DNA of 64,000 nt from Paecilomyces variotii (taxonomy: Eukaryota): assembly GCA_004022145.1 (NCBI GenBank), contig RCNU01000007.1. One strand, given 5' to 3'. Positions within the stretch are counted from its first letter, which is position 1; each line of letters begins with the position of its first letter. Made by a program: the position numbers and the translations under genes. The notes under the pieces are model-generated. The model had not been told where the DNA came from. It searched no databases and was given only the letters and a program-made list of their open reading frames with translations. Positions 1-64,000 of the stretch are shown piece by piece.

Positions 1-3000
1 CATGATTCTGCGTCGGACATATACATATGGTTTACAGATGTTCTATTAGCGAGGAGGAAGGCTTCCCCAAGGGTTCTCATTGCCCTTGCTGAACTCTTTC
101 AGAGTGTTCTCGCCTCTAATCCTGGCTACGAAAGGAATGACTCGGGACCGTCACCGCGAACCAGCCTTTTCAATATTCTTCGCGAAGGCGATATATCGGT
201 TAAATTCTTCCTGGCGAGGCTAGTTCCGAGTATTTTCAGCAGGTACCTCCTCACGGATCATGACGCGATATTCGATGATGTGCTTGATAGCCTCCCGCGG
301 GACCCAGATTGGACTGAAGGAATAGCAGTTCGACTATATGCACTGGCTCAGTTGGCATCACGGTGGCACACGTTGCTTCGCAGGAGCATCTACCACATGT
401 TTGAAGCACCCGGCCAAGTGCCACAGTCGGCTCCTTATGCTGAGAAATGCTTGAAGAATGTCTCCGACGCGCTCGGTCTGAAGGACGCAAAGGGGATATT
501 CCGACTATTTGCCTCTCAGATCATATATACGTGGACCGAGTCGCAGTCGATAAGCTCAATGCCTTTCACAATCTTCGGATACAGTAGTCTGAAAGACATG
601 CTACTGGACGTCCAAGACGAAGTAGTGGGTCAGATCATGATGCGAGCAAACGATCAAGAAGCGAGCGAAGCTTCTGTCTTACTGGGTGTTCCATTCACGG
701 ATCTCCTTTCGGAGTCATTCCACAAAGCCGAAGCATATACAATTGCTCGTGATATCAGCATACCACCTTCTCAGAATAGCCAACCAAATGGCGTTGAGAA
801 GCGTATAAAAAGTACTCTTGGAACAGATCAGTTCATAACCCTGGTTGAAGGTCGTTTCCCGCAGATCGTCGCAACACTTTTTAGGTCTCTTGACAAGGAA
901 GAACAGATTGAGAAGGCATTTACTAAACGTGCACACTTCCACTACGCACTGGAAACCCTGAAGCGTATTATGGACAAAGGCGCCTCCGCTGCTATTCTTC
1001 CTGCTAACCCGCAACCTTCATTCAGAGCCCGCTACCTTCTCGATGAGCTGGAATTTCTTTGTAGGCGAAGTGGCTATGACCTCGAAAAAATGTGGACTCC
1101 AGCTCTAGCTTCTTTCGTCTGTCGAACGCTTCTAGAGTCAATGCATCCCTCTCTAGGCTCCCTTTATGCATGTTCAGTCATTCGCAAAATCCGAATTCTG
1201 GTGTGTATAGCAGGACCCGTTATGCTTCAAGATTATCCATTGGAACTCTGTCTCCATGCGCTTTGCCCACTTCTCACGGACTCACAATGCTGCGAAGATG
1301 CGCTGGGTGTCTTCTGGTATTTGCTGGAAGCAGGTCAGGCATACCTCTCCGAGAATCCTGGATTTACTGCCGGCATAGCAATTTTGACACTTTCTTCATT
1401 GAGCAACTTTCTAGACTCCAGCGCAGAAAGCACCAGCCAGGAGAGCCAATATAGAGCGACTTCATCCAAAGCGGTTGAATTTCGCAACTGGTTGGGTAGC
1501 TTTCTGAAGAACTACAAGGCATCAAGTATGGATGAAGGGACCGAAGAGTCTTTCCAGCGCATGGTTAGATCATCACAAGGGCTGCGCGTGTCCGGAAATC
1601 CTACGAAAGGTACCCACGAAAGTGATTTGCTGTTCGAACTACTGCAAGATAGAGCCTCTGGGCGAAATCTCCTGAGCAGACCGATATCTGATTTGGTCAT
1701 ATCGCTCGTTGGCGCACGATTCCAGAAGTCTCCAGATTCCCGCAGTGATATTCTCGGTGAAGATGATGTTGCTGCCGCTAATGCAGTAGCTGTCTGGGAA
1801 ACCGTTAGAAGTGGTAATCCTGGAAGCCAATACCGGCTATGGGCTGCTAGAGTCATTGGAAGAGCATACGCTTCGACGGGAAAAATCAGTGATGCTCTCC
1901 TGAGGGAACAAGATCCTGATTTATTCAAAGATCGGTTCCGTGGACTAGGATCGGATCCCTATTCTTCATCCAAGATTGCCATACTTCAAATGCTTTGTGA
2001 GGCTTTGCCTAAGGGCGGTGCTTTTGAGGGTGGTCTGATCGAGCGCACATTGCAAGTTATTATCAGCAAGCTCTCTGCTTATCCCGAACTGGAGCATTGT
2101 GGCCATGCTGTACCAAGTTCTTTGATGAAAAGTCTCATTTGGGACCCTTACCAGTGCCCTGCTATATCACTCTCCAGCTCTGAAATAGAGTCTCTCGAAG
2201 GCAGGATAGATTGGGACAACAGACTCTCTGTTTCTCATTGGGCTCGCAATATTGCTCTATCCCTCGCAACAGCAGCCGCAGATGATCCCGTCATTGGCCC
2301 TCTTGGAAAGGTCCTGTACTGGATCCCAGAGCTATCGGTGAGATTATTGCCTTACATACTTCACGACGTCCTGCTTTCGGAAGTCGACGGTGATCAGGTT
2401 TCTAGGCGGGCGGTCTCCGAAGTCTTCCGACGGTGTTTACGCGATATTGATGAACGGAGCGTGCCGCACGCTCGGCTGGTGATCAATACGATACTTTACC
2501 TGAGAAACCAACCAAAGCCTCACGAGTCAACAATTGTGGACCGTGATGAATGGCTTGATATCGACTACTGTGAGACTTCCTTAGCTGCTACTCGATGCCG
2601 AATGTATAAGACTTCGTTACTCTTTGCCGAAATCCAGGCTTCGCGTTCTATGAAGACCTCTCGAAGATCTTCCGCCGTTAGACAGAGCCTCCCTATCGAT
2701 CTACTGCACGACATATTCCGAAATATTGATGATCCAGATTCTTTTTATGGCATCCAACAAGAGGCGTCTTTGAGATCGGTGATGGAAAAGCTTGATTATG
2801 AAAGTGCAGGAATTAAGAACCTTCTCTTCCAGAGCGCTCAGTACGACAGTGATGTGCAGATGTCGGGAGAGGCAAGCGCATTTTCCGTCATTAAAGCGCT
2901 CAATTCCACTAATCTGCAAGGGCTCGCGAGCGCAATGCTCTCATCTCCTGCTGCTTTGAAGCGAACGTCAGCTCCGTTCGAAAGTATGCTTTCAACAGCG

Positions 3001-5965
3001 ATGAGTCTGCAACAATGGGACATTCCCGTTCCATCTTCCAAGACTTCTCCAACTGGTGTGCTTTTCAAGACGTTCCAAGGTCTGAGTACTTCAGAAAGCA
3101 GCACCGACATACCAAAACTTCTCGATGAATCTTTCGTAATTCTGCTGGATCATCTCGGTGAGAGTAATCAATCTGTAACATCGCTACGCAGCGTGATGAA
3201 GGCTCTTGGTATATTGACAGAGGTTGACGAGGTGCTGTGCTCATCATCTTCCGCGCAGATCGAAGACGAATGGGAGAAGATAACATCACGAGAGAAATGG
3301 TTCAAATGGGAGAGGTACGTTAAAAGAACATCATGTGCGTTGTCCCGGCTTGATATCTGATGACTATCTTTCAAGTTTCCACGACATCGATCAAATTCTA
3401 CACTGCCGTGAGGCACTTTTCTCGTTAATGAGCCACAAGGATCATCTCAGATCATCACTCAATTTAAGTTTGGAATGCACCAATCTCCTTCAGGCCAAGG
3501 TGATTAAAGAATCTCTTAGCATCGCCAGAGATCATCAGATCCCCCAAGCGTCTTTGAGATATGCTATTTCTCTATCGAAACTCGCTCAGGTCTGCGACGA
3601 TCTCGGTGTCAACATCGATGGATCAGCCAAATTTGACCTTGCTAATGTCCTCTGGGACCAAGGTGAAATGACGACATCTATCCAAATGCTGCAACAAGTG
3701 AACGACCAGAACGATCTACACAAACAAGCCATCCCAGTTAGCCGTGCTCTACTACTTTCCAGTCTGGTAAGCATTAGACCTCAGGTAAGAGAGAGTGCTA
3801 GATATCTAATGTGCTATAGGGTCATCACGTCGCCGAGGCTCGCTTAGAAAAGCCCGAAGCCATTATTCAGGAATACTTGGTTCCTGCAGTAAAGGAATTG
3901 AAATCTAATTTGGTAGGGGAAGAGCCCGGTCGTGTTTTCCATGTGTTCGCCGCCTTCTGTGATCAGCAGCTGCAGAATCCAGACGGTCTGGAGGACTTCA
4001 AACGTGTAGAGCAACTCCGGGACCGTAAAGAGAAGGAAGTCATTGCCCTCGAAAAAATGATGAAAACTGCAGAAGGAAGAGAAAGAGAAACGCTGAAGAT
4101 GCACAGGACGAAGGCCAAGCAATGGTTCGAACTCGACGACCGCGATTACCAACGGTTAAAGAAAGGTCGAGAAGCGTTCTTACAGCAGTGTCTCGAGAAC
4201 TACCTACTTTGCCTTAAAGCAAGTGACACTCACAACAATGACGCTCTACGTTTCTGTGCACTCTGGCTGGACAATTCGGACAGCCAGATCGCGAACACTG
4301 CTGTTTCCAAGTATATCTCTCAGGTCCCGAGTCGGAAGTTTGCCCCATTGATGAATCAGCTATCTTCTCGGTTGCTTGACGTGCCGAACGAATTCCAAAC
4401 GACACTATTTGCTCTTCTATTTCGCATATGTGTCGAGCATCCGTACCATGGTATGTATCAGATATTTGCTAGCAGCAAGTCTAAAGCCGGCAAGGACGAG
4501 ACGTCCGTGGCTCGCCATCAGGCTGCAGGGAAGCTTGTGGATAAATTGAAGAATGATCGACATGCTGGCTCGACTTGGGTCGCTATCCACAACACGAATA
4601 TCAGTTACGTCAGGTTTGCTATTGATAGGCCCGATGAGAAAATTAAGACCGGGGCCAAAGTGCCGCTCAAGAAGCTTGCTACTGGTCAACGTCTAGAGCA
4701 AGATGCAACGAACCTGAAGTTACCGCCGCCTACAATGCGGATTGAGCTTCGAGTCGATTGCAATTATAAGGATGTCCCTAAGGTCGTCCGCTTTCATCCC
4801 GAATTTACTGTCGCTTCGGGAGTCAGTGCCCCTAAGATCGTAACGGCTATTGCTAGCGATGGTCAGCGGTATAAGCAACTGGTAGGATGCTGCATCTAGC
4901 TGAAAGGACTATATTGACTCGCTACAGGTGAAAGGAGGAAATGACGATCTTCGCCAAGATGCTATCATGGAGCAAGTATTCGAACAAGTCAGCAACCTTC
5001 TGAAGGACCATAGGGCCACACAGCAGCGCGGCCTAGGTATCAGGACATACAAAGTCCTTCCACTCACTTCCAATGCGGGAATCATCGAATTCGTACCGAA
5101 CACAATTCCATTGCATGACTACCTGATGCCTGCGCACCAGAGGTACTTCCCGAAGGACATGAAGCCCAATGCTTGCCGCAAGCATATCAGCGATGTACAG
5201 ACTAGGTCATTCGAGCAGCGTGTCAGGACGTTCCGCCAGGTCACAGACCACTTCCACCCCGTAATGCGGTTCTTCTTCATGGAAAAGTTCAACAACCCCG
5301 ATGACTGGTTTTGCAGACGTCTAGCGTATACTAGGAGCACCGCTGCAATCTCCATTCTGGGTTACGTTCTCGGTCTTGGAGACAGGCATGGCCACAATAT
5401 TCTCCTCGATGAGAAGACAGGAGAGGTAGTGCACATTGATCTTGGAGTAGCCTTTGAGCAGGGTCGTGTGCTTCCCGTCCCTGAAGTTGTTCCTTTCCGC
5501 TTGACTCGGGACCTAGTTGACGGAATGGGAATCACGAAGACAGAGGGCGTCTTCCGTCGATGTTGTGAATTCACTCTTGAGGCCTTGCGGGAAGAATCGT
5601 ACAGCATCATGACGATTCTTGATGTCCTTCGCTATGATCCTTTATACAGCTGGACTGTATCACCTCTGCGGATGAAACGGATGCAAGAGACCCAGGAAGC
5701 TGGTGGCGGTGCGCCTCAACTGCCTATCGCAGCTGGAAAGGGCACAGGCAATGAACCAAGTGAGGCGGACCGAGCCTTGACAATTGTTGAAAAGAAACTG
5801 AGCAAGACTCTGAGCGTGACTGCGACGGTGAACGAGTTAATCCAGCAAGCCACCGACGAAAGAAATCTCGCTGTTTTGTATTGTGGTATGTGCTCTCTTT
5901 TCGTTTCTACATGGAACTTCGTTAAGCTAACTGCCAAATTTGCAGGGTGGGCTGCCTATGCATGA
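1..5965 (+). CDS. tel1: Serine/threonine PIKK kinase Tel1/ATM, 5'-truncated by the window edge; introns approx. 3315-3375, 3767-3819, 4882-4927, 5886-5945
   Basis: Frame 1 is open from base 1. FAT region, PI3K-like catalytic motifs ([36 protein letters not shown]) and FATC end ([13 protein letters not shown] after splicing). GT..AG introns join the ORF pieces in frame. Confidence 0.96.
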
Positions 5966-6782
5966 ATGATTTTGTTTCGCCGCCTCGAGGAGGGAGTTTA
6001 GCGAAGTGAGTCTTTCATGACGACCTTAAAAGGATATATATTCTGTCTCCAAAAAGATGCCAGTATACTGTTGCTTTTGTGGCCTGCCACTGCATAGTTA
6101 CAAATGGGGCGTCCTGGAAAACAACCCTCACAGGGAATTCTGCACATAATAAGGTACCTAGGTATTTAATGTTTAACGTTTGGCCTAGCAATAAGAAAAT
6201 GGAACGATTCCAGTAGTCAGATAGTATGTATAGAGGATTACCGAATACTTTAATCTCTTGCGCTGCAATCTGCGTATCGTATTGAACTATCTACCTACGT
6301 AAGCAGTAGCTAGTTGCTCTCTTGAATTTGAGGATAGGGCTCGTATATGGGAAGTTCAATTCAGAATTACTACCATAGATATGATCACGTGATTCAGATT
6401 CGCAGACCCACTTGACCACCCGATTAGGAACGTCCCAGTTTGAACCTTGTAGCTAGAGAATAATACTTGGCTTTACTTGCATTGATAGATCTCTTCTTTG
6501 TTCCAAGGGACGGATTGAGGTCATATCCGCTACAACTGCGCCATTTACCGTTGCTCCTTTTGGTACTCAACAGTAGTTGACACCATTGGGAATTATTTAT
6601 GTCATCATTCCTGATAAGCCGGTTCTGATGACTCTACAACATGGAAGCAACGGGATTCTAGAGGCTGAGTTATTTGCGCTGGAGACTCCACTTGTCTCCT
6701 AATTGATTTTGACATATAAGGACCGTGTAATATCTTGTGGACTGTCTCTCGTGCCTAACCTATCAGCGAGCACGTAACGACG

Positions 6783-8468
6783 ATGACGACCAACTCCCTC
6801 ATGGAAAACCGGGGGATAGCTGTGTTCTCTGGTGGGAGTGCAGCTAACAACCTTGTCGATGTCTTCGAGACAGTGAGAGAGAGCAAGAATTGTCCTCTTA
6901 GCTACATCATCCCCATCAGTGATAACGGTGGCTCATCATCAGAGCTGATAAGAGTATTCGGAGGACCAGGTATTGGAGACGTCCGAAGTAAGTTCCAGTC
7001 TATAGAAAGAAAATACAAGCGTAACTTTTTGTTTGCGTCCAGAACTAACAATAGATAAATAGGCAGGCTGGTGCGGCTCATTCCGGAATCACCACCGAAT
7101 TCTGAACGTGGGGCTATCAAGACGCTCTTCAACCACCGACTTAATGCCAATGATTCTGTGTTAGCCCATGATGAGTGGCATTCAATTGTCGATGGCACTT
7201 CAGAACTCTGGAAGACCATTACGCCTGCGAAGAAGGAGCTAATTCGTTCCTTTTTCAACCTGCTAAACCTTGAGATTCTCAAGCGTGCACGTCCACCAAC
7301 GTCGACGTTCGACTTCACTTCTGCAAGCGTTGGCAACCTATTTCTGACAGGGGCACGTCTGTTCAGTGGTAGTTTCGAGAGTGCCATCTATCTGCTAGGC
7401 AGCATATGTGGAGTACCTTCAGATCATGTCCGTGTGATCCCGGCGATCAACTCAAACTTCTCACATCACATCTCTGCTTCCCTTGCCGATGGCACCATCA
7501 TCGTAGGCCAGAACAGTATCTCCCATCCTAGTGAGGCATCGGCTCTCCAACCCCACCCAGGTGGGAGGCGTCCTAGCCTGTTGCTAGCGGACGGTGACGA
7601 AGAAGAGTCATCTGATGCGTCGGATGCGGTCCCTTACGAGGAAGATCACTTGCCAGGTTCCCTTCCTACACTACGCAACAAAAACATCTCATTCAGCAAA
7701 TCGGGAAATGAGGACCTCCCATCTCGTATCTCCCGCATCTGGTATATCAATCCATATGGTCAGGAGATTCGACCGCCTGCAAACCCGCGTGTGCTGGAAG
7801 CTATCCGTGACTCTCAGGCTATAATCTATAGCATTGGGTCCTTATATACGTCTATCATCCCCGTGATCATTCTCCGCGGCGTTGGCGAAGCCATTGTATC
7901 CAGTACCGCCAGACACAAGATTCTTATCCTGAATGGCTCCCTCGATCGAGAAACGGGCCCACCGTCACAACCATTCACGGCTGTTGATTTCGTCGAAGCT
8001 ATTGCTCGTGCTGGAGAGGAAAGTCGGAGTCGCCGTTCAAATCATCGAACCGAAGTCGCACCACAACCTCTTTCTCCGACTATTGCTACTAACCATAATA
8101 CTATTGATTCCAATCCGTCTACTTCACCATCACCTCCTACCCCGCCTACCATTGACCTTCCGTACACCTCTTATATCACTCATATCCTACATCTCGACGG
8201 GCCGGGAACGCCTAAGGTAGAACGTGAGCGTCTTGCTGATATGGGAATCGAGACATTACGGCTATATGGAAGAAAGATCATCTCGATGGATGAAGACAGA
8301 GAGGTGGTACTCGGTATGCAGTATGATTCGACAGCCCTTGTCCAAGCGTTGGAAGTTGTGCTAGGGAAGAAAGGGGACGCCATGGTCAGGGGCCTTGGAG
8401 GTGGTGTGAGTAGGAGGAATACTCTCGAAGGCAGAGTGGGAAGAGACAAATCGAAATCTCCTAGATGA
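6783..8468 (+). CDS. CofD/UPF0052 (YvcK-like, yeast YNL011C-like) family protein; intron 6988-7062
   Basis: Family motifs VFSGGSA, ISDNGGSS, GPGIGDVRSRL, ASVGNLFL and IYSIGSLYTSI. The splice restores DVRS-RLVRL. Confidence 0.85.
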
Positions 8469-8712
8469 TGTAAGAGCACAAAAAATATACGTAGATGTAG
8501 GGTGGATATAGGCGCACTAGACTGACATTTGGCGTGAATTGCATACGGGCAAAGATGGCATGTCTACTGTTTGATAATCAGGTTATCCATAATTTTATTT
8601 GAGAAACTTGGTATCTAATCCATGACTATGCCCGCTGTGAAGTTGTAATCCATGAACGCCCGCTCCGCATATTCCCATAAGTACATAACGAACCCCCTCG
8701 AAGGATGGATAG

Positions 8713-9460
8713 CTAAATGCTTTCTGTAGTCTGCGGTTCTCGTGGCTGATGGTTGTCTCTTTTTTTGGTCATTAGCTTGAGTGTCAGTGGCACCAGATTT
8801 CTCCTTGGCCCCGGCACATCATTGCGTGTAAGTGGTTTTCGACACACTGGACAGTTTCCGCGTGGCCCTTTACCAGATGAGTCCGATCGCTGCTCTTCGC
8901 TGAATTTGAGGGTATCAATGATACATTTGTGACAGAAAAGATGGCCTATTTAGATGACAGATATCCAGTTAGATCTGAGTTCTAATCACTTTGTACCGCA
9001 CAAAAAGGGTCTGGTACTTACCACAGATCGTACTGGTCGCATCCACAGGGGTGTCCATACATACAGGGCATTTGTAGGCCGTCAGAACGGACCGCCCCTC
9101 CCCATCCCTTGCAGGACCCTGAGCTCTGATTGCATCTTCGCGCTGCTTGGCTAAAGCCTTAGACAGAGCGTTATCGTCCTCCACTTCCGTCAAATCGACA
9201 GATTCTATATTGCTATCGTCTCCTACAAACATAGGAGCAGCAGCTGACGACGACGACGCTCTTGTAGAGGGATCTGAGACGTCTAACCGTCGGCGCTTTG
9301 CACCACGTGGTGGTGCTTCAGTCGACCGTGATGATGATTGGCTTGTGTCTCGAGATGAATTGATGATGGGGGGAAAGTGACGTGAAGAAGAGCCTTCTGC
9401 AGGTGGCTGATGCGATGAACTGGGTGCCAAATCCACCACTGATGGAGAGCTCCGATCCAT
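8713..9460 (-). CDS. Small C3HC4 RING protein with SUMO-interacting-like motifs (Slx8/Rfp-type SUMO-targeted ubiquitin ligase subunit); intron 8946-9021; start could lie upstream, as far as 9748
   Basis: Spliced RING CPVC...CGHLFCHKC...CPVC at the C-terminus. SIM-like VVDL and SVDLT in a disordered N-terminus. Stop TAG at 8713-8715. Confidence 0.8.
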
Positions 9461-9973
9461 GATAGTAGAGGAAATACGCGAAAGAACTGTATATGTGTTA
9501 GCAGAACTCTCACTTTTAACCTCCAGATAGTCGGCGATTACCGGTGTAGTGACGAAACTCCGCAGGTTTCTAGGTAGACGTTGTCTGAGGGTGACTGCAC
9601 TCACGATTTGCTGTACAAAGATATGCTCAACTAGCCATCGAAAGGCGAGTGTTAATGAGCAATGCCATTCCCAGAGATGGCCTGGAGAAGTAGTGGGGTG
9701 GACGGCAGAATAATAATAATGCAGAGAAGAAGCCGATGTCAGCGCCATGACGATGACGAAGGCGGTGAGCTTTTGGGAAATGATTACTAATCCGGCCAGA
9801 TCCGGCGAGCTTGACGCCTTAGGCTTCAGGCTAACACATGCTGCAGGAATCAGTAACTACCATAAAGGTGACTATCTGCAGGCAACGCTGCGCTCGTCGA
9901 TCTAAGGGTTGCTCAGCGCATCCCACCTCGATATCATGCTATCCCATTGAGCATACACTTCACATGCTTCAGT

Positions 9974-12900
9974 ATGCTCTTGACTCCTGCCTGTGCTCCC
10001 TACTCGAGGAGTGTGGTCCGGGTATCGACGAGAGGATTGCGCTCGCCACGGTACCTCATAACGCGGCCTCTACCATCATCATTAGTGAGATTTTATGCCG
10101 CGCAACCTTCGTCTAGTGATGCCAAAGAAGGGCGCCACCTGAAGACACTTGCGCGTAAGTTTCCGGAGTCAAGATTCTCTTTATTCCTTTTCTTATACGC
10201 AGGTTGACTCGTACAAAGTGCTGATGGCCATTTGCTTTAGTACCGTCCACCGCTCGATTTAATGAAATCGGTGTGCAACAATTGAGCGACTATGTCCATT
10301 CGCAGGTATTCTTGAATAAGCCAACCCCCCCGGACCCCGAGTTGGTCGCTTTATCGAAAGATCACTTGTCTCGGCATGACCTACTGGGAAAATCGCAAGA
10401 TGCGAGCGACCCCATTGCGTTCCGCCTCCCCGCGCTCCGGGGCCAAACCCTCGACGAGCATTTCTATAAGCTTGGAATGGATTCATCAGAGCCCTATCTG
10501 GGCTACGCAAAATCTTGTGCCTCGATGAATGCGCCGCGGAAGCCCAAAAATTGGGTTAGAAGAAGTGGATGGACAAAGTACAATAGCGATGGGTCTTCGG
10601 AGCCTGTGGATGCGCCAAACGAGTCCATATTGACGTTCGACACAGAAGTCATGTGGAAAGAGAGCTCGTTCGCAGTCATGGCTTGCGCTGTCAGTCCCAC
10701 AGCCTGGTACGCATGGATATCTCCGTGGCTGCTCGGTGAATCGGAGAATGACCGCCATCTGGTGCCTCTTGGCGATCCTTCGCAGCCACGGATCGTTATT
10801 GGTCATAACATTGGATATGATCGAGCCCGGATATTGGAGGAGTATGATATTAAACAGTCACACAATTTCTTTCTTGATACGATGTCGCTCCATGTTGCCG
10901 TCAATGGGATGTGTTCACAACAGCGGCCTACTTGGATGCGACACCAAAAGAACAGGGATATGAGGGATAAAATCGCCAATGAGAGTAACTCGGCAGAGCT
11001 TGCCGCGCTGCTAGAGAACAAGGTCCTTAGTGAAGAGGAAGAGGAACTATGGGTAGGCAGAAGCTCAGTCAATTCTCTGCGGGATGTCGCCAAGTTCCAC
11101 TGCGATGTGACGATTGACAAGGCGCAAAGGGACTTTTTTGGAGAGCTTGACCGTGAAGGTATTCGCGAGAGGCTCGAGGAGCTTCTAGACTACTGCGCTG
11201 CCGACGTTGCAATCACGCACCAGGTCTACAAGAAAGTATTCCCTAATTTCCTCGAGGTTTGTCCTCATCCCGTCAGTTTTGGCGCTCTTCGACACCTATC
11301 TTCCGTGATCCTCCCCGTGGACCAGACATGGGAAGAATATCTTGCGAATGCTGAAGGAACCTATCATCAACGATTGCACGACGTTCAGCGGAAACTTGTC
11401 ATGCTTTGCGAAGAGGCATTGAAAGTGAAGGATGACCCAGAGATATATATGAATGATCCATGGCTGAGACAGCTGGACTGGTCAGGCCAGGAGATAAAGA
11501 TGGTGAAGGGCAAGAAGAAAGGAGATCCACCTCGTCCCGCGGCAAGGCAGAAGAAGCCGGGTATGCCCAAATGGTATAAGGATCTCTTTCCCACTATGAC
11601 TGCTGATATCAATCTCACGGTCCGGACCCGGATAGCACCCATTCTTCTCAAGCTATCGTGGGACGGCCATCCTCTCATCTGGTCGAATAAGTTTGGTTGG
11701 ACGTTCAAGATCCCCTTGGATCAAGCCAAACAGTATGAGAACCAACCTGTTGCCCCTTGTGACATGTCTGAGGAGGATAACCCTGAGCTCCGTGACGACC
11801 GGAAGCACATCTACTTCAAACTTCCGCACAAGGATGGACCCCAAGCTCGATGCATCAACCCCCTGGCTAAGGGGTATATGCAGTACTTTGAGCGCGGAAC
11901 GCTATCTTCTAAGTACGAACTTGCCAAGGAGGCCCTGGAAATGAACGCTTCTTGTTCATACTGGATCAGCGCGCGTGACCGCATCATGAGTCAAATGGTC
12001 GTGTACGAAGATGATGTACGGAATGTTGTGAAAGACCAGAAGCAGGCCAAGGATGGCAAAAAATTGGGTTTCATCCTACCGCAGATTATTCCAATGGGAA
12101 CTATAACACGAAGGGCTGTGGAAAATACATGGCTCACGGCAAGCAATGCCAAAGAGAACCGTGTCGGATCTGAACTCAAGGCTATGATCAAAGCTCCACC
12201 AGGGTATGTCTTCGTTGGTGCGGACGTTGACTCTCAGGAACTGTGGATTGCTAGTCTCGTTGGAGACGCCCAATTTCAACTTCATGGAGGCAATGCGATT
12301 GGGTTCATGACTTTGGAAGGTACCAAGGCCGCTGGAACTGACCTGCATTCCCGAACGGCCAAGATCCTTGGGATTTCCCGGAATGACGCGAAGGTTTTCA
12401 ACTATGGACGTATATATGGAGCAGGTCTTAAGTTCGCGGCGACCCTACTTCGTCAATTCAATCCGTCCATGTCGGAGAAAGAGACACATGAGATCGCGGC
12501 CAAACTGTATAAAGAGACCAAAGGTACTCGCACTACTCGCAAAATTCTGAGTGACGGTCCCTTCTGGCGTGGAGGCACGGAGTCATTCGTGTTCAACAAG
12601 CTTGAAGAATTTGCAGAACAAGAGAGACCCCGGACCCCCGCGCTTGGTGCTGGGATTACAGAAGCCCTCATGCGTCGTTTCATCAACAAAGGGAGCTTCA
12701 TGACGTCGCGTATCAACTGGGCCATCCAGTCTTCTGGTGTGGACTATCTCCATCTTCTTATTGTTTCCATGGAGTACCTGATCCGACGATTCAACCTCAA
12801 TGCTCGTTTGGCCATCACAGTCCATGATGAAATTCGGTACCTAGTGAAGGATGAAGACAAATATCGTGCGGCTCTGGCTTTGCAGGTTGCTAATGTGTGG

Positions 12901-13470
12901 ACCCGTGCGATGTTCTCCCAACAAGTTGGCATCGACGACCTGCCTCAATCCTGCGCCTATTTCTCCGCCGTTGACATTGACCACGTCCTGCGGAAGGAGG
13001 TCAACATGGACTGTGTAACGCCGTCTCATCCGAAGAAGATCCCGCATGGTGAGAGCCTGGACATTAACCAGATCCTGGATAAAGGCTCTGCAGCTTTCCT
13101 TGACCCTAAGGTCGAGTCTCTCTCCCCTCCATCTCCTGATCGATTCACATATACACCCCGAAAGTCAGTCATGTCCACTCTGCAGACATCCAATCACCCC
13201 GCATTCATTAAAGCACAAATCACGAGTAGTGATCATGAGCTCCGCGAGATCATCAAAGAAGCCGTCAAAAGCGATTCGACATCTACGTCGTCGACGGCGC
13301 GGTCTCGGAAGCCAAAGACACCGCCCCCTGCGCAACCACAGGGAGCAATCTTGATGGACGTCCAGTCTGGCCTCTACCACGACTTCAGATCTGCCCCACA
13401 AGGAAGCAAGTCTCCTCAATTCACCATCAGCAAGTACTCTTATAAGCCACGACCTTGGGCTCGTGTCTGA
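9974..13470 (+). CDS. mip1: Mitochondrial DNA polymerase gamma; intron 10155-10240
   Basis: Arg/Ser-rich presequence-like exon 1. Exonuclease motifs FDTE, GHNIGYD, YCAAD. Family A polymerase motifs VGADVDSQE, AKVFNYGRIYG, ITVHDEIRY. Confidence 0.97.
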
Positions 13471-14288
13471 GTCACTACTTTATCTTTCTCTTGTGTATTT
13501 TCTGTTATTTCTTATGGAGTGCAAATACTCTTTTGCGTTATATCATTCTTCGCCTGTCTTATTTCTTTTCATTTCGTGTGTATTATTCTATTGTTGGATG
13601 CATTGGGTCGGCGCTGGTCTACGATGCTGTTTTCTGGATAGTGTATGAGGACGGCTATTAGTTACGACTCACTGGTGCATGTACTATAGAGTATACGAAC
13701 CCGTCGACGCGAGTGACAGCTGCAGGGCAGAGTCGCTTTGTACTGTATATGTGTGAAAATCCGAAGAGCTGTGTTATTTTCTAGTATTATTAGGACGGGT
13801 GGCTACCGACCGTGTCGTTATCCGGGTCAATTGAGATGAGATGGCTAAGACAATCTAAGTATTAATCGAGCTCAAACAGGCGGGCCAGGAGGGGCTCTCC
13901 CGTGCCGTCATTGCGTTCGATGGATGGTTCTACGCCAGACTCGATACTTAATAATAATAATAGCTTCCACTCCCGAGACGTTTTATCTCATCGCAGAAGG
14001 CCCCTTGCTTTACTCCCGTATGATGTTTTCTTCGCTCACTTTGACGATTGGTTCGATCGCGTGGGGTGATCGCCCGCACAAGGTCAGGTTTCAAGAACGT
14101 TGAAGCTCCACGAGCTCTGTTGAGGACCCAGCAGCACACGCCAATTCCTCAGCTTCCAACTTATTCTTTTCGATATGGAAGTTAAGAAAGTCATGGTCGC
14201 CTAATGGTGGCAACTGAGACATCGACGGTCGAAAGTTCATCTTGCAGACAAGGTGCTGATACGACATCACGGCAACAGCTCAGTCGCG

Positions 14289-16491
14289 ATGAGCATCCGC
14301 GCGCGCGACTACGCCCATGGAAGCGAGCCTGGCTCACCAGCCACGGCACCGGACAATGACAATATTGATATTGAGGCCCAACCGCGGCCACCACGCGTGC
14401 GAATAGGCTCGGCCGTTAGCGAAGACGCAATCACGATTGACGCAGGTACAAGTACAGCCAGGGTGAATTCGCGCGAATCGGCCAAGCGACGCACGAAAAG
14501 ATCAAACACAGCACAGTCCTACTATCCAGATGGCGCGAATAACCATGATCAGAACTGGCACCCGGGAACAGAACCAGGCATCGACCCGAAGAAACCACTG
14601 CCGCCATATGGCGCGGATTGGGGGTCCTCCGTACCAACGGATCTACATAGACATTGCGACATAACTGTGGTCGACTTCTCGCAGAACGAGATGAGGCAGT
14701 ATGAGTTGGACAATGACACTCTCGAGCAATTCCTGATGAAGGAGAAGGAACCGTGGGTGCAGTGTAGATGGATAAATGTCAATGGCTTGAGTTGGGATGT
14801 GATCCGACTTCTAGGCAATCGAAAGGGTCTCCATAGACTGGCCGTTGAGGATCTCATGCACACTTCCAACCGGACTAAGGCGGATTGGTATTCGGACCAC
14901 GCATATGTCGTTTTGAGTCTACAAAAGCTGGTGAAAATGCGCCAGGAGGATAGTGATTCTGAGGACAGCGACAAGGAGGATGACACTTCTCGGGGCGAAA
15001 AAGATGGCCGGAGCTCCACATCAAGCAATGAAACTTCTGCTTCTTCCCTCAGGAGGAGAACGAAATGGTCAGTCGTCTTAGCGGCTTTGATTGATATCTT
15101 GACTCCCTCAAAGATGAAGTATAAGGAGGATCCCAAGGATGGCGGGGAGCCAGGAGTCCGCACGACCGCCGACAAATTCGAGTCATATCGGAATTCCCAG
15201 TTTAGAGATAGCCCAAAGGTACCTGGGCCCGCTCGTACGATACAGCGCCATAGGGGTGGGCCCAATGAGGATAGGATCGAGTTTATGGAGCGTCATGCCG
15301 CCCTCGCAGCCAAGGGTCTCTGCGTCACGTTGGAACAGGTTTCGATCTTCCTGCATCACGACAATACCGTCACTTCATTCTTTGAAGCTAGCGCAGACGA
15401 TATCGAAGCCCCTATCGTCAAACGACTTAGTTCTCCAGAGACCATCTTGCGCCAGTCGTGCGATGCTAGCATGCTCTTGCAAGCTATCCTGGATGCTATT
15501 ATCGACCTGGCTATTCCCGTGACGACCGCATATCAGGATGCAATAGGCGATTTGGAGTTAGACATTCTCACGGATCCGACCATCGAACAATCCAAGAGTC
15601 TTTATATTCTTACATCGGAGATCGCCGTTCTGCGCAACAGCATCCAACCAATCGTGGCACTTGTCAATTCGCTTCGAGACCATCGCTCTGAGCCCGTCAG
15701 CACTCCCGGTCTGGGCACTATCGTGAAGACTAACTCTAACAGCTCGTTTACCACTCCGTCGGGAGAGAGCTCGCTACAGATAAGTACTTCGCCTCCGAAC
15801 CTGAAGAGCATCGGAGGCTCCACAGTGACCATCAGCGCAATGTGCCATACATACCTTGGCGATGCACTAGACCATGTCATTATGATCGTCGAGCATTATG
15901 ATCAAATGAGGCGCTCTGCAGACAACATGATCGATCTCATCTTCAATACAATTGGTAAAGGACATCACTGGTTTAATATTAGCAAAGATGATGGTCCAAT
16001 CAAATTAACCTACTTTTCTACAGGCGCATATCAAAACGAAAGTATGAAACAGCTCAGTCTTGTAACGTGTTTCTACTTGCCTCTCACCTTCATTACAGTA
16101 TGTCATCATTTTGAAACTGTACTGGTATAACTACTGACCGAAATAAACAAAAGGGGTACTTTGGCATGAATTTCAAAGATTTTGCTGGTATTAACCATAG
16201 CGATGCGTACGTGATCTCATTTATAGTCAGGAATCCCTACAAGAGCTGATACTGATGGTTCACGGGTAAATAGCTACTTCTGGAAAATTGCCGTTCCTGT
16301 CGTGGTTGTCTCAACTTTGTTCTTGATGTGAGTGTCATTTTCTACATTCCTTTTCACTATACAGGCTCGCACTCGTTAACTTGGGGAAAAGGCGCGACAT
16401 GGTCAAACGCTACCTCGTCCAATTAGCCCAAAAGCGGCTGATCGTCAGCTCGCGGAAGCAAAGGAAACGGAGACGAGCGAAGCGAAATTAA
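14289..16491 (+). CDS. CorA-family Mg2+/divalent cation transporter; introns approx. 15955-16023, 16098-16153, 16207-16273, 16328-16391; start codon uncertain
   Basis: WINVNG and LHRLAVEDL motifs, QNESMKQL before TM1, spliced signature [15 protein letters not shown], basic C-terminal tail ending TAA at 16489-16491. Confidence 0.88.
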
Positions 16492-16753
16492 TAAGCATCT
16501 TGCTGTAGTTACCGTTTATGCGGGTTGTCTTCTTGTAGTCACGATAGTATGTTTTTGTATAATGATCACATCTGTATATATATACGTTATTCCGATATAC
16601 AAGAGAAAGAGTGGAACCGTCGCATTTCATCTCATCATAGCGGCTCTCTAAACCATGGGAGATGTAATATTATATAGAATAATGAGAATCGTATGTAATA
16701 TGATACATCGTTCGTAAAGTGCTTTCCTTTCCCTTGGCTTTTTCCTTTCACCA

Positions 16754-17988
16754 TCACAAAGTCTTCCGCTTAAAAGCGAAATATGCCTTCCATGGTAATT
16801 TCCAGTCGGAAGTCAGAAGTTCCGGCTTGAAGATATCAAAATCAACCTTTTCCAATCGGTCCAGCCATAATCGGGTCGCCACAGCGGGCATGTACACGCC
16901 AAAGGCGCGATTGACCTCATCTAATGGCGTGTCTGCCCCGCTGGTGATATCTCCGTACTCGTGTCCTTCCTCGCCCTCGTGTTCGAAGGCGTGGCCTACA
17001 TCTTGGCCTCGTTGTAGATTGTGCAGCATCTGCTGTGCTGTGATTAGATGGTCGCTAGCTCGGGTCGCGACGGTGAAGACGGCGTCTCGTAGACCGGGAG
17101 CGTCGGCGCCTTGTCGAAAGACGTCTTCTTCCCTAACGCCTGCTTGGGCCATGATGTTTAACGGGAGGGTGATGGCGCCTTGCTTGACGCCGCCGCCGGG
17201 CTGGTTGGAGTGATGGCCCGGAGCAGAGGGGAAGGCCACGAGAGGTAATCCGCGCAAAACAGCGCTGATTCCAGCAGCTTTGCCGATGTGAGAGGCGAGG
17301 TGGTCTGCTGTTACGGAGGTTAAGGGCAGAGCGGAGAGCGTGAGGTAGAGGAGTGTAGAGTAGGTGTTTTCGGCGTAGGACTCGAGGGCGGCCAGGTCTG
17401 GATAGGGCGTATTGGCGAGAGATTGTTCGCGCGCATTGATCATGCGCATGAACCAGCCTTTACTAAGCCGAGCGCGGCCACCAGTTCGTGCATCCAGATC
17501 TGATATGGCAGCCGCGAGCAGGATCGCGACGGGTTCCTTGGGTGGGCTGCCAGAAAGAGTGCGGGTAATTGTGTCACGCCAGAATTGCAGACGCATCAGG
17601 CCGATTGTATATGACGAAGTTGTGTCAGGTACCATGGATAGGGAGATATTAAGAGCGCGCAAGGCAATATAGAAGGGTTGTGTCTGGCGGGGGATGAATG
17701 TTCCGAGCGTGTAGGAGGGACGGTCGTATTTTCTGTTATATTTGACGAATATCAGAACGTATTCGTCTGTGGAAGCTTGCGCAACAGAACCTACTCAACA
17801 AGATTTCGACAGTACTGTTCCGCCGACTTCACCTCTGCTTCCGCAGCTCCTGTAGTTGGAGCAGCAGTTGCCGATCGAGATAGATGACGCCGTTGGTGCT
17901 GAGAGCATCGCAGCTGTCGACTGCGCCAGACGAGCAGTATCTCTTTGCCCGCACCTCGCGGGCGAATAGCTCCCTTGATGAAAGACAT
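16754..17988 (-). CDS. Squalene/phytoene synthase-like mitochondrial complex I assembly factor (NDUFAF6 homologue); intron approx. 17733-17794
   Basis: Presequence-like N-terminus; spliced YCRNLVEKYDRPSY; LRALN, MRLQFWRD, LESYAENTYSTLLYL, ASHIGKAAGI, LEKVDFDIF. Confidence 0.87.
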
Positions 17989-18295
17989 ACTAATGGGTCA
18001 AGCTTTTTGATCAGAAGCTCCCTCAAGGTTGGAAAATGAGATATGTTAATGCGACATGGCGATCTGAAGGCGGCGAGAAAGATTCCTGTAGCCATCTGAT
18101 CAGATACGGGCCTGAAATAAAGAGCGCAAAACGGCCATTGCTATGGACCTAATGTGGACCCTCGATATCACCTACCAGAACGACTTATCCGCGGGGAATT
18201 ATTGATAGCTTGTTGAACAAGCAACCGATCATTCACGATGTCGGAGTTGGTCAGCGCCTTTATTTTTTTTGGCCGCAATGACGTCGGGCCGACTT

Positions 18296-18311
18296 CGCGT
18301 CTCGGCGCGTC
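18296..18311. promoter_or_regulatory. Tandem CGCGTC (MCB-like, ACGCG core on the minus strand) elements upstream of rad5
   Basis: TTCGCGTC and GGCGCGTC lie about 90 bp upstream of the rad5 ATG. Confidence 0.35.
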
Positions 18312-18394
18312 TTTCGCTTTTGGACATTAAGAGATCGCGCCTCAACGCCTGCTCTCTATCAACCACATCCCCAGTTCGAAGCGGCCTTTGGAAA

Positions 18395-21300
18395 ATGAGC
18401 TTCGGACACCTCGATGAACGGGATCAACGGCCCGCTAAGAAGAGAAGATTCTTTGTCCAGGAAGAGGATCAGATCCCGTTCAGCAATGGCTTCAACGCGT
18501 CTGGAGAACCCCGAGGCTTCCCCGAAGAAGCGGATATCAAGTCCACGGACAAACTTGTGGACAACCCAGTCTCCTCCTTGGACGGTCTGAAGTCGCACGA
18601 GGCTCAGGAGATTGCTGAAGATGCGGCCGCAGAGACATTTGGAGACTCCACTACCGCAGACCGGATCGAGAGCAACGGTGTAAATGGCAGACATGTGGAC
18701 GCGGCAGCAGCACGGCACCCGCTGGAAGAAATAGGAGATGGATTCGACATGCATTTATTCAACAATATAGTCGGACAAGATATGTCACGCGATACGGTGG
18801 ATAAGATTCGAGCTGCTGCTGGCGACAATATGGAGACGGCGGTCAATATCTTCTTTGATGGATCGTGGAAGACCGCTAATGAGAAGGAACCGGATGTACC
18901 AGGACAGATGCCCCAGTCAGCACCTGAAGCTGACGCTACCGTACACGCCGAGATGGAGGAAATCCCGCCAGCACCACCTGATACCGAAGTAAATGAGACG
19001 GCAGTGGAAGGTGCAGAAGTCTTGCCATCTCAGCCGGCTCTGAGATATGTTGGTGCCTTTGGAGTTGCTGCTTGGGCGACCAGAAATGGCACTGGGATTG
19101 TCCGTCATGGCGAGACTGTGGGCATCGAGCGTGCCAGGACCCAGCCGATGATGAAGCAGGTTCGAGGGCGGAAGCAAATCACCAACAACAAAGGCGATGT
19201 CTTGACGCGATTTATCAATACTCGGGGAGAGGAGGTTGGCCGGCTGCCTCGAGAGAGTGCTGAATGGGTATCCACACTCATTGACCAGAAGATCTGCAAG
19301 TTTGAGGGTGTCTGCGTCTATGCTCCCGACCGGATCCGAGTGAATGACACCATTTATCTTCAGTTACGATGCTATCTTCGTCAAGAAGCCTTCCAACCAA
19401 GACCGCTTAGTCGACTGGCGGATGATAACAGATCAACAGGCTTGTTTGAAGAAAAGGAGAGTTTAGAGGAGAAGAATCTGCGTCTCCGTCAAGTTGCGCT
19501 AGTGAAGCTGTTTGGCGAGATCAACCTTGAGCCCACGTCCATGAACGAGATGACAGCAAAGCATAAAAAGGAGGGACTCCTTCGGGCCGCGGAAATGGCG
19601 GAACAGTACGACAAGAGCAAGAAGGATGCCACAAAAGACTCACCCAATGAGTCCGAAGACGAAGGAACGCAGGAACTAGAAGAAGACCAGCTCGACACGC
19701 TATACAAAAAGGCGCAGACATTTGACTTCAACATGCCGGAAGCGGAACCACCACCGACATTTACGATGGATCTCCGAAAATACCAAAAGCAAGCCCTTCA
19801 CTGGATGCTTGCAAAGGAGAAAGATGCAAAGCAAGCCAGACAGAGCTCGATGCATCCCTTGTGGGAAGAATATACATGGCCTGTGACTGACGTGGATGAC
19901 AAGGTCTTGCCTAAAGTCCACGAAAAAGACCACTTCTACGTGAATCCGTACTCCGGCGAGCTCACTCTGGAATTTCCCGTGCAAGAACAACATTGTCTTG
20001 GTGGTATTCTAGCCGACGAGATGGGGCTTGGTAAGACCATAGAGATGCTCAGCCTTATCCATTCCCATGGACTGCAGGCCGACGAACACACCGTGAATGG
20101 CGCTGCTTCTGTTGATACCCTCCGTCGATTGCCCAAGGAATCGAAAAGCACGGTGCTTGCTCCCCATACAACTTTGGTCGTTGCTCCGACCTCTCTTCTG
20201 GCACAGTGGGAGAGCGAAGCCATCAAGGCGTCACGGCCGGGCACATTGAAACCCTTGGTTTACTACGGCGCTGATAAAGCAGTCAACCTAAGGAATCTCT
20301 GCTGCGCGAGTAATGCTGCTGACGCTCCTAATGTGATTATCACAAGTTACGGCGTCGTGTTGTCTGAATACCGTCAGGCGTCCTCGTCACTCCCCACGCT
20401 TGGGACACAAGGTGGCTTATTCTCTGTCGAATTCTTACGTGTCATCCTTGACGAGGCCCATTACATCAAGAACCGGCTCTCCAAGTCGGCAAGAGCATGT
20501 TACGAACTGAAAGCCGTCCATCGATGGGCACTGACGGGCACTCCCATCGTTAATAGGCTAGAGGATCTATTCAGTCTTGTCCGGTATTTGAAGGTAGAAC
20601 CGTGGAGTAACTTCTCCTTTTGGAAGACATTCATCACGGTTCCTTTTGAATCGAAGGATTATGTACGCGCTCTCAATGTTGTCCAGACAGTCCTCGAGCC
20701 ATTGGTACTCCGACGAACGAAGACAATGAAGACGCCTGATGGAGAGGCCCTCGTTCCACTGCCAAATCGGAAAATTACCATTGAAGAAGTGGAACTTTCC
20801 GAACAGGAGCGAGAAATCTACGACTACATCTATACCCGTGCCAAGCAGACGTTTAACACTAATGTCGAGGCTGGAACGCTGCTGAAGTCATACTCGACCA
20901 TCTTCGCTCAGATCCTTCGACTACGTCAAACATGCTGCCATCCAATTCTTACTCGGAACAAGGCAATTGTTGCGGAGGAAGAAGATATTGCAGCTGCGGC
21001 TGATGCGTCAAATGAGCTTAAGGATGATATGGATTTGCAGGAGCTGATCGATCGTTTCACGTCTTCCACTGAGTCAGCTGAAAACGATGGTGATCAGAGA
21101 TCCATGGTGCGGTTTACTGCACATGCTTTGAGGCAGATCCAAAACGATGCCGGCGGCGAGTGTCCCATCTGCTCTGAAGATCCAATGATCGACCCAGCAG
21201 TAACTGCATGCTGGCACAGTGCATGCAAGAAGTGTCTCCAAGACTTGATTAGACATCAGACGGACAAAGGAGAAACTCCACGGTGTTTTTCCTGCCGCGC

Positions 21301-22099
21301 GCCAGTCACATCGCGAGATATCTTTGAAGTAGTCCGTCATAAATCACCCAACACCACACCCACCGGGGAGGATCTATATAGTAGTACTCCTCCATCGTCT
21401 GCATCTCCAGCTCCCCGGATCTCTTTGCGACGTGTCAACCCCTTCTCCCCGTCGGCCCAGACTTCTGCAAAGATCCACGCGCTTATGGATCATCTCACTC
21501 GCTTGCCTCAAAATGAGAAGTCAGTCGTATTCTCTCAGTTTACTTCATTTCTCGACTTAATATCCCCACAGCTTACAAGGGCCGGTATCGCCCATGTGCG
21601 TCTTGACGGTACAATGCCCCAGAAAGCACGAGCGGAGGTGCTCTCCCAGTTCACACGGACCGATACTTTTGATGAGGAGGACATGGAGGACATTGAAGAC
21701 CCCGATAACCCTCATAAAAAGAGAGCGCCCTGTCAAAACTCGGCCATGTCTAAGACCTCATCGGCGCCTCCTGGCCGTCCTAACGTACTCCTGATCAGTT
21801 TACGGGCCGGTGGTGTCGGGCTGAACTTAACGGCAGCCAACCATGTCTTTATGATGGATCCCTGGTGGAGTTTTGCTGTCGAGGCGCAGGCCATTGATCG
21901 TGTTCATCGAATGGGCCAACTACGAGAAGTCTCCGTGACACGATTTATTGCAAAGAATTCCATTGAAGGCCGCATGCTCCAAGTTCAGGAGCGGAAGATG
22001 AATATCGCTGGCTCCTTAGGATTAAGGATCGGTGGAGATGGTGGCGATGAGGAGAGGAAGAAAGAAAGAATTGAGGAGCTACGGTTGCTGTTTGAGTGA
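18395..22099 (+). CDS. rad5: DNA repair helicase/E3 ligase Rad5 (HIRAN + SNF2 ATPase with inserted RING), intronless
   Basis: GGILADEMGLGKT, ILDEAH, LTGTP, RING CPIC..CWHSACKKC..CFSC, SLRAGGVGLNLT, QAIDRVHRMGQ. HIRAN region EVGRLPRE. N-terminal KKRRFF. Confidence 0.95.
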   Translation: MSFGHLDERDQRPAKKRRFFVQEEDQIPFSNGFNASGEPRGFPEEADIKSTDKLVDNPVSSLDGLKSHEAQEIAEDAAAETFGDSTTADRIESNGVNGRHVDAAAARHPLEEIGDGFDMHLFNNIVGQDMSRDTVDKIRAAAGDNMETAVNIFFDGSWKTANEKEPDVPGQMPQSAPEADATVHAEMEEIPPAPPDTEVNETAVEGAEVLPSQPALRYVGAFGVAAWATRNGTGIVRHGETVGIERARTQPMMKQVRGRKQITNNKGDVLTRFINTRGEEVGRLPRESAEWVSTLIDQKICKFEGVCVYAPDRIRVNDTIYLQLRCYLRQEAFQPRPLSRLADDNRSTGLFEEKESLEEKNLRLRQVALVKLFGEINLEPTSMNEMTAKHKKEGLLRAAEMAEQYDKSKKDATKDSPNESEDEGTQELEEDQLDTLYKKAQTFDFNMPEAEPPPTFTMDLRKYQKQALHWMLAKEKDAKQARQSSMHPLWEEYTWPVTDVDDKVLPKVHEKDHFYVNPYSGELTLEFPVQEQHCLGGILADEMGLGKTIEMLSLIHSHGLQADEHTVNGAASVDTLRRLPKESKSTVLAPHTTLVVAPTSLLAQWESEAIKASRPGTLKPLVYYGADKAVNLRNLCCASNAADAPNVIITSYGVVLSEYRQASSSLPTLGTQGGLFSVEFLRVILDEAHYIKNRLSKSARACYELKAVHRWALTGTPIVNRLEDLFSLVRYLKVEPWSNFSFWKTFITVPFESKDYVRALNVVQTVLEPLVLRRTKTMKTPDGEALVPLPNRKITIEEVELSEQEREIYDYIYTRAKQTFNTNVEAGTLLKSYSTIFAQILRLRQTCCHPILTRNKAIVAEEEDIAAAADASNELKDDMDLQELIDRFTSSTESAENDGDQRSMVRFTAHALRQIQNDAGGECPICSEDPMIDPAVTACWHSACKKCLQDLIRHQTDKGETPRCFSCRAPVTSRDIFEVVRHKSPNTTPTGEDLYSSTPPSSASPAPRISLRRVNPFSPSAQTSAKIHALMDHLTRLPQNEKSVVFSQFTSFLDLISPQLTRAGIAHVRLDGTMPQKARAEVLSQFTRTDTFDEEDMEDIEDPDNPHKKRAPCQNSAMSKTSSAPPGRPNVLLISLRAGGVGLNLTAANHVFMMDPWWSFAVEAQAIDRVHRMGQLREVSVTRFIAKNSIEGRMLQVQERKMNIAGSLGLRIGGDGGDEERKKERIEELRLLFE

Positions 22100-22699
22100 G
22101 GTAATATGTATCTTGTTGAGTCGTTATAATAATACCCGTTGTCGTCTACATCCACAAGGATAGTTGGGTTTGGATTTATTTAGAGTTCCGGATCACTGTA
22201 TGGTACATATACTATGTCTGCAAGAATAATGGTATATTCTTTGGTACATAAACATGGGCGATACATATTGTTTAATATTCAGATCACCGGATCTTTCCGA
22301 ACATGCCCCATACCGGGTGTTTTGTTCTCTGACCGTCGGCTATCAAGACCTCATTGCTGAGCGCTTTTGTTGTCACTGCAATTCTGGGCAAAGCTCTGTC
22401 AAGAATTCTGTCGTCTCTTGTTTCAGGCTGCATTGTGGGTTGTTGGTCGCGCCGCCGTAGGATCCCTCTCCCCTTATCAAAGCCCATCTGGCGTTCTCAA
22501 CATCCTAGATTCTTGCCGCCGTAAAGCCTTATAAAGCATTTCCCAGAAAGGCACCTATAACGATGAACTTCGTTTTCAAAAAAGCAACGGGAGGCTTAAG
22601 TAGTAATTAAGACACCACATTTGCCTAATATGAGGTCCGGGACGTCGCATTGGAGGTTTCTGTCTAGCTATGGGATGAATACTTACTGATCGGCAAACA

Positions 22700-23219
22700 G
22701 CCTATTAGTTATACCACGCACCGCGCAGCCGATACATCTGACTTCTATGACTATTGTCTCTATAATCTTGTCGATATCGTTAGCAAGGATGGCAATTTCA
22801 TCTTGGATATTGGACTAAAAGCTGACAGAACGATCGTTGACGCCGAAGTCCAACACCTGCGTGAGCCAGGGAAATGGATCTATACTCACGGAGAAGCTAT
22901 CTTCAACACGACGTACTGGGTTTTTATGTCCAGGTATGAGAGTCGTGAGAAGAATATTGGCGTCCGGTTCACGCAGACGAATGATGCTTTTTATATCTTG
23001 ATGCTGGAATGGCCCTGTTCGGAGGAAGTGTATATAGACGCACCTATCCCTGTTTTAAAAGGTCATTCAGTAACCGCTCTGGATGCTGCAGGCGAGGAGA
23101 GACAATTGCAATGGGAGAAGAGGACCGAAGAGAGAACCGGTTCTACTTTCCACATACCAGCAGATGTTCTTGAGCGCGATGAGTATTGCTAGGTCTTGAA
23201 GATTGCATATCGTTCCTAA
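22700..23219 (+). pseudogene. C-terminal remnant of a GH29 alpha-L-fucosidase
   Basis: Translates NLVDIVSKDGNFILDIGLKADRTI...GKWIYTHGEAIFNTTYW...VRFTQTNDAFYIL...EYC*VLKI, typical of the fungal GH29 C-terminus. Apparent frameshift near 22757-22760, in-frame TAG at 23190-23192, and no N-terminal catalytic part. Confidence 0.75.
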
Positions 23220-24070
23220 GTCGTCCGAACTACAATAGATGTCTTGAGAGTAATATACACTTAATTACCCTAAGCAGAATGCTGAACTATTTCTAATAGC
23301 TTCCTGCCTATTATAATTATTACTATTTACCATAAATGTATGGGAATCTAAAGTCATAGAAGCAAAGATATTGGAAGAGCATTTAATATGGGAATAAAAT
23401 CTTAATTGCTTGAAGAATTAGAGAGTACCGAAATATATTAGCTAACTATCTATGCCCACGGACTCTATCCTGAATTACTGCTGCCTAGAGCACTGCGTTT
23501 GTACTGCTCTTGAGCATTTCCTGTGTCCGCCGGGTCTGCTTTGATCCTATATCGGTAGATATAGTAGCTTCCCGTTATTTGCTCTACACCCTTTGTATAG
23601 GGTAGTAGAGACCGTTTGCAGCTTGCCTCTACTGAAGCCGTGACCTCTCACTTGGTATAGCCATAGATCTTCAGCGAGATATAAATATATTTCTGCAGTA
23701 CTGATACAGAATAACTTGATTAGTTTAGCTGAATTCTCCATGTAATCATGCAACGTATGTCTGGTACTCCCTAACGACCCTATGTGTCCCGATGGTTATG
23801 AAGAATAATTCCCACCGGGTGCGCTCAGCCGGTCAGTCGGAATGAAGATTAGTCATCGCCGATTCGGAGACTCAGTGCGATATCGCTCCAGGCGGGGTTG
23901 ATATGTTTACAACATACTATCTAACAGTTAGGATGTTTATAAGATTCTAGAGTCACAGCTTAACCCTTGTCCTGCTGGTTCGCGGGCCTGAGTCCAAGAG
24001 CAACAATCCCAATTTCCTGTGGATCGTTAGAGCGGCAGACCGGAATTTACGAAGAGCGAATCTAAGCAAC

Positions 24071-25135
24071 ATGCGTCTCCTTCCAGAAGGTGATCTCTCA
24101 CGTCTCCTCCGATCATTAACCCAGGAGCAATGTCAGCGTCTTCTCAATGTCCTCGCGGAGTCTCTCAGCAGTTCCTCAGCCCAATCTACTTCAAACAAGT
24201 CAGAAAAGCTGATCCACCAGCCTCTACGAAGCCACATCGTCACCAAGGGCAATGACACATCCTTATTCATGCCTTCCTCGAATAACACAACAACCGGGAT
24301 TAAAATTGTCACGATTCCTGGTGATGGGGGCAATATAGCTGCCGTAATTAATATCTTTACACCTAATGGTAAGCTGACCGGACTCCTCAGCGCGGCTGAG
24401 GTCACGGCCTTCCGAACCGCGCTTGCGACAATGACTCTCTTCACCCGCTGCACCTCTTTGAGGCGAGAGAATATTGTTGTCTTCGGCTCTGGCAAGCAAG
24501 CAGAATGGCATGCGCGACTGGCGGCGATACTCCTTCCACAAGAGGTCAAAAAGATTACATTTGTCAATCGTGGCCGCCAACGATTGGAGCAGATCGAGAA
24601 AACTCTCCTGCCAGAACTACGTGAACGCTATCCGGGCATAACTACGGCAATCTTGCCCCAAGAGGGTATACCTGACTATTCCGAGAAACTCCAGGCAGCA
24701 CTGGCGGCCTGTGATGTTATATTTTGCTGCACACCTTCTACTGCTCCGCTCTTTCCATACTCCTATCTCGAACCTAAAGGCGGCGAAGTGTCGAAGCAGC
24801 GATTCATTTCGTTGATCGGTTCGTACAAGCCACATATGCAGGAGATCGATACGCAGACTCTGTTCACAGGCGGTGGAAAGATCTATGTTGATTCGAAGGA
24901 AGCCTGCCTTGAAGAGTCCGGGGAGCTCATTAATGCTAAGGTAACTGAGGATCAGCTCATCGAGGTTGGTACACTGTTTAATCCTGGGGAAGAGACGAGT
25001 GCGCTCTCTATACCCGCGGGATTTAATGTCGTATTCAAGTGCGTGGGAATGGGAATTATGGACTTAGTCATTGCAAACAAATTGCTGGATATTTCGAGGG
25101 AATTGAATATTGGCACGGAGATCAATGGCTTTTAG
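24071..25135 (+). CDS. prnX: Ornithine cyclodeaminase/mu-crystallin family protein (PrnX), intronless
   Basis: LFMPS, GIKIV, VTAFRTA, Rossmann FGSGKQA, CCTPS, IGSYKPHMQE, FKCVGMGIMD. Located next to the prn genes. Confidence 0.88.
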   Translation: MRLLPEGDLSRLLRSLTQEQCQRLLNVLAESLSSSSAQSTSNKSEKLIHQPLRSHIVTKGNDTSLFMPSSNNTTTGIKIVTIPGDGGNIAAVINIFTPNGKLTGLLSAAEVTAFRTALATMTLFTRCTSLRRENIVVFGSGKQAEWHARLAAILLPQEVKKITFVNRGRQRLEQIEKTLLPELRERYPGITTAILPQEGIPDYSEKLQAALAACDVIFCCTPSTAPLFPYSYLEPKGGEVSKQRFISLIGSYKPHMQEIDTQTLFTGGGKIYVDSKEACLEESGELINAKVTEDQLIEVGTLFNPGEETSALSIPAGFNVVFKCVGMGIMDLVIANKLLDISRELNIGTEINGF

Positions 25136-25943
25136 GCGAGCTTATGAATTTAGCTAAGGGATTCGTCACGGAGTAGAACTGCTGACCAGGAGCTGGGACC
25201 GCTAGCGAGGAGTTAGTTACGCGGCCTCGCGAATAGATATCTTCATCGCACAGCTCGATCCTGATTCAAGCTCCTCGAGCTACGTCTTGTCTATTGAGCC
25301 TGCCTGCACTAGCCCGTTCTACTGTCTGAACCTGATGGACAGAGATCCTGTAGCTAGCCTGCGTATTAACCACTTGATTCTATTCGTTCCTGACTGCCTA
25401 CGAGCCCGAACCTTGACACTTTTCGGTAAATCTATCTTTCTGTGGTACATTGACAGAGCTAGCTTGTATAGCTACTAGTAAGCAGTAGTAGATACCTGGT
25501 AGTTAGTACAGTAACTTAGTATTCAATTTATACTGGAATACGCAGATTCGTCGCTTGCTCACTAATCTCCAACAACTGAATGCTGCAGACCTTCGCAGGG
25601 CTCTATTGCCCACAAAACATCAATAATGGGCAGACAGAAAAAGTGAACGTAAGGATATACGATATTTACTAGAAGCAAAGCAGCAAACAAATCAAATTGA
25701 TAAATCGCAGGAATATTCGCTTATCGTCGGCTATTACTTAGTTACACGCACGGAATGTGGCAGTTTGCGGGGTTCGGCGGCAAGACTCCACTTTATCGCG
25801 CTTATCGCCAAGATGTCGGCTTACCTCGAGTACGATCACTGTCGTGTGTTATCGGTTCCAGTCGGGATGAGATAGACGCGGAGACTGGGAAATCCCCCTC
25901 TCGGACACATCTAGCTTTGGTTTCCTAAGTCATAAGAAGCCAA

Positions 25944-28688
25944 ATGGATGAGCCCACACCCAGTTCGGGGCGTCAGAAACGGCCCCGCGTGGCGGAAGAG
26001 AAGCGCAAAAGAGCTGTGCGAGCGTACGTGCACGTCCCCTGCGTTTGGCCCTTGATTGGAACATATCTAGAACAGGGAACTAAACGAACCATCCAGATGC
26101 GATTGGTGTCGAAGAGTAAAGGAGAAATGTGAAGGGGGTGTACCGTGTCGGCGATGTTCTCGTTATCAACGTCAATGCGTGTTTAACACCCTTCCGGACC
26201 ACGGAGATAGGGCTTCCAGGGCGTCTGTTGATCGGTAAGTGGATGCTTCTTATTTGAATACTGTGAATGCTGAACATCCCCCTAGGAGCCTAGAACTCAC
26301 AGCGAGCCTCAGTCGTGACGATGTCACAGAGGCACAGCGGGTGCGGTACATGGAAGAGATCTTGGCGCATTATGTTCCAAATATCTCTTTTGATATTCAG
26401 TCACTAAAGAGGTTTGCTGAGGACCTCCAACTCCAGCATCGCGGGTCAGATAAGGATGGTCCGGCTACACAGGTAGAACTGGATGAGCTGGAAGACCTGG
26501 CGATTGATGATGAGGACTTTACGATCAAAGCTCTTCCTGACAACACGACACGTAAGTCATCTCTGCCCGAAAAATAATGATGTGTGTTTTAATAGATAGG
26601 CCCGCTGATGTATAATCCTCAGAGTATTCTGGCGAATTCTCTTATCTAAATTTCTCCATGAAGATTCGACGGAAAATCGACGAGTGGATGCAGACATCGG
26701 CTCCAGACGTAAGTGGGATACATTCCCTTATGCTAACCGTTGCTCACATTGTGTAAAGGATACACCAGAAACAGATCACTTTGAGGAAACATGGCGATCG
26801 ACGCAATTGCAGTCTGGATCAGCTCTCGTGTCCGCATCGATAACATGCCTTCCGCCACGATATGTCGCGGACTTCTTAGTGCAAACGTTTTTCAAATATG
26901 CGCAAACTAATAATTTCTATGTTGAAGAGGATTGGCTGTGTGAGAAAGTGAACACTTGCTATACCAACCCAGCCGTCCTTTCCTCGAAGGACGCAGGCTC
27001 TGTCTGCGCGATCTTGATGGTCTTGGCTATCGGTACGCAGTTTGCGCACATGGACTCGCCAAAGCAGGTGAATAAGGTTGTGGACCCAAATTCCGCTGAT
27101 GACCACCGCTTCTCGGAAGACGAAGTCGGGCTTACATTTTATAAATTTGCGTCCAAACTTCTACCAGATATTATCACCACGGCGTCCGTCAGGAGTGTCC
27201 AGGCATGTCTGCTCATTGGGACATATCTACTACCCCTCGACACCTCAGGCCTCTCTTATACTTACTATGGGCTCGCGCTAAAAATGGCAATCCAAAACGG
27301 GATGCACCGGAAGTATACCGGACCGGGCCTAGATTCAAGAATGGTTGAGGTTAGGAATCGGGTATTCTGGACTGCATACACGATAGAGAAGTGCGTAATG
27401 CCTTCATGTTCAGGTTTCCTTTACTGTCTGACAAAGTTATAGGCGTATCAGTATTCTCCATGGAAGGCCTTCTTCCATGTCACAAGAAGACGTGGACGCG
27501 GAATTTCCAGTGGATCTTCCGAGTTTGCGGCCATCTGGACAGCTCTCCAACTATACTAACATGGTCGCGTTGATTAAGTTGACTTTGCGGCTCGCAGATA
27601 TTGCGAACGAAATGTATGCGGCACTTTCCTGCTGCATATGTGATTATATACTAACAATCTTGTTCAGATCCTCCCTGCGAAGATGCCGAAAAGGTCAGCA
27701 ATCGGACTGTCTCGACAAACTTCTAACCCGGAGAAGACAGCTTATGGAGTGGTGGGCGACGCTTCCAGAGGAGACATATTGCCGGGATCTAAACCCTCTA
27801 AGTGGCCACTTCCGTTCGAATGTACACTTGAGACTAGACTACTGTTTGACACGGATCTTTATCGGACGACCGTTTCTCTTCAGCAACATGAAAGGTATTA
27901 ATCGCGTAATCACCACGGGTTCCCAACAGAAGACCCAAACCGCTCGCTCTAAGGGGCGCTCGACCTTGGTCACCGACTGCGTTGAAGCAGCCCTCGAAAT
28001 CATAGATTTGTGCCGTCTCTTGCGTGACGAGACTGGCCTCGCACGCGCCTCTTATACTGAGTTCAGTTCGTGCCGTGCTGCGCTCCTCGTCATTTTAGCG
28101 CAGAGTCTCACAAAAAGAACGGATCGTTTGCGAAATGCGTTGGAGACAGGGATGGGGTTGATCAAGATCATGTCTATGGGTGTTGGGTCTGCGAGGTCTG
28201 CTGTGAATGTAATTGAGGCTCTCGAGCGCGCCATCCGTCGTTTGGATTCGTGGGACCAAATGCAGAGGCAAAGCAATGAGGCCGCAGATTCTGGGTACGA
28301 GCGTTTTAAGAACTGGGAAATGCTTTGGAAGACGGGGCCACTATCACCTGCGATATCTGCTGCTGCAATCCACGGCCAGGTACCCAACGACACAGTCCGA
28401 GCGACATCGGGACCAGAACTGTCCTCTGTCCTAGGCGTTGGTATCAATACTCCCTCTCATGCAAATGAGGATCCCAAGGACCCACACGCCACTGAATTCT
28501 CAGTTTCACCACCTTCGCGGTCGATGCCGACCTTTGCTTTCGAAGGGTTCGTATCTAATTTCCCGCAGGAGCTAGGCGAGTTTAACGCCATTCCATGCTT
28601 CGAAGGGGATACACAGCAAGGCCTTGGAAGCGATCTAGACCACCCATCCACGGCGGACACTCGATGGATGCAATTCATGAATGATTAG
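25944..28688 (+). CDS. prnA: Zn2Cys6 transcriptional activator of proline utilisation (PrnA); multiple introns, first 26024-26096
   Basis: Spliced ACDWCRRVKEKCEGGVPCRRCSRYQRQC. Fungal TF middle homology region (MAIQNGMHR, RNRVFWT). Cluster context. Confidence 0.85.
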
Positions 28689-29772
28689 TTTGAATAGCCT
28701 TTACGATGTAATACTATTCAACTGGCTCGGCCTCGGCCTCCGGAATCCTCCACCCGGGCCTTGCCCCCGGGATAAACACAAGGAGCCCAATGCTCCGCCG
28801 ACAAATCAGTAGGGCACTTTGCGACGCCTGCTAGATCAATCCATACACGCGTATACTATATTAGAATCCTTCTGCATGTCGGGAGGGGTCCTAGACAACT
28901 TGCTAATGCCATTGCTTCCTTGAGTTGCTTTCTACGGTTGCACCTTTTATGTACATAAATCCATATCTTAGCACAGCACGTCTCTATACCTCATGGGAGG
29001 TCACCAGGGGCACAGGCGTCGCCTGCGCCTCGCCGGAAGTTAAGCCTTGATTACAGAGAATACCTTATACCACCACTTCCGACGATCACACATTTCCCTT
29101 CCCCGCATTGCACCTCCTTTCTAGCCGAGTTCGTAAGAAACCTACAGGTAGGGTATATTTCCAATCATGATGATCTTAAAGACAGGCATTACGAGCGACA
29201 GCTCGTCTGATATGCAGTGCAGGGCTATCAAATCTGCACTAGTGCTGCACCGCAACGGATGGAGCCGATCAATATGTACAGTGTCATTGGATAAAGAGAA
29301 TATTCGGTCCTTCTTTTTGTACTAACGTATATGAAGCGTCGTTAAGCTATTCCAATTCAGCTGTCGTCTGCAGTTTGCATGCATATGCGTGTGATTGCGG
29401 GAATATAGTCTAATTAAGAGTTAGAAGCCTTGTTATATACGAGTAGTTAGTTACCGGTGGCCTGTTAGATACCTTGTCTGTTCGTATTCCGTGATACTGA
29501 CGTGTCGTATACTCGGACGTGAGAGTAATGGCAGGATAATACTGCCCCACACGATAATTTCTACAATCGGCTTAGGATGCAGCTTGATGGTATTATTGGA
29601 GGTTATTATAAGGAGTCGCCTTTCATAGCTGAATTTTGCAGCGAGCTCCGATTACCTCTTGAAAATAATAATAAAAATTGCATCGGGGTATCCTACTCTA
29701 ATTGCACTTTTATCGAGATATTGCGTAATACAGGTCCTGTTCTTCCCGGATATCGAAGGCATAGATACTACC

Positions 29773-31338
29773 ATGGCGCTCAACCTAATCGTCCTATTTC
29801 CTATTATCCTCATTCTTCTAAGAATAATTTACGAGCGCATACGAGATAGCAAACTCCCTCCAGGCCCTCCTCGTCTTCCACTTATCGGAAACCTCCACCA
29901 AGCACCAGCCGAGCTTCCCTGGCGGACATTCCGAGAATGGACTCAACGATACGGCCCCATAATCAGCGCCCAATTTGGCCATAATACCGTCATCATGATT
30001 GGTGATGCTACAATAGCACGAGATCTGTTGGTAAAGAGAGGGCACATATACAGTGACCGTCCTCAGATGGTGATGGCGAACAACGTAACCAAAGGATTGC
30101 ATTTACTTTTCCGGCGCTACAATGAGCGGTATAAACTTCACCAACGCCTCGATGCACCGGTGCTTAGTCCTAGGGCCTCCATTACGTATCATCCGGTCCA
30201 GGATCTCGAGAGCAGGCAATCGATGCATGACCTGCTCTCAACGAATAACTTCACGAAAGTGTTCGAACGCTTTTCGGCAAGCGTGATTTATGGACTTGCG
30301 TATGGGACGCGCTTGCATACAGGCGATGAGGTTATGCTCAAGGATGCGCATAGAGTCCAGCAGAACTTTGTATATGCAGCTCGTGTCGGTACATGGATCG
30401 TGGATGCTGTGCCTATCTTGAATTATCTACCGAGATTTCTGGCCCCCTGGAAGAAAATCGGTGATGAGTTCTATGAACTTGAGAAAAATCTGCATTTAGG
30501 CAATATGTGCACTGGCTTTGCTAGCAAAAGTTGGAATTGGACCAAAGAATTTTCCAAGTCCAAGGAAGCAGCTACCATGTCGCAGATCGAATTAGCCTAT
30601 AATGTGGGAATCCTTGCTGATGCCGGCCTTGACACTACCCAACTACAGATGAGAATGTTCGTGTTGGCTGCTTTGTCGTATCCGGGGTTTATCCCCAAAG
30701 CGCAGAAAGAACTAGATGAGGTAGTAGGGCCTGACAGGCTCCCTACCTTCGAAGATCAGAAGAACTTACCTTACATCTCTGCCATTGTCGAGGAGAATCT
30801 ACGATGGCGCGGAATTATCCCAGGCGGCGTTCCACACGCTACCTTGCAGGAGGATAATTATATGGGATATCGCATCCCTAAAGGAGCCACTATTGTGTGG
30901 CTGGCGTGGGCAATGGCACTGGATGAGCATGCATTTGAACGACCACTTGAATTTATTCCTGAGCGATGGCTTGAAGAATCTACGATCCCCGATAGGAAAC
31001 CCCGTTTTGTTAATTTCTTCGGATACAGCCGTCGTATCTGCACTGGCAGGCATATCGCACGAAATTCGCTGTTCATTCTCATAGCTCGAGTGCTCTGGGG
31101 ATTCAATATCAAACACGCAGTTGATGAACGAGGAAAGGTCAAGGAAGTTGATGATATGGCGATGACATCTGGTTTTGTGCAGTGTCCAATGCCGTTTGAA
31201 GCGGTGTTTGAGCCACGGAGTGCACAGGCAAAGGCGGTTATTGAAAATAGTTGGCATACGGCAGAGAAAAATCTTGATGTTATTATGGATTCAGTAAGGG
31301 AGTCACAGATTGCGGCTGGTTTGAAGGTTCAGGTTTAA
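29773..31338 (+). CDS. Cytochrome P450 monooxygenase, intronless (resembles OrdA/CYP64-like fungal P450s)
   Basis: N-terminal TM anchor, PPGPPRLPLIGNLHQ, I-helix AGLDTT, EENLR (ExxR), PERW, heme motif FFGYSRRICTG. Confidence 0.93.
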   Translation: MALNLIVLFPIILILLRIIYERIRDSKLPPGPPRLPLIGNLHQAPAELPWRTFREWTQRYGPIISAQFGHNTVIMIGDATIARDLLVKRGHIYSDRPQMVMANNVTKGLHLLFRRYNERYKLHQRLDAPVLSPRASITYHPVQDLESRQSMHDLLSTNNFTKVFERFSASVIYGLAYGTRLHTGDEVMLKDAHRVQQNFVYAARVGTWIVDAVPILNYLPRFLAPWKKIGDEFYELEKNLHLGNMCTGFASKSWNWTKEFSKSKEAATMSQIELAYNVGILADAGLDTTQLQMRMFVLAALSYPGFIPKAQKELDEVVGPDRLPTFEDQKNLPYISAIVEENLRWRGIIPGGVPHATLQEDNYMGYRIPKGATIVWLAWAMALDEHAFERPLEFIPERWLEESTIPDRKPRFVNFFGYSRRICTGRHIARNSLFILIARVLWGFNIKHAVDERGKVKEVDDMAMTSGFVQCPMPFEAVFEPRSAQAKAVIENSWHTAEKNLDVIMDSVRESQIAAGLKVQV

Positions 31339-31698
31339 ATAACTGCGCTGCCACGGTGTACTTTTGAATTCTGTTGGATATAATTACAGCTTGTCTCTCT
31401 CTCTCTTACCCCCTTTCTTTGCCTCTTTTTTACTACTGTGCAAGGGTTATTCTCTCTATAGAGCATAGATAAACTGAGTAACACTAGTTAGTATTTGACC
31501 ACTCAAGTGTAATGACTGGTAAATATATGTTCATTTTTCTCAGCATATATAAAATTAGTGAGGGCGCAAAATTACATATCTAAGCAACCTCAACTAACTA
31601 CGATATATTTATTCTAAAATATACCAGACTGCTGCAAACAGATAATTGACAGATTACCTGGTATTTGCTTTATGCGCAGACAATATTTTAAGATTATG

Positions 31699-31716
31699 TA
31701 TATATATATATATATA
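31699..31716. repeat. (TA)9 microsatellite
   Basis: Direct reading; lies in the AT-rich region between the convergent P450 and prnD 3' ends. Confidence 0.9.
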
Positions 31717-31785
31717 AAAACCTGCTAATGAACAAAGGGATATCTTATTAATTATTGAACAAAAGTTCTCTCTGCACTTTTAAGT

Positions 31786-33285
31786 CTAGAAACCTAGTGC
31801 CTTTCTAGCACGTCTCTGCAACTCCTGCGCCATAGCAAGTTGCGACTGCTTTGTCCGGCCGACAGCCTCAGTGTTCTCTACAGCGCGTCGGAACAGGAAT
31901 CCCATGCACTCCTTAACAGAGCCCCATGTCAGAAGTTTGTAGACATTAGGAGACTCTGTTGTAGCTACAGTGGTGCCAGCTTCAGCGCTCTGGAAACCCT
32001 GGAGAAGCTCACAGCTGACTTCGTCTGCCATACCCTGCAGCTGAGCATAGGCGAGTTCCACGCGAGGCTCGCTGCGTGCGGCCTGCTGCAGGCGGATGGA
32101 GTGAGCCTTTCGGACGGAGTCCTGGTTGTGGGTAGCGATGATAACATTAACAGGGGGTAGTTTGACAGTGTGCTCATCGGAAGCAGGCTTCAGGACATCG
32201 TTGTATCGTCGGGCCAACAGAGCCTCGACGATACCATCGTAGCAGCGGTCAGTTTCTTCCTTTTCAGCCCAGATCAAGTGACGAGGTTCGGTCTTCAAGT
32301 ATGCTCCACGCACTAGCTTTACACCCAGCGTGTAGCCTTCCTGACGAGCAATCTCTAGGTGCCTAGCAATAGTGGCGGGTGTAGACCGCAGGTAGGCTTG
32401 GTATGTGCCGTATAGAGTTGCCCGACCAGGGGTCTTTAAGTTGATGTATTTCTGATAAGTCATGATCCATTCCTCGATACCAGGCTGAACGGCCTGCTCC
32501 TCAGCGTCGACAAGCAAGCGCGCACCACGGGCAATGGCGGAATCGCAAACAGAGCGGATGGCTTCGTCCATGTATTCCGAAGGAGGTAATTTCTGCCGAA
32601 GCAGGCTCAAAGCCTGATTTCCCATACCGGTAAACCTGAACGGAAACTTCGTTAGTCACGACGGCACAACCTCAGGACAGTAGTATGGTGATGCCTACTT
32701 TAGCGCGACAAAGTCTCCTTCCTGAGCCATATCAACAGTCTGCAATGTTCCCTGCAGCCATGTATCCACCTCTTCTCGAGCAGCCTTTTCGTCCACGAGA
32801 TTACCGCCATTCTCTCCAGCTAGAACTTCACGAGCGTATCCCAAAAGGACTCCTCTGTATCCTAAACTCTTCATTTCCTGGATGGACCTCTGAACCTCAA
32901 CTTTGTTCTCACCGGCATTGAACTGCTTATAAATCGTGTTCTTAATGATCCAGTTGAGCGCTGGGTTTTTCGCCACATCTAAAACCGGAGTCTTGGGATG
33001 GGCTAGGGCAGACAATGCTCGGATGCATGGCTTCAAGAGAATAGGAGATGAGGAAATCGAGAGGATCAACAGGGATCGGAGAACCGTAGAAAGGGGGAGC
33101 ACTGCCAGCGGTGACTCCGTTGTTCGCTTCTCCGACGACGGCTGCAGGCAGTTGTTTATAGAAGCTGTCGACGGCGTACTGACGACCGGGGATCGAGAAG
33201 TGCCCGTATTGCTCACACGTCTCGGCCTAGGATATGTGCTGGACTTGACTCGCAGCGTCCGCAACGGGCGGGGCGGACGGTTCAT
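31786..33285 (-). CDS. prnD: Proline dehydrogenase/oxidase (PrnD/Put1); intron 32636-32698
   Basis: YKQFNAGE, spliced VALKFTG, LLVDAEE, TYQAYL, GVKLVRGAY, IATHN, AQLQGMAD, FLFRRAVEN. Confidence 0.95.
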
Positions 33286-33692
33286 CGCTACTCGAGTAAT
33301 AAATAATATCTGCTGGGAAGAGGGACTGTGATAATCCCACGCGACTGGTGTTTGATGTTTGACGTTTATCGATGACCCTTGCGGATAGAGATTTATATCG
33401 AAGCCATAGATAAGTTGAGATACACAAAATTACTACGTGAAATGGGCAGAAGATTCGATGATATACTCGTCATATCCGTGTAGCCCATGCCTCTTTGTTT
33501 TGCATCATCCGGTCATTCCCACCCCGACCGGTACGGTCACCAGCGGAAGAAGATTCCATGACAACCAACCATTTCTTTGCCACTCTTATCTGATCAGTTT
33601 ACTCTAAGAGCGAGCCATTGTCCAGAAGGCCGGGAGATAACGCAGCCTGCATATACTTATCATCCCGCTCCCGGTGCACGTCGAGTCGCTCT

Positions 33693-33701
33693 CCGGCCCG
33701 G
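33693..33701. promoter_or_regulatory. PrnA-type site CCGG-N-CCGG in the prnD-prnB divergent promoter
   Basis: CCGGCCCGG read directly; matches the CCGG-N-CCGG mode I recall for A. nidulans PrnA. Flanked by GATAA/TTATC sites at about 33636, 33657 and 33710. Confidence 0.7.
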
Positions 33702-33918
33702 GCAGTCTCGATAAGTAAACTTACGGATTGCTTGTCTGTCTCGACTTTCGACAGTCTAAGAAATGTTTCCGCTCCGCTCAGGCCAAGCTGCAAACAGAGA
33801 GTGATTGTTATTCGCTAGATGAGACCGAGACCGACTTTACTCTATTTAATTTTATTTTTTATCTATATGTATAGAGAAACCGGCAACGCTTGTGGGAGCC
33901 GGCTCGCTAAGTAAGTAA

Positions 33919-33933
33919 CCGGCTGCATGCCGG
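33919..33933. promoter_or_regulatory. PrnA-type site CCGG-N7-CCGG
   Basis: CCGGCTGCATGCCGG in the prnD-prnB intergenic region. Confidence 0.6.
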
Positions 33934-34404
33934 TCACGGTCAGTGCGTGTTCTTTTCCGCTGGGGGTAGATCTATCATCTCACTAAGTAGATAGTAGATA
34001 GTTATACTAGTTATAACTAGTTACAGTGCAAGCTGTTTGTCATAGGCAATTGTCATTTGTGCCCTGAACTCTCTCAAAATCCCCGCGCGCACGTTCCTAT
34101 CAGCGGAGACGCAAGACTGTAACCGTGGCTAATATACCCCGAGGCCAATGGCCGCTCCCGTTCTGGAAATTCTCTACCAAAACGATCTCCAGAGCCAAGA
34201 CACGCGATGGTTTACTGCCCACGGCCACGGCCGCGCAAGGCTTCCCCGCGTATGGCCCTGGGGTCCTGCGTGAGGCCTTATAACCCGGCTAAGCGAAGGC
34301 TGCTTCTTGCAAGAAAGACATTTCTCGCCCGTCACGGCTGTGTCGTTCTATACTTAGTCGCCGTGGACCATTGAAAAGAAAAAGAGCAGAAATAGAAAAA
34401 TTGT

Positions 34405-36370
34405 ATGAACACCATGAGTGGCTCTCCGAAGGAGCTGGAGGAAGCCAAGGCGGAGGCAACAAATGTTGTCGCGCACACTGACTCCAAGTCCATCAAGGGC
34501 GAGGTGAATCATATCCCCCGGGGCGAGACGCATCGAGGGTTGACCAGCCGCCATATCCAATTCCTGGCGCTGGGAGGATGTATTGGAACGGGTCTGTTTG
34601 TGGGATCGGGAGCGACCCTGTCTCTTGTCGGCCCAGGTGAGTTGGTGGAAAATCCGATACACGATGCCACGGGATGCTGACTGCGGACGAGCCCCCTTGC
34701 TCATGAGCTATATTGCCATGTCATCGGTCGTGTGGGCGGTCATGAACGTGCTGGGTGAAATGTCTACATACCTGCCGGTTCAGGGAGTCTCAGTTCCATA
34801 TTTTGTCAACAGGTTTACCGAGCCAAGTTTGGCATTTGCAGTTGGTAAGTCCAGGAGCCATCTGTAGCGTGTCTTCACCGGATGACTCGACTGACTGGTC
34901 TCCAGGGTACAATTACTGGTGAGATATTAACATGCACAGAGTTAGCAAGCAGAACCAGCCTAACACTGCAAACAGGTACTCGTATTCTATGTTGATTGCC
35001 TCAGAGGTCACTGCCGCAGCATTGATTATCCAGTACTGGACGACCGAGGTCCCAGTGGCGGCCTGGATCACGATCATTCTTGTCGGTATGCATTCAGGAT
35101 GACTCTCTGGGCAGAATTTGTCTGATTTTCCGCAGTGATCCTGTTTCTGAACGTCGTTGCTGTGTCCTTTTTCGGCGAGGCAGAGTTCTGGTTTGCGTCT
35201 ATCAAGATTATTGCCATTGTTGGACTGATCGTCCTGGGCGTGGTCTTGTTCTTCGGCGGTGGCCCTAACCACGATCGACTTGGATTTCGCTACTGGCAGC
35301 ATCCCGGTGCATTTAATCCACACATGGTGGGAGGAGATACCGGCCGATTCCTTGCATTCTGGACGGCCTTCATCAGATCGGGATTCTCTTTTATTTTCTC
35401 CCCAGAGCTCATCACAGCCGCTGCCGGTGAAGCGGTATCCCCTCGTCGCAACATTCCCAAGGCGACAAACAGATTCATCTACCGTCTCGTCGCCTTCTAC
35501 GTCCTCGGATCGCTGGTCATTGGTGTCACAGTGGCATACAATGATAAGAGTCTCCTGTCAGGTATTGCGAGTGGTAGTGAAGGCGCCGGTGCCAGTCCAT
35601 TCGTCATCGCGATCCAAAACGCTGGCATCAAGGGGTTGAATCACGTTATCAACGCCGCTATCCTCACATCAGCGTGGTCTTCGGGCAACTCGTGGCTCTT
35701 TGCAGGTTCTCGAACGCTGTATTCCCTGGCTTGTGCAGGTCAGGCACCGAAGATCTTCGCGCGCTGCAACCGCAAAGGTATCCCTTACGTCTCGGTGCTG
35801 CTCACATTTGCCATTGGATGCATTTCGTACCTCAACGTGTCTGATTCCGGAGCAACCGTCTTTTACTGGTTCACTAACATCACAACCGTTGGAGGTTTTA
35901 TCTCCTGGATTGTCCTCCTGGTCGCTTATCTGGTAGGTTTCCCTGCTGCTTAGATATATATCCCTCACGATTCTTTCGAGAAACAACCATGTTAATAGCC
36001 ACTACAGCGGTTCCGCGGGGCAATGCAGTTTCACGGCATACTGCACACTCGACCATTCAAAACCCCCCTCCAGCCATACAGCACATACTACGCTCTTTTC
36101 ATCGTGTCTCTCCTTGCTCTAACCAACGGCTACGCCGTATTCTTCCCGGGACAATTCACTGCGTCCGGGTTCCTGGTCTCATATATCGGCTTCGCTATCT
36201 TCATTGTTCTCTATATCGGCCACAAGGCGTGGTACCGGACGCCATGGATGGTGAAGATATCAGAGGTAGATATTTTTTCCGGAAAGGATGAGATGGATCG
36301 GCTGTGCGAGGACGACGTGGAGAGACTGCCCCGAAATTGGCTAGAGAAGATCTGGTTCTGGATCGCGTAA
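34405..36370 (+). CDS. prnB: Proline permease (PrnB/Put4, APC/YAT family); several introns including a 13-nt micro-exon at 34906-34918
   Basis: [64 protein letters not shown]. Divergent from prnD. Confidence 0.93.
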
Positions 36371-36408
36371 AAGGGCCTTAGACGATACATTTTCTTTTCT
36401 TTTTATTC

Positions 36409-36435
36409 TTTTTTTTTTTTTTTTTTTTTTTTTTT
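36409..36435. repeat. Poly-T tract (27 nt) in the prnB 3' region
   Basis: Direct reading. Confidence 0.9.
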
Positions 36436-36891
36436 CATGTTTATGTTTGTACGCTGTAGAGATGTTTTAAAAGTATTTGTATATGAATCTGTATATAGTT
36501 GCACGCTCTCAAGTGCAACGAATTTAAACGCCCTATAGACGTGAATTTCGAAGCAATCGCAGATGCACATTGGATCCTATTCGAACATTCTGTCATTGAT
36601 ATCCCAGCTTATGCTTGCAGACCTTTCAGATTGTGGTCGTTGTATAACTAGAATATGAAAGTTCCTGCCTGAGGCAACAAAGTCACTGATCCACCGAATC
36701 CACTACCATTGTTGGGAACTGCACTACCATACTTGTCATGGAACACGATAAAAGTCGGAGTGCAGGATCTTGTTTATCCAGATAGTATGGTATCTTCTTC
36801 AAATAACGGCGTCTCTTTCCCCCATCAACAACCATTAGATCTACCAATCCGCCATTCTCCACTACTTACCCCAGGCGATTGCGAGGAGGAT

Positions 36892-36904
36892 GCGGGGACC
36901 CCAG
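36892..36904. promoter_or_regulatory. Pair of oppositely oriented CreA consensus sites (GCGGGG-A-CCCCAG) upstream of prnC
   Basis: Both halves match SYGGRG, on opposite strands, separated by 1 bp. Confidence 0.55.
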
Positions 36905-37018
36905 TATCCGCATCTCCAGTGCACGGTCGCATCTGGATGAGCCAGAGGAATCTATAGAGTAATAGGAAAGCAGAATTTACCGGTATAATTCCTTTCATTC
37001 CCCGGTGTTGTATTTAGT

Positions 37019-37044
37019 GTATGTATGTATGTATGTATGTATGT
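37019..37044. repeat. (GTAT)6 microsatellite
   Basis: Direct reading. Confidence 0.9.
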
Positions 37045-37057
37045 TCTCCGTGGCGAA

Positions 37058-37076
37058 CCGGCAGCAGCCGGCCCGG
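37058..37076. promoter_or_regulatory. Composite PrnA-type site CCGG-N6-CCGG-N-CCGG upstream of prnC
   Basis: CCGGCAGCAGCCGGCCCGG. The same CCGGCCCGG 9-mer occurs at 33693. Confidence 0.7.
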
Positions 37077-37464
37077 TGTGTTCTCTCTCCGCCCGGCAAG
37101 CTCTCCGGGCGATACTTATCTTATCGCTCTGGGATCTATCTTGCTAACTACCTAGGTAGATGATGAACGTGGTTCTCAGCGGAGAGGAAGCTTCTGCGGC
37201 CAAGAAAGATTTCCGTTAGTACTGCTGGTTTTCCAGTGCGCTTTAAATTGTTGTCTTCGCTGTGTTCAGCTCTACTTGCTTTATCTTGTCGGTGCTGAGT
37301 TAGGTACTTATCTAAGTACCTGTGATAACTAGCAGACGGCATCCCTACGTCCAGCATCCAGGAACACGACGTGTTGTCGACAACCGGGGCTACACAGAAC
37401 TTGTTCGGTGTAATATTTGACTCTTTTGCCCATCTAGAGATAAAGAAGGAAGACGTCCACCAAG

Positions 37465-39442
37465 ATGCGATCTGTGGTATCGCTCAACGCCGCAGCGCCG
37501 CTGTCGAGATTCCAAGCAATCTCGTGCAGCTTTCCTTGCAGGCGGGGTCTCGCGTCGCTGGCCAACTTCAAGGTGCCACGCATCGACAATGAGCCAAACG
37601 TAAGCTCAACGTGATAATCTAGCTGCAAGGAACATCAGGTATGCTAACATGGTCGAGATAGAAACACTACGCTCCTGGCTCGCCGGATCGAAAGGCCCTC
37701 GAGCAAGCACTTGCTACTGTCAAACAGAACGCCCCTATCCATGTGCCTTTGGTGATTGGGGGAAAGGAGGTGGGTTTTCCATGGAAACAATACTCTCTAT
37801 AGGAGACAGGATATGCTGACTCTTCACAGATTAAGAGTTCGTCCATTCAGACACAGTCAAACCCCTCCTCACACGCACCGCTAGCTACCTACTCCAATGC
37901 GACCCCTGCCGATGTTGAGGCCGCTATCGAAGCTTCTCTGGCAGCACGGAAATCATGGGCCTCTGCATCCTTCGCCGATCGCGCCAGTATTTTCCTCAAG
38001 GCTGCGGATCTGATATCGACAAAGTACCGGTATGAGATCATGGCCCTGACCATGCACGGTCAAGGCAAGAACGCTTGGCAGGCAGAGATCGATGCTGCGG
38101 CGGAGTTGTGCGATTTCCTGAGGTCAGTCATCCCAGGAGAAGTATATATGTTGGCAGCGCTCATCCTACTGACGATAATAACAGATTTGGTGTCAAGTAT
38201 GCCGAGGAGCTGTACTCGCAGCAGCCTGCACACAACTCCCCTTGCGTCTGGAAGTGAGTTTGCCCCCCCAAGGACCGTAGTACTGTGCAAGTGAACAAGA
38301 CTTCTAACATTCTCAGTCGTTTGGAGTACCGTCCTCTGGAAGGCTTCGTCTACGCTATCAGTCCCTTCAATTTCACTGCCATTGGAGGCAACTTGGCCGG
38401 AGCCCCCGCCCTGATGGGCAACGTGGTTGTCTGGAAGCCATCTCCATCAGCGGTTGCTGCCAACTGGTTGACCCATCAGATTCTTCTTGAAGCTGGTCTG
38501 CCCCAAAATGTCATCCAGTTCGTTCCTGGTGATGCTGAGGAAGTAACCAACACTGTCCTGAACCACCCCGAGTTTTCCGCCCTGCACTTCACTGGGAGCA
38601 CCAATGTCTTCCGCTCATTGTATGGAAAGATCGCCACCGGTACAGCAGAGGGCAAGTATAAGAGCTACCCCCGTATCGTCGGTGAGACGGGAGGCAAGAA
38701 CTTCCACCTGATCCACAAGAGCGCCGATATCCAGAATGCTGTTGTACAGACAGTCCGCGGGGCTTTCGAGTACCAGGGCCAGAAGTGCAGTGCTACGTCG
38801 CGGGCCTACGTTGCGTCATCTATTGCTGACGATTTCCTGGAGGGTGTCGTTGCCGAAGTCAAAAAACTGAAGGTCGGTGAACCATCCGACTTCACCAACT
38901 TCTGCGGTCCAGTGATCCACGAGGGATCATTCAACAAATTGGCCAGTGTCATCGAGGGAGCCAAGAACGACCCGGAGCTTGAACTGCTGGCCGGCGGTAC
39001 CTACGACTCATCTAAGGGCTGGTATATCCAGCCCACCGTCTACCGGACCACGAACCCCAACCACCCTCTGCTCTCCCGGGAGCTGTTCGGCCCCATTCTT
39101 GTTGTTTATAGTTACGATGACTCTCCGTCCTCCGCCTTCGCTGATATCTGTAAGACTATCGACGAGACTGGGGAGTATGGACTTACCGGATCTGTGTTCG
39201 CCCGGGACAGGGAGGCCCTTCGGCTGGCCGAAGAAGCGCTCCGCAACACCGCCGGCAATTTCTACCTCAACTGCAAGAGCACAGGTGCCGTCGTGGGCCA
39301 GCAACCTTTTGGTGGTGCCCGAGCTAGCGGCACCAACGATAAGGCTGGAAGTGCGAACATTCTATCGCGCTTCGTCAGTCTGCGTTCCATCAAAGAGGAA
39401 TTCGTTCCGACGTACAGCGTTGCGTATCCGAGCAACGCGTAG
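37465..39442 (+). CDS. prnC: Delta-1-pyrroline-5-carboxylate dehydrogenase (PrnC/Put2), mitochondrial; four short introns in the 5' half
   Basis: Presequence then FKVPRIDNEPN; GQGKNAWQAEIDAAAE, ISPFNFTAIG, FTGST, GETGGKNFH, FEYQGQKCSA, ELFGP, QPFGGARASGTNDK. Confidence 0.96.
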
Positions 39443-40017
39443 CTACAGTTGAGGCAGTCTTCTTTCGCAACAAATTACGACTTTTCTCTGAACAAAAGTG
39501 TTCCCTCATTGATGAATCTGGGATGGAGCACGTGTATTACCTTGCATTGTTTATCCATGATATTAGTATTGATACTCCGCAATACGGTGTATTGGCTATC
39601 ATTCCTGCCCATTTCTATATTCTGCTTTTGCCTGGGCCTTTTTTGATGACCCTAGGGGAAACACATATTCAGGTATTACATAACATATGTTACTAACTAA
39701 CTATACCATCTATTCTCCGATGACCACACCAAGACCAAAATCTGTCTCAACCCTAGCAAACCCAAAGAAATAGTTCCAAGCTGCTATAAATTTCGATCTG
39801 GTCAATCACAGTGGGTCTAGCTAGGTTCATCGTCTCTCTTACTACCTAGCTGCACGAATAGTAGGAAAATTTGCAGCCAGGAAGTAACTCCATAAAGACT
39901 ACACCCCCCTCCCCCCGAACGCCAAATACGTAGTACGTGTGAACAATTGATTTTTCATTCGCTTTTACTAATTGCTTAGCACAATCTGTTTCCCATATCC
40001 CACGAATTAGAAACCAT

Positions 40018-41207
40018 CTACCTCGGAGCCGAAGCCTGAATCAATCTCTGCATACTATCTTGCGCCTTCGCCGCAAAATCAGGCATTTCATAATCCTTGC
40101 CCTTCCCCTCTGGTCCACCATCGAACACCTCCATAGAAAACCAACCCCTAAACCCAGTCTTGAGAACCGCCCTGGTCACATCCTCAATCGGCAAATACCC
40201 ACCACTATACGGCAGGGGTCTAAAATCATGACTCCACCTTCCTCTCGGTCTGAGTCCATTGATCTCCTTATTCTCCAGCGGCTTTGTCGGTTTATACGCA
40301 TCGGAGATCTGAAGCAGATAGATCTTCTCCGGGGGGATAGTTTTTGCAAGTTCGTCCATACTCTCCTGCCAGCGTTTCTCAAGTTCGTCGCGCGGGATAG
40401 ATTCGATCAGACCCGAGGCCGTAGTGGGATCCCCCCATTCGCTTCCGGCCGTTTGGAACGTGTCCAGACACAGCCCGACGTTGGGTCTATCGACGTCCCT
40501 GACAATCTCCCAGACGTCTTTCCAGGTGGGCGCGTGCGTCGACCAGCACCAGTTCTCGTAGGCGATGCGGAAGTTGTTCTGTGCGAGCTTGTCGGCGAGA
40601 TCGCGCAGGTCTTGGATGATGTCTTCGCGGTTCCCGGACATTTTCTCAGGAGGAGAGTCTGATGATCCGACCTATGAATAATAATAAACGATGTTCCCTG
40701 TTAGCATATATATATTCAAGTCTCATTCATGCAGTAAATAATAATATCATCTCTCGTGTTTTTGCAAGTATAATAATAATTGTATAGAGAGTAGTGTATG
40801 TATGTACATACCTGCAACAAATCCGTTCCTACAACCTTCATAATCTCTATCCACCCATTCGCCCTGAACCACGCATTTTCCTGATCCTTCGACCCCCTCT
40901 TCCATCCTTCAAAATTACTGAAAGGCTGCAACATCATCACCTGGAGATTGTTCGCATTGCAGAGTTTCTTTATCTCGCCCGCTACCGTGAGCAATTCGGC
41001 AAAGTTGTCGCTGGCTACTTGATGGCCACAAATTCGCGAGCCGTAGTCGAGGATATCCGGAAACGAGAGCTCGATGCCAGTGAAGCCAGCAGCTGCGATG
41101 GCTTCGAGTTTCTGAGGGAGGGTGTGGGAGGGCTTGCATCCGATGGAGCAGGTGGCATAGGACACGGGAATATTCTTGACGGGGGCTAAGGAGTTTTTGG
41201 AAGTCAT
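40018..41207 (-). CDS. Xylose-isomerase-like/AP-endonuclease-2 TIM-barrel enzyme, 3-dehydroshikimate dehydratase (QutC/QuiC1 N-domain)-like; intron 40672-40811
   Basis: YATCSIG...LPQKLEAIAAAGFTGIEL, LQPFSNFEG. Putative metal ligands in IAYENW, LCLDTFQ, LQISDA and MEVF. Confidence 0.8.
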
Positions 41208-42106
41208 GGTGATGGTCTCTTTTTTTTTTTCTTTATTGGCGATAATGAGGTGTTGATTATTTGTTTTTTAAGAGGTTTATAGGAGGATAGGACAGTAAAT
41301 ATTAAGGACAGTTGAATATACCTAGGTAGGTAGGTAGCTCCGTTATACCCAAATGGAGAGAGTAAGGTGTAACTTAGGTCACTGGAGTAGGTGCTCATTA
41401 AGCGGAGAAGCTAGTTACTCTATTGCTGTGTAACAGACGCATCGACGGTCATAGAGTACTCACTACTTTCCTACACGGTAGATTCACTTCTATCAGGTTA
41501 TGCTTCAGTCGGTCATACAATGATGATGATGATGATGTATTGACGCCAACCGGAATGAGTCCCGTCTTAGGGCTTAGGGCTGGGGCAGCGGGCATCGGCG
41601 GAATGTCGTAATGGGAACATCATCCGCAACACCAGAATAATCACTAGTGATCCCTTTATCATTAATTGGATAGACGAACTGGTTACCTCTCTGTCCATCG
41701 GTCTATCTGTCTATCTGCCTATCATGGCAGTTGTGCCAAGAACGCTGTCGAATACTCTTATACAGACTTATATGGTATAAAGCGTGTGGCAACACCTTCT
41801 TGTCTGCCCACATCTCAAATGGGGACATCATAAAATTCTATAAATACATTGGTACAAGGACACGCTCTGACGCGGGTTATCGTGCGTGACGTCCATCCGG
41901 ACATGATTCCCCCCCCTCTTGATCTACCATGATGTAACCGCAGCGTACCTGGGTTGCTCTCCGGAGGTCACGTCCGGTCGCCGCTATCAACTCCTTCAAG
42001 TAGAGATGCAGGACCGTGTCAATACGATTCCCTCCTGTCAACTGCTTCCACTAACCGCAGCAGGAGCATTCGTCTCAAGAAATAACTCACTTCATCGACC
42101 GACACG

Positions 42107-43657
42107 ATGACTGATCCGATTTCCAAGTTCAAACGCATTGGCGTCGTCGGCGCCGGCAATATGGGGTCGATGATGACCTTTGCCTTTGCAGAACTGGGAC
42201 TCGATGTGTCAGTCTGGGATGTGAAGAAGGAAAATGTTGATCAGGTCATGAGATGGGCCAAAGATGCCAAGACTAGTAAGGGCAAGGTAGAAGGGTTCTA
42301 CGATATCGACAAATTCGTCAAAAGTCTAGACCAGGCGCCACGCAAACTGTTCATGTTCTCGATCACACACGGCAGCCCGGCGGATTCAGTACTGTCCATG
42401 ATCAAACACGACTTGAAGCCAGGAGATATTATCCTCGATGGCGGAAACGAGAACTACCGTCGGACAGAACGGAGACAGAAGGAGCTGCAGCCTCTTGGTG
42501 TCCACTGGGTCGGTATGGGGGTCTCGGGTGGTTATCAATCTGCACGCAGAGGACCTAGTTTGTCCCCTGGCGGTGATCGTAAGGCCATCGAAGAGGTCCT
42601 TCCGTTCCTTGAGATGTACGCTGCCAAGGACCGCAGGACGGGCCTTCCCTGTGTTACGTACATTGGCCCCGGAGGTGCAGGTCATTTTGTGAAGATGGTT
42701 CACAATGGAATCGAGGGAGGAATGCTCTCGACTGTCTGTGAAGCGTGGGCGTTACTGCACAATGGTCTCGGATTGCAGTACGATGAGATCGGTGACATCT
42801 TTGAGAAATGGAACAGCCACGGTGAACTGAAAGAGTCATACCTGGTCCAGATTGGATCCGAAATCTTACGAACCAAGAAGACCCCGTCAGGAGATTACCA
42901 TGGAGAAGGCAGGAGCCAGGCTGATGGATACGTCCTCGACGATGTCCTGGACAAAGTCGTACAAGACGACGACGGCACCGAAGGTACACCTTTCTGGACA
43001 ATAATGGACACTGCTGCGCGTCATGTTTCCGCTCCAACCCTAGCAACAGCCCACTACCTGCGTGTCGCCAGCGGAAACCGCGAGGAGAGGATCAAAGTCG
43101 CCCAGAAACTTGGTGTGCCCAAACCACGCCCGCTATCCGCAGTCAAGGACAAGGGCCAGTTTATCGAAACTCTTCGTCGTGCAGTATACTGCACCTTCCT
43201 CGCCTCTTTCTGCCAGGGTCTTGAAGTCATCGCCAACGCTTCAGACGCCGAAGGCTGGGACATCGACATGGGCAAATGCATCCAGATCTGGCGAGCCGGT
43301 TGTATCATCCAAGAGGAGTACATTGCCGATTTACTCCAGCCCGTGCTCTCCAACTCCAAGACCCCGATCCGCAACATCAAGCAGATCGACGGCGTCGCGG
43401 CGGAATTGCACCGGAACTATGACTCGCTTAAGCAGATCGTTATGCTGGCTACGGAAGCAGACCATTACATTCCCGCCATGTCTGCCACTTTGGAATACCT
43501 CAAGTACTGCGGAGGCACCATGTTGCCGACCAAGTTCATGGAGGCCGAGATGGACTTCTTCGGAGCTCACGCGTACGACAAGCCTGGTGTGCCTGGAGAA
43601 GATCCCGGAAAGGTGGCCAAGGGCGCGCACCACTATGAATGGAGACCAGCGAAATAG
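42107..43657 (+). CDS. Divergent 6-phosphogluconate dehydrogenase-like (decarboxylating beta-hydroxyacid dehydrogenase) paralogue, intronless
   Basis: GAGNMG, DIILDGGN, GMGVSGG, GAGHFVKMVHNGIE, IWRAGCII, DFFGAH. Confidence 0.88.
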   Translation: MTDPISKFKRIGVVGAGNMGSMMTFAFAELGLDVSVWDVKKENVDQVMRWAKDAKTSKGKVEGFYDIDKFVKSLDQAPRKLFMFSITHGSPADSVLSMIKHDLKPGDIILDGGNENYRRTERRQKELQPLGVHWVGMGVSGGYQSARRGPSLSPGGDRKAIEEVLPFLEMYAAKDRRTGLPCVTYIGPGGAGHFVKMVHNGIEGGMLSTVCEAWALLHNGLGLQYDEIGDIFEKWNSHGELKESYLVQIGSEILRTKKTPSGDYHGEGRSQADGYVLDDVLDKVVQDDDGTEGTPFWTIMDTAARHVSAPTLATAHYLRVASGNREERIKVAQKLGVPKPRPLSAVKDKGQFIETLRRAVYCTFLASFCQGLEVIANASDAEGWDIDMGKCIQIWRAGCIIQEEYIADLLQPVLSNSKTPIRNIKQIDGVAAELHRNYDSLKQIVMLATEADHYIPAMSATLEYLKYCGGTMLPTKFMEAEMDFFGAHAYDKPGVPGEDPGKVAKGAHHYEWRPAK

Positions 43658-43943
43658 ACCTTTTGATGGCGTGAAATGGTCGATATCGGAATAGTAGATC
43701 GTCTAGGAGGTTTTTAACTTCGATATCTATTAGTATCAGCATCAGTTAATTCAACGGAATTTCGTAATAATCATTAGCCCCGTAGAGCATCGAATACCAA
43801 CAGAAACTGGTATAAAACGTCAGTGTCATGATGATCATTATTATGGATTTTCTAACCACAGGGTATGAATAAAGCCCTGGGTCTGTGATTAAGTATCGTT
43901 AACTCGTCAAGGGCTGTCATAATGTACATTTCACATGTTATGC

Positions 43944-45109
43944 TTAGAACTCCAACTCCTCAATTTCCATCCCACAATCGACACACTTCTTAACTGAAAT
44001 GCCGCTCTCCGGATTTTCGACTGCACGACCCCATTGATGTACATGTCGACCACCACCCAGATCATCTCCAAAGTTGCCCCCTGCAGCGCCTTTACGATTT
44101 CGTCGATATGCCTCTACGCGGGTGCGCTTTTTCAAGTCTTGCAATTTCGTCTTGAATTTGGCTTCTCTTCGCCGCTTTTTGTCTTGTTCGCGGCGTTCGA
44201 ACTCAGCGTCCAGCGCTTCTGGCGAACCCCACTTCTTGGGCGAGAAAGCGTATTCTTCAACTTGATATCGGAGGTATAGCATCATGTTGTTCCAAGTGGC
44301 CTTGTGAGGGTTGGGCTTTTCTAAATGGGGTAGGAGTTCTTCGTCTCGGAGTTCAGCTGTACACACGAAGGTCAGCACAAGCTCTTAAAAGGTAGGGGCT
44401 TGGATGAAGACAACTTACGATCGGTTAATAGATAGTCTTCTTTCGCTTCCGTCTTCGTGAGCAGGCTGTATTTCTCCGTATATTTCTCTTTGCATGAATT
44501 GCATACGCAACACCCAAAGGCTTCCTCCCACTTCCAGTCAATTTCCAATGTCCCGCACTCGCGACATGTCTTTTGGTTACTCTTCTCCTCCAGCACGCTC
44601 AACCCTGGTTCGAATGGTCCTGCACGTTCTCGTTGTAGAGACTTGAGAAGTTGCTGTCGCTCCCACTCTTTCTGTGTCATATGCGCGGGTTTCTGCTCTA
44701 CACTCTCATCGCGCACGTGGAGCGCCTTGTTATGTGGATCGTCCTCCTCCGTCAGGAACCCTCCCTTCGTATCGGTCATTTTGCTGAAGTCGTACTCGAC
44801 ATACTTTGCAAAGTTCCGAGCCGGACGGATCGAATCCAGTGGTCTGTTTGCAGAGGCTGCGCTGGCATCTCGAACGGTAGCTGGGGTATCTGTGGTCATC
44901 GAGGAAAAGGATCGTTTCACGCCAGCGAGGCCCACGGGTTTCGCAGGAGCTGTGGCAGCTTTCTTGGCTTCCTCTGCTTCTCGTTGCTCGCGGATCGCCT
45001 TCGCTTTCATTCGGTTTATTTCAATGCGCCGCAACTGCTCCGGCGTGAGTGGGCCCCGAGGGAGCTGGCCAGGCTCAGAAGGAGGAGTCGATGGTCTGTC
45101 CATTGCCAT
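43944..45109 (-). CDS. rad14: Nucleotide excision repair protein Rad14/XPA; intron 44357-44418
   Basis: IEINRMKA, YVEYDFSKMTDTKGGF, Zn finger CREC..VCNSC, YSLLTKTEAKEDYLLTD, KPNPH, MMLYLRYQVE, KWGS, C-terminal CVDCG. Confidence 0.95.
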
Positions 45110-45405
45110 ATCTGATTATGAGTACTGTGGAGTGTGTAGTGTGTAGAGGCTGGCCTGCAGCTCCTGTTGAGAAGGGAATGCAGTGGGAGATGAGAGAAGA
45201 TTCGCCTCCCTCGAGATGCGCCAAAGATCAGGCACAGCCCAATCGGGAAGCGGCAGCCCCCCGCCGTCCGATACAAAAAATGTTCCCCCTCCAGACGCCT
45301 CGGGTTTCTTTCTGAATGTCAGCAACATCTTTCCTGCGCCAGTTCTCGTCTCGTATCGCAAAACCTCGGATCCGAATCGAATCCCCGAAGCAACTGGCAG
45401 GGAAG

Positions 45406-46532
45406 ATGGTCGCCGTCCCCAAGGAATACAAAGGTAAGCAGCTGAAAGCAATGCGGCCCGCTTCCGTTCGACGTTGGAGATACCCCTCCTTTTTTGTTGT
45501 CGCAATGGCACTATCTACTGGGTACTCTATGATCATCTAACTTTCTTTCCTCTGATATAGAGCCTGTCCGGATCGCCGTCATCGGTGGTACCGGACTCAG
45601 GGAACTCCCGGGTTTCACGCAGGTTGCGACCCTGGATATCTCGACTCCCTGGGGCAAGCCCTCCGCTCCTATCACTATCCTCCACCACAAGTGCTCGACT
45701 GACGGCAAGGATGTCGCTGTCGCCTTCCTGAGCCGTCATGGCCTTCACCATCAGATTGCTCCCCACGAGGTGCCTGCTCGTGCCAACATTGCTGCTTTGC
45801 GGTCTATCGGCGTGCGAACCATCATTGCTTTCTCTGCTGTGGGAAGCTTGCAGGAGCATATCAAGCCTCGCGATTTTGTGGTTCCAGACCAGGTCATTGA
45901 CAGAACCAAGGGCATCCGGCCATTCACATTCTTCGAGGGAGGTGCTGTCGCTCACGTTCCCTTCGGTGACCCATTTGATGAGCGTGTTGCTAAGGTCGTT
46001 CGGGCTTGCGGACACAGCTTGGAGGGAGAGGGTGTCGTGCTGCATGACCGCGGCACATTGATTTGTATGGGTATGTTCTTGCTTGTGCGCACAATTGCAT
46101 CTGCAGTAAATCAATCGTGCTAATATCTAAACAGAGGGCCCTCAATTCTCCACTCGCGCTGAAAGCAACCTATACCGCTCTTGGGGTGGCAGCGTGATTA
46201 ACATGTCCGCCCTTCCGGAGGCCAAGCTCGCCCGTGAGGCTGAAATCGCATACCAGATGATCTGCATGTCGACGGATTACGACTGCTGGCACGAGTCGAC
46301 CGAGGATGTCACCGTCGAGATGGTTATGGGTAACATGAAAGCTAACGCAGTTAATGCGAAGCATTTTGTCACTGCTGTTCTCGACGAACTCGCTAAGGAA
46401 GAGCATGCTGAACTTGTGCAGGCTAAGCACATTGCTGGCTCTGTGAAGTTCGGTGTTAGCACCCCTGTCCCTCACTGGAGTGCCGATGCTCGGGAAAAGT
46501 TGACTTGGCTCTTCCCTGGGTACTTTGAGTAG
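45406..46532 (+). CDS. meu1: S-methyl-5'-thioadenosine phosphorylase (MTAP/Meu1); introns 45434-45560 and 46071-46134
   Basis: Spliced EPVRIAVIGGTG, STPWG, LSRHG, ARANIAAL, SAVGSL, MEGPQFSTRAES, INMS, MSTDYDCW. Confidence 0.93.
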
Positions 46533-47995
46533 ACGATGTGAACGATTACGAGAGTTCTCTTTTCCGTCCTTATTTCGCTAGATAGCGCTTCCATGTCAGA
46601 TACCTTAGAAAATAGAAAACGCTTGCTTCAAGGATCCATGAAACTAGCATTGAAGAATGCTTAATATCGGCTCTTATTGTCGTATCATCCTCTTTTATGA
46701 AGCGGCATATGAGCACAGCGACTGGTACGTCTTGGTGATAAGATCGATGCTAGCTTTGCACGTCAGGGGAACTGGGAACTTTGCCTTATTCGACCAAGCG
46801 ATGGCCGTTCCGGGTTCCTGATATGGATAATAAGCCGTGGAGGTAAAAAAGGTTAGTGATTGCTCTGAAACTTATTATTATTGAACCGATGTTTATCCCG
46901 CCGTTCTGAGAATGCTATCCATGCCATTATTATTGCTTCCAACATCATCCCATTATTTCGTGCCGTCGATATCTCGGTGCTTACTCTATACGTCTCACAC
47001 GACCAACTTTAAAGAGCTTAAAAGAACTGCTTGTACATACGGAGTACATACCCTGTTGCAATACCTCCTCGTATCCGGGGCTTCCCTGACTCAACGAACG
47101 GCTGGTGGATCCACGGGGCCGTTTTTAAGTCTCTACTTAGCGCGATCACCAAGATTAGTTGGTCTCGTCGTTGTCGATCCCCGAGCCGATATAGCATCAT
47201 TCAGCTTATTTCTGGGGAAAAAGGATCTCAGCAATGCGGTCCGAAATCGGTCACAACGTCTCTAAGTCTAAAGTCTAGTTGGGATCGAGTTCGGGATACG
47301 CGGTAAAAAACCAACTATCTAACATCGCCTGAGATTACAGTCGGGCTTTCTGAAGCATTGGAATATAAGAGCTGGAACTTGATCTCCCTTGCTCCGGCAT
47401 GACTCTGATCGCGTGCCCAATCTCAGTTGTGCTTAACGGAAGACCTTCTATTCAACGACAGACTGCAATCCATAAAAGCTCGTCTTAATATAGAATATCA
47501 ATGACGCGGGATCGACAGATGCCCCGAAATGCCAATTTAACTCTTGAACTCTAGGGCTGGTGGGCCTCAATCGTGGAGTCTAGCACCGTTCCAACTTCCT
47601 GTTCCTGGCATGGTCATCTACTCTAATGCATTAGTTAGCCTGCGCTTCCGATCTCCTTTCTAGTCTAGAGTTGTCTCGGGGATCGGTGCACATGGCACAT
47701 GCCTCGGTCGCGTGGATCGGAGGATGAGGAGAGTAAGTAGATAGATAGGCCTTAAATTCTGGTCTTGCTTGGTTGAAATATCCTAATACCCCTCCTTGCT
47801 TTTCTTTATGTTTCTTCTCACGCGCTCTTTCAAGGCTGCAAGTTCTCCATTTGTTGCCGGGTCTTCTTCCATCGCCGTCCGTTGGCTCTTTTTTCACCGT
47901 CACTCATTATATACACTATCTTGATAAACTAATTGATATTAATGGTTTGATCGTCCATTCTTTTTCGCTTTGGCTTGGCACCATCTCTTTCAGCC

Positions 47996-50731
47996 ATGGC
48001 GTTCATCACTTGTCTTACTGTAGTCTCTCTTTTGGTTTCTCCCATCACGTCCTCGCCAGTTGATCCGTCCCATGTTGACCCAGCGGATATTCTTAAGCGG
48101 GATCCTGTACCAGCTGGCTATCAATCGCCTCCATATTACCCGACACCCAAGGGAGGATGGGTATCGGACTGGGCTGAGGCCTATGCAAAGGCCTACGACG
48201 TCGTGAGCAACATGACTCTGGCCGAGAAGATCAACATGACCACCGGAACAGGGATCTTCATGGGTCCTTGTGTCGGCCAAACTGGCAGTGCTGAACGCTT
48301 CGGGATCCCCAATATCTGTCTCATGGACTCTCCGCTAGGTATTCGCAATACTGATCACAACACGGCTTTCCCGCCGGGGATCACCGTTGGAGCGACTTTC
48401 GACAAGGATCTCATGTATGCACGCGGAGTCGCACTTGGTGAGGAAGCCCGAGGAAAAGGTGTCAATGTCCTCATGGGGCCGGTTGTCGCGCCGCTTGGCC
48501 GCAAGCCACGAGGTGGTCGTAACTGGGAGGGTTTCGGTGCCGATCCCAGTCTGCAGGCAATTGGTGCTGCGCAGACGATTAAGGGAATGCAAAGCACCGG
48601 TGTGATCGCGACACTGAAGCATTTCATCGGGTATGAGCAGGAAGAGGACCGGATGAGCAGCATCATCACGCAGGGATACTCGTCCAATATCGATGATAGG
48701 ACTCTCCATGAGCTCTACCTTTGGCCGTTCGCCGAAGGAGTCAAAGCTGGAGTCGGCTCTGTCATGATCGCCTATAACGATGTATGCAGTTCTACACTAT
48801 GGTTTATGCTTGACTGCTGATTTGTATGATTAGGTGAACGGATCCGCTTGCAGCCAGAACAGCAAGCTGATCAACGGCGTATTAAAAGATGAGCTTGGAT
48901 TCCAGGGATTTGTTGTCACGGACTGGCTCGCTCAAATTGGCGGTGTCTCGTCGGCACTCGCTGGTCTTGACATGAGCATGCCCGGTGATGGCGCTGTTCC
49001 TTTGTTTGGTGACAGCTATTGGGGCTCAGACCTCTCCAAGTCTGTCCTCAATGGTACTGTTCCGCTGGACCGGTTGAACGATATGGTTCGTGGCCCAAGG
49101 GATCCTTCTGAAATGGTCTTGTCCAAGAGCTAATATTAACACAGGTGACCCGTATTGTCGCTACATGGTTCAAGTTTGGCCAGGACAAGGACTTCCCCCT
49201 ACCAAATTTCTCCAGCAACACCCTAGACAGAACAGGCGAAATCTATCCCGGTGCTCTCTTCTCACCCATAGGCATCGTCAACCAATACGTGAATGTCCAA
49301 GCCAACCACAACATCGTGGCCAGGGCCGTTGCAAGAGACGCGATCACTCTCCTGAAGAACGACCACAACATATTGCCCCTGAAGAGAAACGACTCACTGA
49401 AGGTGTTCGGTACTGATGCGGGCGGAAACCCTGACGGTATCAATTCCTGTAGCGACCATGGCTGCGACAAGGGTGTCCTCGTTGAGGGATGGGGAAGTGG
49501 CACGTCCAGACTTCCTTACCTTATCACGCCACAGGATGCCATCGCCAACAGATCCTCCAACGCCAAATTCTATATCACGGATACGTTCCCATCCGACGTG
49601 ACCGCCAACTCAAATGATGTCGCTGTCGTTTTCATCAACTCTGATTCCGGTGAAAACTATATCACCGTCGAGGGTAACCCTGGAGACCGCACAGTATCCG
49701 GCCTTTATGCATGGCACAACGGAGATGAATTGGTCCAAGCTGCCGCAGAGAAGTTCTCTAAAGTGGTCGTGGTCGTCCACACCGTTGGCCCTATCATCTT
49801 GGAGAAGTGGATCGATTTACCTTCAGTGAAGAGCGTCGTGTTTGCCCATCTACCAGGCCAGGAAGCCGGAAACTCCCTCGTAGACGTCCTGTTCGGAGAC
49901 TACAGTCCCAGCGGACATCTGCCTTACACGATCCCTCGTAACGAGTCCGACTACCCAAAGAGTGTGGGCCTTATCAATCAACCCTTCGGTCAGATCCAAG
50001 ACACTTTCACTGAAGGTCTATACATCGACTACCGCCATTTCCAGAGTGCCAACATCACCCCACGATACCCCTTCGGCCATGGTCTATCCTACACTACGTT
50101 CAACATCACCGAGCCGACTCTATCCGTTATCACGCCCCTGGATAGCGAGTATCCTGCCGCACGGCCCGCTAAAAATGCTACTCCCACATATAGCGACGTG
50201 ATCCCTCCCCCATCCGAAGTAGCCTGGCCAAAGACCAACTTCACCCGCATCTGGCGCTATCTCTATCCATACCTCGATAACCCCTCTGCCGCCGCGAAGA
50301 CCAACTCAACCTCCTACCCCTATCCCTCAGGTTACAGCACCATACCTAAGCCCGCGCCTCGCGCCGGTGGTGCTGAAGGCGGCAACCCAGCCCTATGGGA
50401 CATTGCCTACTCCGTCAACGTCACGGTGAGAAACACCGGTTCTCGACCAGGAAAGGCCGTGGCTCAGCTCTACGTCGAGCTACCTTCATCTCTGGCCCTC
50501 GACACGCCCCGTCTGCAACTTCGCCAGTTCGAGAAGACGCGCACGTTGGCTCCCGGCCAGAGCGAGGTTGTGACGATGGAACTGACACGGAAGGATTTGA
50601 GCGTTTGGGACGTAGTGGTACAGGATTGGAAAGCGCCCGTTGGCGGAGAAGGGGTTAAGATCTGGGTTGGACAGAGTGTAGGTGACCTTAGTGTTGTCTG
50701 TGAAGTTGGAGGCGAGTGTGGAAGTGCGTAG
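47996..50731 (+). CDS. bglF: Secreted GH3 beta-glucosidase (BglF-like); introns approx. 48782-48833 and 49086-49144
   Basis: Signal peptide, [40 protein letters not shown] (nucleophile region), SDSGE, C-terminal FnIII-like domain. Closely resembles the Aspergillus BglF sequence as I recall it. Confidence 0.9.
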
Positions 50732-51036
50732 ACCTGTTAAGGTTCAGGGGTTATGTTGGATAAGAGTAAAGAATATATAGTTATGATGTGGGTTCAGATG
50801 GGTAACTGGTAAGTATGGATGGAGGCTTTTGGTATGTACATACATATGTATATGTACATACATCCGTTGTATATACACACATAGGGAAATAATATACGTA
50901 ATACCTTTTTTTTTGGTCTTTGATTGGGTTATATTCAATGGCTCTCTTGATCATAAGTAAAACCATCAACGAGCGTGTGTCATTCTATTTGTTGACTCCC
51001 GTGATCTACGAAAAAATACGCATTTGCACCAGCATC

Positions 51037-51092
51037 AAAAAAAAAAACAAAACAAAACAAAACAAAAAAAAAGGGGGGGGGGGGGGGGGGGG
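51037..51092. repeat. A-rich (AAAAC)n tract directly followed by G20
   Basis: Direct reading: about 36 nt of A/(AAAAC) then 20 G (51073-51092). Confidence 0.9.
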
Positions 51093-53188
51093 TAAATAAA
51101 TATCTACATGAGAAATTCGAATAGGTATAATAATATAAGTTAGGTATCACAACAACACCCCCACCCCTTCCCCAAATTCTAAGTGTGTCTTTATTGAGGC
51201 GATTCTGCTTAATCTGTATCAAAAACTCAAACTAAAGATGCAGCAGGACCTGTAATAATATGCAACATGGCAGAGTCTCTAGTCCAATTCACGCCTTGTA
51301 ATCGCATTGGCATATTGAAAGACTCGACATAGCGCTGGCTGCACTAACAAGTGAAAGCTGGAGAATTTCACCAACCATTGATTGATAGGGAACAAGAACT
51401 CAAACTTCCCTGGCATGCGTGAATCGCGGAACTTTTTGCTTGTCTGGATATAGGTACATACTCTAACGATGACCGAAGCTTTCTTTCTTTCTTCCAAGAG
51501 ACGTTGACTAGTCACACTCCTAGTTTTAAAAGGGGGGCTTTCTTTGCCTGCTATGATATCTAGACAGGTTAAAGCTGCCAGATACTTGGACTTTCTAGCA
51601 AGCCCGGGCTATTATTCTCCATTGACTGAGCTCACTGAATCAAGGCATGGAGGAACTGCTTCAGGAGCACCCAAGTTAGGTAGAGACAGTTTTCGAGATA
51701 ACGCTGTCTATCCATATCACACGGGGAGCCAAGACATTAACCTACATGACGTGTTTCAGCCAGCCCTTAATATACACGGTGCTCCATCGTTCTATTAATT
51801 ACAATCCTTGCATTTTTTTCAAGAATATTTATGGCTGAGAACCTCATTCTGTTATTACCAAGTCAAGTTCCACAGAAGTGCTCAACCCTACAATACCTAT
51901 ATCCATTAGTATTGATGCGGGAACCGGACACTACTTAAACCAACTACAACTCTTGTCTTGCTCGATAATGAGAAACATTATGCCTACGAAATGACTGATA
52001 TTGCTACCCTTTATCCACGTGTATGACAACAGAGAACTGAAAAGCCATACACCCAGTGGTCCGTGTTTGGCTCTATAAGCCCGCCAATGACGATGGGGAC
52101 GTTTCTGCGACAAGGTAGTATCCAAGTCGATAGATGCCAGTGCAGTGTTTCTGGAGATTATCCGGCAAGTACTTACTGGGCAGGTACACTGTCCGAAGAG
52201 AGAGAATATTATGGTAATGCATGACGGTGCAAAACCGACAACCTTTAGCTACTGGAAAGAAATTCCTGGGTCAAGTCTCAATAATAGAGTACCTGATAAA
52301 GGTCTATTTACCTGCAATCCCTTTCAATGTCTAGATGCTTTTCGAGAAGGACACGTGGTTCCTAGAGGATTTTTTGTGCCACGATGGTAAAATCCTCAAC
52401 AAGTCCAACAGAGATCGACGAGGCACTTGTTGTGACCCCCAATACATCTAAAAGCACAGCCTACAGTTGATCAAATTGCTAATGATTCGGTTGTTTGGCT
52501 CGAGTTTAGTTATATAACTCCCGAAATACTAGTTACTATATGAGACTGTGTTGATTACATACTTTTTAGAAGATGTCAAGTCATATAATGCAATCAGCTA
52601 GCATAGGGATTGTCTCATTTGTATTTTGTGTTCCGAGAGGAATAGTTATCAGCACGCGTACCGGTGCCCCGTCATATTGTCCAGGTTCATGTCATGCCGC
52701 AACCTACCAGATCACTAGAATATAGGTTCTTTGTGTAACTAGGAAGGTAAACATGGGGTCAACCTCATACAAAGTCGACTAATAGAATTTGGGCTAGTGT
52801 TGCAGGCGGACGAAATGGCACGCTGATAATACAGACGGGATTTATTCTTCCTTTTACGGATTGGATTCGCATAGGAGAAACTCGCTCGAAGATATCTCTT
52901 AGGTGTCAAACCGCGACGTTTAAGTTTGCTTTGTCACTGCTCTCTCCAAGTGGAATCATCGTATTGTCATTTAGGATATTGACCCACTTGTCTCGTGGAC
53001 GTAGAATAGATTGTTAGCTCTAGGTACTCTATCAGATGAAAGCAACTTCCTGATTATCCCTTCACAACCCCATAATAGCGTAAGAAATACCTAAGAAGCA
53101 CCCATGAATCTGCTTCCATATTACGACATAATAGCACTTTGAATGCATCAGTGACTGTCAGCCGCTGGCTGAAACTGTTTTATCATCG

Positions 53189-56100
53189 TTAATTCTTTTT
53201 CCATTTCCAGCTCTTCACCCGGAACTCATAATAAACGAGGACGGCGAACGCAGTATTAAAGGCGATGTATACCCAAACAATACCGAAATCGCGCCAACGC
53301 TGGCTTGACTCAATATTGCGCGCTGACAAGAACTGATCGGCGACACTCACTGAGCAGTATCGGCAATCATTGGTGGCGTTGGGGTTGACCAGAGTCCCTA
53401 CCTCTGCACCCAAAGCGTTCAGATATGGCTGCATATACTGTCCGCATGTTGCTCCAGGTGGAGGCTGGAATACGCTAAATTCATCATCAGCGCATTGGAC
53501 TGTGCGACCGCCGATTCCAGCTGCGGCAATCCCGTTGACAATGTATGTCATGGGCGATACCCGCCACATGAACGTCCAGAATCCGGGTAGGGCAACCTTT
53601 GGCAACAGAACTCCATTAAATATCAATGTCAGATAAAAGACGAGGGTTGCAATCTGGCCAGCTGTCTCGGCATCGGGAAGGGCTGCGACAACAGCATGTG
53701 CGAAAGTGGATCCGAAAATGAAAAACTCGATACAAATGAGAAGGATAACGCCCTGATTCTCGGAGCTTAGGATGCCAAAGACCGGATAAGTAAAGGCGGC
53801 GAACAACATGATGCCGAGAAGAGTCTGGTAGGGAAGCTCAACGAAGATGTTGGCCATGATGAAAGCCGCCCAGTGATAAGTCTTCGAAGGGCGTTCTCGA
53901 ACTTCATACAGATCGCGTTGGAAAATGAACTGGGGCATTATCTGCTGCACCAGGGCAGCAAAAATAGCCGTAATCATGAAGATGGCGAAAATAAGCGATT
54001 GCAGACCCACTTGCGAAGTGCCAGGAATGTAAAAGGAGAATCCAACGAAAACTGTAGCATGTTAGCAAACCCTCAATAATACTGTAAAAGATCCGTCCCC
54101 GCTGTACTCACGAGCTGATGCCACACCTAGGATGAACTTTCCATAGATATAGCTAGGAGTACGCCAGTACTGCTGAAACACTCGAATCATCACCGCAATG
54201 AGCTGGGACCAGAAGGGCATCGCAAACTCTGTGTTCGAATCATCTGAGTCTCCTGGCTTTTCGCTAGGCCTGTTCTTTAAGTCCTCGTGGAGACGGTCAA
54301 GCTCTTTGCTGACTTCCTTAGCCTCATCACTTGTTCGCCATAATGCTGGCCAGTCTTGAGAAGAGACGTTAGATACGCCAGCGCCCGCAAGCTCTAGTAT
54401 ATATTCTGCAGGGTTCTCTGTGTCGCCGCATGGACGAGCTCCTTGCTTGTGGAAGTAATCAAGCAGCGTTTTTGAATTATCGCCAATCTCACCGAAGTAG
54501 ACCGTTTTACCACCCTGGGCAAGGAATAGCAGACGATCGAACTGCTGAAACAAGATAGCGGATGGCTGGTGAATTGTTGATAACACCGCCTGGCCACTAT
54601 CCGCCAGTTTGCGGAGAAAAGCGATGATAGTCCACGATGACTGGCTATCAAGACCAGACGTTGGTTCGTCCAAGAACAGCAGAAGCGCTGGGCGTGCAGC
54701 AAGCTCAACGCCAATGGTGAGCAGCTTCCGCTGTTCAACGTTCAATCCTTCTCCTGGAATCCCAACAACAGCCTCCGAGAAATCTTCCATGTTGAGCATG
54801 CGAATAACTAATATCGATCAGCAGCTGTACAAAGTCTTATTTATTCGAGTACATACCATCTTCGACAAATTCGTATTTCTCCTTGACTGGCACGGACTTA
54901 GGTTGTCGCAGCAAAGCTGAAAACCGCAAGGCTTCTCTAACAGTGGATGTGTGGAGATGGAGATCTTGCTGCTGGACATATCCTGTCTTCCGGGGAAAAC
55001 TAGCACCTCGCGGCATTCCATTGACCAGCATATCACCAGTCACGACACCGATCGAGACTCTCTGAGCCAACACGTTGAGAAGCGTTGTCTTTCCGGCCCC
55101 GGAAACACCCATCAAAGCAGTCAAGGTACCCGGTTTGACCCATCCCGAGACGCCGTCGAGCAAGCGCCGCGGTTCCCCTTTAATCTCGATGTCGTAGCAC
55201 ACATTTCGCCATGTAAAAATGTCTTTCTGCTCACGAAGGCCTTCCACCTCCTGCTCGGTAGCTTCGCCAGCGTCGTCGACGAGTTTTGTCGAGTCGTTTT
55301 CTGCAAGCGCTTGCAGGACATGCTTTGGGACACGTCCGTGACGGTAAACAAGTGCTTCTGCTGTGGACGAGGTGGAAGAGTTCAGCTCAGTGACTATCAA
55401 GTATAAAGCCATGAAGAATGCAGTGAAGGCACATAAGATCCCGAAGTTGCGCCATAGGTGCGAATACTCGTATCGATAGCTGGCATATAGGTACTTGTCT
55501 CCATTCACAAAAAGTTGACCAGGAACAGCTCCCTTCTCGCCACAGACAAATGTCGGATTTGCACCCGTAGAGAAACCAGGGTATGCTGGAACAACATCTG
55601 AGCAGGGGAAGTCTCTCCCGTGGAACTCGTTGACGATGAGCGCTTCGTACGCATAGCTGAGAGGGTTAATCCACATAATCCATCCAAACCAAGGATGCAT
55701 GTTTGGTCTCGGAATCACAAATCCTGTGTATATCACCGTCGCAATAAGGATGACTCCAGCGACGGCCAGAGCTTGAGGGATTGTCTGAGTGGCAGCGGCA
55801 ATTGTCCTGAAAACTTGACTCATGCAAAGCAGAGCTGTGAAGGTGATCAAGAAGAATATGAAGAATGGCCCTGGCTCATATCGCAGACTGCCAAGGAAAT
55901 ATAGCACCGTATTGAAAATGACCCCTGAAATGAGCTTGATCGGAATGTCGCTGACAATCCCTGCGAGAGCTTCCGCGAAAGGATGATAGAAAGTGTAGGA
56001 AGCATGCTTCTCCACGATAGGACGTTGGCTGTATAACGCGTTTATCTCTGATACAGTCAAGAGGGAGTTCAAGAGGACAGCAAAGAAGAGGACCGAGCTC

Positions 56101-57704
56101 TTTGCGAAGAACGATTGCGTGCCAAACGGAGTCCCATAGAACAAGGACCCGATAATCAATGACATGACGATTTGACCACCAATTGTGGTCAAGGTTGATG
56201 TCCGGTCATTCCAGATCCTCTGATAGGCGCGAAGAGTACAGATTCTAACCTGCATTGGGACACTTATCACATAGGGAGACCGTGGGTTCGTGTGCTTGGC
56301 CTGTCTTCCCCGATGACTCTCAGTGAAGTCTTCGAGAGTCGGGCCATTGAGCGGGTACTTTTCCTCGTGTGCGTGGATTTCTTCTCGTAGATTCTTGAAA
56401 TCCACGCTCTCCTTCCAGTACTTTTCAAACTCCTCTGCTGTACGTGGGGTGCGGTGCTCAAAGCCCTCCTTAGCCTGCCGTTCACTCGGGTTGGTTAAAC
56501 TCGTCAGGAAATCTGCGGTTGTCTGTCTTGGTGGACAGTACCAGCCCATATGCTCAAAGTACTCCTTAGCCCGCGAGGTACGACCAAAAAAGACCTCACG
56601 GCCTTCGTAGAGGACAACGACCTTGTCGAATTGCTCATAGATCGCCTGAGAAGCCTGGTAGATCGCGACGAGGTGGGTGGTCTCAAAGCATTTGGAGCTC
56701 AACCGCAAGGCTTTGACGAAATCAAGCGCATTCGCAGAATCAAGACCCCGAGTGGAGTTGTCCCAGCAGCACAGAGGGGACCCTGCGAGCGCCATTTCTG
56801 CAATAGAGACTCTCTTCCTTTCTCCTCCACTCACACCCCGCACGAAGTCAGAGCCGACCTTGGTATTGACGGTGTGGGAGAGTCCAAAGACAGCCATTAC
56901 AACATCTCTGACTTCTTGAATGTACTCATTGCGTGTCTGCCCTTCACGGCGAACTCTTGGAGCTCTGGCAGCAGCCGCAAACCAGAGTGTCTCTCCTACT
57001 GTCAGGTGAGGAAAGTCTGCATGTTTCTGTTAGCATCCGAATACTGACGATCATAAACACAACTTACGTTTCTCGACTTCCTGGTTGTAGAGGATCTCTC
57101 CCTTGAATTCGTTCTTCATCAGCTTCTGGGGAATTCCATCATAGGTGATCTCTGCAGCTTTGTCAATATCTAGGCCAGTAACATCAGCCGATATTGACTT
57201 CAGGAAGGTCGAGCAGCCTGCACCAGGGCGCCCTAGAACCATAAGCATCTCCCCACGCTTAAGGCAGCCATGGAAATCATGTAGGATAGTCTTGCGGGCT
57301 TTTTGGTCCACGCCCTTCAAGCGGAATTGAGAGGTGAGCATGGAGGTGACAGTGTGCTGAATCTGGATCGCAGCTCCTGACCCATAGACGGAGAGGTTCT
57401 TGAAGATGACACCCGTACGGCGTGGTTTGAACTTTCCTGATTCGTACTTGCGTAACTGGAACAGCATCCATTTTGAGAGATCGAACTCGTTGCTTTTTGG
57501 GTCGAGACTGGGCGATTTGGTATCGACATCCGAGATTGCATCCCCAGCATGTGTCTGGACTTCAGACAACTTTTCCGACTGCTGCGTAGCGATGCGTTTC
57601 AATTGGTCCCGTTCACTGTCAGACCAGATGGGATCGAATTCTGGAGTGCTTGGTTCTCCATGCTCGGTCTTCTCGTCCTCATCAGGAGTTCCTGGAGCGG
57701 CCAT
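53189..57704 (-). CDS. Full-size PDR/ABCG multidrug transporter (NBD-TMD)2; introns approx. 57016-57067, 54808-54856, 54052-54111
   Basis: NBD1 with degenerate Walker [23 protein letters not shown] and [13 protein letters not shown]2 with [15 protein letters not shown] and [14 protein letters not shown] loop motifs and WRNFGI. Confidence 0.96.
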
Positions 57705-59097
57705 TGTGCCTTCAGTGTCAGATGGTTGTCGAGCGCGCCTTTCAGAGCCTCTGCAGATGACTTGACTTGTACTGGATGAAGAGGGGATGCGTTGTTGTCA
57801 GGAGATGAAGATTTCTCTGGGGCAGGATAATGACAGAGAGATACATCGCAGATGGCAGGAAGCACGCGCAGAGCTCGACATGAACAGGGGAAGCGCAAAC
57901 GAAATACTTAAAGAGCTTGTGTGACTGCCTGCTACACACGACCCAACTGCTTGCCATCGCGCCTTTGCATGTGAACGCCCCAATGATGATTCAGGAACTG
58001 TCCAATAATAATGATACTAGTTAACTACTAGCTGTAAAGCAACGATCAAGAGATCCGATGAGTGGCGCTATGAGGAACAGTTTATCGCCTTGTCTATAAC
58101 TGGTACTAACATTTGCTTCTAGTTGCCTGACACGGGCCGATTTGCGCGCCTCGGCGGCCGTGGATGTCTCTTGCTGGGGCAGCCCGAATTATGACTTCCG
58201 ACCCCCGACAATAATAATCGGCAGGTTTTGGCACTCCATCCGGTAAGAAATCCGTCATTCGATTCTTTTTAGGGTAACGATTTGTTCCTTACTGCCGTTG
58301 CTAAAACCAGATGGTATCTAGATACTCCGTACTCGCTCCACCAGGAAAACACAGATAGGAAGACAATAATGCGGGAACGGGATGCAACAGATGCTAAGCT
58401 TCGCTCGTACTTGCCTCAGTGAGACCCGATCATCAACCATCTACACAGTCGGACATGGATCAGTGCAGCCAGAGACGGCAGGAGGAACATACTAGGGACT
58501 GAGACGGTGGTGTAGACCCTGCCTGCTCTATGCATACGTATAGATGTATTCGAATACCTAATGTATGTACTTCCATGATACGTGGTACTGGCAGGTGCGA
58601 TATTCGAACTCGCGCTACATGGAAATTGAGTAACTTGAATTGGGCAGGGTAATCATTGCGCCTCTGTCACCCTCAGGACACCGCCGTTGTGCTGTACTTA
58701 GTACTGTACATACTTCCTGTACATAACTATACGCAGTGGGGCAGTCTTTGTAAATCCAGGCGACTGTTAACGGTTCTTGGGAGTGCTTCTACAGCCATTC
58801 CCATCGTAGACCATTGAGCAGGATACTTTCTATATCGTCCTTTATACACCTCCAAATTTTCAACTATGAGCGGCGTGCCCATTGCATATTAATAATAATA
58901 ATATCAGCGAATCTATTTAACTATTATTCTGTACTAAACATCGACCACCGAGACCCGAGTCCCGTGATGTTAACTTACCTTACTCTCCGGGACTTCCGAC
59001 CTCCGCGTCTGCCCGGAACTTAAAGGGCGATTATACTTCGCATCTCGGTGATCGATGCATGAAGTCGATAATCTCCTTCACAAACTGACATGACAAT

Positions 59098-61801
59098 ATG
59101 ATCGCCGCCACCTCGTTGCTGCAGCCTGTGCTTTCCAAATCCTGCGACGACTGCAAAGCCCGCAAAGTGCGCTGCATCCGTTAGTCTCTCTGATCGACAA
59201 TGCATTTGCTTGTGTCTTTTACACAAAGACTGTTTACCTAGTTAACAAAAATACCTCACTCTACAGGCGACCATGGCAAGAGTAGTTGTACAAACTGTTT
59301 GGTATGGCACTAAGTAACATCTTCCCCCTATGAGGGACACCCGCTGATTGGTACATGTACACTCCGCAGCGACGAGAGGTGCGGTGTCACTTCAGTAACA
59401 CCAAAAGAAAATTGCGACAGCGACGGTCAACGTCAACCCATTCTCCAATACACTGGTCTGCGGAGCAAGATAATGATTACCCCACACAATCGCTGCACAC
59501 TTCTCCCACTCCAAGTTACTCTTATGGGGCTCCACGGAAGTTGTATATGGAACGCATCCTCGAAGACAGGCACGTAGAGGCTCTCCCGAGGAATGAAGAC
59601 TGCATCTTCAAAGTACGTACGAGCCTAGGGATTCACTCCTATCTTAACAATGTGGTCTCAGACTGACACTGGAGCGTGGTGCAGGCACATGAAAAATATG
59701 GTACTTTTTCCCTTCCTCATATGCCGTTTTTGGGGAAAGTAGTAACGTTTCTTACATAGTGGCAAGCTCGAGCCTGGCATTCTTTTCAGAAAGCAGGATA
59801 CGATCCGTATCCGAGCTTCTTGGGCACACAAAGCTACGAGATTTGATCGAGACCATGATTACCGTCATCAATGGACGAATGAACCGCAGTGGCAGACCCT
59901 CTGGTTCGATTATCAAATTCAAAGAACCGTCATCGGCGGTGCAGATCCCGCCGGAGTCGGCGGCTTCCTACATTAGAGGTCATCATCCCTGTCAGTCGTC
60001 GTGATTGCTTGACGGTTTCTAACATGCAGGACAGCGTACTTTGAGCAAGTTCATCCTCTCTATCCCTTTTTGGATCGACAATCGTTCGAAGCCAAGGTTT
60101 GCAATCCACAGTTACCACAGTTACTGTCGACCTCGGCTCCCTTCTCGGCTCTGTACCACACCGTCCTCGCTCTTGGATGTCAATATCAGGAAGGAGGTAC
60201 TTTTGATCCGGGGCAGGGGAAGGCATGGAAGCTATTCCAGATCTCTCTGGGCTTATTCCCGGATGTGCTAGTTCCGCGGGAGAGTCTGATCAACGTGCAG
60301 GTAGGTGATACGATCACTGTTCTGTTCTATTACGGCTTTACTGACTTCGCTCAGGCTGTTACAGCAATGGTAAGTACCCTTTAGCACACTGAGTTCGTAG
60401 AGGCTGAATATATCGGGCTAGGCAATTTTTGCCCTTAATCTATCATGTCTCCAAATTGGCCAAATGATGGTGTCAGAAGCAGCCAGGATGGCTCAGTCGC
60501 TCGGATTCGGGAGAGCGACGTCCTCCAGTGATAATGCAGAGCACCATAGGACTTTCTGGGTGATATACACCATTGAGAAGATGGATAGCTTCTACAGTGG
60601 CAGGAATTCGGTGAGTGCAGGCATTCTGGACGCTGAGCTGCACTTGCCGTGACTAACGGCTCCAGATCCTCATTGATTACGATATTGGTGCTCCTATTCC
60701 AGTCGCGCCTGAGGCGATGTTCGGAGACTTTGACTGGTTTTTGTCCTCAGCCAGGTTCAGCAGGTTACTTTCCAAGGCGTTTGAGATGCTGTTCTCTGTC
60801 ACTGCGAGGATGAATTCTGTAGAGGCATACTACGCAGCTATTGACATGGCCGGCGACGATCTAGAACGCTGGAGGAATTCCATCCCCGAGCAATTCCGCC
60901 CCGGTCTGCCTTTTCGAGCCCAGCATTTTGCCAATTCGTGCACCCTCCAGGTAGCTCTAAGGATACACTATTATTATTACAGTGGTGTCATCGCCCTGTC
61001 TCGGTTGACACTCAATGTCGGTGCGGCAAATCCAGGTTCACGACAGTCTCAGAGCAAGAAAGCACTCATGAACGCTGCACGTGTCATTATCGAGCTGACC
61101 AGGTATATTGATGCTGAAGCGTATACTCCAATATGGTACGCTTGTACTTCTGGCAAGGCCCCCATACATCTATTCTAACCGCAGACTGCAGGATCCTGGG
61201 CGTAATGCCTCTTTCCGCCTTGTTCATCCTGTTCGATTTTGTTGTTCACAACCCGAACCACCGTGAGACAAGGAGCAACCTGGCACTATTGGACGTAGCA
61301 GCTGGTTATTTTAGCCGCTTAGAATATGCCACAGGAGGGTCCCTTCCTAGCTCTCTTCTCTCTGATTTTGCGCATATCGCGCGACAATTCGTGCGGGATG
61401 TGCAATCGAGGAATTCTAACGGTGGCCAAGGGACCACTACGAGGACTCCAGAAAGGCCAGTACAAATGAATGCTATTGATAGTGCAAATAATCCCTCAAC
61501 GTTTATACCGGTGCGTCTGTCGTATTAACCGTCCACAAAAGTATTCAATGCTGACTTGTCTGTGCAGCAACCATATAACACACCGAGTCAAGGTGCAGTA
61601 AGCGACACGAGTCCAATCACCGACTACCTTTTCTATCCGATCGCTTTTCCGCAGGTAAGTGCAGTAGACGACGATCTGCCGGCCCCGGCCGGTTTTGACA
61701 TTATGAACCTCTTTGATACGGTCATTCCGGACTTTAGCACCCCGCTAGACCAGAACTACGACATTGGGTCTGGGCCCAGCATGCATGGTTCAATGAGTTA
61801 A
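59098..61801 (+). CDS. Zn2Cys6 transcription factor, about 10 introns
   Basis: Spliced cluster CDDCKARKVRCIRDHGKSSCTNCLRREVRC over 3 exons (introns 59180-59266, 59302-59389); YFEQVHPLYPFLD; EAARMAQSLG; RTFWVIY. Confidence 0.85.
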
Positions 61802-62047
61802 TGTACTGCACTATGGCCAGATATTGCTGGAGGCGCAAGTTCTGTATGTACATACTATAATGAAATCCAATATGGAATGGTGTATGAACGAGAATAACTT
61901 TTTCCCTTCTTTGGAGACCCTCGCGATGCAGTTAAATATACTTACACGATGGAATGCAGATCACTCCTCACTCCTAATTATGAAAATAATTGCATCAGAT
62001 GAAGTCAAACGCTCGTCTCTCATAACTAATGCTTGCAACGCCAACAA

Positions 62048-63487
62048 TTAATCAAACGTGATCTTCTTTCCCTGGAAAGTAGCCTGAGCCGCCTGCTCCT
62101 TCGCGCGCTTCTTTGCTTCCCACGACGGATGTAGCGGCTTGTCATCTTGGGGTTTCTTTTGCTGGAATGACGGCCTATCATTATGACTCGACGCTCCCCT
62201 CTCTCCTGACCTGTGGGCCGGCCTGCCCGTACCAGGGCCGCTTCGTCCCTTACCAAACTTCTTGGCTCTGCCATCGGCATCGGGATCCATAGCTCCCTTG
62301 CGGACATCCCAGCCACTATCGCGGCTGTTTCTCTTTTTCTCCTGCTCCTTGCGAACGTGGTTTGCTCCGCTGCCGTACTTTTTCTCCCAGAGAGCGCGAC
62401 GAGCCTGTTGGCCCATGCGGTTCTTGCGACGGGGAGGTTCGTCGGGAGCAGGTTCATCTCCAGATTCGGAACCAGACCAGTATCCACCCATCATGAGAGA
62501 GGGGAGGAAAGTAGTGTCTTTGATGGTTCCTGTAGCAGAGGCCTTTTTGCTAGCTTTAACGGACGTCGCGGGAGGGGAGTCGGATTCTGAGTCGGATGGG
62601 GTGGGGGATAGAGAGAGATCGGCTGCACGATTGTAACGGTTTGATTTCGAACCGTCCATGCTGATATCGTCGTCGTCGTCATCGCCAGAGGCGCCTTCAG
62701 GCTCGGACTCGTCTGATGAGGCCGCAAGCCGGGAATCGAACTGGGCGAAATCGTCGCTTTGTATATCGGCCATATTGACATCCTCCGCACTGGACTCGTC
62801 ACCTGAAAGTGGTTCTGATCCCTGCTCCCTTTCATCCTTCATCTTCGACTTCGAAGCCTTAACTTCTGCCTTTCCATCGGCATCCCTCTCTTTCGAGTCC
62901 TTCGTAGATTTCGCACCCGGCGCGGCGTCCACCCCCAAAAGTCCCCTAAACCCGTCCATGATTCCCGGCATGACATTCTTTATGGGAGTTGACTTGAATA
63001 GACGCGCAATAACGTTCGATTCGGCATTGCTCTTGGGGCCTTCTATCGATAATTGCTTCGCTTCCTTGAACCGGACGAATGCAGGAGACTCTGCTATGCG
63101 CTTGGTTTTTGCTAGTTGCTTGAAGAGGTATCTTTGTGCTGTGAGTTCCAGATCGAGGGTCTGTAATATTAGATGAATTAGCACCATGATTTTTTAAGTC
63201 TCCATTCCAACGCATAGAAAATAACAGTACCATACCTTCAACACCTGCACTTCCTCCTGTAAGCGCGCCAGCGCCCCTTCGTTCTTCTCTTTCTGCGCAG
63301 TCTTCTGTCTCCGACCCATCTTCTGCCGCTCAAACCCTCGAGCGGTTTTCAGAGCGCGGAACAATGTCTGTATTTCATACTCGAATTTGTTCGTCAACCG
63401 AGTAACTCGCAGAACGGTCTTGCGCTCCTCGCGACTCTCCGGAGAGTCATTTGCATCTTCAGATTCGGCGCGCTTACGCTTCGGCAT
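62048..63487 (-). CDS. bud22: Bud22/SRFBP1-family ribosome biogenesis protein; intron 63161-63235
   Basis: MPKRKR start, ALKTARGFERQKMGRR, FLPSLMMGGYWSGSES, RKNRMGQQARRALWEKKYG, LHPSWEAKK, FQGKKITFD. Confidence 0.9.
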
Positions 63488-64000
63488 GATTATGATTATA
63501 AGGTGGGGGACTGGGAAACGGAATTAAGGCGTTCTGCAAAGTATGTATTGGTGAGGCTTTAAATTTTTGGTTTTTGCGGAGAACGAAGCTGGCGGCGGAT
63601 GCCAAGACTTTCTCCTTTGTCTTTCTCCGCTGGGCGACCGTCTCTGCGGGATTCCGACGGTACTTAAGCGCTAAAACTAAAACACCAGGACGGTAATACA
63701 TGGATGGAGTGTGTATCTGGACTGTACTACATTGCAGCTAAGATGGTTTCTGCAGTTTCTTTCATTCATTGAAGTTCAGATTGAGTGCTACAACATCACT
63801 GGGGACGTGAATAAATACAGTGCGCCAGCAGCCAACATATATTTCCCGTTATTGACAGCTACTCTGACTACTTAGTATCAACTTCATTGCCATCACTGAA
63901 CTATCAACTTGTCCGCATCAAGTCCTAGAATTTCGCAATGACAACTACGATCAAATACATCTTGCCCCTGATTTTCTTCTTGGGAGTCTACACCGTATTC

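Follow-up and report, generated by a model that had tools for sequence, protein, structure and literature searches.

An expressed 6-phosphogluconate dehydrogenase-like gene of Paecilomyces variotii in which most of the substrate-phosphate clamp is replaced

Results

An expressed gene of the long-chain 6PGDH fold

The window analysed here is a 64,000-nt stretch of Paecilomyces variotii contig RCNU01000007.1 (assembly GCA_004022145.1). On its plus strand, an intronless open reading frame at 42107–43657 gives a stop-free translation of 516 aa; its ATG is the earliest in the open frame, and it ends with TAG. A xylose-isomerase-like TIM-barrel gene diverges from it, genes resembling prnX, prnA, prnD, prnB and prnC lie directly upstream at 23951–39442 (Pfam scan of ORFs), and a gene for XPA/Rad14 on the opposite strand separates it from an MTAP gene (Table 1). 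Unspliced full-length cDNA contigs from two studies cover the 6-phosphogluconate dehydrogenase (6PGDH)-like gene: X12 record 11 (1729 nt) spans 42009–43737 without a joint, and X10 records 2–4 span 42047–43737. Libraries X4 and X6 were left out of the transcription evidence because their 9-kb contigs run through intergenic DNA. The gene is expressed, and it is under purifying selection, given that its homologues share 64–91% identity across Eurotiomycetes, Sordariomycetes and Dothideomycetes and that all five differences listed between the coding sequence and the RNA contigs are synonymous.

Table 1 Features of the 6PGDH-like gene and its upstream neighbour (positions in the window; literature cited for its accessible text)
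Feature	Position	Strand	Evidence
Divergent neighbour: xylose-isomerase-like TIM barrel, 3-dehydroshikimate-dehydratase-like, two exons, intron 40670–40809	40018..41210	-	PF01261; cDNA joint 40669/40810 (X10)
Region from the start codon of the TIM-barrel gene to that of the 6PGDH-like gene, 896 bp; possible shared promoter	41211..42106	.	Motif scan: no PrnA-type CCGG site
Extent of unspliced mRNA contigs over the 6PGDH-like gene	42009..43737	+	RNA contigs from two studies, both ending at 43737
CDS of the long-chain 6PGDH-family paralogue (P0001), without introns	42107..43657	+	ORF, Pfam, AlphaFold2, Foldseek
Dinucleotide-binding GAGNMG (residues 15–20) and beta2-alpha2 turn Asp38-Val39-Lys40 in place of NADP-specifying Asn-Arg-Thr	42149..42226	+	Homologue alignment; PMC8900737
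DGGN-E: Asn114 (= Asn102) retained; Glu115 for Ser/Thr103, subfamily-wide	42437..42451	+	Alignments
VSGG-Y: Ser140, Gly141, Gly142 (carboxylate/C1–C2 side) retained; Tyr143 for Glu131	42521..42535	+	Alignments; PMC8900737
KMVHNGIEG: Lys196 (general base), His199, Asn200, Glu203 (general acid) retained; Gly204 for Tyr191	42692..42718	+	Alignments; PMC8900737
Active-site loop: DDDGT insert (287–291), Glu292 for Lys260, Thr294 (= Thr262) retained	42965..42988	+	Alignments
Arg319 (= Arg287), sole direct phosphate ligand retained	43061..43063	+	Alignment, 121/121 and all representative rows
Tail helix FMEAEMDFFGAH: Phe477, Glu479 (for Gln442), Met482 (for Arg445/446), His488 (= His451/452) retained	43535..43570	+	Alignments

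Two Pfam domains matched above their gathering scores, NAD_binding_2 (PF03446) at residues 10–187 (E 2e-34) and 6PGD (PF00393) at residues 192–512 (E 1.4e-81). AlphaFold2 with alignment A1 returned a model with a pLDDT of 96.6 and a full helical domain and tail. The best Foldseek matches were 6PGDH structures (TM by target 0.86–0.94), and ranks 1–38 were all long-chain enzymes of this kind. The Rossmann domain, the all-helical 6PGD domain and the C-terminal tail of the long-chain fold are thus all present. The protein is probably cytosolic and dimeric, with a dimer geometry that would follow that of its homologues.

In profile searches the protein stayed below the cut-offs of both NCBIfam gnd equivalogs, NF006765 (381.8 bits vs 413) and TIGR00873 (364.5 vs 426.7), and of the short-chain profiles TIGR00872 (gnd_rel; 154.5 vs 297.2) and NF007161 (179.7 vs 271). 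Despite these scores, public records and automatic cluster names call such proteins 6PGDH or NADP-dependent phosphogluconate dehydrogenase, the labelling as Gnd that an earlier note on this locus had foreseen; an Aspergillus niger metabolic model, in its accessible text, assigns EC 1.1.1.44 to five such proteins (PMC6231085). A literature search, with subscription-only papers outside its coverage, found no functional study or enzyme assay of a subfamily member.

Loss of most of the phosphate clamp around an intact catalytic centre

Residues were mapped on alignments to a solved, 6-phosphogluconate (6PG)-bound 6PGDH (2w90/2w8z) and to E. coli Gnd. The catalytic and carboxylate-side motifs, which the earlier note had described as intact, were all located in the translation: DGGN at residues 111–114, VSGG at 139–142, GHFVKMVHNGIEG at 192–204 and FFGAH at 484–488. 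Equivalents of Lys183, Glu190, Asn187, His186, Ser128, Asn102 and the tail His452 are present, including the lysine and glutamate that act as general base and general acid in 6PGDH according to the accessible text of PMC8900737. The same source gives a Ser-Gly-Gly, Lys and Asn set for the beta-hydroxyacid dehydrogenase superfamily, in which a metal is not required; the protein carries this set as well.

The phosphate side of the pocket differs. In canonical 6PGDH the 6-phosphate is bound by Tyr191, Lys260, Arg287 and Arg446′ (accessible parts of PMC2675582, PMC8900737 and PMC1919378), of which Arg446, like His452, serves the active site of the partner subunit, since the tail crosses over in canonical dimers (PMC8900737 and PMC1919378, likewise in part). 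Relative to canonical sequences, HNGIEY has become HNGIEG, GQKGTGKWT has become GTEGTPFWT after a five-residue insert, and QRDYFGAH has become EMDFFGAH, so that Tyr191, Lys260 and Arg446 are replaced by Gly204 (codon at 42716), Glu292 (42980) and Met482 (43550). The earlier note had named these three substitutions, placed their codons exactly and assigned phosphate binding to the three lost residues, all of which agrees with the alignments and the literature cited above; it had overlooked that the fourth direct ligand, Arg287, is kept as Arg319.

A second set of changes concerns the cofactor. Asn32-Arg33-Thr34 set NADP+ specificity in canonical 6PGDH, and an Asp-Arg-Asp variant prefers NAD+, according to the portion of PMC8900737 that is accessible. 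The equivalent residues here are Asp38-Val39-Lys40, and NAD+ rather than NADP+ is therefore the predicted cofactor. Glu131, discussed together with Met13 in one passage of PMC8900737, orients the nicotinamide; a tyrosine takes its place. The substitutions Asn33→Asp38, Arg34→Val39, Glu131→Tyr143 and Thr103→Glu115 had gone unmentioned in the earlier note.

Conservation across a mainly fungal subfamily

We compared the query and the 120 homologues listed (close set, n = 121) with 107 canonical cluster representatives. In the close set, position 260 is always Glu, position 191 is never Tyr (Gly in 96, Asn in 18, Val in 7), and position 445 is Met in 118 sequences and Leu in three; the three substitutions on which the earlier note had proposed a check of orthologues are thus replacements in all 121. 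The pattern is more than chance, because it is common to the entire set. Canonical representatives invariably have Tyr191 and Arg445 (107/107 each), and 95% have Lys260. The Arg287 equivalent is retained throughout the close set, as are the glycines of the Rossmann domain, the histidine of the tail and the catalytic Lys, Glu, Asn and His; the Ser128 equivalent is Ser in 120 sequences and Thr in one. This invariant catalytic set is the pattern expected of an active enzyme.

The first position of the NADP motif is Asp in 120 of the 121 sequences, with one gap, and Arg34 gives way to Val, Ile or Ala, never to Arg. NAD+ use may not be universal in the subfamily, because the clade representatives P0133 and P0169 keep Asn-Arg at this motif. 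Relative to canonical Gnd, the subfamily has gained Glu115, Asp287, Asp289, Glu292, Glu479, His88 and an invariant His306. Rebuilding of the pocket by other basic residues was the other outcome to be looked for; none of the positions separating the subfamily from canonical Gnd has gained a conserved Lys or Arg, and acidic residues appear instead. Judged from the alignment and published contact lists, Glu115, His306, Glu479 and the insert would lie around the pocket.

Signature-bearing sequences formed one clade in the phylogenetic tree (support 1.0; stem of 0.49 substitutions per site), comprising the close set and 13 remoter eukaryotic, mostly fungal, cluster representatives; its named members belong to Ascomycota and Basidiomycota. 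The Glu292 equivalent is found in 14 of 15 clade representatives, the insert in both the narrow and the wide clade (Asp287 in 11/11 and Asp289 in 9/11 wide representatives), and the catalytic and carboxylate-side residues in nearly all representatives. Paralogous lineages differ at residue 191 (Gly/Asn/Val vs Gln/His) and at residue 445 (Met vs Leu). These sequences probably represent a separate, old, mainly fungal subfamily of the 6PGDH fold.

A motif scan of metagenomes with KMxHNGIE and IWR[AG]GCII, both shared with canonical Gnd, retrieved 79 loci of 31–38% identity, which we take to be canonical, mostly bacterial gnd. In a search for a fungal canonical gnd among the deep-search matches, none of the ten looked up had a fungal name, and the two compared with PDB entries resembled yeast Gnd1 no more closely than they did bacterial enzymes.

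A probable dehydrogenase of unphosphorylated hydroxy acids

Because most phosphate- and NADP-binding residues are lost and the catalytic machinery is kept, the substrate is probably an unphosphorylated acid. The reading that we favour, with some confidence, is an NAD+-linked oxidative decarboxylase of an unphosphorylated 3-hydroxy (aldonic-type) acid that has most likely lost the use of 6PG. The earlier note's view that this is not a pentose-phosphate enzyme is strengthened by the ligand loss and by the conserved, expressed, monophyletic subfamily; it had left the retained Arg319 unweighed, and the functional part of the claim is a prediction from sequence comparison.

In a mechanism borrowed from canonical 6PGDH, the substrate would be an aldonic-type carboxylic acid with a 3-hydroxyl, and probably with hydroxyls at both C2 and C3; Lys196 would serve as general base while hydride passes from the C3 hydroxyl to NAD+. 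The 3-keto acid so formed would then lose CO2, and Glu203 would protonate the enediol to give a ketone or ketose one carbon shorter; that oxidation is followed by decarboxylation is an assumption based on the retention of Glu203 and His488. Ser140, Gly141, Gly142, Asn114, His199, Asn200 and His488 of the partner subunit would hold the carboxylate and C1–C4 end as in Gnd. The distal end would enter a rebuilt pocket devoid of the phosphate clamp and formed by Glu292, the DDDGT insert, Glu479, Met482, Gly204 and Arg319, which would repel phosphate and would accommodate a tail that is either a neutral polyol or carries a cationic amino group.

Acidic residues are compatible with sugar hydroxyls and amines alike, and any substrate class named here is a guess: first an unphosphorylated aldonate such as D-gluconate, with D-ribulose as the product, and second a cationic hydroxy acid. 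To our knowledge, no 6PGDH-family member has so far been assigned direct oxidative decarboxylation of an unphosphorylated aldonic acid. We put this reaction forward only tentatively, its simplest form being NAD+-linked conversion of D-gluconate to D-ribulose and CO2, and consider it somewhat unlikely in this specific form. A precedent for the oxidation itself comes from an unrelated SDR enzyme that acts on the 3-OH of unphosphorylated C4–C6 sugar acids including D-gluconate (accessible text of PMC12994016).

A true 6PGDH could also underlie these observations, as an NAD+-linked catabolic isoenzyme that binds phosphate differently, for example with Arg319, Thr294 and His306 or with a divalent cation on the Asp287/Asp289/Glu292 loop. 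We regard this as quite unlikely, even though the complete fold and the intact catalytic set accord with it, every public name, albeit automatic, says 6PGDH, and genuine NAD+-preferring 6PGDHs exist (PMC8900737, accessible text). The subfamily does retain the equivalents of Arg287, Thr262 and His452 (P0142 without His451) besides the invariant His306, and Arg319, Thr294 and His488, with His306 or a metal on the Asp/Glu loop, could hold an anion. However, only one of the four direct phosphate ligands is left, and two of those lost are basic residues turned acidic or hydrophobic; up to five acidic residues have been added on loops and helices lining the canonical site; and all 107 canonical representatives, even those with Asp at position 33, retain Tyr191 and Arg445. 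The scores under both equivalog cut-offs also speak against a 6PGDH, as does the dispensability of metal in the superfamily (PMC8900737, in the part accessible).

Gene neighbourhood

The divergent neighbour raises another reading, in which both genes serve the breakdown of a hydroxy acid that is cyclic or an aromatic precursor: the 6PGDH-like protein might oxidise quinate, shikimate or a related cyclitol acid, for instance, and the TIM-barrel enzyme would dehydrate the keto acid so formed. The two genes stand head to head, cDNA contigs of the same libraries cover both, and the neighbour partially matches the QuiC-type dehydroshikimate dehydratase profile NF042435 (E 9e-21 and 7e-12, far under the cut-off) and PDB 5hmq (E 5e-14). 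Nevertheless, the Pfam-scanned ORFs included no other qut-type gene (quinate permease, dehydroquinase, QutA/QutR), and no paper joining both families in one cluster stood out in the literature search. In quinate and shikimate, moreover, the distance from the carboxyl carbon to the oxidised hydroxyl is greater by one carbon than it is in 6PG, which is at odds with the fully kept carboxylate-to-Lys geometry of Gnd. For quinate, shikimate and the fructosyl-amine-derived acids, which the earlier note had listed as substrates to try, this one neighbouring gene is the only support. The tie between the two genes is only positional, and we find the partnership improbable.

A further reading is membership of the adjacent prn cluster. 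The substrate would then be a cationic-tailed 3-hydroxy acid, a hydroxylated or amino-bearing compound from the catabolism of proline, ornithine or hydroxyproline; this reading would place an ammonium group in the acidic pocket and agrees with the five prn-like genes upstream. PrnA recognises CCGG-N-CCGG or CCGG-N6/7-CCGG (PMC5983819, accessible text). Such sites occur at 33693, 33919, 37058 and 37068, in the prnD–prnB and prnB–prnC intergenic regions, but a motif scan for both forms found none in 41211–42106; co-regulation with prn was rejected on this ground. The accessible text of PMC5983819 describes the A. nidulans cluster as five genes (AN1729–AN1733) with no such enzyme, and the subfamily has a far wider distribution than that text gives for clustered prn genes. 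Participation in the prn pathway is therefore decidedly improbable. No support emerged for links to the dehydroshikimate-dehydratase-like gene, the prn cluster or MTAP.

A Gnd-derived pseudo-enzyme, either inactive or regulatory, is very improbable: the substrate pocket is heavily changed, and in P0142 (Peziza echinospora) Asn102, Ser128, Asn187 and His451 are lost as well, but P0142 is a lone long-branch member, and the catalytic residues, Rossmann glycines and tail His do not vary in the close set.

Comparison with known enzymes

Canonical long-chain dimeric 6PGDHs (EC 1.1.1.44; E. coli Gnd, yeast Gnd1, G. stearothermophilus 2w90, sheep 1pgp) share with the query the two Pfam domains, the fold, the general base and acid, the carboxylate-side ligands and the His-bearing C-terminal tail, at 30–33% identity in structural alignments. 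The query departs from them by Gly, Glu and Met for Tyr191, Lys260 and Arg446, an acidic five-residue insert before 260, Asp-Val for Asn-Arg, Tyr for Glu131 and Glu for Ser/Thr103, as well as by its long-stem clade and sub-cut-off equivalog scores. NAD+-preferring 6PGDHs (short-chain tetrameric enzymes of Gluconobacter/Gluconacetobacter, Gnd2-type) likewise have Asp first in the beta2-alpha2 motif, a feature that predicts NAD+ (accessible text of PMC8900737), and a catabolic role, as in these enzymes, is plausible for the query. However, they are of ~330 aa (PDB 10gw, 6vpb, 8ihe; E ~1e-22 to 1e-24 against the query, TM by query 0.5) and bind 6PG in solved complexes, whereas the query is long-chain and lacks the phosphate clamp.

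HIBADH, tartronate-semialdehyde reductase and LtnD (L-threonate 2-dehydrogenase) belong to the same superfamily, with NAD_binding_2 and the Ser-Gly-Gly/Lys/Asn set (PMC8900737, accessible text), and use unphosphorylated hydroxy acids. In contrast to the query, they have ~290–300 aa, no duplicated helical domain or exchanged tail, and do not decarboxylate; the query scored 30–33 bits against profiles of this type, with cut-offs of 290–350. Ltn3D, the L-threonate 3-dehydrogenase of Paracoccus, offers a functional analogy only: it acts on the 3-OH of unphosphorylated sugar acids but is a bacterial, NADP+-preferring enzyme of the unrelated short-chain dehydrogenase/reductase fold, and its pathway decarboxylates through a separate kinase and decarboxylase (accessible text of PMC12994016).

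Implications and gene models

The gene carries the name 6-phosphogluconate dehydrogenase in hundreds of fungal genomes, and is treated in metabolic models as additional pentose-phosphate capacity. Should its members use NAD+ and an unphosphorylated acid, these models would be wrong at a point relevant to NADPH-supply engineering in Aspergillus and Penicillium, and an enzyme could be assigned to a catabolic step of moulds that acts on a sugar acid or amino-hydroxy acid. If the tentative gluconate reaction held, filamentous fungi would possess a non-phosphorylative shortcut parallel to the oxidative pentose-phosphate step, feeding ribulokinase, which is listed for all species in published metabolic models, and the paralogous lineages that differ at residues 191 and 445 might handle different sugar acids. 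The subfamily also illustrates how a phosphate clamp can be taken apart in nature, by Tyr→Gly, Lys→Glu, Arg→Met and an acidic insert, with the machinery for two-step catalysis kept, which is useful for engineering 6PGDH-type decarboxylases or carboxylases toward unphosphorylated substrates.

Finally, 17 of the 120 homologues listed, all from Aspergillus or Penicilliopsis, are ~800-aa models fused to a PF01048/MTAP domain. In the window, cDNA contigs give MTAP its own upstream exon (joint 45431/45559), no joint from the 6PGDH-like transcript to MTAP is listed, and the 6PGDH-like contigs end at 43737. We read the fusions as gene-model artefacts, which arose because a short first exon was missed, and the adjacency to MTAP as inherited synteny.

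Gene, fold and transcription

The 6PGDH-like gene is an open reading frame of 516 codons with no interruption and a TAG stop, and the best database match of its product comes from Paecilomyces variotii (91% identity). Pfam assigned residues 10-187 to NAD_binding_2 and residues 192-512 to 6PGD, the two domains of 6-phosphogluconate dehydrogenase. A structure model built from a 123-sequence alignment (pLDDT 96.6) had long-chain dimeric 6PGDHs as its top structural matches, with TM values of 0.86-0.94 by target at 27-33% identity.

In two cDNA libraries, each a metatranscriptome of a separate study, contigs match the window at 95-100% identity. One contig of 1729 nt spans 42009-43737 without a joint, and position 43737 is where the 6PGDH-like contigs end in both studies. 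Since genes nearby have regular GT..AG joints in these libraries, the contigs derive from spliced RNA; the 6PGDH-like gene itself is thus an intronless unit that is transcribed separately. The five contig-versus-window differences listed within its coding sequence are all synonymous, third-position changes. Two other RNA libraries were left out as evidence, since their 9-kb contigs cross intergenic DNA. Food-fermentation metatranscriptomes from three studies (libraries X4, X6, X10 and X12) contain a transcriptionally active strain 95-100% identical to the window.

Features of the window around the 6PGDH-like gene
Feature	Position	Strand	Remark
Alpha-L-fucosidase, C-terminal-end ORF	22668-23189	+	PF01120 positions 297-345 and Fucosidase_C only
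OCD/mu-crystallin, prnX-like	23951-25132	+	
Zn-cluster regulator, prnA-like	26239-28685	+	
Cytochrome P450	29629-31335	+	between prnA-like regulator and proline dehydrogenase
Proline dehydrogenase, prnD-like	31789-33429	-	
Amino-acid permease, prnB-like	about 34900-36370	+	
Aldehyde dehydrogenase, prnC-like	37803-39442	+	
Xylose-isomerase-like TIM barrel, dehydroshikimate-dehydratase-like	40018-41210	-	divergent from 6PGDH-like gene
TIM-barrel gene intron	40670-40809		GT..AG joint, same cDNA libraries
6PGDH-like gene	42107-43657	+	
XPA/Rad14	43944-45115	-	
Rad14 intron	44357-44418		GT..AG joint, same cDNA libraries
MTAP	about 45300-46532	+	
MTAP introns	45432-45558 and 46070-46133		GT..AG joints, same cDNA libraries
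GH3 beta-glucosidase	47951-50731	+	

Active-site residues

We aligned the protein with 6PG-bound G. stearothermophilus 6PGDH and E. coli Gnd (P0122). Asn102, Ser128-Gly-Gly, Lys183, His186, Asn187, Glu190, Thr262, Arg287 and His451/452 are retained, whereas Tyr191 is replaced by Gly, Lys260 by Glu and Arg445/446 by Met, with DDDGT inserted as five residues immediately before position 260. The codon positions that the earlier note gave for these substitutions are exact (Gly204, 42716; Glu292, 42980; Met482, 43550). In the published contact lists, four residues hydrogen-bond the 6PG phosphate, with Tyr190/191, Lys260 and Arg287 coming from one subunit and Arg446 from its partner (PMC2675582, PMC8900737, PMC1919378 Table 2); by that list, the protein retains a single direct ligand and lacks the other three. 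The earlier claim of phosphate-ligand loss therefore stands for these three, but it omitted the fourth, Arg287, which is kept as Arg319. It also missed three further changes. The Asn32-Arg33-Thr34 turn, described in PMC8900737 as specifying NADP, corresponds to Asp38-Val39-Lys40; Glu131, which that source names together with Met13 as needed for nicotinamide orientation, corresponds to Tyr143; and Ser/Thr103 corresponds to Glu115.

A conserved and widespread subfamily

The pattern is shared by all 121 sequences of the close set, comprising the query and the 120 top-ranking database homologues (64-91% identical; Eurotiales, Xylariales and Botryosphaeriales among others), in line with the proposed check on orthologues. 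In E. coli numbering, position 260 is Glu in 121/121, position 445 is Met in 118 and Leu in three, and position 191 is Gly in 96, Asn in 18, Val in seven and never Tyr. Arg287, Glu103 and Tyr131 are each found in 121/121, and Asp33 in 120/121, with one gap.

Searching 1.84 billion cluster representatives with HMMER recovered a distant tier at 32-55% identity (proteins P0123-P0130, P0132, P0133, P0149 and P0169) bearing the signature Glu103, Tyr/Trp131, Gln/His191, Glu260, Leu/Met445 and Arg287. The named members are from Basidiomycota (Gloeophyllum, Leucogyrophana, Rhodosporidiobolus), other Ascomycota (Rhizodiscina, Anthostomella, one Xylariales species) and an amoebozoan transcriptome. Of the canonical representatives aligned with them, 107/107 carry Tyr191 and Arg445, those with Asp at position 33 included, and 95% carry Lys260. 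The loci returned by a metagenome scan, whose search motifs are shared with canonical Gnd, were all taken to be canonical gnd.

A maximum-likelihood tree built from 123 full-length representatives places the 14 signature-bearing sequences and one degenerate sequence in a single clade (support 1.0; stem 0.49 substitutions per site). The degenerate member, P0142 of Peziza echinospora (554 aa), sits on a long branch and has Asn102 replaced by Asp, Ser128 by Ala, Asn187 by Asp and the tail His451 by Arg; this copy may have decayed or have neofunctionalised further. The Pezizomycotina hold at least two lineages of the clade, as Xylariales members fall at ~70% and at ~44% identity to the query; the subfamily has therefore diversified in its turn. 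P0133 and P0169 (Dermamoeba algensis transcriptome) keep the NADP-type Asn-Arg with a remodelled phosphate pocket, so that the pocket change is separable from the cofactor switch. Unless it reflects contamination, P0169 would carry the subfamily beyond fungi.

Proposed function

We searched for subfamily-separating positions at which 90% or more of the narrow clade share a residue that is rare in canonical enzymes, 70% or more of which share a different one. Among these there was no new conserved Lys or Arg; a phosphate pocket rebuilt by other basic residues is what the earlier note had named as refuting its reading. The gains are acidic (Glu115, Asp287, Asp288, Asp289, Glu292 and Glu479, the last standing for Gln442 and sharing the tail helix with Met482), His (His88 for Ala76 in the coenzyme domain, His306 for Gly274) or Ser (several, replacing Gly133, Met141 and Gln195). 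Glu115, Asp287, Asp289, Glu292, His88 and His306 recur in all or nearly all of 11 distant representatives. Overall, the segments concerned lose two positive charges and gain up to five negative ones. Their counterparts in canonical enzymes are the active-site loop and the tail of the partner subunit; their placement here is predicted from the alignment and published contact lists. An NAD-linked 6PGDH that still binds the phosphate, but by other means, is an unlikely reading of the protein.

The 6PGDH-like protein is probably an oxidative decarboxylase that depends on NAD+ and acts on a non-phosphorylated 3-hydroxy acid. Asp38 would bind the ribose hydroxyls of NAD+, with no Arg for a 2'-phosphate; Lys196 would remove the C3-OH proton as hydride goes to NAD+; and the 3-keto acid would be decarboxylated and the enediol protonated via Glu203, by homology with the roles of Lys183 and Glu190 in 6PGDH described in PMC8900737. 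In the distal pocket, which would be rebuilt, Gly204 would leave space for the longer loop, Glu292 in place of Lys260 may pair with the retained Arg319, and the partner's tail would contribute Met482 and Glu479 in place of Arg and Gln. Judging from these residues, the site should reject a dianionic phosphate and should take vicinal hydroxyls or an ammonium group. Arg with Glu/Asp is a common sugar-binding pair. As a rough and tentative guess, the substrate is an unphosphorylated aldonate such as D-gluconate; a cationic hydroxy acid is an equally rough, doubtful candidate. Oxidation of the 3-OH of free sugar acids is used in nature, as a bacterial SDR enzyme described in PMC12994016 acts on C4-C6 sugar acids including gluconate; we found no report of it for the 6PGDH fold in the searchable literature. 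The earlier interpretation holds in part: loss of the phosphate site, like that of the NADP site, is a trait conserved in the subfamily, but the substrate part remains a proposal.

The predicted mislabelling as Gnd is borne out. The protein scores below both NCBIfam gnd equivalog cut-offs (381.8 versus 413; 364.5 versus 426.7), yet its orthologues are publicly named '6-phosphogluconate dehydrogenase, decarboxylating' and its ESM Atlas cluster 'phosphogluconate dehydrogenase (NADP(+)-dependent, decarboxylating)'. What is new is an uncharacterised, widely misnamed 6PGDH-fold subfamily, not a new kind of system; it is widespread, bears on fungal metabolic models and is directly testable by a simple enzyme assay.

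Genomic neighbourhood

Open reading frames around the gene are sparse and broken by introns, and the window also encodes fungal-specific transcription-factor and PDR-transporter domains. With the 91% match, these features place the origin of the window in a filamentous ascomycete near Paecilomyces/Byssochlamys. The fucosidase ORF represents either the terminal exon of a gene with several exons or a remnant. The TIM-barrel gene is transcribed and spliced and stands alone, with no other quinate-pathway gene nearby. The family it matches best is QuiC-type 3-dehydroshikimate dehydratase, through a partial hit to the N-terminal domain that falls far short of the cut-off, and the same applies to its match to PDB 5hmq; that the 6PGDH-like protein partners this divergent neighbour is improbable.

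The genes from 23951 to 39442 make up a proline-utilisation cluster of the prn type that is complete (prnX-, prnA-, prnD-, prnB- and prnC-like), matching the A. nidulans cluster AN1729-AN1733 described in PMC5983819, although the cytochrome P450 here lies outside the five genes given in that account. PrnA sites are described there as CCGG-N-CCGG and CCGG-N6/7-CCGG, and such sites occur at 33693, 33919, 37058 and 37068, which lie, as in A. nidulans, between prnD and prnB and between prnB and prnC. A motif search found none in the 896 bp that separate the TIM-barrel and 6PGDH-like genes, so co-regulation with prn has no support, and membership of the 6PGDH-like protein in the prn pathway is quite improbable. 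All Gnd residues holding the carboxylate and C1-C4 are present in the protein. That it is a pseudo-enzyme is scarcely credible.

Among the 120 listed homologues, 17 are models of about 800 aa fused to MTAP (PF01048), including P0031 and P0063, and all of the fused models are from Aspergillus or Penicilliopsis. We rejected the fusion as a real link: in the window the two genes give separate transcripts, an opposite-strand gene lies between them, and MTAP carries a short upstream exon of its own (cDNA joints 45431/45559 and 46069/46134). Artefacts of gene prediction, together with inherited synteny, are therefore the best explanation of the fused models, and the artefacts may have propagated in UniRef names ('S-methyl-5'-thioadenosine phosphorylase'). 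A CCGG-N9-CCGG motif lies at 41961-41977, ~130 bp upstream of the 6PGDH-like ATG and just upstream of the contig start at 42009; its spacing is unlike that of PrnA sites, and another Zn-cluster factor could bind there, or the motif could have arisen by chance.
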